A stretch of DNA of 64,000 nucleotides, taken from Amphiscolops sp. MND2022 (lineage: Eukaryota). Where the stretch lies: NCBI GenBank assembly GCA_964187785.1, contig OZ076418.1:41478001-41542000 (forward strand), given 5' to 3'. Positions 1 through 64,000 of the stretch are shown one piece after another; positions within the stretch are counted from its first letter, which is position 1; each line of letters starts with the position of its first letter. The notes under the pieces are model-generated. The model was given only the letters and a program-made list of their open reading frames with translations, searched no databases and had not been told where the DNA came from. The position numbers and the translations under genes are program-made.

Positions 1-342
1 GGGGTTCCGCTCGCAGGAACTCCACTAGACACCACAAACAATGTGAGGTTATATTACAATACGATAACAGCACTCGGCTTTAAGGAAAAAAGTAACGGAA
101 TCAAACTTGAGGATTACGAGGACAATCATTTTTTCCTTGTCTTTGACCTGACTTCAACAGAGGAGGCTAGCAAAAACTTTACACTCTTTCCCGAACTCAC
201 CGGTTCCAGCCTAACCTTAAAGTTGTACTTTGAAAAAGCTCTGGACGATGCAATCGAGTTATTTTTGATTGGGGAACGGTTCAGTCAAGTCACTATAGAT
301 TCAGCAAGAAATATAAAGAAAAACAGACCATATGATGGATAA
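1..342 (+). CDS. Polinton major capsid protein, C-terminal part (5'-partial)
   Basis: Frame is open from base 1 (GVPLAGTPLDTTNNVRLYYNT...). FLVFDLTST, LTLKLYFEKAL and GERFSQVTIDSARN match the C-terminal pattern of Polinton MCPs, and the ORF sits directly upstream of the protease. Confidence 0.75.
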   Translation, partial: GVPLAGTPLDTTNNVRLYYNTITALGFKEKSNGIKLEDYEDNHFFLVFDLTSTEEASKNFTLFPELTGSSLTLKLYFEKALDDAIELFLIGERFSQVTIDSARNIKKNRPYDG

Positions 343-865
343 CGCAACTCTAAAACACATGATCCTTCGCAACTCCACACTGAGCGTAGCCTTTGCGGGA
401 ATTTGGTCAGCAGACAACTTCAACTTGCAACCAGTCACAACTGAAACGACCACAAACTTTCTCGCAAGCGAACGATTGGTTTGGTTTCAAATTGTAAATA
501 CTTCCCCGCGAAACTCACATGGATCGCACTGGTTGCTTCTCGGCGCTACTATTGCGCAGGGACAAAAGAAAATGCAGGTGTTCGTCTGGGACTGTTTGGG
601 TCAACCAGTGTCTGTCTACACAATGTTTTTCAATCGCCTGAATCAATTGTATGGAAAAACGGGATATCGACAAATTGCACTCAAACTTCAAAATGCTAGT
701 TCCAATATGTGTGGTCTCTATTGTCTCTTTTTGATTCACTATATAGCAAAAAAACCCTACGAATTGTCTCAAATCGATGAAAAATTGAAATTATGTAGTG
801 AAATTGAAATAATCCGTTTCATAAATGATAAATACAATACATTATTCAGATATACTGTGTTTTGA
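332..865 (+). CDS. Adenain-like cysteine maturation protease (Polinton PRO)
   Basis: GSHWLLL (His), VWDCLG (Asp) and LQNASSNMCGLYC (Gln/Cys) motifs. Start overlaps the MCP stop; AATAAA just after the stop (~870). Confidence 0.88.
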   Translation: MMDNATLKHMILRNSTLSVAFAGIWSADNFNLQPVTTETTTNFLASERLVWFQIVNTSPRNSHGSHWLLLGATIAQGQKKMQVFVWDCLGQPVSVYTMFFNRLNQLYGKTGYRQIALKLQNASSNMCGLYCLFLIHYIAKKPYELSQIDEKLKLCSEIEIIRFINDKYNTLFRYTVF

Positions 866-910
866 ATACAAATAAACTTTCATAGCAACCGTCTTTTCAT
901 TTTCATAAGA

Positions 911-3900
911 CTAGGCCAGGCCATGCGTCGCGTCGTTTTCATCGCTACTGGAAGAATAGTCTACAATTTGTATTTTACGACGACTTTGACTGTTCAATTT
1001 TCTCGAGGGAAGTTGCTCATTGGTTTGAATACAATCATCACCACTCGACTCTTGGGCCTCGTAGTTGATAAACGGGCAGTTGAACTTGTCTTGGTTTTCA
1101 TCAGCCTCAAGGTCTACAGACAAATTGTCCCAGTCAACAATATCCGAAAGCTCATCAACGTCGGGTATTGAAGTTTGTTGATAAAGACCAGGATCGGGGG
1201 CAGCTGAAAGAAAACCAAGATCAGACTGGCATGCTAAAAGTGCAGGCTCTTGAATAAATGTAGCTTTGGAATCGATACTACTACTCACTGAAACTCGCCG
1301 ATTGCCATGCTCTTTTCAGGGGACTGCTGTGACTCGGTAAAGAAGCCGACGATTCATCTGATGAACCACTACTACTACTACTTTCGTGACTGTCACTTGG
1401 GGAGGAAAAGCTAGTGTTGCTACTACTGCTGCTGCTGCTTGAGCTCCTCAAACTCTCACAGTCGGTAGATTCGTCATTTGTGGGTTCAACGGAACCTACA
1501 AGAAAGTTTTGAAAGTTTTGCACTTGGGCAAATCTTTTAATGAAATTGAATAAACTAACCTCGGAGAGATGAAGGTATTTCATAATGACCATAGGCGAGA
1601 GAATTGATTCCATCATCCATTATGTACCGCTTGTCGTCAAACGAGCTGAGAGCTATTTTGTCGACAGAGTTTACAACAATTTGATGATTGAAGGAACGAA
1701 GTTGAGTCATTCTTTTGGTGAAGTTCTTTTTCGATAGAAGGCATTGTTTGAAAAGATCGTGATGCAGAGTCTTTTTAACCGTTTTGGAGACGCCTTTGGC
1801 GCTCTGCTTCTTACCTCCAACAAAATCTATACTATAAAGTTTGGACCTCAGACATACTACCTCGCGAAGCATTTTGCCCTGCAGTTCATCTGTCATTGTC
1901 AAGGGGACCTTTTTGTTTGTAGGATCATACAAAAAATGTTCACGTGGATAATCTGAAAGGTCCAGTAGGTGCTTGAAACATGCCATGTCTTGGTACAAGT
2001 CATTTGTCTCGATACAGTATAGGAGGGAATCAGTATCTTTGTATGCCAGTTTCAATCGGGCTGCAGTATACCGAGGAATCATCACTTCGTAGTGGAATTT
2101 GTAGAGAGAAAGTTTTGATAGATCTAGAATAGCAGCACCAACCGGAGTTGGTTTGTCCCACACCACACAAGCCATTTTGAAGGAAACACTCACAAGTTTT
2201 TCGTTGATGACCTGAAAAGACTTGAAAGATGCTTTCTCAACAAAAGATTCCGCCTGCTTTGCACTTGAAACAAACTTTAAGTTGCTGCGCTTCCGTAGAT
2301 TCTCCATGGTCTTTCCAAAGCAAGCATTACTCATCAGTTTGAAAAAAGCCTTCTCGAAATCATTGTCTGCTTGTTTCCGCATTACTGTGTTTTTTTCTAT
2401 GTAGACACCGAGCCACTTGCTCTGTTTGAATTCGCAAACACGATGCACTCTGTCTACAACGAGACCGTGCTTAACGTAGAATTTCAAATTTTCATAGTGA
2501 CATACATAGTTTTTCTTATCGAAGAGAGTCTCTATCAGTTTGGCTGTTTTGCTCGGCTTAACACCGAAGCTTTCAGCATAGTCAGATAGCCAAGATTGTT
2601 GAATTATCTTTTTCTCGGGTGCCAGCGGGAGGCCATTGTGAGCATCGTGTAAATGCTTGGGATATAGAAAGTCAACTTCAACAAAGTAACCCAGAGGTGA
2701 ATCAGTTGGAGTATCAAGCAATTCCTGTAGAGTGATAGACGTGTTCCATTTGTAATCTCCGCTTGGCATCAATTGTTGCATTGTACCCGCGTAAAGGGAT
2801 GTTACATCGAAAAAGGCACCAAAAGTAGTAGTTTCACTGGAAGCAAAACTCGGTAATAGAGGATTGTTAGCCGTAAAGTGACGAATTTCACCAATTCCAT
2901 TGACTCCCCCACGTATACCACGTTCGAAAAACAATAGTTTATCAATATCATCCAGCAAACCCAGCTTGGCTTCAGTTGAAATGAGCATAGCGTCCCAACT
3001 GAGGTTAGGGGCTGAAAAGAAGTGTGCCGGATCGAGTTTGTACACCTTGATGCAAACCCTTCTAAAGTTTTCAAAAATATCAGCAAGAAGCAAAACGTCG
3101 GTTTGTAAGTAAACATCATGATACTCGCCGAGTGTTTTACAAGAGAATGCGTTGTAGATAGAAACAGCTTCATCAAACTCTTCATTAGTGATATCGATTG
3201 ATCCCGTCAACGAGTTTTTCCAGTCGTTACCATATGGTGGCAAAGGTGCTTCAAACTTGCTGAAGCTATCCAAAAAACCGTAGGGAAAATAACCCTTTTT
3301 AATGAGTTTTTTGAATAACCCCTCCGAAATGTTGGAGAAGTAGCCACGAAGGTGAACGAAATCCTTAGACTGCAACGTTTTTGCCAAAGCGTCAAGACTT
3401 TGAGGCATAAATTGTAAGCTGTCGAGAAATCTGAGCGAATGATATAGTGACACTATTCGATTACGTTTGTCCTTATAACTCCCAACGGGTACGGCAATAC
3501 TAACAGAAGTGTAGGTTTCATCAGTCTTGAATATTGCTGAAAGTTTTTCACCAGGTTTCAGCTGTAGATTTTTTGAAATGTGGTGCGAATCATATCGAGA
3601 GAAATTGTGAAAGAAAATTGGGAGGAAGTTTGATGATCTTGCTCTGAGGTTGCATTTTGAATGTGCCACCCCAAAGATTTCACCAGTCAAATGGCAATGA
3701 TGAATGACCCGAGTTGACTTTTCAGCATCCTTGCCACAAATACAACAGATTTTTGAGTCTCCAGATAAATATTTTTCCCGCTCCGATTTTGAAATTCGGA
3801 GCCAGCGGAAAGTTTGCTTCTCATGATAACACCACAGTGTCCATTCACGCAGAACAGAAAGTAATTTGTCGATACAATTCTGGCCGCGATAGAAGGAGCT

Positions 3901-5402
3901 TTTCACAACACCATCAGCTGAAAAGAAATATTTGAATCCCAGAAAAAAATTTTGAAAACGACAAAACTGAACCACTCACCTCTCATGTCAATTAGAACAG
4001 CTCCGTAACTGGCAGGGTACTGTCGCTCAATTTCACGCGTTTTGGATCTTGCGTCGGAGCCCGATTCCGACTGTGGCACATTGATCGCCTCCAAATCAGC
4101 GTATACCGTAAAAGGACATCTTTGTGTTTTTTGCCAATTCACAAATTCAACAACTCGGCCTTGCCCGGGCATCACAATTTCCAGAGGGACATTAGTTTCA
4201 CAAAACTTCAAGTGCCTTTGCATGTTTTGTTTTGCTATCGGCTGGTAACAGTTGCGGCAAAAACGGCTCTTCGGGCCCGCTTCTCGTTTTTTGGGAGATC
4301 GTGATAAATGATGAATAATGTTTGAGAAATTTTTTATCAGACAATAGTGACTGCGCTTTCCATTGACAAGTCTTAAAAGATCCACTCGGCGTCTTGACTT
4401 CTTGTTCTTGCTGCTGTAAATGTTGATGAGTTTGTTGTCCTCAAGTTGGTAAACGTTGATCGAGCACTTATTTCTCATTTCAAATGAGCGAATTCCCGAA
4501 AGCGGCATTGGCATTTGCTTGGGGTCGAAATTCAGTTTTTCAATGTTTTTCATATGACTCTTCGGTCTGAATGGAGAACCAACAAAAGAAAATAACGCAG
4601 CTGCAATGCAATATAAAAAACAGAAGCTATCTTTTTTATTGACGATGTTCAATAAACTTTTTTTGAGATTTCGAAGGATTGGAGGAGTCTCAATGTATGT
4701 GCCAGGAGGTGAGCTGGCAATCTGAGCTGTTTTAATTTCCAATCGGGAGAGTCTATCGACAACCCAGCCTGAACCGCCAGTGGCAAACATATTCAGCTGA
4801 GACATTAGCTGATCGACATGACCCAAGAATTCATCCATGGTCATTTCAACTGACACCCTTGCCATATTCGAATTGAAGTAAGCTTCAGTTGTTTCATCTA
4901 GTAAAGGTTTCATGAGGCGAACGGCGATTGAGAAGCCAATCCTAACGTTTCTCGCAACTTGCAATTTTGAATTAATAAAGGCCAGTAATTCGTTTTTGAA
5001 CGACACCAGGCAATTGAACGGGTCAATGAACCCCGAATCTTTCATTTTCATTCGATGGATTTGAAAGCGAGAATTGAACGCCTGAGTGGTAAACTCTACA
5101 GTTGCTGACGCTGAGTGGGTAATTGGTAGAGGTTGGTGCAAATGGACTGTTTCCTCATGTTCGTTCAGAGTTGTCAGTGAACCAAAAATAGTTGGACAAG
5201 CAGGACATCGATGGCTTTCATTCATATTATGCTGAGAGCGTAAATGCCTCAGCAAATTTTTAGTTTGAGTGAATGCTACAGAGCAGTGGCCACACTGAAA
5301 GACTTTGGTTGCGTTATTGCTATTGGGGTGTTTCGTTCTGAGATGATTAGTGAGGGCCCGTTGTGATACAAGAATTTTTCCACATTCACGGCATGAATAC
5401 AT
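911..5402 (-). CDS. polB: Protein-primed family B DNA polymerase with N-terminal C2H2 fingers; 4 exons (5402-3980, 3917-1560, 1495-1289, 1203-911), ~1426 aa
   Basis: Exonuclease motifs YADLEA, FHNFSRYD, YLQTDVLLLADIFE; polymerase motifs DVTSLY, KLMSNACFGK, YKDTDS, AKGV. Papain/OTU-like CFLYCIAAAL and HYCLI, and an EndoVII-like CCICG...HHCHLTG insert. Four separate ORFs join in frame through three GT-AG introns of 62, 64 and 85 nt. Confidence 0.9.
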
Positions 5403-6279
5403 TTTAGACGAATGCCGTGTTTAGAATATTTGTCATCATAGTCTCGTTCCAATCTTTCTATGCACATGAAATTTCGAAATTTGAATTACACAAGGACGCA
5501 CATTTGATTTTGAACTAAAGCAATAGTTACCAGAGCCGCATATGCGGTAAAGGAGTCGGATTAGGTCTTTTTCCTTCTGACTCGCTCGAATACCAGTCAT
5601 ACGAATTTGATAAAATTGCACACAAAGGATCATGATATGGTGTAGAATGACTCTACAAAATTTCGTTCGAATCGTACGGACAGTTTTTGAGAAAATCGAA
5701 AAATGGCTGTTTTTGGCTATGTTTCTCACATTCCAGTCATACAATTTTGACGCCATTGCGCAGACAGGGGCCCCTTTCGGTGTAGAATGATTGTGCAAAA
5801 TTTCATGAAAATCATATGGACAGTTTTTGAGAAATTTGAAATTTTCATAAAAGGTCGGGAGAAAAAACGATCCGATTGCATAAGTAGTCGAAAATTTTTC
5901 CGACTCCTAAAAATTTTCATCTGGAATGAGACTATGATCGATGTTTTTTTCCAAGGAATTTTACCCTGTTTTTCTAAGTTTCGGAATTCAGGAATAAAAG
6001 GGTTTTCGTTGTTCAATCAGAAATATCGTGTTTCCTTGAATTCTTAATCAAGGTTATAATTCTATTCAATTTTGTTCTTTTGGCTACTTTCTATGATAAC
6101 TTTCGTGAATTGTCAGGAAATGGCAAAATTAGTTGATAAAATCAATAAAAGTTGAATCTCAGTTACCATTATTGAAATGTATTGAATTCAGAATGCACCT
6201 TCATCATTAGTTTGCATTAGTAAACATTCATGACAATTGGCATACATTCCGCTCAGTATGGTTATAATGAACTTTAACC

Positions 6280-6408
6280 TTTCTGACTTAGAATAATTTC
6301 GGTCGGGAGCCCTAAAAGTGAGATAGGTTTCTGTCTTAGAATAATTTCGGTTGGGAGCCCTAAAAGTGAGATAGGTTTCTGACTTAGAATAATTTCGGTT
6401 GGGAGCCC
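6280..6408. repeat. Subterminal 48-bp tandem repeat (~2.7 copies) of Polinton 1
   Basis: TTTCTG(A/T)CTTAGAATAATTTCGGT(C/T)GGGAGCCC at 6280, 6328 and 6376. Confidence 0.9.
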
Positions 6409-6442
6409 AAAACATCATTAAACCCCCCCTGCTATTACTACT

Positions 6443-6553
6443 TACAAATTAACCGGATATTACTTCGGTTTTCGCGAAATGGTGTCTCACCCATACTACG
6501 AATTCAACGAAGATTAGAATTATTCGGATGCGAATTAACCGGAGTTGACTGTA
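6443..6553. mobile_element. Right end of a probable Tc1/mariner-type MITE interrupted by Polinton 1
   Basis: Ends GAATTAACCGGAGTTGACTG followed by TA, a typical TACAGTC...GACTGTA terminus, with an internal AATTAACCGGA repeat. No left end between here and the Polinton terminus. Confidence 0.4.
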
Positions 6554-7022
6554 AATAAATTCATTATGATGGTGCTGTTTCTAAATTGATTACATTTTTC
6601 TCAAATTTTCCAGATTTGAGAATGCTCCATCAAATAGTCGAAGCTTTACTTCAGTAATAATAAAAGCATTAATGCTTTTTCGTGATGTCATTTTCAGAAC
6701 ATGTTTCAGATAGACTTGCAACCGAAATCATTATTCGTTTCTGACCAGTTGTTGAAATTGGTCAGAAAAATATTCAATCATATGAACAACTTGTGATAGC
6801 AATCCTTCATTGACAAGAAACTGATTTACAAACTCTTATCTAAAATCAGAATACTTACACAAAAGCGTGAAACCTCACTAACTGTAAATGTGGTCGCTGA
6901 AAGACGCTTTATTCGCAATTTGTTCACGAAAAACGACGCTGACTTTACCCGCGAAAAATCTTCAGATCCTTTCATTACATTTTTATTCCTTATACGGAAG
7001 AGTATTTTATATAGAAGCCAAC

Positions 7023-10000
7023 CTTGGATAGAAGCCTCCGACTTTTATGAAGTGATTGTTGATGGCAGTTGTAATGAACAAGGGTGACTTGGATGGTAAC
7101 GATCCAAAATCTCCCCACAGATAAGATACGCATGCTTTCAGATGAGCATTTTTGGTAATTTTATCAAGAACTGCCTCCGTTGATTGTTCGAAATAAGTGT
7201 TGAACAAAGACATGGGTTTCATAAACCTCGTAGCTCTGAATATTTTTGCAAACCATTCAGGAGCAAATTTGATTATTCCGAAACACATTTCTGCCGTTTT
7301 GCTTTGCTTGATCAGATTGCAAATTTTATCAACTGCTTCGGTTTCATCGGGAAAGTAACTTCTAAGAGCTTGCTTGTGAATTTCGCGGTCTTTGAATATG
7401 AGAAACTTTCTGAAGTTCTCTGGTTGGATTCAGGGCTGGATTACTACTGTAGTGTCGATTCAAAAATGGAAATTATCTACCAACAATTCCACTAAATGGT
7501 GAATCTCAAAATCTATGCCCATTGTTAAAGTACTACAGTTAGTCTATTGCGTCCCATGTTCGGAAGAAACTCGAGTTTAATTCCATATTGCCATCAATTG
7601 GTTCAATGCATTTTCCATTTTTACATATTTCTTTCTTGAAACATTTTGCCCCGGCCAGTTACGCAATTTTATTGATTGTTGGTCCTCAGTTTTTCTCAAC
7701 TGCAACGCTTCAAGCATTGTTCAAATATTGGCACCGTTTTCCATCTCAATGGCATTTTTTCTAATCCACATCAGACTTGAAAACTGGAGAAGTTATTCGA
7801 CAAAAACTGAACAAGACGGGAACGTCTAAAGTCGGCGCTATATCTAACGGCTCAAAACGCACATTTGAAATATGTGTACGTTTTCATGAAAAACTCCTGT
7901 TTTCGTACATCCGCCTCCTCCTTACTAAAACGCAATATAGTTCAGATATAACGTCAGAAGTTAGGTGAAGCTATTCAGAAGTATATAGCGCTTAACTCTG
8001 AATATTACGTGGAGGGACTTCAAAAAAATCGAAGGGGGGCTTTGAAGACAAAAAAAAATCGAAAGTCTCACAGCGCCGAAAAAATGAAAGGGGGAACTTT
8101 TAGTCTCGTCCGGTTTTGTATGTAACGTTTAAAAAGTAAAAATTGAAAGGGATAACTTTGCGATACCTTAGATGCGTTTCCCAGGTATTCGTTTAGTTGA
8201 GCAAACTGAACAAAAATTTCGTCGCTTCGAGTCTGTCTTAAAAAAAACGAGTGACTGTAATAGTCGGGCTCTTTTATTAATAAAAGCGCCGACTCAAAAG
8301 GGGGACATTTTGAGCTTTTTGAAAATCCAAATTGTTGCAAAAATAAACCAGGGGGCCCTATGGAGAATTGAAACATTCTCTAAAGAAGTCTAACAAAGCC
8401 GAAATAAGCATTAAAAAAACTTAATCAAGTGCGAGACTCGAACCTACGTCCTTCTGCTTCACAGACATCAAAAAATCCGGTTTAGCCTCCGAGCCAAGTG
8501 GCAGAAGTTACAAGCTACTAAGCAACAGCTTATAAAACTTTAAAAATCTGTCAGTTCGCCGGTCTTAGTCACTACAAGTCTGCTCTTTCTACGAAAGCGC
8601 CGACTAGAAAGAGTGCTTCCTACTTGCTCAAACAAATCCATCATTCTACTTTATTTATTCGTTTTCCAACCCTGATTAGTTCCAATGATGGCTTCGTCGT
8701 AAGCAGAGTCCATGGGTGCCCATTGTATCTGACCCTCAGTGAGTTGTTCCATAGTCTGGTAAGTCGCGTTTCTAGCATACATGCTGCCCACGTAATGCAG
8801 ACCAGTGTCAAACTCAAAACGACCCTCCTTGAAAGTGTGACAACATCCGCCCAGTTTGGTGTGCTGTTCCAACACCAGAACTTTCTTACCTTCAAACAGT
8901 GATAATAAAATGATTGTAGGATTCAGGCAGTAAGCCAGAAGAAATAATTTCATTTCTCAAGAATCTTGAAAATTTCCTACCCTAGTGAAGCACTTTATCG
9001 GTGAACTTCGTGTGGTTTTTTTCACTAAATCATGAGTATTTTTCACTGCATGAGTAGCAATCACTGCATTAATTGGGAAAAAACGTTATTTTCCCCCGAT
9101 TAAATAAAGAAATAACGAATAAAGAGAATTTTAGTTATCAAGAATCTTGAAAACTTCGGACCCTGTTTTAAACATCAGACATAGTCTAAGTAAGTGGCAA
9201 ATTCTTCGTCCAAGATGTTGAATTTCAATTCTTTATATTTTGCCAAGTGACTTTCACTATGTTGGTAAATTTCGTTTGGTCGTCTAAGATTTTGGTATTG
9301 CACTACCTGATCTTTCAAATTTTTACCAAAAAAGAATATATCTTTCGAACTGATGACGAAAAATGATCTGATAGTTGGTTTCAACTGAAAAAATCATCTA
9401 CCCTAAAATTCATACTTTCAAAATAGGCCCCTCCGGGGCTCAGTACTATTTCTGCTTTAATCTTTATTTTTTTTGAAACAAAAAATTCATTAATAAAAGA
9501 ATCATATCTGGAATACCAATACACTCTTGTTTAATCATTATTTAGCGCACAATTACATGTAATCACTGTACAAGTTTACACCGCCGTTAATTCTTCCCGG
9601 ACTAAAAAAAATATAACTACTAAGCGTAGACGAAGTTTCGCATTCGCATTTGAATGCAGGCGAAGCTCTCAACGAACGAATAATTAACACTCATTCGCTT
9701 CATCTCAATAACTCGGGGCAACGAAAGCACAATTACGAACATTCGCTCGCTTCATCTCAATGACGTCAGCATATGAATGGATAATTACCACTCGCTCGTT
9801 CCATCGCACTAGAATTGAATTGTCTTCGGCAGCTCTCTCGCTTACACTCACTGCCGAACAAAATATCTGAATTATTCAGATCGTCCGAAAAATTGTACTG
9901 AAAAAAAAATAAGTAGACATTTTCGGATTTCAATATTATTCCTGCTAAAGCAGAAATATTAAAAATGGATGGGAACTTTGTCCAATATAGGAACTTCATC

Positions 10001-10805
10001 TAGATAACCATCTACATCAAAATTTGAGGTGGTAAAGACCTTATCAACATTGGCTGCTTATCAACACTTTATTGAAACTCTAGAAAATTCATCCATTAGC
10101 AATTGATACTTTTAACGAGAGTTTTGACACCACTAATTAGTGATTTAGCGACAGCTGAGGATTTTTTCAGCGATTTCATTTGCGGTTAAAATTAACGGTA
10201 GCTATAAAACTTTAAATTTCCACTGAGTACGCCGCCCGGATTTACAAAATAAATTTCAAACAATTCCAACTTTTCTCTCGTAAAACCCACACAGTATTAA
10301 AAAAATCCAGTTTGTTTTTCTTAGCAAAACTAATTCAGGTTACACTTCAATTTTTAAAGATACTTGAAGTCAAACATTTGATAGTTTGCAGAAAGTTTTT
10401 CAGCCAAATAGCGGACAAAATTAGCGATGTCAAAACTCTACTTTCAACACTATAACAAAAACTTTTTATTTTGGTGGTTGAAATTTAATTTCGCTTGGCC
10501 AATAAAAATTCATTAACAAATGATGGTTTGAAACTTTCAACAGTTGAACAGTCGAAAAATGGTTTAACCGTTTAAACAATGTAAGACTGGCTGCAGCCAG
10601 AGGGCGGCTTGTTTCACTCACCGGCTTTAGCCAGAATGGCGGCTGCTGTCATGGCACTGGCCCCACTGCCGATGCATATGACGTCATACTTCCTGTCCTC
10701 TCCCGCCGCCAGCTTGGAGAGCAGCAGTGGGTTCTTGATGGTCTCTTTTTTGTCCTTCGGGCAACTCCTGTCGCCATGCAATGTCAAAATGACTAGTGAC
10801 GCCAT
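7023..10805 (-). pseudogene. RETSAT: RETSAT/CrtI-like oxidoreductase copy A, 5' three exons only (10805-10622, 8889-8671, 7419-7023)
   Basis: YDVICIGSGASAMTAAAILAKAG|GKKVLVLEQHTKLGGCCHTF...FDTGLHY Rossmann motif, then FPDETEAVDKI...GGFYP. Splice phases are consistent. The C-terminal half is not found in the window. Confidence 0.75.
7810..8607 (+). mobile_element. Non-autonomous dispersed repeat, Helentron/HINE-like, copy 1 (in RETSAT-A intron 2)
   Basis: 5' AACAAGACGGGAACGTCTAAAGTCGGCGC (small hairpin plus subterminal IR) and 3' hairpin ending AGCGCCGACTA. The first 38 bp are identical to the copy at 31993. Confidence 0.55.
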
Positions 10806-13712
10806 AATTATTTCTTGTAATGGAGTATTAGTTTATCAGAGTTCGCCATTGCCACCATTTGCATGAATACTTTTTTCACTAATACCGTATTTATCAGGAA
10901 AGAAACAGCGGCTTTTCCGAATAAATAACGGAATAATTATAATTCTCAAGAATCTAAAAGGTTTCCCAAATTATTTAAACATCAGACTTCATCAGTCTGA
11001 TGTAAATTTCGTGTGGCCTCCTTCATGATCTTGGTATCACTTGAACTGATCTTTCAATTTTTTTCAACCAAAAAAGGACCAATTCTTTCAAACAGATAGT
11101 TTAAGGCAGATCTAAAACTTTAGCCCTGAAAAAAATGATTATTTTAGTATACAGTACAAAGACTACGAAATTATCATCCGTGATTTAAAAAAATCCATTC
11201 AGGTTTTCTATTCAACAGCTTCAAGAATTTCTGTATTCATAAAAATCTAAGTCTACTGCAAGCATTGATTTTTTAAATCACAAAAACAATCCACGATTTT
11301 TGAAAAGTCATGCTTGAAAGACTGAAAATGGACTTTTGCATGTGTTGAAGAAAAATGTAATCAACTGAGAGCCAATAAATGTATTATTATAGAGCGCGTC
11401 TTCAACAATGAAAGCACGGTAAATAAAGATGCAGTATCTTGTTGCGAATCTGTTTTTAGCCATGGACAACTTTTGACAATGCTTGCCTGTCGCTAGGGGG
11501 CGGTCTTCTGCAATCGGCGCGAAAGGGGTTGCTGGGGTCATCCTTAATCGAATTTTTGCTGTTTCGACTGAACAGTTTGTACAGAATGGCAGCTACAGTC
11601 AGGCTCCCAATTGAGTAGATCACGATCCGATAATTATCGAATGCAAGTTCTGAAGTAAAAAAAGAATGATAGATTCATTATGACATGTTGTTGACAATTG
11701 ATCAACAGTATTCGCATTCCGAACAATTTTGGGACACTTAATTTCTCCAGAATGCACGGTAACATTGGTCCCTAATAGCTGAAACTATTAAAAACTTTAA
11801 TTATACCAGAACTTGTCTCTAACTTCTTCAAAAAGCCGAAGTCAAGCAAAATTGAAGCAACCAATCAGCAAGGAGATAAAAGGATGAAAATTTCTTTTTC
11901 AAGTCCGTGTGAAGTGTAGTAACAATGAAGCGGCTCTTTTGCCTACAAGTTAGAAAACTAGATTTTCACCATGTGGATTTGACTATGATCACTTTCTAAC
12001 AATTCCTAAAACACTATTTTGTTGACTTCATATGAATGCATACAATCAGCTACCAATTAGAGCTATTTTCTTAAAACTTTTTCAGAATTTCCGCGGTGGT
12101 AAACGATGAAATTCCAATAAAGCAATATTAGTATTCCTAACGTCTGGCATTTCGACGTGTAGTCGCAAACAAAAATAGCAGACTTTGCTTCCAGACTTTA
12201 TCATAGAAATAATGAGAAAGATGAAACTTACTTTGTTCGTCGATCATCCATTCCAAAAGTTGATCTTTGATACTGTTCATGTCTTCTCGGTGACGCACAC
12301 GAACGAACAAGATGTTTCTTCTAATCAATCAGATATCATCCAAACTATAGCGGAATATGAAAAAGAAAAAAAACAAAAGCACTGTACACTTTGTCAATGA
12401 ATTTTACTAAGATGCTATAACTGTGACTCATCGTCACATGAAGATGAAAATTATTAATGAACTCTGAGAACTTTTTATGCAAGAAGTTCCTACTTTTATA
12501 ACACCGATTTTTTTACGGCTCGAAGTATCAAACTGTGTTTTTGAAAACTGATGTTTCACAAATCCGGAAAAATGTCGAATGCGGAAGATGGATCACAAAA
12601 CTGAAACAATCCAAAGGAATATTTGGTGATAATTGCGGAGAAGTCTCACAGTGCAGAAAGAATCCCAAGTTTTCCATCATAAAAGCAGTGACTAAAACCA
12701 TGTAATCCTCGGGAGAATTATTGAGCTGAAAATTGCTGGCGAATCGAATCCGTGCTAAGCAGATGCCAATTCCCGTTGAAAACTTTTTTTAGCTATATCT
12801 TCATAGAATGACAATTTGCTTCAAGTGAGAAAAGTTCATTCTAATGGTATTTCAAATGAAAGCGAACTACCAACCTCTTAAAGTCAATTTAGATACCTCC
12901 TATACATTATGAGTGAACTCTGTTGTCGAACTTTGACCTTTTACAGACAAAACGAACGCCTAAATCTTTGTTATCGGTTTCATGGCAGAAAGATTGTTCA
13001 AATTTGCCAACTTTGTTTTTAAATACACATGGAGCTTGATAATACACCACTGTATGACACAAACAGTTTAGAATGGTATCGAGTATAAACTGAATGAAAC
13101 TAGTTCATGTTGAAGCAAATAACGTGAAATTCGGGAAAGACAGGTCTAATTTATGATACACTATTTTACAAACAGAGCATTGATTTCTGATAAATTTACT
13201 TTGGAACTTTTATTTAGGTAAATGATGCGCCGACTAAAAAAGGAAAAACACTCTCATTGAATCAGTAGTAAGCTCTGCAACTCACTGTAATCAAATGAAG
13301 TTTGTCAATGCTTACCTGCTGCTCATGCCGTTTAATCAGACAAGTCTAAGCTTAAAAACTTCGGTTAACTTCTACTTTTTCATTTTGTTCAATCTTCCTC
13401 AATTTTACATAACTGTCAAATCACATTTACCAAACCACCTGTCTCTGGGGGGCTCTTTTTGCAATTGGCGCGGAAGGCACTACCACTATTATTTCAGAAT
13501 ACCTTGGCTATTTCGACTACTTAACAATTTGAACAAAACGACAGCTAGAGTCAAATTCCCAACTTAATGACTCGGCATACATCTGAAAAGACTGTTTGAC
13601 AATATACTCAGTGAACGCTTGAAAGCTAAGACAAACTCTACGACTTCGCAAGCTAGAAAAGATGTTAAACAATTAAAAATGTACAACAAGGTTGCCTATT
13701 TGAATATTAGTA

Positions 13713-14150
13713 TCAAGACGGAATCGTCTCAAGTCGGCGCCCCGCTTGAAGGCTCAAAAAAGCGCAAAGATTTTAAAATATGCTCAAGGCGTTTTTAAGG
13801 GAAATTTTATTTTAAAAAGTGCCAAAAATTCTTAAAGGGAGCTTTTCGTGCTTGGATAACGCTTTTCTCTTAACAGAAAACATCAATAAAAAGCAAAACT
13901 GACGAAAATTTTTTATTGAAAGTTTTTTTCGAAAAAAAACTACGGGGCAGCCTTCGGTCCCATATTGTATATCGAGGATGCAGCAAAATTATGAAATACA
14001 CGAAGGGAGTACTATTTGGCCTCATTGGGTACCTTTTTGAACTTTGGCGTAAAAGTTTGCAAAAGTGGACCGTTTTATGTAAGGTCTGTGATCTGACCAA
14101 AAAACCACTCTAAGAGTCGGGCACTTCTTGTTACAAAAAGCGCCGACTAA
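13713..14150 (+). mobile_element. Helentron/HINE-like dispersed repeat, copy 2
   Basis: AAGACGGAATCGTCTCAAGTCGGCGC at the 5' end and AGTCGGGC...AAAAGCGCCGACTAA at the 3' end. Confidence 0.5.
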
Positions 14151-14314
14151 TAATTTAGGGGAATGTATCAAACTTCTTTGAACCTTCCGCGTTAATTTGG
14201 ACCTAAAATGTCTTTTCCTCTATCTAGTCGATCGAAGCTTTTGAAAAATCAAAACTCAAGTTAAGTTTGATAACGTGATTCATTAAGAAATCCTTTAGCT
14301 TCACTTGAAGAATT

Positions 14315-14566
14315 AGTAGTGTAAATACCAGGAAGGACAGATCACTTTTTGCGCTTTGAGCCAAAAAGGCCCGCCGGCCTTTCAACAGGGGGGGTCCTTG
14401 CGGTCCAATTTTTAGGACCCTTCATAAAAGGAAGCTGGGTGGTGTCCAAATTTGAGGACCTCCATATTTGACTTTAATTTTAGCAGAGCTTATGCGAGCC
14501 ATATGTTTCCTTTGCGTGAGTTGAATTCTCAAGTGGTTTTTGTTTACAATTGTCAAGTGGTTTTGA
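14315..14566 (+). repeat. Left terminal inverted repeat of Polinton 2
   Basis: Near-perfect reverse complement of 28727-28981, differing in a G/C run length and a few bases. Confidence 0.95.
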
Positions 14567-15689
14567 TTTGTGTGTCAATATTGTGTGTCTGCCGTCTTGA
14601 GTTGAATGAAAAGCGGTGGCCAATTTTCTTTGATTGGGGATCCCACCCGATTTTCTTGTCAGAGCAGAATACCAAAAGAAATGTTCCGTCAATATGCAGG
14701 CAATTTAGCGAAAACTTCCAATTACCAGCAACCGGTTCGAGATACAGACTCCATTTTCTCCTTATTTCTCTGGACTGCAACAACTTGGTAAGTTCAAAAT
14801 TTCTTGTTCAAATATGAATATCTACTTCTCATTTTCAAAACTTCGAAATTTACTTCACAATTGACCGGGAAAGTGAATTCAGTTTTCAATAGGAATTTGA
14901 ACCATTGTTTCAAAATAGTGATAATGTGAGCTGTTTCAGTTAAACCAGCAAAAACTATCTATTGATGAAAAAGATCGACAATCAGTGGGGTGTCTATTCC
15001 AGAACCTTTTTACGAGCAGTCATTGGAATCTGAAGTTGAAACTGTAAAAATGGTAAGTGTTATCAATTTTAATTTTATGTCTCTATTACACTCTATTTAA
15101 CCAGATAACCACCTAACAAACAGATCACTGTCATTTTGTTAGACTTTCAAACCTTTTGTGTTTAGATCGTGTTTTCACATGGCGTGACATCATTCCGAAC
15201 GATGAAAGTGAAACAGTGCAATCAGCAAGTTCGAGTAGTGGTAGTCAACACCCGAATAGTATCATTCCAACACCACAGATGAGTTTAAAATGAATACAGC
15301 TCTATCTAGTAGACTCTCTTCTTTCAACTCAAAACCTTCTTCATAACAATTCAATCCCACACATTCAAACATCAGGAATTTGAAAACTATACTTTTTACG
15401 TTAATTGTGATATCAATATACATTTCACAAAGATAATGAAGAACATACTGCTCGATTAAAAATTTGATGACGCCTCCTTTTTTTTGAAATTTCAGTATCT
15501 CTAACTATTAATTTTGACCAATACAATAGGGAACATTCTACGTCTGATTGGAAAATCGTTGATATATCCGGCTTTTTACCTATGTTTGTGTCTTTATCTC
15601 TCGAAAGTATCAAGATCCATTGCTAGGGAGAACTTGTCTAACGATTGAAAAATTCTTTATATCCGGCAATTTACCAGCATTTGTGCCTT

Positions 15690-17384
15690 AAACTCTCAAA
15701 ATGGCTTACTGTAGTGTACTTCCATTGGGGATAAGTTCTGTTGGTTTGAAAAATTGTTGAATATTTCCAGCATTTTTGCTTTTTAAATCTCTTAAACTCT
15801 CAAAATGGCTTACTTTGGTGTACTTCCATTGGGGATAAGTTCTGTTGGTTTGAAAAATTGTTGAATATTTCCCGCATTTTTGCTTTTTAAATCTCTTAAA
15901 CTCTCAAAATGGCTTACTTTGGTGTACTTCCATTGGGGATAAGTTCTGTCGGTTTGAAAAATTGTTGATTATTTCCAGCATTTTTGCTTTTTAAATGTCT
16001 GAAACTCTAAAAATGGATGACTTTTGTGTACTTCCATTGGGGATAAGTTCTGTCGGTTTGAAAAATTGTTGAATATTTCCAGCATTTTTGCTTTTTAAAT
16101 GTCTTAAACTCTAAAAATGGATGACTTTAGTGTACTTCCATTGGGGATAAGTTCTGTCGGTTTGAAAAATTGTTGAATATTTCCAGCATTTTTGCTTTTT
16201 AAATGTCTGAAACTCTAAAAATGGATGACTTTAGTGTAGTTCCATTGGGGATAAGTTCTGTCGGTTTGAAAAATTGTTGAATATTTCCAGCATTTTTGCT
16301 TTTTAAATGTCTTAAACTCTCAAAATGGCTTACTTTAGTGTACTTCCATTGGGGATAAGTTCTGTTGGTTTGAAAAATTGTTGAATATTTCCAGCATTTT
16401 TGCTTTTTAAATGTCTTAAACTCTCAAAATGGCTTACTTTAGTGTACTTCCATTGGGGATAAGTTCTGTCGGTTTGAAAAATTGTTGATTATTTCCAGCA
16501 TTTTTGCTTTTTAAATGTCTGAAACTCTAAAAATGGCTTACTTTAGTGTACTTCCATTGGGGATAAGTTCTGTCGGTTTGAAAAATTGTTGAATATTTCC
16601 AGCATTTTTGCTTTTTAAATGTCTTAAACTCTAAAAATGGATGACTTTAGTGTACTTCCATTGGGGATAAGTTCTGTCGGTTTGAAAAATTGTTGAATAT
16701 TTCCAGCATTTTTGCTTTTTAAATGTCTGAAACTCTAAAAATGGATGACTTTAGTGTAGTTCCATTGGGGATAAGTTCTGTCGGTTTGAAAAATTGTTGA
16801 ATATTTCCAGCATTTTTGCTTTTTAAATGTCTTAAACTCTCAAAATGGCTTACTTTAGTGTACTTCCATTGGGGATAAGTTCTGTTGGTTTGAAAAATTG
16901 TTGAATATTTCCAGCATTTTTGCTTTTTAAATGTCTTAAACTCTCAAAATGGCTTACTTTGGTGTACTTCCATTGGGGATAAGTTCTGTCGGTTTGAAAA
17001 ATTGTTGAATATTTCCAGCATTTTTGCTTTTTAAATCTCTTAAACTCTCAAAATGGCTTACTTTAGTGTACTTCCATTGGGGATAAGTTCTGTCGGTTTG
17101 AAAAATTGTTGAATATTTCCAGCATTTTTGCTTTTTAAATGTCTTAAACTCTAAAAATGGATGACTTTAGTGTACTTCCATTGGGGATAAGTTCTGTCGG
17201 TTTGAAAAATTGTTGAATATTTCCAGCATTTTTGCTTTTTAAATGTCTCAAACTCTCAAATTGGCTGACTTTAGTGTAGTTCCATAGGGGATAATTTCTG
17301 TCGATTTGCAAAATTGTTGAATATTTCCAGCGTTTTTGCTTTTTAAATGTCTTAAACTCTCAAAATGGCTTACTTTGGTGTACT
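15690..17384. repeat. 104-bp tandem array (~16 units), family A, young
   Basis: Unit GTGTACTTCCATTGGGGATAAGTTCTGTCGGTTTGAAAAATTGTTGAATATTTCCAGC... with period 104 (e.g. 15721, 15825). Two sub-variants (ATGGCTTAC / ATGGATGAC) alternate. Confidence 0.97.
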
Positions 17385-17489
17385 CTTGAACAATGTACTC
17401 TCCTGTACTTCCGTTTTTGTCGATTATTCTTCCGGTTCCATTTGCAAATTTTGTATTTCTCTCATTTGCTATTTGGTAATTTCACTACT

Positions 17490-17561
17490 CCCATGATGTA
17501 GACACAATGTACTGGGTAAGACGGGCCTAACCCAGCCTGCACAGTACGAGTGTCTACTGGG
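17490..17561. other. Nested-stem hairpin, copy 1 (duplicated at 19244-19315)
   Basis: CCCA/TGGG, GTAGACAC/GTGTCTAC, GTACTG/CAGTAC and GGT/ACC complementary pairs nested in order. Confidence 0.6.
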
Positions 17562-17696
17562 GTCTTAGTATTGGTTAACCTCTCTTGAAGCAGTTAGACC
17601 GTTACAGCTCTACTCTTCAAGAATCGGGTTGAGGTTAACCCAAGACTTCAGTAGGCACTCAAAATCTCTTGCACAAGTACTGATTTGATTCGGTTC

Positions 17697-17830
17697 AAAT
17701 CTTAACTTTCCTTCCACCTTTCAATACCTCAACACCGACTATATGGCGGTATGACCTGTAAATCTTTACTTTCCTTCCACCTTTCAACAGCTCAACACCG
17801 ACTATATGGCGGGCGGTATCACCTGTAAAT
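17697..17830. repeat. ~63-bp direct repeat, 2 copies
   Basis: AAATCTT(A/T)ACTTTCCTTCCACCTTTCAA...CTCAACACCGACTATATGGCGG at 17697 and 17760. Confidence 0.9.
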
Positions 17831-18364
17831 TGTGCAATTTTTCTACGTTGCGTGGAATTACTGCAATATTGTTTCAATTGTACTTGAAATTAACCAGCTT
17901 GTTCCGTCCTCTTTTTTACTTCTGACTTCTCTTTTTTTTTGTCTTGGAAATAGTTTCTCTGGCTGTCATTTTTTCGCTTGTGAAAGGCTGAGAACCAGAA
18001 CTCCTAGTATTCAACAGGTTCTTAGAGTATTGTACAAGCGCTTTGGAATAGATACTACTATGAAAGTTGATAATTTGATCAAGAAACAAACCTGTGTGCT
18101 CTATGAAGTTCAAAAAATTGGTGGTCTTTTATTAACTTTTTTCTCGTAATTTAGGCTCTATAATCCGGGGAGACTCATTAACTTTCCTATTGAATCTGTC
18201 TTCACCTGCGGACACGCAACTAGCATTCTTAGCTTTTCACAGCTTTGTGGAGTATCGTACACGCGCTTTGGATTAGACGATACTTTGAGCTTTATTGTTT
18301 TTTTTTGGTATTTGAGAGAGCTTGAGAGATGGGAAATTGTTTTTTTTTCTTTTTGTCTTATGCC

Positions 18365-19235
18365 CAGTGTACTTCCAAAGGGGATAAGTTCCATCAGTTG
18401 GAAAAGTTGTTGAATCTTTCCAGCATTTTTGCTTTTTAAATCTCTTAAACTCTCAAAATGGCTTACTTTGGTGTACTTCCATAGGGGATAAGTTCTGTCG
18501 GTTTGAAAAATTGTTGATTATGTCCAACACTTTAGCTTTTTAAATGTCTTGGCATTCTAACATGGTTTTGTCTTCATCTCCTGAAATTTTTAGTTTCATG
18601 ATCCATTACTAGGGAAGAACTCATGTTCGATTGAAAATCCTTCTTAAAATCCGGCGTTTTACCATTGTTGGTGTCGTTATCTCTCAAAATGGTTTTCTTT
18701 CAAGATCTATTGAAAGGAGACAACTTATGTCCGAATGAAAACTCCTTTATATCCGAAATTTTACCAAGGTTTGCGTCTTTAACTCTGGAATTGGTTACTT
18801 TAAATTTTCAGTGAGGGGAGAACTAATGTCAGAATGATAAATGGTTGTCTATAACCGACATTTCACCAATGTTCGTGTCTTAATCTCTCGAAATGTTTAG
18901 ATTCAAGATCCATAGCTTGGGGAGAACGTATTACCGATTGGAAAATCGTTGGTATGAATCGTCTTTTCACCATTGTTGGTGTCTCCAACATGCAAAATCG
19001 TTACTTTCAACATATATTGATTGGAGAAAATGTATGATCGATTGAAACTTGTTGATTATAAGCGGCATTTTACTAATGTTAGTGTCTTCAACTCAAAAAT
19101 GGCTGCTTCTAGTAACTATTGATGGGGGATTAACTTATGTCTCATTGAAAAACTGTTGGATGTTACCAGTATTTTCGTCGTTTTTGCCTCTTTTGTATTA
19201 GTGAATCTACTCTGTCCGATTGAAAACTGGATAAT
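18365..19235. repeat. Second family-A array: ~1.7 young units followed by diverged ~104-bp units
   Basis: 18365-18545 matches the young unit. Downstream units retain GGGAGAACT..TGT.CGATTGAAAA and CTCTCAAAATGG-like motifs at about 104-bp spacing. Confidence 0.75.
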
Positions 19236-19243
19236 TATCTCCT

Positions 19244-19315
19244 CCCATTTTGTAGTCACAATGTACTGGGTAAGACGGGCCTAACCCAGCCTGCACAGTA
19301 CGAGTGTCTACTGGG
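19244..19315. other. Nested-stem hairpin, copy 2
   Basis: Core is identical to copy 1 except GTAGTCAC, one mismatch in the outer stem. Confidence 0.6.
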
Positions 19316-19869
19316 GTCAAAGTATTGGTTAACTTCTCTTGGAGTAGGTAGATCGTTACAGCTCTGCTCTTCAACGGTTGGGTTGAAGTTAACCAAGGAC
19401 CCCAATGGACACTCATTTCCATTATTACAACCCAAATTAGGTTCATTCGCCTTCAGTTGTTTTAGAATCTCCCTTTTATTTCTGGTTCTCTTGACCTTTT
19501 GCATTCCCAACCGCACCTCTCATCCCAATTTTATCAGCACCTAGAAGATTCCAGTGCTTTTGAGACCAACAGGAACGGCTCCATTTCCACGTTTTTTAAT
19601 CCTCTCCTGAGGAATACTGAAGGGATGAAACTAACTTTTTGATCGTCTTGGTCGAAAGTTTTTTGGTTACCACCTTACCTTTTTCAGGACCTTTTCAATG
19701 TTTTTTTTTGTAAACGTGACATGAATGATACTCTCATTCTTGATGTTTCCACGTGCCATTGTAGGAATGTTTCAACATTTGACTTTTGATCAAGAATCTG
19801 ATTTTTTCAGAAAGGTTGGTAATAGATTTCACTGTGATTGTATCCATGTTGTGAGATATTTCCTCACCT

Positions 19870-20397
19870 CACCTCACCTCCTTAAGTCTCGCAAATGAGT
19901 CTGATGTGCTGTAAAAAGGTTTTGGAATAGATATCACTGTGATTGTTGATGTTTTCAAGTGCTGAGCTGTTTCCATTCCTCGCCTCCTTAAGTCTCGCAA
20001 ATGAGTCTGATGTGCTGTAAAAAAGGTTTTGGAATAGATATCACTGTGATTGTTGATGTTTTCAAGTGCTGAGCTGTTTCCATTCCTCGCTTCCTTAAGT
20101 CTCGCAAATGAGTCTGATGTGCTGTAAAAAGTTTTGGAATAGATATCACTGTGATTGTTGATGTTTTCAAGTGCTGAGCTGTTTCCATTCCTCGCTTCCT
20201 TAAGTCTCGCAAATGAGTCTGATGTGCTGTAAAAAGTTTTGGAATAGATATCACTGTGATTGTTGATGTTTTCAAGTGCTGAGCTGTTTCCATTCCTCGC
20301 CTCCTTAAGTCTCGCAAATGAGTCTGATTTGCTGTAAAAAGGTTTTGGAATAGATTTCACTGTGATTGTTGATGTTTTCAAGTGCTGAGCTGTTTCA
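19870..20397 (-). repeat. 105-107-bp tandem array (~5 units), family C
   Basis: GTCTCGCAAATGAGTCTGAT at 19886, 19992, 20099, 20204, 20309. The 105-bp units are stop-free in two minus-strand frames (35-aa repeats). Confidence 0.95.
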
Positions 20398-21269
20398 AAC
20401 ACCTCAGCGCTTGATCTCCTTGACCTTGGTAAAGTGTCGTAAAAAGGCTTTGGAATAGTACTAAGATCTTTAAATACATTGGTATTCTCTCTTCTTGGCT
20501 TCGAATAGGTTTGTAGCGTGTTGTAAAACACTATGTAATAGGTATTACACTGGATATGGATCTTTTTGAGTACTAAGCAATATTCCAATTTTATGTTTTT
20601 TTTTGTTCTGACTAAATCTCTGTTGTTTAGTTGTTTATATTCTGCATTTCACCATTGTTGGCGTCTTCGATTCGAAAGTGGTTACTTTTGAGATGAAATG
20701 ATAGGTGAGAACTTTTTTCCAATCGAATAAGTGTTAATTTCAACTTGGGGAGAAGTTACGTCCGATCGAAAAGTTTTTGGAATATATACCGTACTTTACC
20801 ATTGTTAGTGTCTTTGAATCACATGGTTACTTGTAAGATCTATAGTGAGAAGAACTCATGTCCGTTTGGGAAAAATTGTTTTTTATTTCCGGCTTTTCAC
20901 CTTTGTTAGTGACTGCATACTTATTTCCTCCCAGTAGCTTACTTTTTTATCGATGTCGGTCGAAATGGAATAGGTTTCATTCGAATTGTTGATGGTTTCG
21001 CATACCACAGTCTCTGATTCACTCAAGTATCGGAATATTTTCAGCAAAACGAGCCGTTTTAGAGTCAGTTTTAATTTCAGTGACAATTCTTGAACCGTTT
21101 TCGGGAAGGATCAGTTTTGTGTTCAGTGATAATACCAGACTGACTACAGGAGTGTTGTGGAAACATTTCGGAATAGATTTTACCAACGTTGTTGGTTTCA
21201 ACTACTAAAGATTTTCGAAATTTAATTGTTTCGGGTATCAAAGAGGTGGTCCTATTCACTTAATAATCC

Positions 21270-21560
21270 AGTTTATTTTTTCAGCATTGCCTTCCATGTA
21301 AATCGAGACGGTTAGAAGGTATAGGTTCCCAATCTAAATCGTTTGTGCTAGTCTTCAGAGGTTTTCAAAAACATCAGCCAGACTAGAAACATCCAGCTAG
21401 AGATATCAATCAGGATACTGTTACAAATGTATTTGGCTCCTGATTTTCCTACCACTTTGATATTCCCTACAAATTGTTTGAAAAGCTAAATAACTACCAG
21501 TTTCTGATATGATATTCTCTTTATGGAAATAGACTAGAATATTATCTGAATGATTTGAGG
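21270..21560 (-). pseudogene. Decayed fragment of a second pPolB gene inside Polinton 2
   Basis: Minus strand reads QIH-L*QYPD*YL*LDVSSLADVFEN ... TWKAMLK, aligning to QIHNLGEYHDIYLRVDVTTLADVFEN ... AWNAMLK of the intact polymerase, with stops and frameshifts. Confidence 0.75.
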
Positions 21561-22143
21561 TTCAAAACATATGGCTATTTGCTGGATTAGAAAGACAGTA
21601 TTCTACTATTTTCACTATACTATTGACTTGAAACTATGTTATTCTTGTGTGTGTGGGATTGATATTGATATTAAATTTGTCGTAGTGACATCAATTTTAA
21701 TTTAAAAAAATTTGAACTTTCCTTTTTTCATTATAAAGCAGTTTGAGTTTGTAACAGAATACCGAAGAAATAGTTTGAGAAATCTAGTATCGAGCAAATA
21801 AAATTCATCAAGTTTTAAGATCATTTACCAGAATTCAAGTTATTCCATGTGTATGTGTGTTTGGGTTGAGTTTATAGTATTCTTCTTGTTACTGAATTTT
21901 AGAAAAGATTAATACAATTGCAAAACTTTCACAACGAATTTTTGTTGTTTGATTCAAAGACTCAATAGCTGAAGGAAAATATCTATTGCAAAGATTTAGC
22001 AGATGTTCATTTTGGAATTTAAACGCTTGTGATTAGTAACTTAGAGTAAACTCAATCGAGCTCCGCTGGAAGAAAAGCCAAGTCAAATCCGAAAACATTT
22101 ATTTCACCAAAATTGTGGATAGAATTTGATATAAATGCATCAT

Positions 22144-25100
22144 TCAACTTTTTTCCAGCGCTTCATATATTATCAGAGGGTTATTCGGTCTTGTCCGTTT
22201 CGGGGGAATGTATACTAACTCGCTCTCGGATTCTTCTGATGATATGAACCCTGGATCAACGTCGTCGTCTGAAAAGAGTTCGGAATCAGCATCGCCCTCG
22301 TCTTGCTCATGGCCTAACCGCTCACACGAGTGTTTTGTTACAATGAAATCTCTAGCATTCAACAAAAGACTAGGATCTTCTTTTGTGATTGTGCTTTTAC
22401 TGATAAAATTTGTGCTAGATGCCTTGTAGTGACCAAAAGCCAGCGTTTCATGTCCTTCTGTCATGTACCGTTTATTATCTACACTACTGAGAACGATTTT
22501 GTCACATTCTTCCACAAAGAGCTCCAAGTTATGAGATCTTAAGGTTCGCATTTTCTCTTTGACGGTGAGATTCTCTCGGAGCACTTCTTTGTACAGCTCG
22601 TGGTGTAGAGTTTTCTGTATTGTTTTCGTCACCCCTTTTGCACATTTTTTAATTTTGTTTGACGCTGAGATGCTATACATTTTCGCTTTCAAGCCGACGT
22701 ACTCATCGATCACCACACCATTCATCTCATCCTTCATCTTCAGCACCTTTCTCTTGTTGCTATCGCTGTACAACGGGTGATCTTTTGGGTAGTCCGAAAA
22801 ATCGAACACCTCTTGCATGGATTCAAAATCTTTGTATAAATCTTCAGTTTCAATAGCTAGTAAAAGCGAGTCTGTGTCTGAATACAAAAGTTTTGCCTGA
22901 TCACCATACTTTGGTTTTACTGTTTCATACAAAAACCTATACATGACCAATTTTGATAAGTCCAAAACGGAAGCTCCGATGTAGGTTGGTTTATTCCAAG
23001 TTACTATTGTCTTGCTCATCAACACGGCGCAGAGGTCAGGATGAAATATTTTGAAAGATTTGAAATTCGGTTTGCTGATGTATTTTTGACACTGATCCTC
23101 ATCGGTAAAAAGTTTAATGTTTTGTCGATTCATCAAATCTTCCATTGACTTGCCAAACACCGAGTTATTGAGCAGTTTCCCGAGATCTTTCAAACAATCG
23201 GTTTTGGCTGTACGTCTGATGCTTGTATTGATGTCTATGTAGGTTTTCATCCAGGGGCTCTGTTCAAATTTTATTATTCGGTGAACTTTGGAAATGACAA
23301 GACCATGTCGCACGTAAAATTTCAATATCCTGTAGTGACAGACGTAAAACTGCTTCCCATGGAAGGTTTGTAATAGCTTCATAGTTCTGCCCGAGTCACA
23401 ACTGGTTTCTGATTGCCACATTGATAGCATTTCTTTGGTGATTTCCATGTGATCTGGTGCCAAAGGGTAATCGTTATGTTGATCATGCAGCTCTGATGGG
23501 TATTCTAAGTCTAAAACCACGAAATAACCATGCGGAGAGCTGTCACTGGTCGCCAAAACGTCTTCGATTGATATTTTTACATCTGAGAAATTTCCTGAAG
23601 GTAAGTTTTCACACATAACTCCTCCATATAAATTGTTTGCGTCCAATAGGATTAACCACGTTGTCGGCTTTGTATCCTCATAGTTCTCACATCTTGGGTT
23701 ATTTGCTTGAAAGTAACGACTGTGGTAGACACCACACATGCCACCCCTTATTCCCCTCCTCACGATGTCTAGGTGATCCTTTTCGGCGAGTATATCTAGC
23801 TTCACTTTCGTAGTTTTCAGCATTGCGTTCCATGCGAAATGGGGGGCTGTTAAAAAGTGGGCTGGGTCTAGATTAAAGTGGTGGAAACACAATTTCCGGA
23901 AGTTTTCAAACACATCAGCCAAAGTAGTAACGTCTACTCGTAAATAAATATCGTGATACTCGCCTAGATTATGAATTTGAAGTGCATGCCACACGTCTTT
24001 GGCATGCTGGTAGTCGGATTCAGAGATTCGCTCATTGGTTAGAGTATTTATCCAAATATCCGGTAACTTAGTTTCGCTGAATTTCGTGAAAGAATCCACA
24101 TAACTATATGGATACACACCTTTCTGGAGAATAAGGTTTTCTTGTTCCTTTGTTAGATACGCAAAAATATGGTTAAACGAAGGAAATGGTAAAGAGTCAG
24201 CTTTCATGGTCTCTATGAGGCTGCTCAGAGATTTTGCTTGAAATCGGTAACTGTCAATGAATCGGAGCCTCTCGAATGTAGTTTTCCTTTCGTTGTTTTT
24301 GTTTTGAAATGTTCCCGTGGGTATCGATATTGAGAAGCTGATAAACTCTTCCGAGTTGTTGGCAATACAATCTAGTTTTTCGTCCTCCTCTCCACGTTGA
24401 TAATATCTCAGAATTTGTTTGAAGTCATATTTCGACCCATTATGGAAAACTATCGGGGTGAAATTTGTGGTTCTACATGATGAATTGCAGTTTTTATGGG
24501 CAATACCACGGAATTCTCCATTCAGGTGATTGTGATCAATGACGCGATCTGACTCGAGAACTTCCCCGCAAATTGAGCAATGCGTAGCCTGCTCCAAAAG
24601 TTTTTCATCACCGTAATTTTTTCTATATATGGGGAACTTTCGTTTGCTTTTGTAAATATCCTTGGCCCAGAGGCGCATTGTATCCAGGAATTGATTAATA
24701 CAATTTTCATTTCTGCTGAAAAAAGTTTTGCAGACCTTTCCTTCCCCATTCAGACAAATAGCAAAAATACCACAAGGTATTTGTTTTTCAATTTTCCGAG
24801 TGCTTGCCTTGTTTTGAGGCTCGTTCACTTTGGGGGTTATAGCTTCCATATCTGCATAAATGATAAATGGCACTCGCATGGTAGCGGAGAAATTTTTCCA
24901 AAACATCTGAGTGTTGGATTTCATCTTGATGCGACAGGGTTTTTCTGCACAAATCATTTTGTGATTTTCGAAGGAGTCTTGTCCATAACTACCACATAGA
25001 CATTTGCGACAGTAAAATTGATTCTTCTTTTTTGTTTGTCTTCTCATGAAAGCTTGAAAATTCGTGATGAGACAGTAATGAAACTTACCATCTTCCTCCA

Positions 25101-26130
25101 GCAGTAGAAGATCAATAGGATAATAATCTTTATGAGATATACGGAGGGGGTAAACATCTTTGTCGATAGCAAAAACATTGATTGATAATTTGTTTTCATC
25201 CTCAATTTTTTCAATGTCTTTCAGCTTCACAGGTGTTTCTACCTGAGACATATCAGGACCACTCAATGTTTTGTATACTCCTGGTCGGTTTCGATTTTTG
25301 CTGATCGTCAAATAGTGTTGGGCGGCCTTGATACAGAGTTCGAAACAATTGTTTGATTTCAAAGTTTTTATATTGAGGAGAAAATGGTTGTTGGCGAACT
25401 TTCTTGGAGTTGGAATAAAGGTTCCAACTTTAATTGGTGTATGTTTTGCAAAGTTCAGGCCCAAGTTCAATATTTTTTTCACGGTCCATCCTGATCCATG
25501 CTGGCAAAAGTTTTCGAACTTTTTCAATATCTGATGTTTCAAATCCGTGTAGATCGCAGGTGTAAGGCCATCGCTATAAAGCGTCTGCATTTTTGAAATG
25601 AAACAAGTGTCTATTTCGATTTCCTTAGTGGGCTTGAAAAGTTTTACACAGAGAGAGAGTTGAAATTTAATGCTTGATTGAGTCTGCAAATCAGTCTGTA
25701 CTAATGAAGATATACGTTCAAAATATTGGTCGAGGAAAGTTACTGGGTCTAAAATCAAAGCTTTTGGAGTGATTGATAAAACTTTCAAATAATTTTTTCT
25801 GGTACTTTCCACCAGTCGATAGTCGTCCTCTTCACAGCTTCGAGCCGTTTCGTTGTCTGCTGTCACTCGATGGACCTTTTGATTTTGTTTCACTTCGGTT
25901 TCGTTAACGAACTGCGAATCGCAACTGTTGAAGGAAATGCTCGAACGATGTAAACGTTTCTGATGACGTTTGAGAGCATGTCTTGTTGTGAAAGTTTGAT
26001 TACAAAGATTACAAATATAATTCATAGCTCGAGATGGTCCAATATTGTGTTTTTGTTTCAAATGCTTTGTTAAACTATTCTTCCATTTGTAACTTTTTGG
26101 ACACAGCTCACAATTGAAATTTGAATTCAT
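22144..26130 (-). CDS. polB: Protein-primed family B DNA polymerase, intronless, 1328 aa, N-terminal C2H2 fingers, acidic C-tail
   Basis: IYADMEA, FHNGSKYD, DVTTLADVFE, LDANNLYG, KLLNNSVFGK, YSDTDS, AKGV. OTU-like CFELCIKAA and HYCLI, and an EndoVII-like CSICG...DHNHLNG insert. Confidence 0.96.
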   Translation of the reverse strand: MNSNFNCELCPKSYKWKNSLTKHLKQKHNIGPSRAMNYICNLCNQTFTTRHALKRHQKRLHRSSISFNSCDSQFVNETEVKQNQKVHRVTADNETARSCEEDDYRLVESTRKNYLKVLSITPKALILDPVTFLDQYFERISSLVQTDLQTQSSIKFQLSLCVKLFKPTKEIEIDTCFISKMQTLYSDGLTPAIYTDLKHQILKKFENFCQHGSGWTVKKILNLGLNFAKHTPIKVGTFIPTPRKFANNHFLLNIKTLKSNNCFELCIKAAQHYLTISKNRNRPGVYKTLSGPDMSQVETPVKLKDIEKIEDENKLSINVFAIDKDVYPLRISHKDYYPIDLLLLEEDGKFHYCLITNFQAFMRRQTKKKNQFYCRKCLCGSYGQDSFENHKMICAEKPCRIKMKSNTQMFWKNFSATMRVPFIIYADMEAITPKVNEPQNKASTRKIEKQIPCGIFAICLNGEGKVCKTFFSRNENCINQFLDTMRLWAKDIYKSKRKFPIYRKNYGDEKLLEQATHCSICGEVLESDRVIDHNHLNGEFRGIAHKNCNSSCRTTNFTPIVFHNGSKYDFKQILRYYQRGEEDEKLDCIANNSEEFISFSISIPTGTFQNKNNERKTTFERLRFIDSYRFQAKSLSSLIETMKADSLPFPSFNHIFAYLTKEQENLILQKGVYPYSYVDSFTKFSETKLPDIWINTLTNERISESDYQHAKDVWHALQIHNLGEYHDIYLRVDVTTLADVFENFRKLCFHHFNLDPAHFLTAPHFAWNAMLKTTKVKLDILAEKDHLDIVRRGIRGGMCGVYHSRYFQANNPRCENYEDTKPTTWLILLDANNLYGGVMCENLPSGNFSDVKISIEDVLATSDSSPHGYFVVLDLEYPSELHDQHNDYPLAPDHMEITKEMLSMWQSETSCDSGRTMKLLQTFHGKQFYVCHYRILKFYVRHGLVISKVHRIIKFEQSPWMKTYIDINTSIRRTAKTDCLKDLGKLLNNSVFGKSMEDLMNRQNIKLFTDEDQCQKYISKPNFKSFKIFHPDLCAVLMSKTIVTWNKPTYIGASVLDLSKLVMYRFLYETVKPKYGDQAKLLYSDTDSLLLAIETEDLYKDFESMQEVFDFSDYPKDHPLYSDSNKRKVLKMKDEMNGVVIDEYVGLKAKMYSISASNKIKKCAKGVTKTIQKTLHHELYKEVLRENLTVKEKMRTLRSHNLELFVEECDKIVLSSVDNKRYMTEGHETLAFGHYKASSTNFISKSTITKEDPSLLLNARDFIVTKHSCERLGHEQDEGDADSELFSDDDVDPGFISSEESESELVYIPPKRTRPNNPLIIYEALEKS

Positions 26131-26579
26131 TTTATAATGGAAATGTTTTAATGACTTGCCGACTCGATTCTACTGCAGTTGAGAATTTTTGTAAATTCCG
26201 TTATAAAACTGCAATCCGCAACCAATCAGTTGGTACTTTGACCTGTATTTGAATCACATGTGGCGTCTAGACAGCTGTCTGAAACCACATATGGTGTCTA
26301 GACATCACCATACTTCTGCTTCTCACAATTTAACTTTGACCTTGAAATCTTTTGAAAATCAATCTGATTCAATTCAAAATGTCAATAATACTACAACTCA
26401 ACTGGTTAGCTGTGTTAATTCATATTTATCGACTGTTTCAGCTACAGCAAGGTGAAATACCATAAAAGCTAATTAGGTAGTTAAAATTTAATTATCGTGA
26501 GTTTGATCCTTTTTAAATTATTGAGTTTGGTAATTTTTTAAATCTGAGCAAACTTGAATGCATTGCGTTGTTTGTGTGA

Positions 26580-27367
26580 TTAATCTTGCTCGGTCAATTT
26601 TCTAGCTAGAGCGCAAACTCCATATTCACTACTGAACGCCGTACTGAGATCATAGCAGAGGGCGTGGAGATTGTCATTGTATGGCTGCACTTGGTCTCCA
26701 GTGACGTAGTACTGAACTGGGTTCACTGTTGCCGAACTGTTGAATCGCGGTATCACAAAATCCATGTTGGAGGCCCTGGAACAACCAGAAAGTACACGCT
26801 TTAATTGGTCAGTCATGGTGACCGTCCACACTCTGGCTGAACACAGTGAATCCCGAGCGGTTTGATGAATATAGGTTTCGTAAAACCCACTGAGATCTTT
26901 TCCCCACATGAAAACTATGATGAACCTGAAACAAAGCAGTCTTTCAGCATATTCATGGAAAACAGGATTGAAGACGACTGTTTTCAGGTTTGAACTACTG
27001 AATAAATCTTCGTTTCGCTACGATTATAAAACCTTGATGTTATTCCATATTTGATTTTTCACGTTTCCTAATTAAATGACTACGCTTCAACATAATTTTG
27101 TCAGAGTGCAATGAAATTAAACTAAATGTCAATTTTTGCTAGAATTGCAAATTGATTCCAGCTCACCAAAATTGGAAAAATCAAAAATTTAACTTACTCG
27201 ATTTCTGGGGCGTTTTTCTGTGACAATATGAAGTCCTTCATGTTCGACAAAGTTGAGTGTTTGTGTATACTGGTGTTGGGATATTCAACATCAACTACTT
27301 TTATTTGCTGTCCCAACGATGTAAATCCAAAGATCTTTGTATTTTGATTATTGAATATATCTGACAT
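26580..27367 (-). CDS. Spliced orphan gene of Polinton 2 (exons 27367-27198, 26925-26580; 171 aa), weak SGNH/GDSL-like pattern
   Basis: Donor GA|GTAAGT at 27197 and acceptor TTTGTTTCAG|G at 26926 join in phase 2 to give an uninterrupted ORF (MSDIFNNQ...NAPEIE|FIIVFMWGKDL...LTEQD). Confidence 0.55.
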
Positions 27368-27863
27368 TTTTGTTGGTACTATCTCCTCGGATAATTTTGA
27401 ACTGAATGATTGCTTCTACAGCTTTCCAAAGTTCCAGCAAACAGTCGAACTTCCCCAGATAGAATCAACCAATAGCTTAAATCAATCCAAAAAGTTGCTC
27501 CAAAATTGTTAGGTACTGTTGTTTCGTTCACTTTGGAATTCAGAATATTTTCTAACACCATCCAATATTACATTGACCGGTTTTACTTATTTCACTTTCA
27601 ATTCATTTCCAATCCACTTTTCAAAAGCAAGTCGAAGCGATTCAGCAATATTTCCCAGTATCGAATTAACTGTCCTGTTTCCCATCTAATTGCATTCAGA
27701 ATTTTCAAGCCGAAACAAATCATTTGTAAAGAAAATACTTCAGAGCGACGATATTATCTTATATTCATTCGTTATAAATGAAAGCGATTCGGAATTTCAA
27801 CCACTTAAACTGAATGCTTGTCTTAGTTTTTGATCGTCGACCAGAATCAGAAAGCTAGGTATA

Positions 27864-28196
27864 TTGAAAGAATTTTTTTTGTTGGCAACAAAACAGTTAA
27901 TTCAGATGCATTTTTCCAACTTCAAATGGTCTTCTCTGTACCTGAAAAAGACGTTCCACATAACAGCAGCTGAAATATACAGCAACAATTTAGTTTTGCT
28001 GGTATCAACGGAGAGCGGTGCAGACACTACGAAGGTCTTTGAGTATATGACTCCAGAGTGGATCGAGTTGACACTATACTTCCACCACCACAAAACAATG
28101 AAGTCTGTGACAAGGAGGGAACGCATAAGATATCTGGTGTTCCGGAAACGCCTTTTAAACCTTTTTGTTCACCAAAAACCCCCTTCCATGGAGTGA
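27864..28196 (+). CDS. Hypothetical Polinton accessory ORF
   Basis: 110-aa ORF with protein-like composition (VFEYMTPEWIELTLYF...RERIRYLVFRK) next to the right TIR. No motif recognised. Confidence 0.3.
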   Translation: MKEFFLLATKQLIQMHFSNFKWSSLYLKKTFHITAAEIYSNNLVLLVSTESGADTTKVFEYMTPEWIELTLYFHHHKTMKSVTRRERIRYLVFRKRLLNLFVHQKPPSME

Positions 28197-28544
28197 TTTG
28201 TACATATCAATAGCAATGATCCTTATATGATTTGTGTTTTTATAGAAATTATCTTCTTTTATGATGAATGGTAAGAACGTATATTTTAATAATATCCTAT
28301 AAATACCAGCACACTTCCAAGTACTATTTTGGCTCTGACAAGAACCTAAAGAATTACAACCGTAATGATAGTAAGTTAGTTACTTGGTTGGTTGGTAGCT
28401 TAGTTAGTTGTTGCTTGCTTGAAGAGGGATTGTTGACCACCGCCATTAGGCTACTGCCGTGATTAAAATCACCAAGTTAATAATAGCTTGCTTCAACCTA
28501 AAGTCTTCTTGTCAGCGATACATGTTTCTATAATTTCGTTTCTA

Positions 28545-28704
28545 CTCCACCAAAAATGTCGGGTGGGGTCCACCATAAAAGAATATTCACCGCCGCTGTT
28601 TATTAAACACGTCGGCTATACACTTTTTATAACATTCACTCCACCAAGAATGTCGGTGGGATCCATCATAAAAGAAAATTCACCGCCGCTATTTAATAAA
28701 CACG
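28545..28704. repeat. Subterminal ~94-bp period direct repeat (2 copies of a ~65-bp block)
   Basis: CTCCACCAA..ATGTCGG...ATAAAAGAA.ATTCACCGCCGCT.TTTA.TAAACACG at 28545 and 28639. Confidence 0.85.
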
Positions 28705-28726
28705 AGATTGCAAACACACTTTACTG

Positions 28727-28981
28727 TCAAAACCGCTTGACAATTGTAAACAAAAACCACTTGAGAATTCAACTCACGCAAAGCAAACATATGGCTCGCA
28801 TAAGCTCTGCTAAAATTAAAGTCAAATATGGAGGTCCTCAAATTTGGACACCACCCAGCTTCCTTTTATGAAGGGTCCTAAAAATTGGACCGCAAGGACC
28901 CCCCCCCCTGTTGAAAGGCCGGCGGGCCTTTTTGGCTCAAAGCGCAAAAAGTGATCTGTCCTTCCTGGTATTTACACTACT
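28727..28981 (-). repeat. Right terminal inverted repeat of Polinton 2
   Basis: Reverse complement of 14315-14566, followed by the TSD AGAATT. Confidence 0.95.
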
Positions 28982-29494
28982 AGAATTGAAACAGTGCCTG
29001 GTAAAGGGTGTGTTTCCCGAAATGATAGAACACAATCCAATTCGCCAGACACCTCTGAATAAACAATCGAAACTAACTTTGTTCCAAATAAAACAATTTA
29101 CAGTCAACATTGAAAAAATTATTCTCTCGAAAAATGGGTGAATATCTACAACTATCGCACCAACATTCTTTATAAAACGCCAAGGAAATAACAGTTAACG
29201 TGATTTTTTTAAGTTCACTCAGCTGTTGCCAAAACAAATTCGATAAAAAAGTTTGTTGCAAGATGAAAAATGGACTAACTTTGCTCAGCCTTCAATAAGT
29301 ACGTTGATAGCCCTAATGAAGAAATTCAAAATAACAATCAGGAAGATATTGTTGAATCTTGTGAGGTAAACTAATTGAACCATGTTTCAAGTTCAGTAAC
29401 GAATCAGGAGAAAACTTAAGACAAGGGATAAAAGTAGGTCAACTTCAAAAATATTTCGTGTTATTTTGTCTTCATACAATTTTTTTTGAGAAAT

Positions 29495-32400
29495 TCATGT
29501 AGCAGTAATCACATCAAGCTTTTCTTTGGAATGAACTCTCTCATGTCGCTTCAAATAATCCAATCGAGTGAACTTGGCATCACAGTAGCTGCAATCGACA
29601 GACTTGTCATTTACGTAATACGCTTTCACACATTAGCCCTACTGTATTTTACAGAAATGACATCCATTCGAGCAGGGTTCGGAAAAAAATTTTGAAAAAA
29701 AATGTGTTTAAAACGTTTAAAACATTGAAATTTTCTGTTTAAAACATGTTCAAAACTCTAGATCTATCACAAATTTGTCTAACACTAAACGACCTAAAAA
29801 TTGAGTTCCCTACAGGATGCGAATACAGAAAGCAAGTTCGTTGGCTTTCTCAATTTAGAGTCGATTCGGTGTTTGATTGTGGACGAAGCCCAGGGTGCTG
29901 AAAATTGGTTCCAAGCCTGCCGAACTTCGAATAAAAACCAGAAGCGCATCGGCAATTTTCTTGATGTATTCCGCCAAATTACCCAAGATTACTTGTAATT
30001 TTAGGAACTTGAAAATATCTATAACTGAAATAAAAACAATTGAACAAAATGAAAGTTTTTGTCATGTTTAAAACTGTTTAAAACATGTTTAAATCGCGTT
30101 TAAAACACGGCATGTTTTAAACATGCGAATCCTGCACACGAGTAATGGTAGCTGAATTCATCGAAAAAGTACCAACTGCTTAGGACATTTGTGTGATCGT
30201 CACTTGAAAAGTTAGAGCTTTGTACAAACCGGTATTTTATCACTGCTGATTTTCAATCGTTTAAAAAAACTTGCATAGAATATTGACATTTCAATTCGTG
30301 CATGCAATGAGTCATAGTCAATAAATTGTCACTGACCACCAATGATCCAGAATAAACGTAGTTTTTTGATTTTATAAGAACAGCATAATTAACGTTCATA
30401 CCTGAGAAGTGTACTTTTTTGACAAATGCATCAAAATGACAAGCCTGCAAGCATAAGGCTTCTCTCCTGTATGAATTCGCTCGTGTCTCTTCAAATGTGG
30501 TAACTGTGGAAACTTGGCGTCACAGTAGCTGCAAGCATAAGGCTTTTCTCCTGTATGAATTCGCTCATGAGTCTTCAAATCTGTCGGTTGAGTAAACTTG
30601 GCATCACAGTAGCTGCAAGCATAAGGCTTTTCTCCTGTATGAATTCGCTCGTGTCTCTTCAAATCTGTCGGTTGAGTAAACTTGGCATCACAGTAGCTGC
30701 AAGCATAAGGCTTCTCTCCTGTATGAATTCGCTCGTGTCTCTTCAAATTTGTCAATTTGGTAAACTTGGCATCACAGTCGCTGCAAGCATAAGGCTTTTC
30801 TCCTGTATGAATTCGCTCATGAGTCTTCAAATTTGCCGGTTGAGTAAACTTGGCATCACAGTAGCTGCAAGCATAAGGCTTTTCTCCAGTGTGAATACGT
30901 TCATGCCTCACCAAATCACGCTTCACAGCGAATTTAGCATCACAGAAACTACAGACAAACTTTCTCTCACGTCCGTTCTTCTCATTCACACTTTTCCCCA
31001 CTGTTATTCGCACTTTCTTCGCGGCATTACTCGATTTCTGTTCTTTCAGCTTCCTAGTGCTTCTTGCAGGTATCTTGATTGCATACCTGAATGAAGCCCA
31101 GATTTTATACAACTTTCCCTTAATTTGGCCCATCGACTGATTGCATTAGCGGTTCAGTATGACGGTATATCGAATAAATTCTTCCTTCGACATTTTATTT
31201 CAACATTACTAAGCTCTTTGGGTCCCCCTAATTTTCATACAAGATAAATGCAATTTTATTTTTCTAGAAAGCATTTCCCTATACGAGGATTTTTTGCCAT
31301 AAATAGGTTGACGTTAAATTCCAGCTTGTCGATATAATCAGTGTAACACACTAAGGTACAATAAGCTGAAGACACATGATTTCGCTAACGAATAAATTTT
31401 TACATATTCAGTTGAAGCAAAAATCTCATTCAGTTGAAGCAAAAATCTCCGTAGAAAGATTTTGATCAGAATTACAGAGCATTGTTTGAAATCAAACAAA
31501 AAAAACAATCTATAACAGCTTATTTTTGAAAAACTTTCAACCTTCGGCTCAGATCTCTATATTTAGACTTTTTTCTGAAAACGCCATCCTAATGAATGTT
31601 GCACCGCGAAATCATTACGAAATGCCAACTCCAGTTTTTACTCCGTTGAAAAATGTTTTGAAAAAATTGCAGTTTTTACTGTTGATTTTTCAAGAAAGCA
31701 TTTTCAAAATAAGTGTTAACCTTAACTGGACGAGGAAATTTCCGGATCCATCCAAAAATCTGCTGCTTCAACTTTAAACCGCAATATCTCCAAATCTATT
31801 CAAGTCCCGACAAACGGTTTATAGAGCGTTCGAAAGAGGACTTTCGAATAAATTTTTTAAACTGCTGTACTGGCTCCGAACTTTGCACGCCTCGTGCCTC
31901 TGACTACATTTCAGCGTGTTTGAAAACAGGCTAGAGCCATTTTGACCCAATCTTGATACCAGTGGGATAATGTTGCCACAAACGAAAACTTGAACAAGAC
32001 GGGAACGTCTAAAGTCGGCGCTATATCTAAGGCTCAAAAAGCGCAGAGTTTTCTAAATATGCCCAGGATGTATTCATGAAAAGCTTTGAAAACACTTTCG
32101 AGACACCCAAAGTGTGCCTTTCATGCTCGATATGACTGGAAAATCAGTTTTCCCGACTGGAAACAAAAAAATTTCGAAAACGTCGCATAGTGCCGAAAAA
32201 TGAAAAGGGGGGACCCTTTGGGATTCATTAACATACTTTTTGTTGCAAAATATCAAAAAATCCGAAGGGGGGACTCTTTTGAGACATCAAAAATTTTCGA
32301 GAAAAAAAATTCGCACAGTGCCGAAAAAAAAATTGAAAGGGGGGCCCTTTGGAGTCTTCCGGTTTTGTTGGTTACGTAAAAAAGGTAAAATACGAAAGGG

Positions 32401-35400
32401 GGACCCTTTGCAGTAAGTTTGCATTGGTCGAACTTGGCCTGAGTGAACTTATCAGTTTCTGTAAAAAGTGGTACATACGCGATGAGCTCTGTGGTCTGAC
32501 GAAAAAAAAAAGAAAAAAAAACTAGCCACTGTAATAGTCGGGCTTTTTTCCTTAAAGGAAAAGGCGCCGACTAAAAACGGAAATACTGCGCTCTATTTGT
32601 TGGTCCCGTTTTCTCAGTTTCGGAGACATCAAGTCAATATTCGGTAAAAAGGCGAGCAATGCTATGTAAAATTGTCTGAAAATCTTATTCACTAGTTTTC
32701 ATTACCATACGGTCAACTGGGGCCTTCAGAATATTGCAGAAAATAACTGCTACGAAATCGTACCGTCGTCCATTTAGGGTTAAATATGAAAGTTGAAGAA
32801 CGTTTCCAGGGTTACAAAAATGATCCAGGGAGGTTTCTTCCCGACCAGTAGTTTTTGAGATATTGCGATAATGAAATTCCAAAATACGTGATACAAATTT
32901 TAAAAATTTGATTCGACTTCAGAACAAAAACTACTGCTATAATTCTGATCAACGTTTCTGTAAATCGAAGACTTTTTTGTAAAATGAATTTAAAAGATAT
33001 TGTACTCTAAAAAGTTTCGTGAGCCATATCGAGTGTCTTCGGCTTTTTGGTATCCGAGTGTACTTAGAAATCGGTGCCATGATGTTAGATGTTGCAGAAT
33101 TGTTCATCAACAAAAAGTGAATAGTTTAATATATCGAATTGAAAACTTGCAAATTTGATCGGGTGTTCATCACATGCAAACTTGAACACCATAGGTTCAT
33201 TTAATGGAGTGAATTATTGCCCAAACAAATTTTAGCGTGTCGACGAAGATGAAAGCATGAAATAACTGTTTTCGTTCGAAGTTATAAATTAACAAAAACA
33301 TTTTGACTAGTTGTCTACTGATGAGCAATATTAATCAGCTGGATGAAAAAATTCACACATGAGCGTCGTAAATATGGATTTAATCGCCTAAAATACCCGA
33401 TCAACATTGCCTTCACAAAATGCATTCGCCCCACGGAAATAGTTATTCTCGCAAGAGCAAATTAAATACAAACCAGGAACGGCTCAAGTCGGGGTCCCAT
33501 TAGAGTGCACAGGCAAGCCTAATTTGCTCAAAGCGCAACATAGTGCTTTCAATATCTCGGATTCCACGACCATACCTTTAACCGTGCAAAATTGGCAAAT
33601 TAAGTCATTTGTCCCGGATTCCACGGATTTAGTCGTGGATTCCAGTAACAAATGCTTAGCTGTACGAACTGTCGGCCCGCTCAAGGTTGCATCAAATTTC
33701 TGTGCCAAAAATACCCCAAAGGTATCAATAAAATTTGAAAACCGCTTTTCCCTCACTCGGAACATCAAAAAAACCCTTTTCAGAAAAAAAATCAGAAGCA
33801 TTTTCTTTATGCCGAAAAACTCACAAGGAGACACTTCAAATCCGCAAAACGCTTTTTCCAAGAATTTTTCAAAAAATAGAAGTGAGTACCCTCTGACCAA
33901 AAAAAATTTTTTCGAAGTCTCAGTGCCGTAAAACTTTAAGGTCCCTCAATGCTCGGAAAACCCTTTGCTACATACGTCTTTCTTCTACCTCTGCAAACAT
34001 AAAATTAAGTTAACCGCTAGACCAAAAGCCCATATAAAAAACCCAATAAAGATTCTCGCACCGCCGACTAAAAAACCCATTTTTATGTATGCTCTAATCA
34101 AGTCTACTTATGAGTGAGGGGTAAAATGACGAAGAGCGATACAAAATCTTGACCTCATTCGATCACGTTCCTTGCATTTGCTGTGTTTCGGACATAAACA
34201 GTATAGCCAAGGTACCACAGCGCCTCTCTCGCTTTCGTGACTAATCTTGCCTCTACAGTTGCGGTAATGTTTAAACATGAAAGGCCGGCAAGAATAGAAC
34301 ACATTGCATTTGAAACACTTATACGCGTCTAATCGTTCTTCTTCCGGGTCACCCTCTTCGCCGTCATCGAAACATCCCAAAAGATCCGCATAATCGTCTC
34401 CGTACCAAATCAACAACTCGAATCCAGGTTTGACGTCTCTCCATGTCACGTAGAAAACTTCCTTATTGATTCTAACAGCTCGTAAATTAGTCCGACTATG
34501 GGCGTCGCCATTGTTAACATAGCGCATCCAGTTTGATCGTTTTTCGTTGCGCGCGTCTATGAAAAGTCCTTCGCCGACATCCCAAGCGTAATCTCCGTCT
34601 CTTGATTCGGGGCTCAAGTCAACATCAGTTCGAAAAACGCCTTCATAGGGTCCAAACATGGTTCCTTTTTTGATTAGACAGTTAGTGTAAACGCCCAGTC
34701 CTGCACCTTTAATTCCACTCCGGCAAACTGCTACCTCTTTCGGACAAGTCAGTTTTGCTCTATCAGTTATACCCATTTCAACCTAAGAAGCTTCACGCTA
34801 AGAATCCGCCCAACCGGTCCTCAAACTAGAGGCAAAATGACTAAAATCCAATCGCAAGCAAAAAAATTGTACTGAAAAGAGCTCTAAACGCTTGGAAATT
34901 CACATCACTAACAACTATTCATCAATTTTGGTAATGAGTTTTATCTATCAACCATATTTTGGAACTCCTGAATTTTCAATTGTTCAAAGTAGAAATGTTG
35001 GAATTTTCAAAAAGGCATTTGAAAGCTAGGCATAGAAATACCTTTCCTAGTTAAGACTACCGATTATTTTGAATTTAAGTATTTGACCAAGTTTTTGTTC
35101 TGAGATTTCCTTTTTTTAAACTTTGTAATATTTTTCTTCCGTGAATATCAGTTGAAAACTGATGAATCAAGCACTGGTTATGGTAAAACAGCGATTAATC
35201 AGTTGACTTTTTATCATGACTATCATGATGTCAAATCATTTAAACAATTTTTCGAATAGTACGATTCCGCCCAAATATTGGCGGGCAGATTTCCAGCACG
35301 ATCGCAACCTCTTTGTCTTTAATCTTGACAATCTCTGGTTTGTGACTTCCACATTTACTGTCCATTGTGAAATCATCACACTCGAGGCAATAAGTAGTTT

Positions 35401-37315
35401 CAACATAACGTTTCTTCTCTTTAACCGGTTCCTCGACGAACTCTTCGAAAAAAGAATAAGGCAGGGCATATTCTCTACATTTCCTCATTGGTCGCTTACT
35501 GGGCTTACTAGGAGTTGTAGGGGTTACTTTTACAGTTGGCGGCTTTTCAGACGGGATGTTAGCTATCCGGACAACTGGTTTCGTTTGAGTGTTACCGCTT
35601 TGTTGTTGTTGTTCACAAGGCAGTGGGGCGCTGTCCCTTTAAATCAATGCATTAAAATAATTTCAACCTTCCGAGAATAGATGGAAGCTCTCTTAGTTGA
35701 ACATTTGATAGATTAACATTATAATAAAATAGACAGAAAAGAAGAATGACTTCGCTTGAAAAATCAAATCAGTCCATATAATAGCAAAAAAATGCAACCT
35801 TGAAAAATTAGTGTGAAATTATCTTTTTGAGTGCATAGCGATTCCAGTATATTCATCTTGCGCTCACTTAGTGCGAAGGACCCATTAGAGAGTTTGGGTA
35901 TCGTTCAGCTGCCATCCTTGGGTTTTTCACCGTTCTATGGATTAATTTTTTCACTGTTTCCTGATCTTCGATCAAGTCCTATGGCCTTATGCTGCCACTT
36001 TGGGCAGAAACTGAACAGCTTGAAAAATAGACGGTTTTGTCAAACGTGAAGCAGAAAAATTCAAGAATAACATAACACTCATTTGTTCCGATTTTTTAAA
36101 GAAATAAATTTACTGCTATCAGTTTGCAGTAATTTTTCCGTGAAGATTGCCTTTTTTGCGTTTAGAAATCACGATGAGGCCTTAGAGAATAGAATGTAAA
36201 ATCATAATGGTATTCTTTTCTTCGCAGCGAATAAATTGACTTCCGGTTGCTTAGGAAAGGAGTCTTTGATAGTTTCAAGCGTCGTTTCGGATCCCCTTTG
36301 AAATCGGCACTCACTTAGGCAACTGTTGATGTATTATTTATTCGTAATATTCTGAAATTAGTCCTCCACTTACCGAGGTTTTCAAATTTATTTTCATGGG
36401 ACCGTTACTGACACTGCAAGGAGGCTCTGCAGTTGGAGCGTATCAACACCTTCCTCACCTTTTTGACAAGGCCCCACTGTAATCTGGGCCATACATACGC
36501 AGACCATTACCTTTTTGGTTTCGATGCGCACGGTCCTCTCAATATATTTTCAAAAAAGTAGAGAAAGGAAGAAAAAAATATTCTGAAGAAATCAATGATA
36601 GCAAGGAACACAAACGAGTGACGAAAAATTAACCTTTATAGTCGCGTTTTTCTTACAAACTTCGTTATGATTTAGATTGACACGCTGGAGAAATGAAGAT
36701 TTTGGAAAATGTGAAATAGAAAATGGCACAAAATTCACTTCAATTTGAAGCTTTTGCGCGAGTTTTGGTGTTTTTGTCGGCTATGCTCGAACCATGTATA
36801 GTTGCTTTTTTACGTTTTTTGTCACAAATTTTGATGGATTTTCAAAATTTTCTAGGCTTCTCAGGTTTAAAAAAGTTGAAACATCTTTAAAAGGACATTC
36901 AAAACGAATATTACTGGGGCAATGACGTTTTTCGTGCCTCAACAATCTCAGCAGGACGTTGCTTAACTTCCTCTGTTTTGGGGCATTCTTTCGATGCTTT
37001 TTCTACAGGATCAAAGATCAGACATGCCAAATCTCCAGCAGGTTTATTGAATTCTTCGACATCAAGCAGCAGATCATAGAACAATGTGATTTGGTTACAA
37101 AGTCTTTGTTTCGCCAGTTTGCATGAAAACGATTTCTCTTCATATTTCGAGCCAAAAAAATGTTTCAAATAATTATCGAGATCTTCTTCAGCGGGGTTGA
37201 AAGACTCGACACTAGAACCAATGTCTTCAGACGGTGGAAGCTTGATTAAAATCTTGACTGATTGAGCTTTCACTTCAATGAAGTTCTCCTTATAAGCGTA
37301 AGTGCATGGAGCCAT
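29495..37315 (-). CDS. PRDM9: PRDM9/PRDM7-like histone methyltransferase with zinc-finger array; 5 exons (37315-36915, 35636-35309, 34782-34154, 31086-30445, 29588-29495), ~697 aa
   Basis: Zinc knuckle YCLECDDFTMDSKCGSH; PR/SET with GAGLGV, FGPYEG, SNWMRYVN, VFYVT, LLIWYGDDY; post-SET C2HC finger; 7 tandem C2H2 fingers. All four splice junctions are phase-compatible (total 2094 nt). Confidence 0.78.
29673..30134. mobile_element. hAT-like MITE in the last PRDM9-like intron
   Basis: Termini CAGGGTTCG / CGAATCCTG, imperfect 8-bp TSD (CATTCGAG vs CACACGAG), and internal TTTAAAACATG repeats. Confidence 0.5.
30445..30960 (-). repeat. 84-bp minisatellite-like C2H2 zinc-finger array
   Basis: Near-identical HTGEKPYACSYCDAKF units at the DNA level; variation is concentrated in the recognition helix. 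Confidence 0.95.
31993..32574 (+). mobile_element. Helentron/HINE-like dispersed repeat, copy 3 (PRDM9-like intron 3)
   Basis: Same 5' end as 7810. 3' hairpin AGTCGGGCTTTTTTCCTTAAAGGAAAAGGCGCCGACT. Confidence 0.55.
33471..34072 (+). mobile_element. Diverged member of the same dispersed-repeat family
   Basis: AAACCAGGAACGGCTCAAGTCGGGG 5' end, CCGCCGACTAAAA 3' end, and shared internal GTGCCG/GAAAAACTC motifs. Confidence 0.4.
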
Positions 37316-37917
37316 GTTAGCTTATATAACTTGATTTTAGATGTATAAACGCTGAAAAACATCGAACTTATTACAACCGATTGTCGAATATTATTGGATA
37401 TAAGTTTAAAGGTATCCTAAAACTAGAAACGCACAGTAATCTACGATATGAAGAACCATCAACAGGAGAATTTTTTCAACACAACGGAAAGTCAAAAGTA
37501 CAATCAAGATACAAAATTTTGAGTTTTTCCATTTGAGGTTATTGACAGGCCGATATTTGTTCAGGCTGACGCTCAGGCCGACATGTTCTGTCGATAAAAC
37601 GAACCCATATCTAATTTTCAAAACTACAGATCCAAAAATGCAACTTGAGACACAGTCCCAGATGACTGAAAAATATAAAAGCTTGTCTTTCCAAGAGATA
37701 ACTGACAAAATTATTCCACACATTGACATATTCAGCGATTTTGAGCCTGAGCTACATAACGAGGTAATCTAAAAGATGATGCGAAAAATCGAATGCCTAA
37801 AAATGAAAAAAAAATTGCAAAAAAATCAAAACATCTATGAAACGAATGACAAGACAGCGGAATCTAAGAAAAAAACTTTAAGCTAAAGGAATCCACATTA
37901 CGATACATATGCCGCAA

Positions 37918-37943
37918 CGAACTAGCAAGATCTTGCTAGTTCG
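37918..37943. other. Perfect 26-bp palindrome
   Basis: CGAACTAGCAAGATCTTGCTAGTTCG is its own reverse complement. Confidence 0.95.
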
Positions 37944-38147
37944 ATTAACAGCCAATGAAAAACGCGTTATTATTCTAAATACATGGCATGATCATTCTAA
38001 AAGATGTTTGTATAAACGAGATATAATAAGAACTATCTAAGCTTTGGTGACTTTCAAACTCAGCATAACGATTGGAATAAAAGTGTTTTTCAATCTAACA
38101 ACTTTATTTGACTCTATCTAAGCAAGCAGCCAACAACCATCATCAAT

Positions 38148-41100
38148 CTAACGAAGTTTACGATACAATCTTTCCAGATCTTTGGCCAGACTTCTTTTAA
38201 GGATGCTGGAAGCTGTCATGAGCCCAGAATTCATAGCCGGCGAGTTGCCACAGAACCAGATGTCTTGTCCTGTTGAGTGATGTCCAGTTTAACAAGTGAC
38301 TCAGCCCATCAATAATTTAATGAAAATGAGTTTTATTCGGTACCCACTAAAAGCACAAAAACGCAGTCTTTCAATTTTGTTTGAAACATGTTGAAAAAGT
38401 TTGACCGACTTCAAAAATCGAATACAGAAACCGGGCTTCATAAAAACGTAAAAAAATTAAAGGGGACCATTCGGGTTGTTTTCGCTTCCCATGGTTGCAA
38501 GCCATGGAGCTGCTCAAATAAGAATCCTTTTGAAATTTTAAAGAAGACGCCCGCTGACCACTTTTCGCCCTAAACTGTTCTATAAACACTGTTCTATAAA
38601 TTTGAGGCTCAATAGTAGCCAATGCACTATGAAAATGCAAAAAGTTCGAAGGAAAGAAAGTTTTGATTCAACTTAGCCCATTTTTAAAGGAAAGACCTAA
38701 TTTATAAAGACGCCGAGTACCTTATGGTTTTGTTGTTGAACTATGTTGATACCAATACCTAACACCAAATTTTTAGTCGGCGCTTTTCTAAAGAGCAACT
38801 ATTGTCATGGCTTTTCGTCAGCTTTTTCGATACACCACCTGATCTGTCCAAAATGGTTCTACTTCCCAGGTATCACCACACTACCACTTGCCTAGTGGTT
38901 AACGCGAATTTCTTGGTTAACGCAATTTTTAGTTTTTTGAGGATTTCCGTGAAGGAAACATGTTTCCCGAGAGATTTGAGGTTACTTTTTGATTCTGTGG
39001 AACTGATGAGTTTTCTTATTGATTGTTGAAAATACCTTTTCGCAGCTTTTTTGGCTCTGTGTTTCTATCGGAAACTTTCATTTGGTCGAACTCCCGTTTT
39101 CATAGCTGACTTCGGCTCGAGAAAATTTTAAAATTTTTGCTAGCTGAAATCTTATTCAGCACTAAGGGACTTTCCCGAAATAAAAACAATTTCCGAGTCT
39201 CAGGCGTATTTCTTGGGGTACTTTTGTAAGAAGTAGGTAAGAGTTTGAAAACAATGACCATAGCATATTTGAGAAATTTGAGCTGGTCGCCGACTTTTGC
39301 CGGTCCCGGCATGTTATATTTTTGCCCATAAAGTCACCAAAAATGTTAAACACTAGAAAATTTTGAATTTTTCGACAACTTTGGGGTCATTTTAGGAATT
39401 TTTCAAACAAAAAACAACAGATGTCTCTTCTAAAAAGCCTACTGAGTACCGAGTTCAGTCGCTGTTGAATGTTTATATTCCAACATAACAAAAACTGCAA
39501 AGAAAGCAAGTATTGATTTTTGGGTTATTCTAAGATTTTCTCCCTACGTGGGAAACTGCAAAAACATTTTCTTTTGGAAGACGTACTACATCGCTGGTGT
39601 TTTTCCTTGGAGCTCGTTGAATATCAAATATTTGACAAAAAGTGTCAAAAAGAACTTAACGTTTTCGAAATAATTTTTTCGAAATTCTGCAAAAATGTTT
39701 GTCTCAAATTTTTGGAACCCCACCGGTTGCTTCCCGTTTTAATTATCAGCCTTCGGATTATCTAGTTAATGACCACATTTGGAAAGGGTCCAAAATTGGG
39801 AGTATGTCTACAAAAACATTCACGGATTGAACAAAAAAATCAGGCTTTTGAATTTTGAGGTTTTTGAGATCAACTCTAAGAAATTGCTGTTATTTCTTCA
39901 AAAATTCCTGTTGGACATCCGGCATCAGTCCTTGCTGGGTTTATAAACCACTAAATGCAATGAAAATTCTCGAAAATGAAAAAACTGCAAAAAAAATAGT
40001 CGAAAACTTGAAAGTTCAGAGTTTTCGCTTACGTTGGGTCTATCTTATCTAACTTTCCATCATAAAAAGTACAAAAGCGTGCTACGTGTCTAGTTATTGT
40101 ATGTTCCTTCTCGAAGCTTTTTATCTTGCTTAAAGGTTCTAATCTCAAATTAAAAAATTACAGAAAATGTCAACAATGGCCAAAAACTTTCCTATATTTG
40201 CGACTTTTTGCTGTCCATTTTGAGGCTTTTTGCAACAGAAGTCAGCAAATATGTCTTCAAACACCTATTGAATACCGCGTTCAAACGCTGTTGAACGTTT
40301 TCATTATTCTGACTCTAAACCATTTAAAAGTACACACAAGTTGCATATAAACGTGAAGATGTTGAAATTTTTCCGAAATTCCAGTCGGAGTCATTCTGAA
40401 CTTTTGAACACATAAAATCTCTCGGGAATTGGACAGAATTGCATGAACAACTAATTTGAAAATTTTTGACTTTTCGACATCCTCTCGATCAATTTGAAGC
40501 ATTTTTCGATGATGAGTTGTATTTGTCTTCTGACAAAACCCTACTGGACAACGAACTCTTCCCTTGTTTCGCAGTTTCCACATTCTGGTCCATCGAGTCT
40601 ATCGATAATTCGAAAAAATTGAATAAAATAGTGAATAGGAAACCTCGGAATTTTTATATTTTCGGTGTCAATTTGAGACAATTTTCATTCAAGAAACTGC
40701 ATTTATCTCTCCACCAAGCCTACGGGGCAACAAATTTAACCCTTGTTGATCTTTTCTTGATTTGGCAAAATTTGAAAAAACGCATCACAGATCATGATTT
40801 TCATCCCCCAAATTTATTTGTGGGGTCGTAAAATAATAAAAAACGAGTTCTTGTCTTGTTTACCGTTTTATTCTAACTCAAGAAGTCTTTCGAAAATTTG
40901 ACAAAAATTGCAAGAAATTGTAAAAAACCAATATTTTGATATTTTTGTTCATTTCGGTCTCAATGTGAGGCATTTTTCGTACAATAACCCGCCTTTTTAC
41001 TACGAAGACGCCTCCTGGACAACGAATTCTTTCTTTGTTGAACGTTTTCAACATACTTAGCCATCAAGTCTATCGAAAATTTGATAGAAATTGCTCAAAA

Positions 41101-43809
41101 ACGCTAGAAATTGGAAAATTTTGAAAATTTTAACATTTTTGGTTATTCGGGGGTCCTTGGGGCAATCACAAAGTCCAAAAATCTCTACAAATACACATCA
41201 CACGGAGCCAAATTTATGTGAGTTGAATTCTATGGCTGACATCCTTGAATTTGAATATAAATTCAGTGCTTGGCAAATTTTGTAAAATTTGATTTGAATA
41301 TTTTCCTTTACGATATGGAATATGGGCGGAAAATAAAAATCCCACTATAGTCGCTAAGGAATGTTTATGTGACAGATCATCCCCAAAGACTCCAATAAAA
41401 GAATAGGATAAAACTCCCAAAAAAGACTCCATTCCATCTATCATGTCTTAATGTCAAAAAATACAACAAACTGAAATGTTGGAACGTTTTTAAAACACCT
41501 GGATGTAGCCCGCACGTAGCGTCGTGGATATCAGTTCGCGTTGCAGAAACTCTTTTGCAAAACAGAATCTTTGCAGCAAAAAACCACAGCCTAAAAATTT
41601 TAACGAATCGAGAATTGCACAAAACTGGTGCAAGATCTACAAATCAGCTTTTGACTCTGTTCGAATGAAAAACGATTTTGTCATACCAACCAAAGAATTA
41701 TCACAAAATATTTCTGCAGTTTTTCGACTAAGGTAGCTACAAAATGAAACAAAACTTCGCAAAAAATGAAGCAAGACTTTTTTGGCTGGGATCATTTCCA
41801 AAAAAAAAAGAAAATACTTTCGAAAAACATCAAAAATAGATACCTTTGCCAATTTGGGACTATCATTTGTGAATTTGAGGTGAAATTCGTGTAAAACCAA
41901 CGTGAAACTTTTTAATGGTTATAAGCGTTATTTTTATACGCCCGTAACAAACCAACTAATCATTGTTGTTGGGGATTTTCGGCAGCGCCGAAGGGATTCT
42001 TTCCCACTATTGAAATTATGACTGGTGAAATTAGCCAAAAACAGCACCTAGTTTTTACCTTAAATGGTTTGTCGAAGAAATCTCCGAAATGACTGCAATG
42101 GACATCACTCGCCTGTTAAAAACAAGTTCGAGATCTCTGTTTGAGGTCGACATTTGATGACGAAGTCTAGATCAAACCTGCTCGAGCTGTGATTTATTCC
42201 AGAAATTTGACCCTGATAAGTTTTTAAGTAGAAACTATGTGTAACTGGTGTCCCCACAACAAGTAATTCTCGTTTGTCTTCCAGTTGTGGGAATGTTTCC
42301 ACTATACGATCCCAAATTTTAACAGAAAACTTGTCCTTCAAAGCTTCGTATTTATCATCTTGTTTTCTTTCAGGACAGTCATCCCAAAGTCGAAACCATC
42401 GATAGGGCACAAAAGTTACTGCTATACAAGTGGCAGGAACATCCTGATGAATGAAACTGTAATTCGGGTCCTTTGCACAGGGAAAGGTTACATAAAGAAT
42501 AGGAACTCCAAAGTTTTCAATAGCTGTGAAAGGATCCGGTTCCGAAACCCACTTCGTGAACAACTCGCTGTAATCAAGACCATCGTACAACCAGGTGTTT
42601 CTCGCAGGAAGTTTCAGATTTGCCTTAGTATCTGATAAACCAATGAAAACATTGAAAAAACTTATACCGGGTTCACTTCTGTTCAACAGCCAATTAGCTT
42701 CCGGGCAATATTGGTCTACAATGTGCCTTGGAATCAAGTTTCGGTAAGTGTTAAAAAGGCCAACTCCAGAGATAACAGTATCAGCCAGAAATTGAATAGA
42801 AGCACTTGGACCACATCTGACAAGAACACCATATGCTTGCATTTTGTTATTATTCAGTCTTCGAATCAAAATTTCATTAGCACAGGCTTTGGTGTAGAAA
42901 TTGCCGCCATTCTTCAAGATCGTTTTGTTCAAGTAATACGCTATGGATGATGGTCCGTTAACAGGGTAGTAAGTTCCACTAGAGATCAATCGACCCAAAG
43001 TTGACGCCACTGCAAAAACTGGGCATCTATTGGGCGGTGTTGCTATATAACCCCAAGAAGAAAGAAAACAGGCTCGAAGTTCTTCATTTTCGGTTATTTC
43101 TTCCACCAGATCTACAGCTGGTTTTGTTAAAAAATCAGTCCACCGACGAAAATACTTCAAACGGGACACTTTTTTCAACACAGTAGCTAACCAGCGCGGT
43201 GATAACTTCAACAAGGTAAGAAACACATTCAAACTCAAACACTTCTTGATGATTGTAATGAATTCATCAATTGCCACTTCTTCATCTGGAAAATTTCGCA
43301 GCATCATCGCTTTCCATCCCTCAAAGGTACTTTCCATAATGATTTTCATTTCATTCTTTTTCTTTCCGCCCTTCCTGAGAACGATCTCATCGAACTGATC
43401 GTCTAATTTACGCCAGCACAACTGTCCTTCACATAATTGTTCCAAAAGCTTGAAATTCATACTTTCAGCATCGAGTTCCGAAGCAAAATGGAACCCAGTG
43501 TCGAACTCGAAGTTGCCTTCTTTGAAAGTATGACAACCTCCGCCTAACTTGGCATGTTGCTCCAACACCAACACTTTTTTCCCTATAGAAAGTAGCTTTT
43601 ACGGAAAAGTAGAATTGTCAACGGAAAAGCAAGCAAATTCCGAATGAACCTGATTTTGCCAAAATAGCACTGGCAATGAGTGACGAGACACCACTACCAA
43701 TACAAATGACATCATAGCTGCGACAGAAGTCTGATTCCAACTCTGATGGTTCTAAGTGGTTCCTCAAGACTTTTCTCCGACTTCTCGGGACACGCGAAGG
43801 AGTGGCCAT
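38148..43809 (-). CDS. RETSAT: RETSAT-like oxidoreductase copy B; exons 43809-43650, 43582-42113, 38269-38148; 583 aa
   Basis: Rossmann GSGVSSL and FDTGFH motifs. Exon 2 ends NLFLT-G at a GC donor (G|GCGAGT). The exon at 38269 supplies GQDIWFCGNSPAMNSGLMTASSILKRSL..., the RETSAT-type C-terminus, in the correct phase. Confidence 0.85.
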
Positions 43810-46800
43810 TTCAATGACAGCATTTTCGTTGAAGGGGTTATTGCGAGCATTCCGCCGAAGCCGCCAAAAAATGTACAATGAAATTGTCGTAGCACTCGTT
43901 ACTAGTACAACAGCTCAAACTAAAAATAATGATGTTGGTTATCATTCTGTATACTCAAACTTAACGGACGTCTTTTCTCACGGCAGAAAAAGACCGATTT
44001 CACATCGAAATCACTTTCAACCATTTGTTTTTCCAAAATCAATAAAATTATACTTGTAACGGATTGTTCATTATACCGTGGAAACATTTCATAAACAGAA
44101 TATTTCCTTGTTTAATCTTCTGAGATGATCATTATTCTAGTGCCATTTTGGTCATCATCTTAGGAGATATTGCACCCACACCTGTGGTCTGCAATCGAGG
44201 GGAAACATTTAAAATACAAAACAAAAATTTAATACACACACCATAGCAAATCGCAAAAAGATTCGTAACTACCCCCATTGAAGTTAAGTTATCTACTGAA
44301 TTCGACAAGAGGAAAGTTATGACTAACGCAAGACTGCTAAAAGGATCCAACTTGTTTGTTAAACCCAAACTCCTATGTTGAAATTTTTCCGAAATTCCAG
44401 TCGGAGTCATTCTGAACTTTTGAACACATAAAATCTCTCGGGAATTGGACAGAATTGCATGAACAACTAATTTGAAAATTTTTGACTTTTCGACATCCTC
44501 TCGATCAATTTGAAGCATTTTTCGATGATGAGTTGTATTTGTCTTCTGACAAAACCCTACTGGACAACGAACTCTTCCCTTGTTTCGCAGTTTCCACATT
44601 CTGGTCCATCGAGTCTATCGATAATTCGAAAAAATCGAATAAAATAGTGAATAGGAAACCTCGGAATTTTTATATTTTCGGTGTCAATTTGAGACAATTT
44701 TCATTCAAGAAACTGCATTTATCTCTCCACCAAGCCTACCGGGCAACAAATTTATCCCTTGTTGATCTTTTCTTGATTTGGCAGAATTTGAAAAAACGCA
44801 TCACAGATCATGATTTTCATCCCCCAAATTAATTTGTGGGGTCGTAAAATAATAAAAAACGAGTTCTTGTCTTGTTTACCGTTTTATTCTAACTCAAGAA
44901 GTCTTTCGAAAATTTGACAAAAATTGCAAGAAATTGTAAAAAACCAATATTTTGATATTTTTGTTCATTTCGGTCTCAATGTGAGGCATTTTTCGTACAA
45001 TAACCCGCCTTTTTACTACGAAGACGCCTCCTGGACAACGAATTCTTTCTTTGTTGAACGTTTTCAACATACTTAGCCATCAAGTCTATCGAAAATTTGA
45101 TAGAAATTGCTCAAAAACGCTAGAAATTGGAAAATTTTAACATTTTTGGTTATTCGGGGGTCCTTGGGGCAATCACAAAGTCCAAAAATCTCTACAAATA
45201 CATATCACACGGAGCCAAATTTATGTGAGTTGAATTCTATGGCTGACATCCTTGAATTTGAATATAAATTCAGTGCTTGGCAAATTTTGTAAAATTTGAT
45301 TTGAATATTTTCCTTTACGATATGGAATATGGGCGGAAAATAAAAATCCCACTATAGTCGCTAAGGAATGTTTATGTGACAGATCATCCCCAAAGACTCC
45401 AATAAAAGAATAGGATAAAACTCCCAAAAAAGACTCCATTCCATCTATCATGTCTTAATGTCAAAAAATACAACAAACTGAAATGTTGGAACGTTTTTAA
45501 AACACCTGGATGTAGCCCGCACGTAGCGTCGTGGATATCAGTTCGCGTTGCAGAAACTCTTTTGCAAAACAGAATCTTTGCAGCAAAAAACCACAGCCTA
45601 AAAATTTTAACGAATCGAGAATTGCACAAAACTGGTGCAAGATCTACAAATCAGCTTTTGACTCTGTTCGAATGAAAAACGATTTTGTCATACCAACCAA
45701 AGAATTATCACAAAATATTTCTGCAGTTTTTCGACTAAGGTAACTACAAAATGAAACAAAACTTCGCAAAAAATGAAGCAAGACTTTTTTGGCTGGGATC
45801 ATTTCCAAAAAAAAGAGAAAATACTTTCGAAAAACATCAAAAATAGATACCTTTGCCAATTTGGGACTATCATTTGTGAATTTGAGGTGAAATTCGTGTA
45901 AAACCAACGTGAAACTTTTCAATGGTTATAAACGTTATTTTTATACGCCCGTAACAAACCAACTAATCATTGTTGTTGGGGATTTTCGGCAGCGCCGAAG
46001 GGATTCTTTCCCACTATTGAAATTATGACTGGTGAAATTAGCCAAAAACAGCACCTAGTTTTTACCTTACATGGTTTATCGAAGAAATCTCCGAAATAAC
46101 TGCAATGGACATCACTCGCCTGTTAAAAACAAGTTCGAGATCTCTGTTTGAGGTCGGCATTTGATGACAAAGTCTAGATCAAACCTGCTCGAGCTGTGAT
46201 TTATTCCAGAAATTTGACCCTGATAAGTCTTCAAGTAGAAACTATGTGTAACTGGTGTCCCCACAACAAGTAATTCTCGTTTGTCTTTCAGTTGTGGAAA
46301 TGTTTCCACTATACGATCCCAAATTTTAGCAGCAAACTTGTCCTTCAAAGCTTCGTATTTATCATCTTGTTTTCTTTCAGGACAGTCATCCCAAAGTCGA
46401 AACCATCGATAAGGCACAAAAGTTATTGCTATACAAGTGGCAGGAACATCCTGATGAATGAAACTGTAATTCGGGTCCTTTGCACAGGGAAAGGTTACAT
46501 AAAGAATAGGAACTCCAAAGTTTTCAATAGCTGTGAAAGGATCCGGTTCCGAAACCCACTTCGTGAACAACTCGCTGTAATCAAGACCATCGTACAACCA
46601 GGTGTTTCTCGCAGGAAGTTTCAGATTTGCCTTAGTATCTGATAAACCAATGAAAACATTGAAAAAACTTATACCGGGTTCACTTCTGTTCAACAGCCAA
46701 TTAGCTTCCGGACAATATTGGTCTACAATGTGCCTTGGAATCAAGTTTCGGTAAGTGTTAAAAAGGCCAACTCCAGAGATAACAGTATCAGCCATAAATT

Positions 46801-48211
46801 GAATAGAAGCACTTGGACCACATCTGACAAGAACACCATATGCTTGCATTTTGTTATTATCCAGTCTTCGAATCAAAATTTCATTAGCACAGGCTTTGGT
46901 GTAGAAATTGCCGCCATTCTTCAAGATCGTTTTGTTCAAGTAATAAGCTATGGATGATGGTCCGTTAACAGGGTAGTAAGTTCCACTAGAGATCAATCGA
47001 CCCAAAGTTGACGCCACTGCAAAAACTGGGCATCTATTGGGCGGTGTTGCTATATAGCCCCAAGAAGAAAGAAAACAGGCTCGAAGTTCTTCATTTTCAG
47101 TTATTTCTTCCACCAGATCTACAGCTGGTTTTGTTAAAAAATCAGTCCACCGACGAAAATACTTCAAACGGGATACTTTTTTCAACACAGTAGCTAACCA
47201 GCGCGGTGATAACTTCAACAAGGTAAGAAACACATTCAAACTCAAACACTTCTTGATGATTGTAATGAATTCATCAATTGCCACTTCTTCATCTGGAAAA
47301 GTTCGCAGCATCGTCTCTTTCCATCCCTCAAAGGTACTTTCCATGATGATTTTCATTTCATTCTTTTTCTTTCCGTCCTTCCTGAGAACGATCTCATCGA
47401 ACTGATCGTCTAATTTACGCCAGCACAACTGTCCTTCACATAATTGTTCCAAAAGCTTGAAATTCATACTTCCAGCATCGAGTTCCGAAGCAAAGTGGAA
47501 CCCAGTGTCGAACTCGAAGTTGCCTTCTTTGAATGTATGACAACCTCCGCCTAATTTGGCATGTTGCTCCAACACCAACACTTTTTTCCCTATAGAAAGT
47601 AGCTTTTACGGAAAAGTAGAATTGTCAACGGAAAAGCAAGCAAATTCCGAATGAACCTGATTTTGCCAAAATAGCACTGGCAATGAGTGACGAGACACCA
47701 CTACCAATACAAATGACATCATAGCTGCGACAGAAGTCTGATTCCAACTCTGATGGTTCTAAGTGGTTCCTCAAGACTTTTCTCCGACTTCTCGGGACAC
47801 GCGAAGGAGTGGCCATTTCAATAACAGCATTTTCGTTGAAGGGGTTATTGCGAGCATTCCGCCGAAGCCGCCAAAAGATGTACAATGAAACTGTCGTAGC
47901 ACTCGTTACTAGTACAACAGCCCAAACTAAAAATAATGATGATGGTTATCATTCCGTATACTCAAACTTAACGGACGTCTTTTCTCACGGTAGAAAAAGA
48001 CCTATTTCACATCGAAATCACTTTCAACCATTTGTTTTTCCAATATCAATATCAATAAAAATACACTTGTAACGGATTGTTCTTTATACCGTGGAAACAT
48101 TTCATAAACAGAATATCTCCTTGTTTAATCTTCTGAGATGATCATTATTCTAGTGCCATTTTGGTCATTATCTTAGGAGATATTGCATTTGTGGTCTGCA
48201 ATCGAGGGGAA
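40359..48211. repeat. Recent ~4.0-kb tandem segmental duplication (40359-44204 vs 44375-48211)
   Basis: Offset 4016, then 4007 after a 9-bp indel. Near-identical sequence including introns. Confidence 0.95.
46120..47816 (-). CDS. RETSAT: RETSAT-like copy C, exons 1-2 (47816-47657, 47589-46120); no terminal exon of its own
   Basis: Intact duplicate of copy B exons 1-2 with a few amino-acid changes and the same GC donor at 46119. Confidence 0.8.
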
Positions 48212-48599
48212 GAAGAAGAAATCAATTAACCTTCGGGATGTGGCAGTACAAATGACTTTCTATCATCGATTCCAGAACAAAGTAAATAGTATAAATAGAA
48301 TTGACACAGAAGGAAGGCAAGTGAGGATTGCAGGATTACAAGAATTAATCGATGCTTGCAATAAAGCCAGCCAACGCATTTATAACATGCTTGTTTTCGC
48401 AATTTAGCAAACCAACTAGCGTTTCGTCAATGTTTTGATTTTGAAGCTCCTTAATGAAACTCCTTCGGTGTTCTTGGTATATGACACAGGAAAATAAGAA
48501 GTGTGCAGTATCATCGACAACTCTACAATAGGGACAAATATCGGTTTTGCTCTTTTTACTTCTGAATAATACTTCGCGTACTTCAAAATCATTCATTAG
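48212..48599 (-). mobile_element. 5'-truncated 3' end of another LINE inserted after the duplication
   Basis: CPYC...DTAHFLFSC C-terminal CCHC motif and a TTC-repeat tail. Absent at the equivalent site (44204) of the other duplicate. Confidence 0.7.
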
Positions 48600-49099
48600 A
48601 ACATTTAAAATGCAAACACAAAAGATTTAATACACATACCATAGCAAATCACAAGAAGATTCGTAACTACCTTATCACAACAGCCACATATGCAATACAA
48701 AGAAGTTAATTTTCTTTGGTGTAGTATATACATATATAATACAATAAAGTATAATATATAAAGATAGTTAACAATTTTTTTCCATTGGTATTTATCTACA
48801 CCAAAGGGGACCCTCCAAAAATGAAAAATACTAAGACGGGGGAGGACCCTCCTTACACAGAACATCACACAAAAACTATATCAGCCAGACATTCACTCTT
48901 CATTCGGTTTTTGATGTTACGGAGACTTTTGCTAAGCTCTCGACTTTCGCATATCTCGTATTCAGGAGGCAAAAGTTTTTTCCTCAGAAGGTGATTCAGT
49001 AGTAACGTTCCACGATACTTCAGAGACTGTCGTTGAACTTCCAAACCTAGCCGCGGTACATTAAACATATTCGTGCTAACGCTTCGTGAGGAAATCGAT

Positions 49100-50294
49100 G
49101 GGTGGGCGGAAGTAGGTCGAAGGAACGGGATCGAAAATCAGAGTTAGTCCTCAGGTCGACATACCAAAGTTTTTGAATGGGATCGAAACAACTAGGATCG
49201 AAATTTAGGCGGTGGGCGTTTGGATCGAATGAATTTGCGCGAATATGCAATCTGTAGGGTGGGCGGAAATAGGTCGAAGGAACGGGATCGAAAATCAGAG
49301 TTAGTCCTCAGGACGACAATACCAAATTTTTGAATGGGATCGAAACAACTCGGATCGAAATTTTTATAACGTAGTCAGATATGTTCACATACCCCTAGTG
49401 CCCTGAATGCAGGAGCGAAGCGAAGCGGAGCGACGTGCCATATGGCCATGCCTCAATGTTGCTACTTGGCGAAGGGAGCGAAGCGACCGAGCCATACAAC
49501 AAATACAATAAAATTCGACCGCATTCCAATCGATCCCTGTAATTCGATCAAAAAGTTCGACCTCAGTCCTTTCGACCAGAAAAATTCGACCTATTTACAG
49601 CCACCCCAATCTGTAACTGAGATCGAAGTAAAATGGTCAAAGATAATGAGATCGAATCCGTGTTTTCAAATACCTAGCGTTTTCAAATAACAACGATTTT
49701 GGCCGTCGGATATACTTCCCATTTCCTCTAATGCCCCGCGGCCCCTTGGGGCCGCTTATATTCCCATCTTGCTAAGCGAGGTCGAACAGAAGCAAAGACC
49801 TAGCGGGAACGGAGATCGCGAAGCCATCGTAGTGGAAGCTGGTCCTTGCGACGGTGAGGGCGAGCGTGCATACACCGTATATGATCCCATATTAGGTGGG
49901 AAAAACTACCTAAATAATTTTAAACGCTTTTAAACACTTTACAGGAGCAAAAACCTAGCAAAACCGGAAAAATTCGATCTCAAAACCTTCGATCCATTTT
50001 CGATCTCGCTTTTCGCTCACACAAAAAATCGATCCAAAAATACCCCATCTGAATTTTATATAACGTAGTCAGATATGTTAACATACCCCCAGTGCCCTGA
50101 ATGCAGGAGCGAAGCGGACTGACGTGCCATATGGCCATGCCTCATGTGGCTACTTGGCGAAGGGAGCAAAGCGACCGAGCCATACAACAAGTACAATAAA
50201 ATTCGACCGCATTCCATTCGATCCCTGCAATTCGATCAAAAGGTTCGACCTCTGTCCTTTCGATCAGAAAAATTCGACCTATTTACAGCCACCC
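49100..50294. mobile_element. Mutator-like MITE with 9-bp TSD (GAAATCGAT)
   Basis: TIR GGGTGGGCGGAAGTAGGTCGAA / TTCGACCTATTTACAGCCACCC; TSD at 49091-49099 and 50295-50303. Confidence 0.85.
49257..49606. mobile_element. Same-family MITE nested inside the previous copy (TSD CAATCTGTA)
   Basis: TSD at 49248-49256 and 49607-49615; same TIRs. Confidence 0.85.
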
Positions 50295-50531
50295 GAAATC
50301 GATGAGCTCTTATGTGTGAAGAGACTTTCTACATTTTTATCATTTTTGAATGAACGGCAAATTTCAAAAGTTCACAAACGTAGAGATCATGAACATTCTT
50401 ATACGGCTTCTTACGAACAGCTCCTCGGACGGATAACTTCGATTTTTGAAAAAGATAATTCGAAGTACTTTCTTTTGGAGCAAAAGTATGTCCTTCAATT
50501 TACTTTTCTTCGTGCAATTGTATACTAAAAG

Positions 50532-51014
50532 AGGTGGGCGGAAATAGGTCGAAGGAACGGAATCGAAAATCAGAGTTAGTCCTCGAGTCGACTTACCAAA
50601 TTTTTGAATGGGATCAAAATAACTCGGATCAAAACTTTGATTTTTGGGAAACAAATCGAATTGCCGCAAATAGACTTTTCTAGAAAAGTATAAAACGTGT
50701 CTCGGATATGTCCCCCTTTCCTCTAGTGACCCGCGGCCCCTTGGGGCTGCTTATGTTCCCCTCTTGCTGAGCGAGGTCGAACAGGAGCAATGACGATCGT
50801 AGAGGGAGCTGGTCTTTGGGACGGTGAGGGCGAGCGTGAATACACAGCATAGGCCCCACATTATGATAGTCAACCGACTTGAGGCAAACGAAGAACGTTT
50901 TCGACCCGAAGGCTTCGATCAAATTCGACCGCATTCCATTCGATCCCTGCAATTCGATCAAAAGGTTCGACCTCTGTCCTTTCGACCAAAAAACTTGACC
51001 TATTTACAGCACCC
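50532..51014. mobile_element. Third MITE copy (TSD TACTAAAAG)
   Basis: TSD at 50523-50531 and 51015-51023. Removing it restores the LINE frame IQYGLLV|YNCT. Confidence 0.85.
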
Positions 51015-52918
51015 TACTAAAAGACCGTACTGGATGATAGGCTTCATGTAAATGTTATAATACCTGATCACTATTGAACTTTTACAAAAACGTCTCAACC
51101 GCATTGTCACTGATACATGTTTAGCCAATTTACCAATACACTTTGAACATGCGCTTCGAAGATCAGATTTTTATCCAAGTGAACACCCAGATATTTCACA
51201 GATTTCGTTGGAGATAGAATAATATTTGCCATTTTTAGATTTACACCCCGACAGCACAAGAAGTGCACAAGCTCAGTCTTTCCAATATAAAGGCTCAATT
51301 TATTTTTTGCCATCCACGACGGTTTTTGTTCAACTTCATTTTGAAATGTCGACATAGCATTTTTCGGTCGGATATAGACACAGTTAGTATTATCTGCGTA
51401 CAAGAATGATACAAAATCATCACAAGAGCTTGGAAAGTCATTGACGTATATTAGAAACATAAGTGGTCCCAGAATCGATCCTTGTGGTACACCACACTCA
51501 ACAGCTAGGGTGTTGGAATACTGATTAATGTTAGCAACGAATGGGTACGATCATTGAGATACGACCTGAACCATTCTAAACAAATACCTCTCACACCATA
51601 GCTCTCTTATTTGAATAACAAGATTTCATGATTTATCGTATCAAAAGCTTTTCTTAGATCTAATAGCATACAGGATACATCAAGATGGGCTTTATTCCGG
51701 ATCAGTTCCGTTATGTCCGTTAGTGCAAGCAGTGTACTCATTTTTGATCTGAATCCGAAATGACGACAATAGAAAAGATTGTTTACTTGCATTAATTTAT
51801 ACAGTCTCTCGAGTACTACCCGCTCAAAGACTTTGCTTAGAACCGATAAAATTGATATGGGTCTATAATTCTCAAAATTGCTCTTTTTCCCAGATTTAAA
51901 GATTAGAACCATTTTCGCAGTTTTCAAAATTTTCGGGAAAACACCACTTGATAGTGATTCGTTGATAAAGTAGGCAAGTCTATCACAAATCAGATCAAGA
52001 CTAACCTTTAAAATTTCAGCAAATAGCCCATCTAACCCGCCCGCTTTATGGTTCTTATGTCTCGTACAATTTTAGAGATTTCCAGCGAATCAGTTGGATA
52101 GAAAAAGAGGGACTTCTCATTGTTATATAATCCTTCAGTAGTGAATGGAACTGTGGGAAATGAAGTAGCTAAAGTTTTGCTTTCGAAACGAACTTCTCAT
52201 TGAAGACGTTTGATACGGCAAAATCATCAGTGTTCAATTTGTTTTCATTGTCTGCGATTATGAAGTTACTTTTCTTCTTCTGTCTACCAGTTAGTCCAAT
52301 CAATTCGTTGAAAAAGCGTTTTGGCGAATTCAAGAAACGGGTAAGTCGATCATCAAAGAATTATCGTTTATTCGACCGCATGAGATCGCTGACGAGATTT
52401 CTCATTTTCGTGTTTTTAATTTTGTTAGACGGAGTGCGATATCGCTTGTATCTGTTAAAACGAAATCATGTCGGGTTATGTTTTTCTTCACATCTTTGTC
52501 AAACCAAAGTTTTTTTTGATTTTGTAACATTTATTTTGTCTTTGAAAGTGAAAACGTCGACAGCTGTTGTGAGTGCATCAGCCAGACTTTCAGTTAACAT
52601 ATCGACGTCCTGTTCTAAAATTGACAGTTCCAGACATTGCCTTAAGTAGTTTAGGTATTTCTCTTTATGATTCCCATTTCGAAGAAATGCCATTGTTGCC
52701 CTGTTTTGTCGAAAACGAATGGATTGAGATCACAAACATCTTTTTACTCTTTTCACATCCACTTTATTCGCAGTTTTGAACTTTCCATTCACAAACTTGC
52801 CAAAATGCCCAAAAGTGATACACTAAAGGCATGCTAGGACCAAGAAAACTATATAAAGGAACAGCATCTGAAACCGGGACAGGCAATTAAAGATTGGAAA
52901 ATAATTATACAAAAAAGC

Positions 52919-53113
52919 GATTGTAATGAATGCATCATTTGCCACTTCTTCATCTGGAAAATTTTGCAGTATCGTCTCTTTCCATCCCTTAAAGGTACTT
53001 TCCATAATGATTTTCGTTTCATTCTTTTTATTTCCGTCTTTCCTGAGATTGATCTCATCGAACTGATCGTCTAGTTTACGCCATCACAACTGTACTTCAC
53101 ATAGTTGTTCCAA
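52919..53113 (-). pseudogene. RETSAT fragment (copy D)
   Basis: Clearly homologous to 47249-47450 (WRKLDDQFDEI...MESTFKGWKE...FPDEEVA), with an in-frame stop. Confidence 0.85.
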
Positions 53114-53127
53114 TCGTTACTAAGTGG

Positions 53128-53475
53128 AAAAAGCCTGATAGAGGACTTCGTCCTATCGCTGAAGGCAATACGTTCCACCGGTTATCCGCAAAATACGCCA
53201 GATACCATGTCTTCGAATCACGTCAGGCAAACTACGGAAGCTGACAAGTAGGTGTAGGCACCAAAAGGGGCGGTGAATTTGCCTCACATGTTTTCTGTTG
53301 TTTGATAGAAAGCCCCCAGCCCAAAGAGAACGTAATTTCGAAAACCAACTTTAAAACACTTTCAATTCGTTCAATCAACAAATCATGCTAGAGAAAACTT
53401 TTGAAATACACCCTAAAGTCATAAGTACTCACACTCGGCGTACAGTCGAACTTACCATTCTTGATAGCCTAATTG
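53128..53475 (+). mobile_element. Internal RT fragment of the CRE-like element
   Basis: Paralog of 54640-54960 (KKPDRGLRPIA...GVGTKRG). Confidence 0.8.
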
Positions 53476-53689
53476 TTGTGATAGGCTTGTTGAATAGCTT
53501 CCGAGACGACAATGATTTGAACTTGAGACTGGACAACATCTCTGACGCTGTTTTGTTGGGTTGTCGCTGCACTTCGGCCGAAAGAACCATCACAACCCGG
53601 TGAGATAATTCCATTTATATTTCACTTTATCAATCCAAGGTTTTTTTCATACACGGATTGCTTCACTGCTGTTGTGATTGTTTTTTTGG

Positions 53690-56600
53690 GGAGATTGGCA
53701 CACACCCAAATGAGTTGTGATGAAAAACAACGGAACCTGCAACGCTCTGAAGTGTCTGAAGCCCTCAGGGTTAATGAACTGGGTAAAGTGGAGGCTTTGC
53801 AACGAACGGGTTCATATAAAATGCGCCAATTAATCAAGAACGGAGGCTCGAAGCCTTGTCGAATTCAAATGTTGTAGATGCTCTTTAGTGAACACAATCC
53901 CTCAGTGTCACGATGATAACTTTAGACCAGACACTTTTTTCAATTCAGACGTTGTTCACTTGAAAAGAGTTCCCAAAAATTCACGGATCCCTCTAGCTGA
54001 AAACTTGATACCTAAAATTAATGATATTTGTGAAACCCCGACAAAAATTTCCTTGTGGTGCATATTGTTCTCCTCTCTAAGCTGCTGTTTGAGAAAAACT
54101 ACCTCGAGGAGGTAACTTCAGAGGTCATCACTCAGTGCAATATTCAACAAGCGTATTCGGGACTGTGTAATTGAAAAAAGACCGAAACGCGACAAAAAAC
54201 AGCAGCTGAAAAGCGAGTTAGATCGACGACTGCGTTCCATTTGCACTAAATTAGACATAGGTAAAGTTAAGGCCGGAATCAGAATGGCGGTAGGCGACGA
54301 CAAGTTTGCAGGCTTCACGGTCGACAACTACGCGGCCCTCAAGCTGAAACATCCGCAAAGGGAAACTTGCTTTGTTCCGGACCCCACAGATATCGATGGT
54401 TTTTCAACTTCGGAGTTTTTTGTCCACAAGGCTCTCATGTCCTTCCCCAATGGTTCTAGTGCAGGGTTGGATGGCATGGCAGTTCGCCCAAAGTTTTGAA
54501 AGATTGACTGCCAAGTCGAACAGGCAAACTTGACTGAATTCTCTCAGAGCCTTAACAAATCTTGTGAATGTGATTCACGACGGAAAAGTACCTTTCGCAC
54601 CTCGGCCGTACTTCTTTGGTGCGAAACTAATTGCTCTGAAAAAGCCTGATGGAGGACTTCGTCCCATCGCTGTAGGTATTACTTTCCACCGGTTATCCGC
54701 AAAATGCGCCGTATACCATGTCTTCGAATCACGTCAGGCAAGACACGGAAGTCGAGAAGAAGGTGTAGGCACCAAAAGGGGCGCTGAATTGGCCTCACAT
54801 ATTTTCTGTTGTTTGATAGAAAACCCCCAGCCGAAAGAAATCGTAATTTTGAAATTTGATTTCAAAAACGTTTTCAATTCTATTAACCGACAATTCATGC
54901 AAGAGAAAACTTTCGAAATACACTCTGAAAGTTATCAGTCCTCACACTCTGCGCACAGTCAACCATGTTTTCTTTTTTGTGATTCAGTAATCAAATTTTG
55001 TGAAGCGACCCAGCAAGCAGATCCTGAGTCTCCAGCTTTGTTTTCGGATTCCATTCAGGATCTAATTGACAAATTGGAGTCGAAAACAAACTTATGGCAC
55101 CTTTACAATGGAAACTTAAGTAATGATTACAGAACCGTTTTGGAAGATCTCAAAAAATTGTTGGTGCGGAAAAAACGGTGGGTCTCAAAATTAAACCCAT
55201 TATATGTGAAATTTTGTTCCTTGGGGACATCACTGGAAAACGCCGATCGACAATTTTAGCATCTTGCAAAAAATTTTGTCCCGGAATTAAAACACCAAAG
55301 AAAGACGAAGGTATCCTTCTTGGTTCACTGCTCGGTCCGAATTCACAGGCAGACTTATTGGAAAAGAAAATCAATGACCTGGAAAAAGTTGATGAAATTG
55401 TTGAAAAACTAGATGCGCACAATGGTTTTTTCATGTTGAAAAATTAGCTTCAGTCTTCCAAAATTGTTGTATTTCCTGAGAACCAGTACATGTTTTAATA
55501 ACCCAGCTATCTTGGAAAAGTATGACAAAATCGTACGCGACGTGCGTTCCATAGTGTAACGGCGACTTCGACAACATTTCGAGTACTCAGCTGGCCCGCT
55601 GAAATGTGTGGTCTAGGGTGTCATCCCCATCAATATTAGCACTTGCTGCCTTTTTGGCCTCAACTTTTGGTGCGAGTGACTTTCTCACGACGATTTTCTT
55701 GGAAATATTCGAAGATGTTTCATTAACAAAAGCGCTTCAGAAATGGTCGAGTTTGACGAATGAACATGAAAGTCCTCTCGATGGAACCCATAAAAATTGG
55801 ACACACCTGTCTTCGTCAAAAGCGCCCAACAATTGATTTTTAGAATCGATGACAAACGTTCGAAAGTTTTCAACGCTCACCAAGACAAATTCGGGTCTCA
55901 ATGGCTGAACGTCGTTCCTTGTAAAAACCTAGGCCTGAAACTTGATGATCAACAACTTCGGATTACAGTTGGTTCACGTCTCGGAGCCAACAGTTGCGTT
56001 GCGCATACGTGCCACTGTGGTAAAAGAGTTGTACCGGACGGTTTACACGGTCTTTTTTGCACCAAGAGTGCTGGTCGCTTCTCACGTCATGCTACTCTCA
56101 ATGCTCTCATAAAGCAGACGTTGGGATCTCTCGACTTGCCTTCAATGCTCGAACCGCGTGGACTGTACCGAACCGATGGCAAACGCCAGACGGTGTTACC
56201 ATGATTCCTTGAGAACTGGGTAAACAGCTGGTGTGGGATTTCACGGATGTGGATGCTGTTGCACCCAGTCGCCTGAAGCAAGGCTCTTTATGCAACCCCG
56301 GAACCACCGCCACCGAGGCTGAAGTGCGTAAAATTGAGAAGTGTCGCGAATTAAGAGACAATGGATACATTTTTCAACCGGTGGCCTTGGAAGTACAGGG
56401 TTCCTTAGGCGAGAGCAGTGAAATTTTCATCACGCGTCTCTGAAAAATGCTCTGTCGTTCTCACGACGATTAACGAGCTGGCAGCTTTTGAAGCAACGAA
56501 GTTCAATGGCTCTTCAGATCAGCAATGGGGCTTGTCTTCTAGAAACTGTGAGTGACAGAGATGCGTTCGAAGAAATTTAATACATCTAGTTTATTTTTTA

Positions 56601-56938
56601 AAAAAAACCTCTATATCATTGCAGCTTTAAAACTTTCGACCAGTTGATTGGGATCAATGGCTGGTATGAGTAGTTTGTTGGTTGGTACTTTTGGTACTGG
56701 TCAACTGGGATAGTGGCTTGTATGGGGTTCACTACGGTCGTTGCAGACCTCGGGTGCGTGTCTTCTACGACCCCCCCCCCCAACTTGATGATACACATGG
56801 CACTTGATTGATGACGAAGATCCATGATGTGTGTTGAAGGGAAAAGAACAAAAGGAAAAAAAGAAGAATAAAATATTGACAAAAAAGGTTTCAATTAATC
56901 TTTGATGAAAATTCATGATATCTGATGGAGGAAAAAAA
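53690..56938 (+). mobile_element. CRE-clade (RLE-type) non-LTR retrotransposon, frameshifted
   Basis: AKLIALKKPDGGLRPIAVG, GVGTKRGAE, DFKNVFNS, QQADP; CHCG...HGLFC zinc knuckle; RTDGKRPDG and WDFT restriction-like endonuclease; 3' UTR ending in A7. Confidence 0.85.
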
Positions 56939-57209
56939 TACTTGCCAATCAAAAAATGACACCAATTATGGCAATGATTGAGTCACTTGAAGCAGTAAAA
57001 AATGAAAACAAAAACCATTCGAAAAAATTACAAAACGATATCAACCAGAAAGAACAGAATTGACCGTTACAACGGTCCATCACCCTTTGTTCGCCAGAAA
57101 GAACAGCTGTTGTTCCAATTGTTTGGGTGTTATATTCTGTCACAAATCATTGAGCATAGCCTAGAGCACTAAGAATCCTCTCCAAGCTATTGGATGGCGG
57201 AAACGAGAA

Positions 57210-58933
57210 TTTTTTTCTCTATCAGATATCACGGATATTCGTCATCAATAGGGCAACCATAACTGCTATTACTGCTATTCGGTCAATTTTGTCAATTTCA
57301 TCACGTAACTGTTATAAATGCTATTTCTGCTATTTTAAGGTCAATTTTGGGCAATTCTCAGAACTGTCGTAATAACTAATACTTTTAATATTCTTTTCAG
57401 ATATTTCTGAGAAGTACAAGTGCCACTAAGCAGCGTGTTTGAAAATATACGGAAGTGGCATGCCTCGCGCTAAGCTTACATAACGCGAGAAGGCTTTCCA
57501 AGTGAAAACCAAGTATCCTAAGGAGTTCAAAGTATTGGAGAATGGAGAGTTACTATGTCAGTTGTGTTCCGTGAAAGTGAACTGCGAAACAACGTACAAC
57601 GTTGAACATCATCGCAGCACTGAACAACATAAAAGAAAACAACAACAACTGCAATGGACTTCTGGGTCTGCCATTCAGACAATTTTATCTCAAGGCGTTG
57701 ATCATTTTAAGGCCGGGATGCTCAATTTACAAATAAATAACAAAAATTAATTCACGAAAAGTTTACGAAAAGCTAGCATGATTGAGCATCCCTGTGTCCA
57801 GGAGACCGTGGTTGAAGTCATACAAACTACGACACCCCAGCCTAAAGAAACTGGCAGATATTTGTAACCGCGCGATGCCGTCAGAATCATTCGGGAAAAA
57901 TTTGGTCAGCAAGTTTGCGGATACGAAAGTGGAAACAATCAAGAATAAAATCGGAGATTCTCCTTATCATTTAATCGCCGGTGAGAGCACTTGTAAGAAA
58001 TGCAAATATGTTCTCGTAATAATCGGTGACCTCAACACTCCCGACATTAACTACGTGGGATGCTGCAAAGTGGTACAAACTGCAGATTTGTCCTCCGTAC
58101 TTATTGCTATCGACGACTTCATCAAAAGCATTCGGCTCGAAAGGGAGAAGTTTATACTGTTCATTTCGGACGCTGCCTCAAATATGGTCAACTGCGCCGA
58201 ATCGCTGAAACTCTTATATCCGAAAAAGCGACATGTTACATGCCTATCCCACCTTTTGCATAATTGTGCCGAAAAGGTCAGAAGCTCCTTTCCGGCCGTT
58301 GATAAGCTGATTGCCTCCGTGAAGGTAGCGGCGATGAAGGACGAAAATGACAACCTCAGGAATATAGCCTCTTGCAAAAAGCTCCGCCCACTGGCGCGGA
58401 TGTCTAGCGGGCCATTTCAGCACTAAATTCCATGCTGGAGGACAACCGCAACTTTGGTGAAAGTCATGTTAAAAATTATTTCTTCTGCTACGCAAATAAT
58501 AACGCTTGATTATTACAGTTTTAAACATTGAAAATGTTTTCGTGTCTCCTTTGAAGAATTTTAATGTCAATTTTAAAGTCAATTTCAGGCAATTTCAAGG
58601 TCAATTCGATGGCGCTATAAATGCGTTTTTAAAGTCAATTTTGTGGTTGCCCTAGTCATCAATCAAGTGCCATGGGTATCATCATGTTGGGGGGAGAAGA
58701 CACACACCCGTGGTCTGCAACGAAAGTAGGGAACCCCATACCAGCCACTATCCCAGGAGACCAGTAACAAAAAAAAACAATCAACAAACTACTCAAAACA
58801 GTCACTATCCCAGTCGACAGGTAGAAAATTTATTTAAAGCTGCAATGGTGTAGAAGAAGTTTAAGAAAAGAAACTATATGTAATAAATTTCTTCGAATGC
58901 ATCTCTGTCACTCACAGTTTCTACAAGACAGGC
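57210..58933 (-). mobile_element. 5'-truncated 3' end of a second CRE copy, split by a hAT insertion
   Basis: 58933-58655 is the inverted homolog of 56530-56815. The tail GATATCTGAT.GAG.A7 resumes at 57240-57210 beyond the hAT element. Confidence 0.75.
57249..58654 (+). mobile_element. hAT-superfamily DNA transposon (CGGBP1-like/DUF659-type transposase, defective)
   Basis: Perfect 11-bp TIR TAGGGCAACCA/TGGTTGCCCTA and 8-bp TSD GTCATCAA. ORF pieces have CQLC...HRSTEQH zinc finger, ISDAASNM and CLSHLLH. Confidence 0.88.
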
Positions 58934-59255
58934 TGTCGGAACGACTGTTGGTATTGGTAGTAACCGCATTAAGTCTGTTCCCTTCTCCATTAACGGAGGC
59001 TAACTGATTAGTTAAACTAAGTACAATGTCCGTAAGGTCTCCGATTTGTCTATTTATTTCGTTAAACCGATAATCTATGTCATAGTTATTGTTATTCTGA
59101 CGCCTGGTTAATACGTCCTCAGAGTCAAGGTCAGCAATTTGATCTCTCGATAAGACATCAGGGAAACTAGTTTCGTTTTCACTATCGCTTGACCTGTCCA
59201 TAATTCCGTTTTCTGTCTGTCTATTTTGATTACTTTGGAATCTGGTAGTTACCAT
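58934..59255 (-). pseudogene. Gag-like 5' stub of an LTR retrotransposon
   Basis: MVTTRFQ... coiled-coil ORF starting at a PBS-like TGG, cut off by the CRE fragment at ...RSD. Confidence 0.45.
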
Positions 59256-60071
59256 AAAGAGGTTGGAGACTATAAGTTTGAATTGAAGTGTGTTAGGTTT
59301 AAGTAAGAATTGGTGATTTCAAGATACGGTAGTAAGCAACTTGTCTCGTCAGAAGTTACAATTCGTGTGTTTTCGGTATTGCCCGATTGAGTAATTATAA
59401 AAGTGTGTTAGCACCTTCCCTTTTAGCCAATGACGTTCAATCTACTAATTGTTGTTTAATTGCACTTGACGACTGCAACTACCAGTCGTCGCGGGTGATA
59501 ATAGGTGTTTAATTACTCTTGCTTGATGTAGTATGACCGCAAGCACCAGTCATTTCCGTGTTCGATTAACTCAATTACCTCTTAAACTGAGGCTTTACTA
59601 CCGTGTATCCTTATCATCATAGTGACTGCTTTAAATATCGTTTTGAAGTAATTTACTAATGGATACTGCACTAATTACTGATATAAATAGACGAAATGTT
59701 GTGAAATGATTGAGTATTCTAGTAATACTTTACATGTAATATAAAAAGTGTAAAAAACAATGGTTAAATGATGCACTATCACGATAGCTGATGACTGATT
59801 GTTTCAGTCGTACATGTATAAATCATCTGCAATGACTGGATATTCCAGTCCTGGTTTTTAAACAATGCACAATAACATGGATGGATGTTTAAACGATGCA
59901 CAATAACATGAATGGATGATTGTTGGTTTCAGTCGTTATGTGTTCAACTGTATTGTTCGGCAATTAAATTACTGTAATGTATTTACATGATGATTTGTAT
60001 TTTAGGGAGTTTGATGTATGAATTGGTATTTTAGGGTTCATTTATTTCCTTCATGCTTGGCAGGCATGACA
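59255..60071 (-). mobile_element. Probable LTR (~817 bp)
   Basis: Minus strand: polypurine tract AAAAAGGGGGGAA (60084-60072), then TGTCATG...; ends ...TA immediately before TGGTAACTACC (PBS-like). Confidence 0.55.
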
Positions 60072-60879
60072 TTCCCCCCTTTTTGAGAGAGAGCGAGCTG
60101 TAGGGGTAATGGGAAAGGTGAACGACTGAGTTGAGTGGTAGTAGGTGGTTGAGTTTAGAATTGAACAGCGGCTGAAGTGGCGTGCGAGGTATGGAAGAAC
60201 GTGTGGGTGGCAATGTAGTGGCTGAGACTTTCGGAAGCATGAATGGACAAGGTGAGGTAGGCAAACAGTGGGTAGTCGGAAGTTGAAGTTTATTTATAGT
60301 AACAGTTTGACAGCCACGTCATCCGTTTAGTGCGCATAGAGTGTAATGTTTGTTTAAGCAACTTTTCATCGATCATCGGCAGTTGATTGATTTGTTGCGT
60401 TGTTGTAGAGTGAGTCAGTTGCTTGCTTTATTGCTTTTAAAATTGAATTTGGTCCTGTTTATACTTGTCCTTATCCATCTTCGTTTTGTCAACCGTTGGT
60501 GTTGCTCATTCTTCCACAATAATAAAGGTAGTGCGATTTTTGTTTTTCCCAGTTAGTCCTGTATTTTCCGGGTATCGATTAGGCGGTTAACTCGGGAGGG
60601 AATATATGTACTGTTATGGCTAGGGAAAACTTGACTGCGTTCTCTCTGCTGATTAGCATTTGATATCCTGTGGGTGGAGTCGTGAATATGATTCCGCGAA
60701 TGTCCGGTAATTACTTGGGTAGACCGTTTGATAGGGTGGGTTAGGTGTCCATTATATATTGATATAGGTGATCAGTCTATAACAATAAGAAATGGAAGAA
60801 TGAGCTGTTGCAGTCGAGTCGCCGTCGCCATTTTATTGTTATCCCCGATCGTGTCGTGTGTTACCTTATCGCTCCGACA

Positions 60880-63800
60880 ATGTCCGATGAAGAAGGAGTT
60901 TTATCCTTTAGTGGTGAGCTCTCTGCATTAGTTGCTGAAGTCGAGCACCAAATGGCTGCAGGTAATCCCCCGTTAGATGAGAGTGGGAGTGGACTGGATT
61001 TATCTGCAGTGCTGATGGAGAACAATCAGTGTTGCCAGTTCGCTGCGCGGGTTTCTGCGTCAAACGTTGGGGATCTGGGTTGCTTGTTGGATGTCGTGCT
61101 TTCCCAGGAATTTGGTAAGTACTGGTTTTACATTTACTTTCTCCATAAGAGCTAGGCCTGAGTTATTCTGTCGTGGGGTTGCGTTCCGTGGATGCTGATC
61201 CCAGAACAACTGGAGCGTCTATGTCATCTCTGTTGTTGAGACTGTTCAATATTTTTGTAGCTGATGTCAACATGACCGAGTTAGTCTCCTACTTGCGTCA
61301 GTTTCGATCTTCCGTGGCTACTGGGTCCTCCGGGAGTGCTGATTTGGATTCTGCTCCCATCTTGCGTCGTTTGGATGCTTTCCTCTCTTCGCATCTCGGT
61401 GGGTGCATTTGCGTTTACTGTTAAGCTAAGTTATATGTTGGGGGGGTCTTCTTCCATACCAGCGCCTGCAGTTTACGGTTGCTGTTCTCTACTCAGTTGA
61501 TGATAGGCGTCTTCGTTCGTTCGGTTCTAAGTAGGTGCTGAAAATTGTTGGTTGCTTTGTAGATGCCAACGTTCGGGCTGACGTCATTGTGGGCCAGTTC
61601 ACGGAGTTGTTCCAACGTGTGGAACGAGAAATTCAACAGTGGGTCAAGGCAGCTGTTGAATCAAGCCTTGGCAAGCTAGGAACGGTGGGTGCTCTCGCCG
61701 TTGAGGAGTTCCTTGGAAAACTGAAGGGGGCACTGCAGGAACTCGGTCAATCGTCATTCTCTTCTTGTGTGGGTGATGTTCTTCCGCGCTCGTCATCTGT
61801 CGCTGGCAGTGTAGCTGGATTTGAGAGTCGCCGGACATGTGTGGACTCGGACGTGCCGCCATCAGACTTCGGTGAACGGAGTGTGGCTCCATCTGGTGCT
61901 CCATCTTCCTCTGGCGTTGCGACGACTTCAAAACCTGGTAATGAATCTCACAAGATCATGCGAGGGGGTTTTAGTAGTAATTTGGGGGGGGGGGTTGGTA
62001 GTTAACTAAGGACTAAGTACAAACACAGTTTTTTTTGTTTTTTTTTTGGAGTTTTTGTAAGTTTCTAACGGGTGTTATTGATGTTATTTCAATTGGTATT
62101 TCTTGTATGTACAGGGCGAAAACGTGCGATCAAGACGCTAAAGCCGTCCTTTTTTGTCTCCGGCGTCGTGGGGACCTTTGTTGGTTTCCCAAGACACAAG
62201 CGCGTCATCGATGGCTATGCTAGATGTCGTTTGTGCCGGGTAGACCTCAGCATTGCGGGACGTGGGCTCCACAACTTGTGGGACCACTGGAAGGGGCGAG
62301 AGCACACTCGCCTCGAGCAGCGCTTTCGTATCATGTCCAATAGGCCCCTGTTGGACAAGTCGTGCAGGCCTGTTTCAGTAGAGGAGGACCGGAGGATCCG
62401 GGCAGAAAGAATGTCGGAGCCCCCTGTCATTCTGGAGTCCGAGTTTAGATTGACCGTTGAGGAGCGCGTGGCCATCGAGATCGAGGAGGAGGCTGCTGGC
62501 GCAAAACCGAAATTGGCTGAGACGAGTGCAGCATACCTTTGGCTATGCTGCTTCATTAATGGTTTTGTGGAGTTGCGTGACTTTGCCAGTGTGACCCGCT
62601 TCGTCGAGTCATGGTCAGGCAGTATGCGGGGTGAAGTCGAGTTTGCTGAGCGTGCACTGTCATACCCTAAGTGTCAGGTAATACCTTTTCTTTGTTGTTG
62701 TCTTGCGTTTCTTCTACAGCTAGGTGTTGTGTTGTATTTTGCTTGTTTGTGTGTTGTTGTTGGATGGTTGCGTGATTGATAGGGTGTATCATTGTTGTTT
62801 TTTGTTTTAGAGTCTTGTCTTGTACGGATTATATCCGTTTGTGGTTGAGAAGCTTGGTGACCTGCTGTCCTCAGGGGTGCGCTTTGGGCTACATGTCCAC
62901 GTCGATGGGGCTATGCGGAGGCTGGATTGCCATATTTTTGATGGACTGTCAGTGAAAGTTGTTGTGCTGGCCGTGATCCCGGGCGGGAGCGAGTGGGAAC
63001 GATCCCTTCTCAAGGTCGTGATGTCTCTGCTGTCTTGTGTGGAGTCATACCGAGGTCTAGCTGCAGTGAGTGTGGGCGGGAATCTACGTTTGGGACGTGC
63101 CCTTGCCAGTGTTGCGCATCCAGCTATGCCTCTTGTCACCCGTCGTTTCGATGCTGAGTGGCTCACAGATCTGTTGCGTCGAAAATTCATTGAGGAATCG
63201 AGTGGGCTGGAACCATTCAGCATTCTAGAATACTTTCGTTTTCGATTGGCAGCGGTGATTGAAGACTCGGCCTTCGATAATATGCCTGGACTACGCGAGG
63301 TTGGTTCATTTTGCTTTATGTTATGTTGGTTGGTCTGCTTCTTTCTTGTAGGAGGGGGGGGGTCGAAGGTGGAGGTCTACTTTGCTTTTTCATGGCTTGA
63401 GTAATTAGTGGTGTGTTGTTTCTTGCTGTGTGGTTTATTGGTTTAATTTTCCTGATATCACTGTTTTAGTTCGTGCGTGGTGGCGTCAATCAGTTTCGGG
63501 AGTTGTCTACACTGAGTGCGGAGTTGGTCGAGCGGTGGGATGACCTGGGGGCGTACTTTGGGGTCCATCGGGCGAACACTAGTGCTGAGACGTCGAACAT
63601 TGCGAGCATGGAAACCCAGGTTTTCAATGACGCTATGACGCGACCCCGCTTTGCTGTCCTGAAGTTTCTAGCGGAGACTGGCTAGTATTGATGTTTATTC
63701 GTTCTTGTTTTTGGTTGTTTCTGTGAGGGTTCTTGTGTGTCCTTTGTTCATTTCGGTCTTGGCATCCTGGTTCTTACGTGGGTGTGTGTGAGTTGTCGGC

Positions 63801-64000
63801 ACGTTGGTTGATAATCGATTTTGTGTTTTAGTTGTAGCGAAGTGCCCTCGGCTGTGCAGCAGTGGCAGGGACCGTAATCTCTGGTTCGAGAGAGAGCTGG
63901 CAGCCTTTTTGCGTGTTTTGTTGTCAATGGTGGTCAATCCCGAGACGATCCCGCCAGAGTTCGAGGTCTTGGCTGTCCTGAAGCTGAAGATCAGTGAGAG
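60880..64000 (+). CDS. Multi-exon hAT-transposase-like gene, 3'-partial (exons 60880-61114, 61261-61398, 61563-61937, 62115-62677, 62811-63299, 63470-63680, 63832->64000)
   Basis: Six consecutive phase-compatible introns (five GT-AG, one GC-AG). C-x2-C-x17-H-x5-H finger (CRLC...HWKGREH), FGLHVHVD, ERWDDLGAYF and LAAFLRVLL patterns resemble hAT-family proteins. Confidence 0.6.

Follow-up and report, generated by a model that had tools for sequence, protein, structure and literature searches.

A complete multi-copy Maverick whose DNA polymerase gene is cut by three conserved short GT-AG introns, probably spliced by the host

Results

A complete Maverick/Polinton carrying an interrupted polymerase gene

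The window (the whole stretch of DNA analysed, 64,000 nt) comes from an animal genome of 1.07 Gb, and at its left side lies the pPolB-carrying part of a complete Maverick/Polinton of 14,321 bp. The right terminal inverted repeat (6203..6442, unstranded, 240 bp) ends in ...ACTACT and is matched at 98% by the left repeat at L022:2122, 7.9 kb left of the window start, giving an element with AGTAGT...ACTACT ends. Terminal repeats with an AG...CT end motif are a hallmark of Mavericks/Polintons. The element is flanked by the 6-bp target-site duplication TACAAA (6443..6448, plus strand; twin at L022:2116-2121), and 6-bp duplications, a stated Maverick feature (PMC8097293), were found in 11/11 element copies examined. 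Its gene content is also that of a Maverick/Polinton, with a pPolB bearing catalytic motifs (PF03175, 74 bits against a cut-off of 25.8), a retroviral-type integrase (PF00665, 36 bits) and a packaging ATPase (PF04665, 30 bits), both above their cut-offs. An adenovirus-type cysteine protease (332..865, plus strand; PF00770, 23.7 bits, above cut-off) is intronless. The 3' end of a presumed major capsid protein gene occupies 1..342 on the plus strand; this gene starts in L022 and carries a frameshift specific to the window's own copy of the element. Further left, beyond the window, are the packaging ATPase, the integrase and a presumed minor capsid protein, plus five further ORFs, none of them with a visible intron. 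The presumed capsid genes had no Pfam or PHROGs match. Their Atlas features lay at 0.96-0.97 to Preplasmiviricota clusters, with low recognition and with DJR/capsid families in 10-15% of cluster members, and their position and conservation fit double jelly-roll major and single jelly-roll minor capsid proteins. No other gene shares the strand of the polymerase gene, whose start lies about 0.8 kb inward from the right terminal repeat. No intron was found in any other element gene in the families compared, nor was a cargo gene with introns seen in the element.

Many dispersed copies, 97-100% identical and each with a distinct target duplication, indicated that the element has spread recently. 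The window copy was inserted into an intron of a host retinol-saturase-like gene (minus strand, 7022..8890), following two exons at about 8890-8681 and 7447-7022; the next exon lies beyond the element in L022, and the named matches of this gene, only 29-36% identical, place the host no more closely than as an animal. A second, distantly related terminal-repeat element (14315..28981, unstranded; AGTAGT ends, 6-bp duplication AGAATT) carries an intronless pPolB (P0005, minus strand, 26130-22144).

Four exons separated by three phase-1 introns

Exon 1 of the window pPolB (3980..5402, minus strand as are all parts of the gene) is 1423 nt long, or 474 codons plus 1 nt, and encodes three C2H2 zinc fingers and, at 4103-4089, the first exonuclease motif, YADLE. 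This exon is also presumed to contain a terminal-protein and a vOTU domain (Cys near 4620, His near 4345), their putative labels following a published domain order (bioRxiv 10.1101/2024.03.18.585575). Intron 1 (3979-3918; 62 nt, GTGAGT...TTTCAG) falls within the exonuclease domain. Exon 2 (1560..3917; 2358 nt, 785 whole codons) holds the PF03175 match, a PF02945 match of 25 bits, an Endonuclease_7-like insert, and what we take to be exonuclease motifs II and III and polymerase motifs A (2808), B (2340) and C (2043). With the first motif in exon 1, all catalytic motifs are kept, as the sequence-only reading had proposed. The earliest ATG of exon 2, at 3408, is beyond exonuclease motif II. Intron 2 (1559-1496; 64 nt, GTTAGT...TTGTAG) directly follows the conserved GHY polymerase end, and its retention would place a stop codon immediately past the donor. 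Exon 3 (1289..1495; 207 nt) is a Ser/Asp/Glu-rich spacer whose length is divisible by 3 in 10/10 representatives. Intron 3 (1288-1204; 85 nt, GTGAGT...TTTCAG) has an acceptor that lies 8 nt upstream of the codon for the DPG Asp, and exon 4 (911..1203; 293 nt, 96 codons plus stop) encodes an acidic tail with DPG, DWD and PFI-YEA motifs common to uninterrupted relatives; it has no ATG of its own.

The three junction pairs are those given by the sequence-only reading, exact on the minus strand, and the exon lengths make every intron phase 1, again as claimed. When each exon was translated separately in its inherited phase, it was open, and the only stop was the final one at 911-913. The introns are poorer in GC (28-31% versus 41-46% in exons) and richer in T (39-46% versus 26-29%). 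Their GT...AG ends, pyrimidine-rich 3' part and the collinear frame after removal are those of U2-type spliceosomal introns. For introns 2 and 3 the same junctions ranked top among 276 open-frame GT-AG solutions by a crude score (14.0 versus 13.0, weak by itself). The decisive evidence that the gaps are more than chance is the conservation of their positions across families.

The earlier description of the introns as host-sized holds in part: the host has a short class (one 67-nt intron), but 30/30 estimated host chaperonin introns are at least 220 nt, with a median of about 670. Its warning that ORF surveys would misread the gene was borne out, in that the best database match, P0006 (783 aa, 99%), is the exon-2 frame only, and P0007, P0010 and P0013 likewise begin or end at intron borders. 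The nearest named polymerase relative is from Convolutriloba macropyga, and on this basis the host is probably an acoel.

Intron positions are conserved across copies and families

Collinearity with the neighbouring pPolB, 16.7 kb away and 42% identical over exon 2, needs one correction: with intron 1 taken out, the two still differ in length by one codon. The difference is zero against families E and G of the same genome. Uninterrupted relatives (P0016, P0026, P0027 and the neighbour P0005) have the DPG and PFI-[YF/D]EA motifs in frame with the polymerase, and most distant pPolBs (P0040, P0041, P0043, P0049, P0123) stop a few residues past GHY. Relatives' DNA from other hosts was absent from the viral contigs searched; metagenome contigs gave 20 loci, which are placed outside this clade because their best segments are mostly 34-42% identical.

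We then compared genomic copies, with relationships taken from quick trees. Exon 2 was present in 56 loci; both anchors flanking intron 1 were found in 52 of them, and four lacked an anchor. An insertion of 58-87 nt was present in 38/52 loci, with GT at the exact donor in 38/38 and AG at the exact acceptor in 35/38, and every insertion whose length is a multiple of three contains an in-frame stop (10/10). The remaining 14/52 loci had no insertion, and in 11 of these 14 the length difference was exactly 0. Seven families coexist in the genome, with or without intron 1: five with saturated silent sites have it at the identical codon, and two (E and G) lack it exactly. The intron-3 acceptor was fixed in place, with AG 8 nt ahead of the DPG codon in 46/47 loci with both anchors. 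Between the window and families C and D, pS is 0.71-0.83, near saturation, and the intron positions are unchanged.

Between the sister subfamilies D1 and D2, pN/pS in exons 1-4 was 0.040/0.218, 0.025/0.223, 0.12/0.33 and 0.053/0.212, and introns 1-3 differed by 0.21, 0.29 and 0.15, which shows all four exons to be under purifying selection and the introns to diverge like silent sites; for introns 2 and 3 the junctions in this comparison were chosen by hand. In the young family, the window's own copy included, intron 1 was GT-AG in 20/20 loci, and introns 2 and 3 were each GT-AG in 29/29 scorable loci of 30. Intron and exon variation in this family was alike (0.0049 versus 0.0039, p 0.63; 0.0195 versus 0.0162, p 0.11), which neither supports nor refutes the introns. 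A short pattern search of the genome gave 0 matches to a window-family copy without intron 1. Introners are recognised as many near-identical introns at unrelated sites. The three introns are unlike one another and unlike the introns of other families, and a search with window positions 3700-4200, in which intron sequence was queried together with its flanks, returned only longer element matches. In older copies a crude splice-site score often preferred other junctions for introns 2 and 3, and because exon 3 is of low complexity, the acceptor of intron 2 and the donor of intron 3 are placed with less certainty.

Position and phase are thus kept while the interior drifts and the length varies, as in U2-type introns. 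These comparisons show the gaps to be spliceosomal-type introns fixed across copies and families, in agreement with the earlier expectation that they are not random indels. The comparison further shows the introns to be old, having been inherited through long replication of the element with ends and phase retained. Set against other Mavericks, the earlier word "gained" is apt; in some families, however, exact loss of intron 1 has probably occurred as well.

Alternative explanations of the gaps

It is conceivable, though we regard it as improbable, that only intron 1 is real and needed, and that the polymerase ends behind the intron-2 donor, with exons 3-4 serving as a spliced option, a separate small product or a relic. 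All 10 representatives do have a stop within 1-14 codons past this donor, which 6 of them reach by the second codon, most distant pPolBs likewise end a few residues after GHY, and among 60 loci retrieved by exon-4 matches, 10 hold an exon 4-like piece without a polymerase (these 10, having no exon 2, were dropped). However, pN lies well below pS in exon 4 and more weakly so in exon 3, the 3n length of exon 3 is kept in 10/10 representatives and the acceptor before DPG in 46/47 loci, and the window exon 4, without a start codon, has its closest uninterrupted counterparts fused to the polymerase.

Programmed ribosomal frameshifting in place of splicing is highly improbable. In the window's family the exon-1 and exon-2 frames overlap inside intron 1, where an in-frame T TTT TTC run, which we take to be a slippery pattern, could in principle allow a -1 frameshift. 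Yet an exon-1-frame stop lies inside the gap in 29/38 intron-1 insertions, often at the first or second codon, and the insertion lengths span all three remainders modulo 3. Frameshifting gives no reason for GT-AG ends and T-rich interiors, and it would add about 20 hydrophobic residues to the exonuclease domain of the product. Post-integration damage or insertion, whether in a pseudogene or by intron-generating transposons in dead copies, has very little left in its favour: vertebrate Maverick loci are mostly degraded, with insertions taken as introns by gene finders (PMC8097293), Maverick-like proviruses of dinoflagellates receive their introners mostly once they are integrated (PMC11957031), and the window copy has its own capsid-gene frameshift, but gaps common to all scorable young copies and to silent-site-saturated families, with unrelated interiors and differing lengths, and exons under purifying selection, largely refute it already.

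Discussion

We consider it very likely that the pPolB of this complete, multi-copy Maverick is cut by three conserved short GT-AG introns and that the host splices them, yielding a predicted polymerase of about 1,426 residues; splicing itself we infer from conservation. Transcription would probably take place in the nucleus, with host RNA polymerase II acting on the gene's own promoter, and the transcript would be spliced at the three phase-1 junctions. Were intron 1 kept, the remaining polymerase would be separated from the terminal-protein/vOTU part and from exonuclease motif I, and the first ATG of exon 2 is past exonuclease motif II. We therefore predict that the element needs splicing in order to be copied. 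Removal of introns 2 and 3 would join the Ser-rich spacer and the acidic tail, which form one frame with the polymerase in uninterrupted relatives. A polymerase made with intron 2 retained would still have all catalytic motifs, and introns 2 and 3 may therefore be dispensable. Families E and G have probably undergone exact loss of intron 1, and the tightly packed opposite-strand genes have remained intronless in the families compared.

More speculatively, and in our view with a small chance of being right, splicing may act as a switch: retention of intron 1 would give a zinc-finger/terminal-protein/vOTU product lacking the polymerase, retention of intron 2 a fully catalytic polymerase lacking the acidic tail, and full splicing the long form. 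A single gene could in this way make primer protein and polymerase at fixed ratios, or limit copying to cells that splice fully. Such a switch would take the element, by way of introns, in the direction of adenoviruses, where terminal protein and polymerase are split. On this reading, exact loss of intron 1 in some families would be the trace of a passage via spliced RNA, in an element thought to be copied only from DNA to DNA.

Uninterrupted ORFs are the usual mark of an intact Maverick, and insertions that are annotated as introns are put down to decay (PMC8097293). The young, complete, multi-copy family described here would fail such a filter, and its polymerase appears in public protein sets only as an exon-2 fragment, so entire lineages may escape notice or be scored as dead. 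The presence of conserved introns in the gene for replication also argues for nuclear transcription of this lineage by host machinery, which bears on where Mavericks replicate and on their nature as virus or transposon. Moreover, seven families with and without intron 1 offer a compact system in which to study how introns are gained, and lost exactly, by an element that is copied as DNA.

Comparison with known systems

The element resembles animal Mavericks/adintoviruses in its terminal inverted repeats, 6-bp duplication, pPolB, rve integrase, packaging ATPase, adenovirus-type protease and presumed major and minor capsid genes, and in a polymerase that faces the structural module. Maverick core genes have been described as intronless, with introns only in host-derived cargo genes (PMC8097293; bioRxiv 10.1101/2022.07.12.499685; PMC8502044), whereas the core polymerase here has three. 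Spliceosomal-type introns likewise occur inside dinoflagellate Maverick/Polinton-like proviruses, where they are young mobile introners, mostly acquired post-integration (PMC11957031); in contrast, the introns here are old, unrelated in sequence from family to family, fixed at homologous codons and passed down within a lineage that replicates. Passages on introns in several sources concern self-splicing introns or other elements (PMC10748475, PMC8502044, PMC11296320, PMC12220804, PMC11662393, PMC5718144, PMC6431247). Ginger1 (PMC2836005) and CACTA (PMC4158355) transposases are reported to have short GT-AG introns of conserved position and phase in the key enzyme of a DNA-copied element, with intron loss between families in CACTA (PMC4158355). 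Unlike the element here, both are single-enzyme transposons without polymerase or capsid genes. The adenovirus E2B unit encodes a related protein-primed polymerase, is spliced in the nucleus and lies on the strand opposite the structural genes; its splicing mainly adds leaders. Adenovirus terminal protein and polymerase are separate proteins (bioRxiv 10.1101/2024.03.18.585575), whereas the introns of this Maverick cut the coding body of one fused protein.

Results

The pPolB region (5402-911, minus strand) consisted of four reading frames separated by three gaps on the same strand, intron 1 (3979-3918, 62 nt, starting GTGAGT), intron 2 (1559-1496, 64 nt, starting GTTAGT), and intron 3 (1288-1204, 85 nt, starting GTGAGT), each ending in a T-rich run and AG. 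The exons measured 1423, 2358, 207, and 293 nt, and all three gaps were therefore phase 1; every exon was open in the phase handed on from the preceding exon, and the spliced total was 1,426 codons plus a stop. The sequence-only reading, which had joined four ORFs through three phase-1 GT-AG introns, was thus borne out in coordinates, ends, phase, and open exons. So was the collinearity it claimed with the intronless pPolB of the neighbouring element (26169-22144), of which residues 18-484 aligned with exon 1 and 479-1253 with exon 2, end to end. Exon 1 contained C2H2 fingers, and exon 2 matched DNA_pol_B_2 and Endonuclease_7. Exon 1 held what we take to be exonuclease motif I, and exon 2 the corresponding motifs II and III, its first ATG (3408) coming only after motif II. 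The DPG, DWD, and PFI-YEA motifs of the exon-4 acidic tail (1075-1055, 1195-1127) were kept in all seven Maverick families related to this element in the same genome (A-G, A being its own young family) and in uninterrupted relatives, and were missing from more distant pPolBs.

The pPolB-bearing element, read from the window and the adjoining stretch, was 14,321 bp long. It had terminal repeats of 240 bp, the ends AGTAGT...ACTACT, and a duplication of TACAAA, and it lay within an intron of a retinol-saturase-like host gene. pPolB was the sole gene on its strand, and the other genes abutted or overlapped. The opposite strand carried a packaging ATPase, an rve integrase, an adenovirus-type protease, and five further ORFs, with minor and major capsid genes presumed on that strand from position and Atlas features only. 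Of 99 candidates for a 501-nt probe in the 1.07-Gb host genome, the 40 that were scored gave at least 41 matches, with the top 20 at 97-100%. All 11 whole copies examined had their own 6-bp duplication, and the capsid frame was unbroken in 9 of 10 sister copies and frameshifted in the window's copy. The host gene comparison indicated that the host is an animal. It is likely an acoel, since the nearest named polymerase relative was from the acoel Convolutriloba macropyga and Mavericks account for 4.5% of the genome in another acoel (PMC6451197).

The introns were fixed among copies of the young family, a check proposed by the sequence-only reading: intron 1 was GT-AG in 20/20 loci (62 nt in 18, 63 nt in one, 59 nt in one), and introns 2 and 3 were GT-AG in 29/29 scorable loci each (of 30). 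So as not to depend on copies descended from a single recent parent, 60 of 150 exon-4 loci were hand-picked across the identity range, together with six others; ten loci without exon 2 were dropped, and the remaining 56 sorted into families A-G. Both intron-1 anchors were present in 52 of the 56, and 38 of these 52 had an insertion of 58-87 nt, with an exact donor GT in 38/38 and an exact acceptor AG in 35/38, the exceptions (L064, L111, and L115) being decayed copies. Intron 1 was absent in 14/52 loci, with a length difference of zero in 11 (families E and G) and of -1, -3, and -6 in the others. The interiors of intron 1 were unrelated between families. Read-through or frameshifting across intron 1 was ruled out as a general explanation, because an in-frame stop lay inside all 10 insertions of length 3n and the exon-1 frame hit a stop within the gap in 29 of 38.

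Introns 2 and 3 were found in all seven families (G by one copy). Among 47 loci in which both anchors were present, 46 had the AG of the intron 3 acceptor exactly 8 nt before the DPG Asp codon. A GT lay 31-37 nt past the start of the codons for GHY, the conserved polymerase end, in ten representatives, and with junctions picked by hand their exon 3 measured 171-216 nt, a multiple of 3 in 10/10. The borders of exon 3 were less certain, since a crude score favoured other junctions in many old copies and the representatives' junctions were hand-picked. Spacer, DPG, and PFI were in the polymerase frame in the uninterrupted proteins P0016, P0026, P0027 (each of which may derive from cDNA rather than DNA), and P0005, the neighbouring intronless pPolB. 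Between D1 and D2, the subfamilies of D, pN/pS of exons 1-4 was 0.040/0.218, 0.025/0.223, 0.12/0.33, and 0.053/0.212, and site differences in introns 1-3 were 0.21, 0.29, and 0.15; comparison of the window's copy with families C and D gave a pS of 0.71-0.83, these divergence figures likewise resting on hand-picked junctions. The introns had 28-31% GC and 39-46% T, and the exons 41-46% GC and 26-29% T. No introns were seen in the other element genes over the aligned parts of A-G (13 loci for the right half, 10 for the left), which formed single unbroken stretches save copy-specific breaks; short introns close to their poorly aligned ends are possible.

Intron 1 was present in families A, B, C, D, and F, and its site was read through in the pPolB proteins P0012, P0016, and P0030. 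Three others (P0007, P0013, and P0169) began just upstream of the junction with an acceptor-like hydrophobic run and, judged by ORF borders alone, would also carry intron 1. In a quick tree P0013 grouped with E, G, and P0012 (SH-aLRT 100) and P0169 with P0016 (98). Mapping of intron presence on the pPolB tree, a further proposed check, indicated that intron-1 carriers were not one clade: a single clade of nine intron-1 rows was rejected (p-AU 4.65e-07; 17 rows, group defined after a first tree). Two histories fit the data: a single gain of intron 1 followed by about three exact losses, or three separate gains at the same site. The former seems simpler but depends on two inferred states; if only the families of this genome are considered, a single intron-1 event suffices. 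In the P0033/P0169 cluster, the ORF began shortly before the intron-1 junction, showed no break at intron 2, and read an intron-3-like hydrophobic run in frame directly before APDPG.

Several further features were observed in the window and in loci fetched from the same genome. A second Maverick-type element (14315-28981) carried a 6-bp duplication and had terminal repeats of ~260 bp; the only gene recognised in it was an intronless pPolB from a distant lineage, the remainder being largely 104-nt tandem repeats. A family E Maverick without intron 1 and with introns 2 and 3 (L021:1-7330) lay ~5 kb to the left of the 14,321-bp element, inside the host gene which that element occupies; a tandem duplication of 2.9 kb took in the 5' end of the family E copy together with a host exon. 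Two near-identical host retinol-saturase-like genes (42108-43887 and 46115-47894) within a 4.0-kb tandem duplication had a single long exon and an intron of 67 nt, in contrast to the paralogue interrupted by the Maverick, which has many exons, and a host C2H2 zinc-finger array with 84-nt repeats occupied 30396-31145 (minus strand). In families A (11/11 copies) and B, the presumed major capsid gene had CTG (AAG-CTG-G; L022:9002 in the adjoining stretch, L056, L057) at the codon where C and D have ATG and with no in-frame ATG upstream, so that CUG initiation is likely; E, F, and G also started with ATG. Family B (L057, L192) shared 90-96% protein identity with A in integrase, ATPase, and capsid and only 66-68% in pPolB exon 2, and its replication module was probably swapped. 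In L188, a family D copy, a 1.6-kb stretch from ATPase end to integrase start occurred three times in tandem. Exon-4-like pieces without the rest of pPolB (L087, L089, L090, L095, L099-L102, L112, L113) had an identical internal stop in 9/10, several ~3.5 kb from a terminal repeat, and are perhaps a spreading non-autonomous derivative.

Discussion

The element is very probably a bona fide Maverick, its capsid genes being presumed, with three old, conserved, spliceosomal-type introns in its polymerase gene. Comparison of DNA copies established the position, ends, phase, and conservation of these introns and purifying selection on the exons. pPolB would be transcribed in the nucleus by host polymerase II, and the major spliceosome would take out all three introns. 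According to bioRxiv 10.1101/2024.03.18.585575, the domain order of Polinton pPolB is TP-vOTU-EXO-PALM, which places the primer domain in exon 1. With motif I also in exon 1 and the rest in exon 2, leaving intron 1 unspliced would keep primer and polymerase from sharing a chain, and splicing of intron 1 is predicted to be needed to unite them. Were intron 2 retained, the protein would stop just past the catalytic core. The exon 3-4 tail may therefore be dispensable, which bears on two less likely alternatives, one in which intron 1 is the only needed intron and one in which splicing acts as a switch. The description of the introns as host-sized held in part: one host intron, in a retinol-saturase-like paralogue (43649-43583, read by eye), was 67 nt, GT-AG, and phase 1, but 30 introns of host chaperonin genes spanned 220-10,551 nt with a median of ~670 (rough, from exon matches, in which very short introns may hide). 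This places the pPolB introns at the lower end of host intron lengths, and compactness of a possibly packaged genome may have favoured short introns.

An intron-split polymerase is no great mechanistic surprise, since splicing also occurs in related viruses and in other DNA transposons. Published reports describe introners in dinoflagellate Maverick-like proviruses (PMC11957031), group I introns in PLVs (PMC12220804), and GT-AG introns in Ginger transposases (PMC2836005). In the openly accessible main texts surveyed, no Maverick polymerase was described as carrying conserved spliceosomal introns. The comparative support for the pPolB introns is unusually clean, and the finding runs against the working rule used to recognise intact Mavericks, and does so in a young family. 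A statement in PMC8097293, put there in line with Kapitonov and Jurka 2006, holds that genes of intact vertebrate Maverick elements are without introns, and bioRxiv 10.1101/2022.07.12.499685 places introns of nematode Mavericks in cargo genes, with intronless core genes. In contrast to the intronless core genes so described for nematode and vertebrate Mavericks, the element here has three introns in its core polymerase.

Follow-up and report, generated by a model that had tools for sequence, protein, structure and literature searches.

Whether PRDM9-directed recombination is older than the vertebrates remains an open question, approached so far by surveying the genes of cnidarians, molluscs, annelids, and termites. 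In mammals, PRDM9 determines where meiotic recombination hotspots form. A locus from Amphiscolops sp. MND2022, lying within a 64,000-nucleotide stretch of contig OZ076418.1 (assembly GCA_964187785.1, positions 41,478,001 to 41,542,000; hereafter the window), brings this question to a seemingly poorly sampled lineage whose nearest relatives are represented by unannotated assemblies. The explanation that best accounts for the evidence as a whole, and the probable one in our judgement, is an intact, single PRDM9-family gene with probable histone H3 methylation activity and a finger array in turnover, serving PRDM9-like chromatin marking in the germ line.

The gene is read from the minus strand as five frame-compatible exons encoding a protein of 697 amino acids (2094 coding nucleotides, with zero internal stops), from an ATG at 37315, immediately preceded by an in-frame stop, to a stop codon at 29495-29497 (Table 1). 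A conserved N-terminal domain is followed by a zinc knuckle, the PR/SET domain, a post-SET finger, and seven C2H2 fingers, and all elements of the PRDM9 domain order claimed in a preliminary description of this DNA were found on that strand. The borders of all exons other than the last junction are GT-AG with matching phases and open exons, the donor of exon 1 (CA/GTAATA) having been positioned by frame logic. That the SET domain and the array form one transcription unit, as had also been proposed, is supported by the contiguity of the N-terminal, knuckle, and SET parts in the relative L002 and by the single open frame that joins the post-SET finger to the finger-exon leader in the relative L003. 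The SET domain is single-copy, and the gene is the only intact PRDM9-family copy in the genome. Membership of a mobile element combining SET, fingers, and a recombinase, a type that occurs elsewhere in this genome, was ruled out, given a single-copy gene with constrained orthologues and no recombinase alongside. An Rfam scan of the window returned no match. As for the surroundings, an adjacent open reading frame of 1328 amino acids carries an endonuclease VII domain, and the adjoining gene has as its best named match a protein from an acoel (42% identity).

Table 1. Parts of the PRDM9-like gene in coding order (positions within the window).
Feature	Position	Strand	Content
Exon 1	36915..37315	-	Start codon and conserved N-terminal domain of ~100 amino acids, not detectably KRAB
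Exon 2	35309..35636	-	Low-complexity linker, conserved motif RPMRKCREYALPYSFFEEF, zinc knuckle
Exon 3	34154..34782	-	PR/SET domain (equivalents of Y276, Y341, Y357) and post-SET zinc finger
Exon 4	30445..31086	-	Leader YAIKIPARS..., finger 1, five tandem 84-bp fingers (F2-F6), start of finger 7
Intervening sequence within finger 7	29589..30444	-	856 bp, removable as a GC-AG intron
Exon 5	29495..29588	-	Rest of finger 7 (SYCDAKFTRLDYLKRHERVHSKEKLDVITAT) and stop codon

As judged from sequence and structure-library comparison, the SET domain belongs to the PRDM9 family, in agreement with the preliminary description. The open reading frame at 34108-34776 (minus strand) matches Pfam PRDM2_PR (1.5e-29) and SET (8.8e-13), and a search of solved structures returned PRDM9 at 87.9, 84.9, and 82.3 bits, followed by PRDM12 as the next subfamily (69.0 bits), with the structures of PRDM 5, 1, 2, 11, MECOM, 14, 4, 10, and 16 all scoring lower still. 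Only with human PRDM9 (4ijd) did the alignment extend to the post-SET finger (query 3-172), where the CfkC...H finger aligns with its human counterpart. All three catalytic tyrosines that had been claimed are evidently present by alignment: FGPYEG, VFYVT, and LIWYG pair residue for residue with FGPYEG, IFYRT, and LVWYG of human PRDM9, and the tyrosines are identical in phmmer alignments to both 4ijd and 4c1q. The exon at 35636-35309 carries the zinc knuckle YCLECDDFTMDSKCGSH, whose score of 10.6 bits against a profile of the knuckles of 131 PRDM9-like proteins was reached by 0 of 500 shuffles; it is also the top match when the window is scanned in six frames with that profile. Both features used to delimit the PRDM9 group, a knuckle directly upstream of PR/SET and a zinc finger directly downstream, are found here. 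A protein-language-model search of the ESM Atlas gave as the nearest cluster one combining PR/SET with SSXRD (score 0.96), while the best library matches and tree neighbours include named PRDM9 proteins of Priapulus, Apostichopus, Chionoecetes, Nematostella, and fishes. In the SET tree, built without curated reference sequences of other PRDM subfamilies, the window and L002 fall within a node of 141 rows (SH-aLRT 96) that contains 41 KRAB-bearing PRDM9s; further KRAB-bearing rows, Nematostella among them, fall outside this node, and KRAB-bearing PRDM9s flank the position of the window on both sides. The branch leading to the window is long (0.79), and nearby nodes are weakly supported.

The preliminary description had also called the gene apparently full-length, and this part of it did not hold, because the definition requires KRAB and SSXRD in addition to PR/SET and fingers, and neither was detectable by Pfam, by custom profiles set against shuffles, by six-frame scans, or by hhalign. 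KRAB and SSXRD are among the criteria for a functional PRDM9 in Baker 2017 (PMC5519329) and 10.64898/2026.09.07.749791, and vertebrate forms that lack them are described as not directing recombination (Baker 2017, as cited in the latter). Pfam gave no KRAB match in the protein; with a custom profile derived from 44 KRAB-bearing homologues the N-terminal exon scored below its shuffles (500), and hhalign against column shuffles gave P = 0.65. No KRAB match was obtained in the six frames of the window or of L002, and no significant KRAB was found anywhere in the genome; the same profile does detect KRAB in decapod, sea-cucumber, and Nematostella homologues. For SSXRD there was likewise no Pfam match in the protein, only the knuckle half aligned with a joint SSXRD and knuckle profile, and the conserved RPMRKCRE..ALPYS..EE motif (three species) scored below column shuffles in hhalign. 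Since this exon 2 motif, kept in L002 and L003, occupies the position expected of SSXRD and has a similar basic-aromatic-acidic make-up, its homology to SSXRD is possible.

The N-terminal domain itself is single-copy in the genome, and no homologue was found in Pfam, the ESM Atlas, a homology search, or elsewhere in its own genome; AlphaFold, given an alignment of two sequences, produced no usable model (mean pLDDT 38). Compared with L002, the domain retains 74% protein identity (pN 0.157, pS 0.893) and the SET domain 77% (pN 0.122, pS 0.698), giving a pN/pS of ~0.18 for both, with synonymous sites saturated at this divergence, a pattern indicative of purifying selection on both parts. By these comparisons it appears to be a conserved but lineage-specific domain, not a recognisable KRAB or SSXRD, and it could possibly be a KRAB that has diverged beyond recognition.

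The finger array bears out what had been described. Tandem Repeats Finder placed 5.6 copies of an 84-bp unit (89% matches) at 30445-30917, and exon 4 matches zf-C2H2 and zf-H2C2_2 in Pfam. The six recognition helices previously listed (QPANLKT, KLTNLKR, QPTDLKR, QPTDLKT, QLPHLKR, and RLDYLKR) are exactly those of fingers 2-7, finger 1 (VKRDLVR) having been omitted. The characterisation of the units as nearly identical except in the helix is matched by a nucleotide identity among F2-F6 of 95% outside the helix codons vs 76% inside, with 7 of 28 positions variable and all four contact positions among them (hypergeometric P = 0.0017). The share of amino-acid diversity that falls at the four contact positions (-1, 2, 3, and 6), or PoD, reaches 0.64 in F2-F6 and 0.43 when all seven fingers are counted. 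At contact codons pN is 0.294 vs 0.016 elsewhere, with a pN/pS of ~1 and not >1 on a basis of only 5-7 fingers. Among 18 poly-finger arrays scored in the genome, this one ranks first both in unit identity (0.884 vs at most 0.735 in the others) and in contact share (0.48 vs 0.18-0.26).

Comparison between genomes points in the same direction. Unit identity within each of two species is 91% and 96%, and between them 68%; the first, non-array finger remains orthologous between the two, and the array of a distant relative is wholly different, with at least 86 units. Taken with the PoD values and the contact-codon pN, these identities indicate that the array evolves in concert, its variation concentrated at the DNA-contact residues, as had been proposed. 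When a second assembly for this species was compared over 20.7 kb, the differences were 2 SNPs and one 1-nt indel, with no SNP or lesion in coding parts, and one extra 84-bp finger, the sole structural difference across that span, which makes eight fingers instead of seven. This hints at a polymorphism of array length within the species, and it could also be a difference between assemblies. The sequencing runs found for the organism are DNA runs of one sample, whose short-read contigs show repeat depth but no splice junctions and cannot resolve alleles inside the array. In the L002 copy a GTG occupies the start position, two frameshifts and two in-frame stops interrupt the frame, and zinc ligands have been lost from fingers, and on account of these lesions the gene may be dispensable in that lineage.

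One feature absent from the preliminary description is the insert that separates finger 7 from the rest of the array, exon 4 retaining only the first two codons and two bases of that finger. The insert, which the second assembly shares, is flanked by a direct repeat TTGCAG (GCTTGCAG / GATTGCAG), and has 14-nt terminal inverted repeats (I5, 29599-29612 / 30434-30447). Its inner ~470 bp (~29669-30144) occurs in at least 40 copies at 83-92% identity, and contig depth over 29600-30199 is 100-150x the unique depth; the outer arms are unique, and the idea that the whole insert is a repeated transposon was rejected on that account. When 30445 is joined to 29588, finger 7 becomes a complete C2H2 finger and the frame stays open as far as the stop codon. 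The frame is restored only if the insert is spliced as a GC-AG intron, for which the GC donor is weak, and finger 7 is lost if the insert is retained or if the canonical GT donor at 30401 is used. Removal of this last intron is thus predicted from the reading frame.

Three other accounts of the locus have to be weighed against the preferred one. Least credible, and scarcely to be entertained, is membership of another PRDM subfamily with a domain order that has converged on that of PRDM9: some tree neighbours are automatically named PRDM16-like or PRDM1-like, and the long branch, the weak nearby nodes, and a tree without other-subfamily references leave it some room, but PRDM9 outscores the next best solved PRDM by 19 bits, only the human PRDM9 match reaches the post-SET finger, the zinc knuckle is present, and KRAB-bearing PRDM9s lie on either side in the tree. 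PRDM9 has been lost repeatedly, and the gene might likewise be decaying, the insertion in its last finger truncating the protein and the locus heading for loss. The split finger with its nested repeat, the ways in which that finger could be lost, and the several disabling lesions of L002 would fit such a course, which is nonetheless quite improbable: the other exons are open with GT-AG borders and matching phases, six fingers stay intact even with the insert unspliced, the coding parts show no SNPs or lesions between the two assemblies, and finger 7 has kept its zinc ligands and frame although the insert has had time to acquire a nested element, copies of which have diverged 8-17%.

A more serious contender, though an unlikely one, is a PRDM9-derived gene that no longer places recombination, or never did, and acts as a sequence-specific chromatin regulator, for instance against transposable elements, its array being shaped by an arms race; such a gene would resemble the truncated SET and finger ('SZ') PRDM9 paralogues of fishes and cnidarians. 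The undetectable KRAB and SSXRD, a repeat-rich genome with repeats even within the gene, and the contact-site pN/pS near 1 speak for it, as does the seven-finger PoD, which overlaps the upper range given for truncated forms in 10.64898/2026.09.07.749791 (section 7). On the other side, truncated forms usually have slow, heterogeneous arrays, whereas the array here is the most homogenised and contact-focused of the 18; no catalytic tyrosine is missing, the N-terminal domain has been strongly conserved and not lost, and the genome has a putative ZCWPW-like reader gene. This last consists of a zf-CW exon (35.2 bits) and, ~420 bp away on the same strand, a PWWP exon (29.9 bits), at C1:57562981-57563710, an architecture that fits a ZCWPW-like reader, the sequence alone not favouring ZCWPW1/ZCWPW2 over MORC3 or NSD2 domains. 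A search for the TEX15 family gave no match here and none in control genomes either, and is uninformative.

Under the favoured explanation of an intact PRDM9-family gene, the whole PRDM9 catalytic signature kept in the PR/SET domain makes methylation of histone H3 the most likely activity, at K4 and K36 by analogy with PRDM9. The C2H2 array (seven fingers, eight in the second assembly) would direct the protein to a DNA motif. As a coding minisatellite whose units are homogenised within species, replaced between species, and varied almost only at DNA-contact residues, it presents the pattern expected under continual renewal of binding specificity. The most likely role would be to mark chromatin, in the manner of PRDM9, at sites defined by sequence in the germ line, where the gene is presumed to be expressed, with a possible part in placing meiotic breaks and hence in recombination. 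Because the N-terminal part is lineage-specific and carries no recognisable KRAB or SSXRD, any link to the break machinery would depend on a module that is either diverged or different. Counting against the favoured explanation are the undetectable KRAB and SSXRD, the contact-codon pN/pS near 1, the interrupted last finger with its weak donor, and the lesions of the L002 copy. A bolder proposal, which we regard as rather doubtful, is that the KRAB/SSXRD module has been replaced or has diverged, with a lineage-specific N-terminal domain constrained like SET, while a contact-diversifying, length-polymorphic minisatellite array has been kept. If true, hotspot specification in the style of PRDM9 could proceed through a non-KRAB adaptor with Red-Queen dynamics, in which binding specificity is continually renewed while target sites erode; alternatively, a different selective pressure can yield the same evolutionary signature.

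The value of the locus lies in an informative mixture, in which the hotspot hallmarks of SET and array are all present and the KRAB and SSXRD held indispensable by vertebrate work are unrecognisable, such that the gene, if meiotic, would test how essential these two domains are. It is also a compact case of a coding minisatellite, apparently with 7 vs 8 fingers in one species, whereas a relative has 86 units or more. A concertedly evolving finger array in an invertebrate PRDM9 is not in itself new, having been known since 2009 (PMC2779102; 10.1101/2024.03.22.586269; 10.64898/2026.09.07.749791).

With the full-length PRDM9 of vertebrates (human and mouse; 4IJD, 4C1Q), the gene shares the knuckle, a PR/SET domain with Y276, Y341, and Y357, the post-SET finger, and, at the 3' end, an array of 84-bp C2H2 units that evolves in concert and varies at positions -1, 2, 3, and 6. 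It differs in having an unrelated-looking conserved N-terminal domain in place of a recognisable KRAB and SSXRD, and only seven or eight fingers, the last of them 856 bp from the array. Invertebrate orthologues, reported from Nematostella, Lottia, and Capitella (PMC2779102), termites (10.1101/2024.03.22.586269), and 28 cnidarians (10.64898/2026.09.07.749791), are alike in their concerted finger evolution and high contact-residue diversity, the PoD of 0.43-0.64 found here lying within the 0.29-1.0 reported for full-length forms, and in the putative ZCWPW-like gene of the same genome; unlike the present gene, their full-length forms have KRAB and SSXRD. Truncated PRDM9 paralogues ('SZ', 'XSZ', and teleost PRDM9-beta) also combine SET and fingers without detectable KRAB or SSXRD, and generally have a low PoD and slow finger evolution according to 10.64898/2026.09.07.749791 (section 7). 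The gene described here departs from them in its homogenised, contact-focused array, its constrained N-terminal domain, and its standing as the sole copy in the genome.

The gene on the minus strand of the window is a real, intact, single-copy member of the PRDM9 family. Five open pieces can be joined in matching phases into a frame of 2094 nt (697 codons and a stop, with no internal stops), the splice sites being predicted from the logic of the frame and from comparison with relatives. The DNA is eukaryotic, with about 37% G+C, and corresponds to C10:41478001-41542000 of the 1.07-Gb assembly, in which the exons for SET and for the N-terminal part are both single-copy.

Features of the window and the related loci compared with it (a slash marks an exon boundary)
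Feature	Position or source	Strand	Details
Exon 1	37315-36915	minus	donor CA/GTAATA
Intron 1	36914-35637		missing from L002:9397-10720
Exon 2	35636-35309	minus	acceptor AAAG/G, donor GAG/GTTGCG
Intron 2	35308-34783		missing from L002:9397-10720
Exon 3	34782-34154	minus	acceptor CTTAG/GTTG, donor TGAG/GTCAAG
Exon 4	31086-30445	minus	acceptor TTCAG/G
Insert in finger 7	30444-29589		856 bp
Exon 5	29588-29495	minus	
Endonuclease VII frame	22144-26130	minus	1328 aa, 3.4 kb downstream of the gene
RETSAT-like frame, first	42105-43574		489 aa
RETSAT-like frame, second	46112-47581		489 aa
L002 (related species)	37.6-kb ENA contig		SET 77% identical in protein
L003 (related species)	1.3-kb NCBI fragment		67% identical
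L052	ENA contig ERZ25074608:ctg185919		second assembly, same species

Intron 3 holds extremely abundant repeats (31600-32800 and 33400-33800), whose summed contig depth reaches up to roughly 30,000-fold that of unique sequence. The 1328-aa frame, which encodes an endonuclease VII domain together with a single C2H2 finger, is probably a piece of a mobile element. Among named proteins, the RETSAT-like frames have their best homologue in the acoel Symsagittifera roscoffensis (42% identity); the library protein nearest to the first, 98% identical and 487 aa long, lies on the same contig and is probably the second.

Exon 3 encodes a PR/SET domain (Pfam PRDM2_PR 1.5e-29, SET 8.8e-13), and its top matches among all solved structures were three PRDM9 entries (87.9, 84.9, and 82.3 bits), followed by PRDM12 at 69.0 bits and then PRDM5, 1, 2, 11, MECOM, 14, 4, 10, and 16. 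Among these matches, the alignment extends into the post-SET finger with human PRDM9 (4ijd) only. The motifs FGPYEG, VFYVT, and LIWYG align on FGPYEG, IFYRT, and LVWYG of human PRDM9, which contain Y276, Y341, and Y357 (spacings of 65 and 16 residues, verified on the human sequence), and the domain looks, by prediction, catalytically competent. The zinc knuckle encoded in exon 2 scored 10.6 bits against a profile from 131 homologues, a value reached by none of 500 shuffles, and was the top six-frame match to that profile in the window; finger 1 and the tandem fingers are encoded in exon 4.

Of 521 proteins that an exhaustive search placed below 1e-10, those with names include PRDM9 or PRDM9-like proteins from Priapulus, Apostichopus, Chionoecetes, Nematostella, Mobula, and catfishes. 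A quick maximum-likelihood tree was built from 156 SET domains, with the sole other PR-domain match of the genome as its root. In it, the window and L002 formed a long branch inside a node with an SH-aLRT of 96; this node comprises 141 rows, 41 of them with a KRAB detectable by a custom profile, and other KRAB-bearing rows, including the Nematostella PRDM9-like protein, fell outside it. A protein-language-model search of the ESM Atlas placed the exon nearest to a PR/SET plus SSXRD cluster (score 0.96). On the basis of the named matches, the tree position, and this neighbour, the gene is assigned to the PRDM9 family, and the grouping of its SET domain with PRDM9 was borne out as a position nested among KRAB-bearing PRDM9s, in a tree without curated members of other PRDM subfamilies. 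The sequence used as the root, at C3:38708363-38708626, is a divergent PR exon, and finger matches follow it about 1.4 kb downstream; as the genome yielded no further PR-domain match, the PRDM repertoire appears small.

Separate transcripts for the SET domain and the array, which the preliminary description had named as grounds for refutation, are countered by contiguity in L002 and L003 as far as the comparison reaches. In L002, the N-terminal part, the knuckle, and SET run on without a break, introns 1 and 2 of the window being absent; in L003, a single open frame takes in both the post-SET finger and the YRIKIPAK leader, and the finger exons of the window and of L002 both open with an equivalent leader. 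L003:1-1289 has no SET-to-finger intron, its introns lying before the knuckle and inside SET after NWMR. Intron positions differ from species to species across the three, a pattern suggestive of rapid gain or loss of introns in this lineage. A direct repeat, AGGTTG, bounds intron 2 of the window.

The seven fingers carry the helices VKRDLVR, QPANLKT, KLTNLKR, QPTDLKR, QPTDLKT, QLPHLKR, and RLDYLKR. Across the tandem fingers 2 to 6, nucleotide identity is 76% in the helix codons versus 95% outside them; only seven of 28 positions vary, all four contact positions among them (P = 0.0017), and positions -1, 2, 3, and 6 carry 64% of the amino-acid diversity (79% with +1 added). The contact codons gave a pN of 0.294 and a pS of 0.284, the remaining codons outside the helix 0.016 and 0.186. 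Set against 17 further poly-finger arrays in this genome (unit identity at most 0.735, contact share 0.18-0.26), the array ranks first on both unit identity (0.884) and contact share (0.48). Units are 91% identical within the window, 96% within L002, and 68% between the two species, while finger 1 stays orthologous; the array has been replaced between species. The claim of fingers near-identical except in the recognition helix is upheld, homogenisation within and replacement between species amounting to concerted evolution like that described for PRDM9.

The independent assembly L052 matches the window over 20.7 kb apart from two SNPs, a 1-nt indel, and an additional 84-bp unit, a second QPTDLKR finger that brings the total to eight. 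The extra unit fits minisatellite instability, yet may be an assembly difference. In L002, the 84-bp array (11537-18790) spans 7.25 kb with at least 86 units, runs off the contig, and has only about three helix types (QQCHLIN, QECHLIN, and VRCNLIS) arranged in a higher-order repeat some 26 units long. It has the appearance of a coding minisatellite in transition to a satellite. PRDM9 often decays, and the gene may be decaying in the L002 lineage, where GTG occupies the place of the start codon, two frame shifts of one base and two in-frame TAA codons (15095 and 17285, inside a duplicated block) are found, and some units have lost zinc ligands, including both histidines.

The last finger of the window is interrupted after the PYAC codons by the 856-bp insert, which is flanked by GCTTGCAG and GATTGCAG and has inverted termini of 14 nt. 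Its inner part of about 470 bp (29669-30144) recurs genome-wide in at least 40 copies at 83-92% identity, whereas the outer arms occur nowhere else in the genome, with concordant contig depth. The nested repeat is rich in TGTTTAAAACATG palindromes and includes an 11-bp tandem, CATGTTTAAAA, at 30063-30107. Finger 7, with all ligands present and an open frame, is restored only by GC-AG excision of the insert, a predicted splicing event; were the insert retained, or the GT at 30401 used, the protein would end after six fingers.

The N-terminal part (residues 1-110) is 74% identical to that of L002, and its constraint (pN 0.157, pS 0.893, the latter saturated) is that of SET (pN 0.122, pS 0.698). 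No KRAB was matched in it by Pfam; it scored below shuffles on a profile that was built from 44 KRAB-bearing homologues and recovers decapod and Nematostella KRABs, and hhalign against KRAB gave P = 0.65. No KRAB was found in six frames of the window or L002, nor any significant one in the genome, and the AlphaFold model of this part was unusable (pLDDT 38). The motif RPMRKCRE-ALPYS--EE, kept in the window, L002, and L003 at the position expected for SSXRD, scored below column shuffles in hhalign against the SSXRD profile. Because the tests for KRAB and SSXRD (Pfam, profiles against shuffles, hhalign, and frame scans) were all negative, the designation "full-length PRDM9" is unsupported. Of the PRDM9 domain order, the knuckle, PR/SET, post-SET finger, and array stand, but not a recognisable KRAB or SSXRD; the order is a new N-terminal domain followed by those four.

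In vertebrates, ZCWPW1/2 is the reader of PRDM9 histone marks. At C1:57562981-57563710 (L037:855-1677, minus), exons for zf-CW and PWWP stand side by side on one strand, an arrangement of ZCWPW1/2 architecture; by sequence alone, they are not distinguishable from those of other CW- and PWWP-containing proteins. A putative role of the gene in placing recombination is plausible. Invertebrate genes of this kind are already known (PMC2779102; 10.1101/2024.03.22.586269; 10.64898/2026.09.07.749791); what is new is a variant N-terminus and a last finger that is split. The array carries the characteristic evolutionary mode of the PRDM9 family, its likeness being to the PRDM9 of mammals, Nematostella, Lottia, and Capitella, in which concerted finger evolution has been described (PMC2779102).

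What the first reader, a model, noticed from the sequence alone, without database searches (positions are those of the whole stretch)
38148..47816. Two RETSAT 5' cassettes share one terminal exon (UGT1A/protocadherin-like layout)
The duplication covers promoter, exon 1, exon 2 and part of intron 2, but not the terminal exon at 38269-38148. Copy C is intact and slightly diverged, yet can only be completed by splicing ~7.8 kb across copy B to the shared exon. This may be a nascent variable-cassette/constant-exon locus diversifying a retinoid/carotenoid-type oxidoreductase.
Basis: partly seen in the sequence, partly recalled or inferred. Interest (0 to 1): 0.7.

Follow-up and report, generated by a model that had tools for sequence, protein, structure and literature searches.

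The report
Partial tandem duplication of RETSAT-like gene
A 3.9-kb stretch holding the first two exons of a retinol-saturase-like enzyme gene is really present twice in tandem upstream of a single last exon, but this is best read as an ordinary young partial gene duplication in a duplication-prone worm genome. No RNA data exist to show that the upstream copy reaches the shared exon.

Summary
On the minus strand, exon 1, a 67-nt intron, the 1,470-nt exon 2 and 1.75 kb of the next intron occur twice head to tail. These are copy B (40359-44273) and copy C (44375-48211 plus 48600-48673), 98% identical. Only one terminal exon (38269-38148) exists in the window and the genome.

The duplication is very likely real. 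Its junction carries a 101-nt piece copied from inside a dispersed repeat, with 2- and 3-nt microhomologies. A high-copy repeat fragment sits upstream of C only. A second assembly shows the same layout.

The UGT1A/protocadherin reading is only partly supported:
- Each cassette has two exons, so B's exon-2 acceptor lies in the path of any C transcript, and that join is also in frame.
- Neither copy has an in-frame ATG ahead of the conserved N-terminal segment.
- The 12 non-synonymous and 17 synonymous differences reject neutrality of both copies, but not "B constrained, C neutral".
- No RNA run was found.

The shared intron looks transposon-born, with a 12-nt terminal inverted repeat, a target-site duplication and a GC donor. 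kb-scale tandem duplications recur here: the neighbouring paralog has one. An unchecked first-stage note describes the same layout at FARSA on another piece of this genome.

The parts
38148..38269 (-). Single terminal coding exon. It encodes the last 40 residues (QDIWFCG...RKLR, then stop) with the conserved C-terminal FAD-fold motif. AATAAA lies at 38108.
38270..42112 (-). Intron 2 of copy B (3,843 nt, GC-AG). It has 12-nt terminal inverted repeats at 42110-42099 and 38286-38275, flanked by the direct repeat AACAGG(A)C. Removing it restores TTT TTA ACA GGA CAA GAC = FLTGQD. The interior holds high-copy repeats.
42113..43582 (-). Copy B exon 2 (1,470 nt, phase 1 to phase 1)
43583..43649 (-). 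Copy B intron 1 (67 nt, GT-AG). The neighbouring paralog has an intron at the same position.
43650..43914 (-). Copy B exon 1 open frame: hydrophobic segment, NPF motif and GSG dinucleotide-binding motif. The first in-frame ATG is at 43809. An upstream ATG (MITNIIIFSL...) is one base out of frame.
43915..44273 (-). Upstream sequence of B that is duplicated (about 360 bp). It is the most diverged part of the repeat unit.
44274..44374 (.). Junction filler. This 101-nt piece is copied from the interior of a dispersed repeat of at least 2.1 kb (at least 25 genomic copies, 90-99% identical). It is joined through 2-nt (CC) and 3-nt (ATG) microhomologies.
44375..46119 (-). Copy C remnant of intron 2 (first 1,745 nt, with the 5' inverted repeat and GC donor). 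It is only 0.74% diverged from B.
46120..47589 (-). Copy C exon 2. If left unspliced, the frame ends two codons past the donor (...LFLTGE*).
47590..47656 (-). Copy C intron 1 (67 nt, identical to B)
47657..47921 (-). Copy C exon 1 open frame. The first in-frame ATG is at 47816.
47922..48211 (-). Upstream sequence of C shared with B
48212..48599 (-). Very high-copy repeat fragment inserted about 290 bp upstream of C exon 1. It is absent from B, and other copies run on differently at both of its ends.
48600..48673 (-). Last stretch of ancestral upstream sequence shared with B (44204-44273). The homology ends at the breakpoint.
52919..53113 (-). Older decayed 195-nt fragment of exon 2 (about 91% identical, one in-frame stop). 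It was used as an outgroup.

Best explanation
This is a real partial tandem duplication of the 5' 94% of a RETSAT/carotenoid-isomerase-like FAD oxidoreductase gene.

One breakpoint lies 1.75 kb into the gene's long, transposon-born last intron. The other lies about 390 bp upstream of exon 1. The two ends were joined by microhomology-mediated repair that copied 101 nt from a dispersed repeat.

The product is, in transcription order:
1. the ancestral upstream region, now carrying a repeat insertion;
2. C exon 1, C exon 2 and a truncated intron;
3. 360 bp of upstream sequence;
4. B exon 1, B exon 2, the full intron and the only terminal exon.

The two-cassettes-one-exon layout is a by-product of where the breakpoints fell, not an evolved diversifying system. 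B is the complete gene. C can make a full-length enzyme only if its GC donor at 46119 pairs with the acceptor at 38270.

Inferred, not shown: read-through C transcripts do this part of the time, giving an isoform with 12 residue differences. Otherwise they give the truncated ...LFLTGE* product or an in-frame double-length product through B's exon-2 acceptor.
For: Duplication and exon map.

Single terminal exon.

Family: the nearest named relative is 'all-trans-retinol 13,14-reductase-like', 42% identical. NCBIfam gives weak carotenoid isomerase / CrtI-family hits. Atlas gives amine oxidase and RETSAT-like clusters. The terminal exon aligns with the conserved C terminus of relatives.

A real event rather than an artefact:
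- The junction filler comes from the interior of a repeat, with CC and ATG microhomologies.
- A repeat insert is present upstream of C only.
- An ENA contig from another assembler is 99.98% identical over 21.5 kb and carries both copies.
- That contig differs from the window at only 2 substitutions, against about 2% between B and C.
- There are no Ns in the window.

By-product rather than system:
- The neighbouring paralog carries its own 2.9-kb tandem duplication of one exon, 99.5% identical.
- A decayed older exon-2 fragment lies upstream.
- First-stage notes list further kb-scale tandem duplications in this genome (untested).

Long introns are handled here: the neighbouring paralog's exon matches lie up to about 15 kb apart.
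Against: No transcript evidence of any kind: no RNA run holds the stretch.

Logan contigs from the four DNA-type runs, all from one sample, leave holes over the junction and most of C. They neither confirm nor deny the join.

The substitution pattern (12 non-synonymous, 17 synonymous; dN/dS 0.19-0.29) rejects neutrality of both copies (P about 0.002). With a realistic transition bias it rejects 'B constrained, C neutral' only marginally (P 0.05-0.17). It therefore leaves room both for a functional C and for a dead C.

Divergence is uneven: intron part 0.74%, synonymous sites 3.4-4.7%, upstream 4.6%. This means gene conversion or a mosaic origin that I cannot resolve.

The start codon of both copies is unclear.
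Confidence: 0.55

Rival explanations
1. Working alternative-cassette locus. Both cassettes have active promoters, each is spliced to the shared terminal exon, and selection maintains two slightly different enzymes.
For: - Both 578-codon frames are open, with no indel in 1,735 exonic nt against 5 indel events in about 2,180 non-coding nt.
- dN/dS is 0.19-0.29.
- In the 195 nt that can be polarised, C carries no more derived replacements than B: B has 3 non-synonymous, C has 1 non-synonymous and 1 synonymous.
- The C-to-terminal-exon join is in frame.
Against: - B's exon-2 acceptor competes and also gives an in-frame product.
- The cassettes differ at only 12 mostly non-conserved residues.
- C's one change at a conserved site is E to K in the PQLEDK motif.
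- The selection test cannot isolate C.
- A repeat fragment sits 290 bp upstream of C.
- There is no RNA.
- The same kind of duplication occurs in the neighbouring paralog.
Confidence: 0.2
2. Copy C is a truncated duplicate that never yields a functional protein. It looks intact because it is young and is partly homogenised with B by gene conversion.
For: - C has no terminal exon of its own, and its unspliced frame stops two codons after the donor.
- The intron part is only 0.74% diverged against 3.4-4.7% at synonymous sites, as expected if conversion tracts erase differences.
- 'B constrained, C neutral' is not rejected.
- An older upstream exon-2 fragment has decayed, with an in-frame stop.
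Against: The observed excess of synonymous changes is at the edge of what this model allows (P 0.05-0.17). There is no stop or frameshift in C.
Confidence: 0.2
3. Assembly artefact: two haplotypes of a single-copy locus laid in tandem.
For: All read sets found come from one sample, and no listed contig bridges the join. The allele-like dN/dS would fit two alleles.
Against: - The join holds a 101-nt repeat-derived filler with microhomologies.
- C alone has a 388-nt repeat insert.
- Two assemblers agree.
- The two assemblies differ at 2 substitutions in 21.5 kb, while B and C differ by about 2%.
- There is no gap or contig end nearby.
Confidence: 0.04

Closest known systems
Variable-first-exon / constant-exon clusters (UGT1A, clustered protocadherins; PMC3325998, PMC1885805)
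   Same: Tandem 5' units, each with some upstream sequence of its own, lie ahead of downstream coding sequence present only once. The upstream unit would have to splice over the downstream unit.
   Different: There are only two units, 98% identical. Each unit is two exons with an internal intron, so the downstream unit offers an acceptor. No promoter or transcript evidence exists. The constant part is one 40-codon exon rather than a functional domain block.
Partial tandem gene duplications made by microhomology-mediated repair with templated insertions (the common kb-scale structural-variant class; my own knowledge)
   Same: Head-to-tail copies, breakpoints that ignore gene structure, 2-3-nt microhomologies, and a short insertion templated from elsewhere in the genome.
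   Different: Nothing essential. The special point is only that the breakpoints left both copies with open frames and one shared last exon.
Transposon-born introns / introners (PMC9860276, PMC12130899)
   Same: The shared intron has terminal inverted repeats and a flanking direct repeat. Excising it together with one repeat copy restores the reading frame exactly, and an intronless paralog is continuous at this point.
   Different: The donor is GC, not GT. The termini are not a recognisable multi-copy family in this genome. The element is now 3.8 kb and stuffed with other repeats.
RETSAT (all-trans-retinol 13,14-reductase) / CRTISO / CrtI family of FAD oxidoreductases
   Same: It has the N-terminal GxGxxG motif, family-wide similarity and the conserved C-terminal TGQD...CG motif.
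   Different: It is 42% identical to the nearest named animal protein. The substrate is unknown, and the start codon is unclear.

Membership tests
Variable-first-exon / constant-exon locus (UGT1A, Pcdh type) | Downstream exon(s) present once and shared by all upstream units | tested here: met
   There is one terminal exon in the window. No other was found beside these cassettes in the genome.
Variable-first-exon / constant-exon locus (UGT1A, Pcdh type) | Each variable unit is a single first exon with a donor but no acceptor, so downstream units cannot be spliced in | tested here: not met
   Each unit has exon 1, a 67-nt intron and exon 2. The join from the C donor to the B exon-2 acceptor is in frame: 1,109 codons, no stop.
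Variable-first-exon / constant-exon locus (UGT1A, Pcdh type) | Each unit has its own active promoter | not testable with these tools
   Only about 360 bp of upstream sequence is duplicated for B. C has a repeat insert at about -290. No CAGE or RNA data were available.
Variable-first-exon / constant-exon locus (UGT1A, Pcdh type) | Transcripts join each unit to the constant exon | not testable with these tools
Variable-first-exon / constant-exon locus (UGT1A, Pcdh type) | Units diversified in sequence | tested here: inconclusive
   12 of 578 residues differ, 10 of them at positions that vary among relatives.
RETSAT / CRTISO / CrtI FAD oxidoreductases | N-terminal dinucleotide-binding GxGxxG followed by the LEQH..GG..HTF segment | tested here: met
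   The spliced translation reads ...VICIGSGVSS...KKVLVLEQHAKLGGGCHTF. Pfam NAD_binding_8 gives a weak hit on exon 2 alone, 18.9 bits, below the cut-off.
RETSAT / CRTISO / CrtI FAD oxidoreductases | Full-length similarity to family profiles or members | tested here: met
   E 8e-135 to a protein named all-trans-retinol 13,14-reductase-like, carrying PF01593 and PF13450. TIGR02730 and TIGR02734 hit at E 1e-12 and 4e-10, far below the equivalog cut-offs, so this shows the superfamily only. Atlas clusters agree.
RETSAT / CRTISO / CrtI FAD oxidoreductases | Conserved C-terminal motif closing the FAD-binding fold | tested here: met
   It is encoded by the shared exon. Q, D, C, G and A are invariant in the alignment with three relatives.
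RETSAT / CRTISO / CrtI FAD oxidoreductases | Retinol 13,14-saturase activity | not testable with these tools
   Needs an enzyme assay.
Transposon-born intron (introner-like) | Terminal inverted repeats at the intron ends | tested here: met
   The 12-nt motif GAGTGATGTCCA sits at 42110-42099 (minus strand) and 38275-38286 (plus strand), and again in C. That makes 3 matches in the window against 0.32 expected.
Transposon-born intron (introner-like) | Target-site duplication, with excision of element plus one copy restoring the frame | tested here: met
   AACAGG(A)C flanks both ends. After removal the joined sequence encodes FLTGQD, as in the intronless paralog and other relatives.
Transposon-born intron (introner-like) | Element belongs to a multi-copy family | tested here: not met
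   The terminal 300 nt at each end are unique in the genome apart from a 54-nt internal repeat. The 17-mer at the 5' end occurs no more often than chance.

The most novel reading that the evidence does not exclude
A microhomology-mediated partial duplication, with a breakpoint inside a transposon-born GC-AG intron, has created in one step a two-promoter, two-cassette locus. Both cassettes would be kept under purifying selection because each is completed by the same terminal exon. That would be the birth of a variable-5'/constant-3' gene architecture caught at the two-unit stage in an acoel-like worm.
Probability: 0.2. Interest if true: 0.55.

Novelty: new member of a known kind. Interest (0 to 1): 0.3.

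Why it matters
If C is spliced to the shared exon, the locus would show how variable-first-exon architectures can start: a single partial duplication whose breakpoint falls in the last intron.

As it stands, it is a well-resolved example of an ordinary structural variant. Its junction anatomy is clean, with microhomology plus a templated repeat-derived filler. It lies in a genome that seems prone both to kb-scale tandem duplication and to transposon-made introns.

The practical value is a sharply defined test. Two SNPs lie 37 and 49 nt from the donor, so ordinary short RNA reads can tell B from C at the shared junction.

Tried and rejected

Laying their Logan contigs on 43000-48999 at 99% likeness gave short pieces with holes over the join and most of C. 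One 1,252-nt contig from B's left flank was laid on C. The tool warns that depths of such contigs are not copy numbers, so I draw nothing from them.

Repeat family of the intron termini: none was found.

Pfam naming of the filler's source repeat (268-aa ORF) and of the 83-aa ORF in the insert upstream of C: no hits. Their class is therefore left open, and a LINE-like 3' end is only my impression.

A second terminal exon for C between 44204 and 46119: none at E < 1.

A short intron linking the out-of-frame ATG to the main frame: none of plausible size by eye.

Unequal crossing-over between two repeat copies as the origin: rejected, because the filler repeat is absent beyond 48673 and at 40358.
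Full report
**What is there**

The window has no Ns. Self-BLAST shows one long direct repeat, 40359-44204 = 44375-48211: 3,852 nt, 98.05% identical, 21 gap positions.

Both copies carry, on the minus strand, an 86-codon open frame and a 489-codon open frame. Reading the boundaries gives the same structure for each copy:
- exon 1, whose open frame starts at 43914 in B and 47921 in C;
- a 67-nt GT-AG intron;
- a 1,470-nt exon 2 (43582-42113 in B, 47589-46120 in C);
- a donor that reads CAG|GCGAGT, that is GC rather than GT.

The frame is completed by one exon, 38269-38148, preceded by AG. Splicing gives ...LFLTGQDIWFCG... and a stop, with AATAAA 40 nt further on. tblastn of the spliced protein finds this exon only once in the window. 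A six-frame search of the whole 1.07-Gb genome finds no further copy near the cassettes.

**What the gene is**

Exon 2 is 42% identical (E 8e-135) to a protein that NCBI names all-trans-retinol 13,14-reductase-like, from the acoel Symsagittifera roscoffensis.

Bacterial NCBIfam models for carotenoid isomerase and the CrtI family match at E 1e-12 and 4e-10, far below their equivalog cut-offs. The ESM Atlas places it among amine-oxidase / phytoene-dehydrogenase / RETSAT-like clusters.

Exon 1 supplies the GxGxxG motif. The shared exon supplies the conserved C-terminal TGQD..CG...A motif, which aligns with three relatives.

The genome holds two paralogs:
- An intronless one on another chromosome (L004, a 656-codon open frame, continuous through YVTGQD).
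- A multi-exon one just downstream, starting at window 10760. It shares the position of intron 1.

**Is the duplication real?**

The homology between the copies continues past 44204: 44204-44273 matches 48600-48671. C therefore has a 388-nt insert (48212-48599) that B lacks. That insert is an extremely abundant repeat, and other copies run on differently at both of its ends.

Between the copies lie 101 nt (44274-44374) found nowhere else in the window. They are present at 25 or more places in the genome at 90-99% identity. At those places they lie in the middle of a repeat of at least 2.1 kb, whose flanks do not match this locus.

The two joins share CC and ATG with the ancestral sequences. 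A repeat-templated filler with microhomology is the scar of a repair event, not of an assembler.

An ENA contig with a different assembler's naming style is 99.98% identical over 21.5 kb and has both copies. It differs from the window at two substitutions and three homopolymer lengths, against about 2% between B and C. That argues against two alleles laid side by side.

The weak point is that all read sets found come from one sample. Their Logan contigs leave holes over the join. I put an artefact at about 4%.

**How the layout arose**

The left breakpoint (40359) lies 1,745 nt into the last intron. The right one lies about 390 bp upstream of exon 1.

In transcription order, C inherits the whole ancestral upstream region but no terminal exon. 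B keeps about 360 bp of upstream sequence and the complete 3' end. The two-cassette, one-exon layout follows directly from the breakpoints.

The neighbouring paralog has its own 2.9-kb tandem duplication containing one exon, 99.5% identical. A decayed 195-nt piece of exon 2 with a stop lies at 52919-53113. First-stage notes on this genome list several more kb-scale tandem duplications, including the same layout at FARSA. Those notes are unchecked, and I use them only as a lead. Such duplications seem to be a routine process here.

**The shared intron**

Its first bases after GC and its last bases before AACAG are a perfect 12-nt inverted repeat: 3 matches in the window including C, against 0.32 expected.

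The flanks repeat AACAGG(A)C. Removing the intron leaves TTT TTA ACA GGA CAA GAC, which encodes FLTGQD. This is what relatives and the intronless paralog have there.

This is the signature of a cut-and-paste transposon insertion that became an intron, a known route of intron gain (PMC9860276, PMC12130899). The termini are not a multi-copy family today. The insertion predates the duplication, because C keeps the 5' end of the intron.

**Can C work?**

If unspliced, C stops two codons after its donor. It then lacks the conserved C-terminal motif.

Three joins are all in frame:
- C exon 2 to the terminal exon.
- C exon 2 to B exon 2, giving 1,109 codons.
- C exon 2 to a possible acceptor in front of B exon 1, giving 1,197 codons.

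The second join uses a genuine acceptor that lies nearer. This is the main anatomical difference from UGT1A and the protocadherin clusters, whose variable units are first exons without acceptors (PMC3325998, PMC1885805). An intron of 7.85 kb is not a problem in itself: the neighbouring paralog's exon matches lie up to about 15 kb apart.

**Selection**

The exons differ at 29 sites: 17 synonymous and 12 replacements. dN is about 0.009, dS is 0.034-0.047 and dN/dS is 0.19-0.29.

Simulation with the observed transition bias gave:
- Neutrality of both copies is rejected (P about 0.002).
- 'B constrained, C neutral' gives P 0.05-0.17.
- Constraint on both copies fits well.

The old fragment polarises five differences. 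B has three derived replacements. C has one replacement and one silent change.

Ten of the twelve replacements lie at positions that vary in the family. B has V for a conserved I, and C has K for the conserved E of PQLEDK.

Divergence is uneven: 0.74% in the intron part, 1.7% in the exons and 4.6% upstream. This points to gene conversion or a mosaic origin and weakens any dating. The data therefore show constraint on at least one copy and are compatible with, but do not prove, a functional C.

**A caveat on 'intact'**

It encodes a hydrophobic segment and an N-P-F motif that aligns with relatives. There is no in-frame ATG there.

An ATG followed by MITNIIIFSL lies one base out of frame, and another out-of-frame ATG precedes the in-frame one. 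The neighbouring paralog has its ATG in the same exon as the GxGxxG motif.

Three explanations remain open: the N terminus was frameshifted before the duplication and translation starts at the internal ATG; an unseen upstream exon exists; or initiation is unusual. If there is an upstream exon beyond 48673, the event is an internal exon-pair duplication rather than a promoter duplication.

**Verdict**

It is a new member of a known kind: a partial tandem gene duplication, here across a transposon-born intron.

Noticed in passing
window 38270-42112 (and 44375-46119): The last intron of the gene looks transposon-born. It has 12-nt terminal inverted repeats and a flanking AACAGG(A)C direct repeat, and its excision restores FLTGQD exactly. 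The donor is GC. The one-base difference between the two repeat copies is what makes the GC donor consensus.
   Followed up: partly
window 43915-43950 and 47922-47957: In both copies the only ATG ahead of the conserved hydrophobic N-terminal segment is one base out of frame. B also has TGA where C has TGG in the main frame. This could be an old frameshift, an unseen 5' exon or internal initiation.
   Followed up: partly
L008:1-1938 and L009:2-1938 (genome C10:41465049-41471229, just outside the window): The neighbouring multi-exon RETSAT-like paralog carries a 2.9-kb tandem duplication, 99.5% identical. It contains one 84-codon exon, and the two exon copies differ by one residue.
   Followed up: partly
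L004:1135-3102 (genome C2:97518942-97520909): An intronless, apparently complete paralog (656-codon open frame, 39% identical). It is continuous across the point where the window gene has its long intron.
   Followed up: partly
window 52919-53113: An isolated 195-nt fragment of exon 2, about 91% identical, with an in-frame stop. It lies next to other local repeats (53127-53451 = 54638-54963, 85% identical). It may be the remnant of an older duplication or a captured fragment.
   Followed up: partly
window 46795: The second assembly (L001) has G where the window has T. This turns C's Met354 into the Leu that B has. It is either a heterozygous site in C or consensus bleed-through from B.
   Followed up: no
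window 14314-14566 and 28727-28982: A 256-nt inverted repeat pair, 98% identical and 14.4 kb apart. It brackets the 104-nt satellite arrays at 15684-17384 and 19872-20396.
   Followed up: no
window 60001-64000: G+C rises to 0.47-0.50 with strong strand asymmetry (GC skew +0.23, AT skew -0.23 to -0.31), unlike the rest of the window.
   Followed up: no
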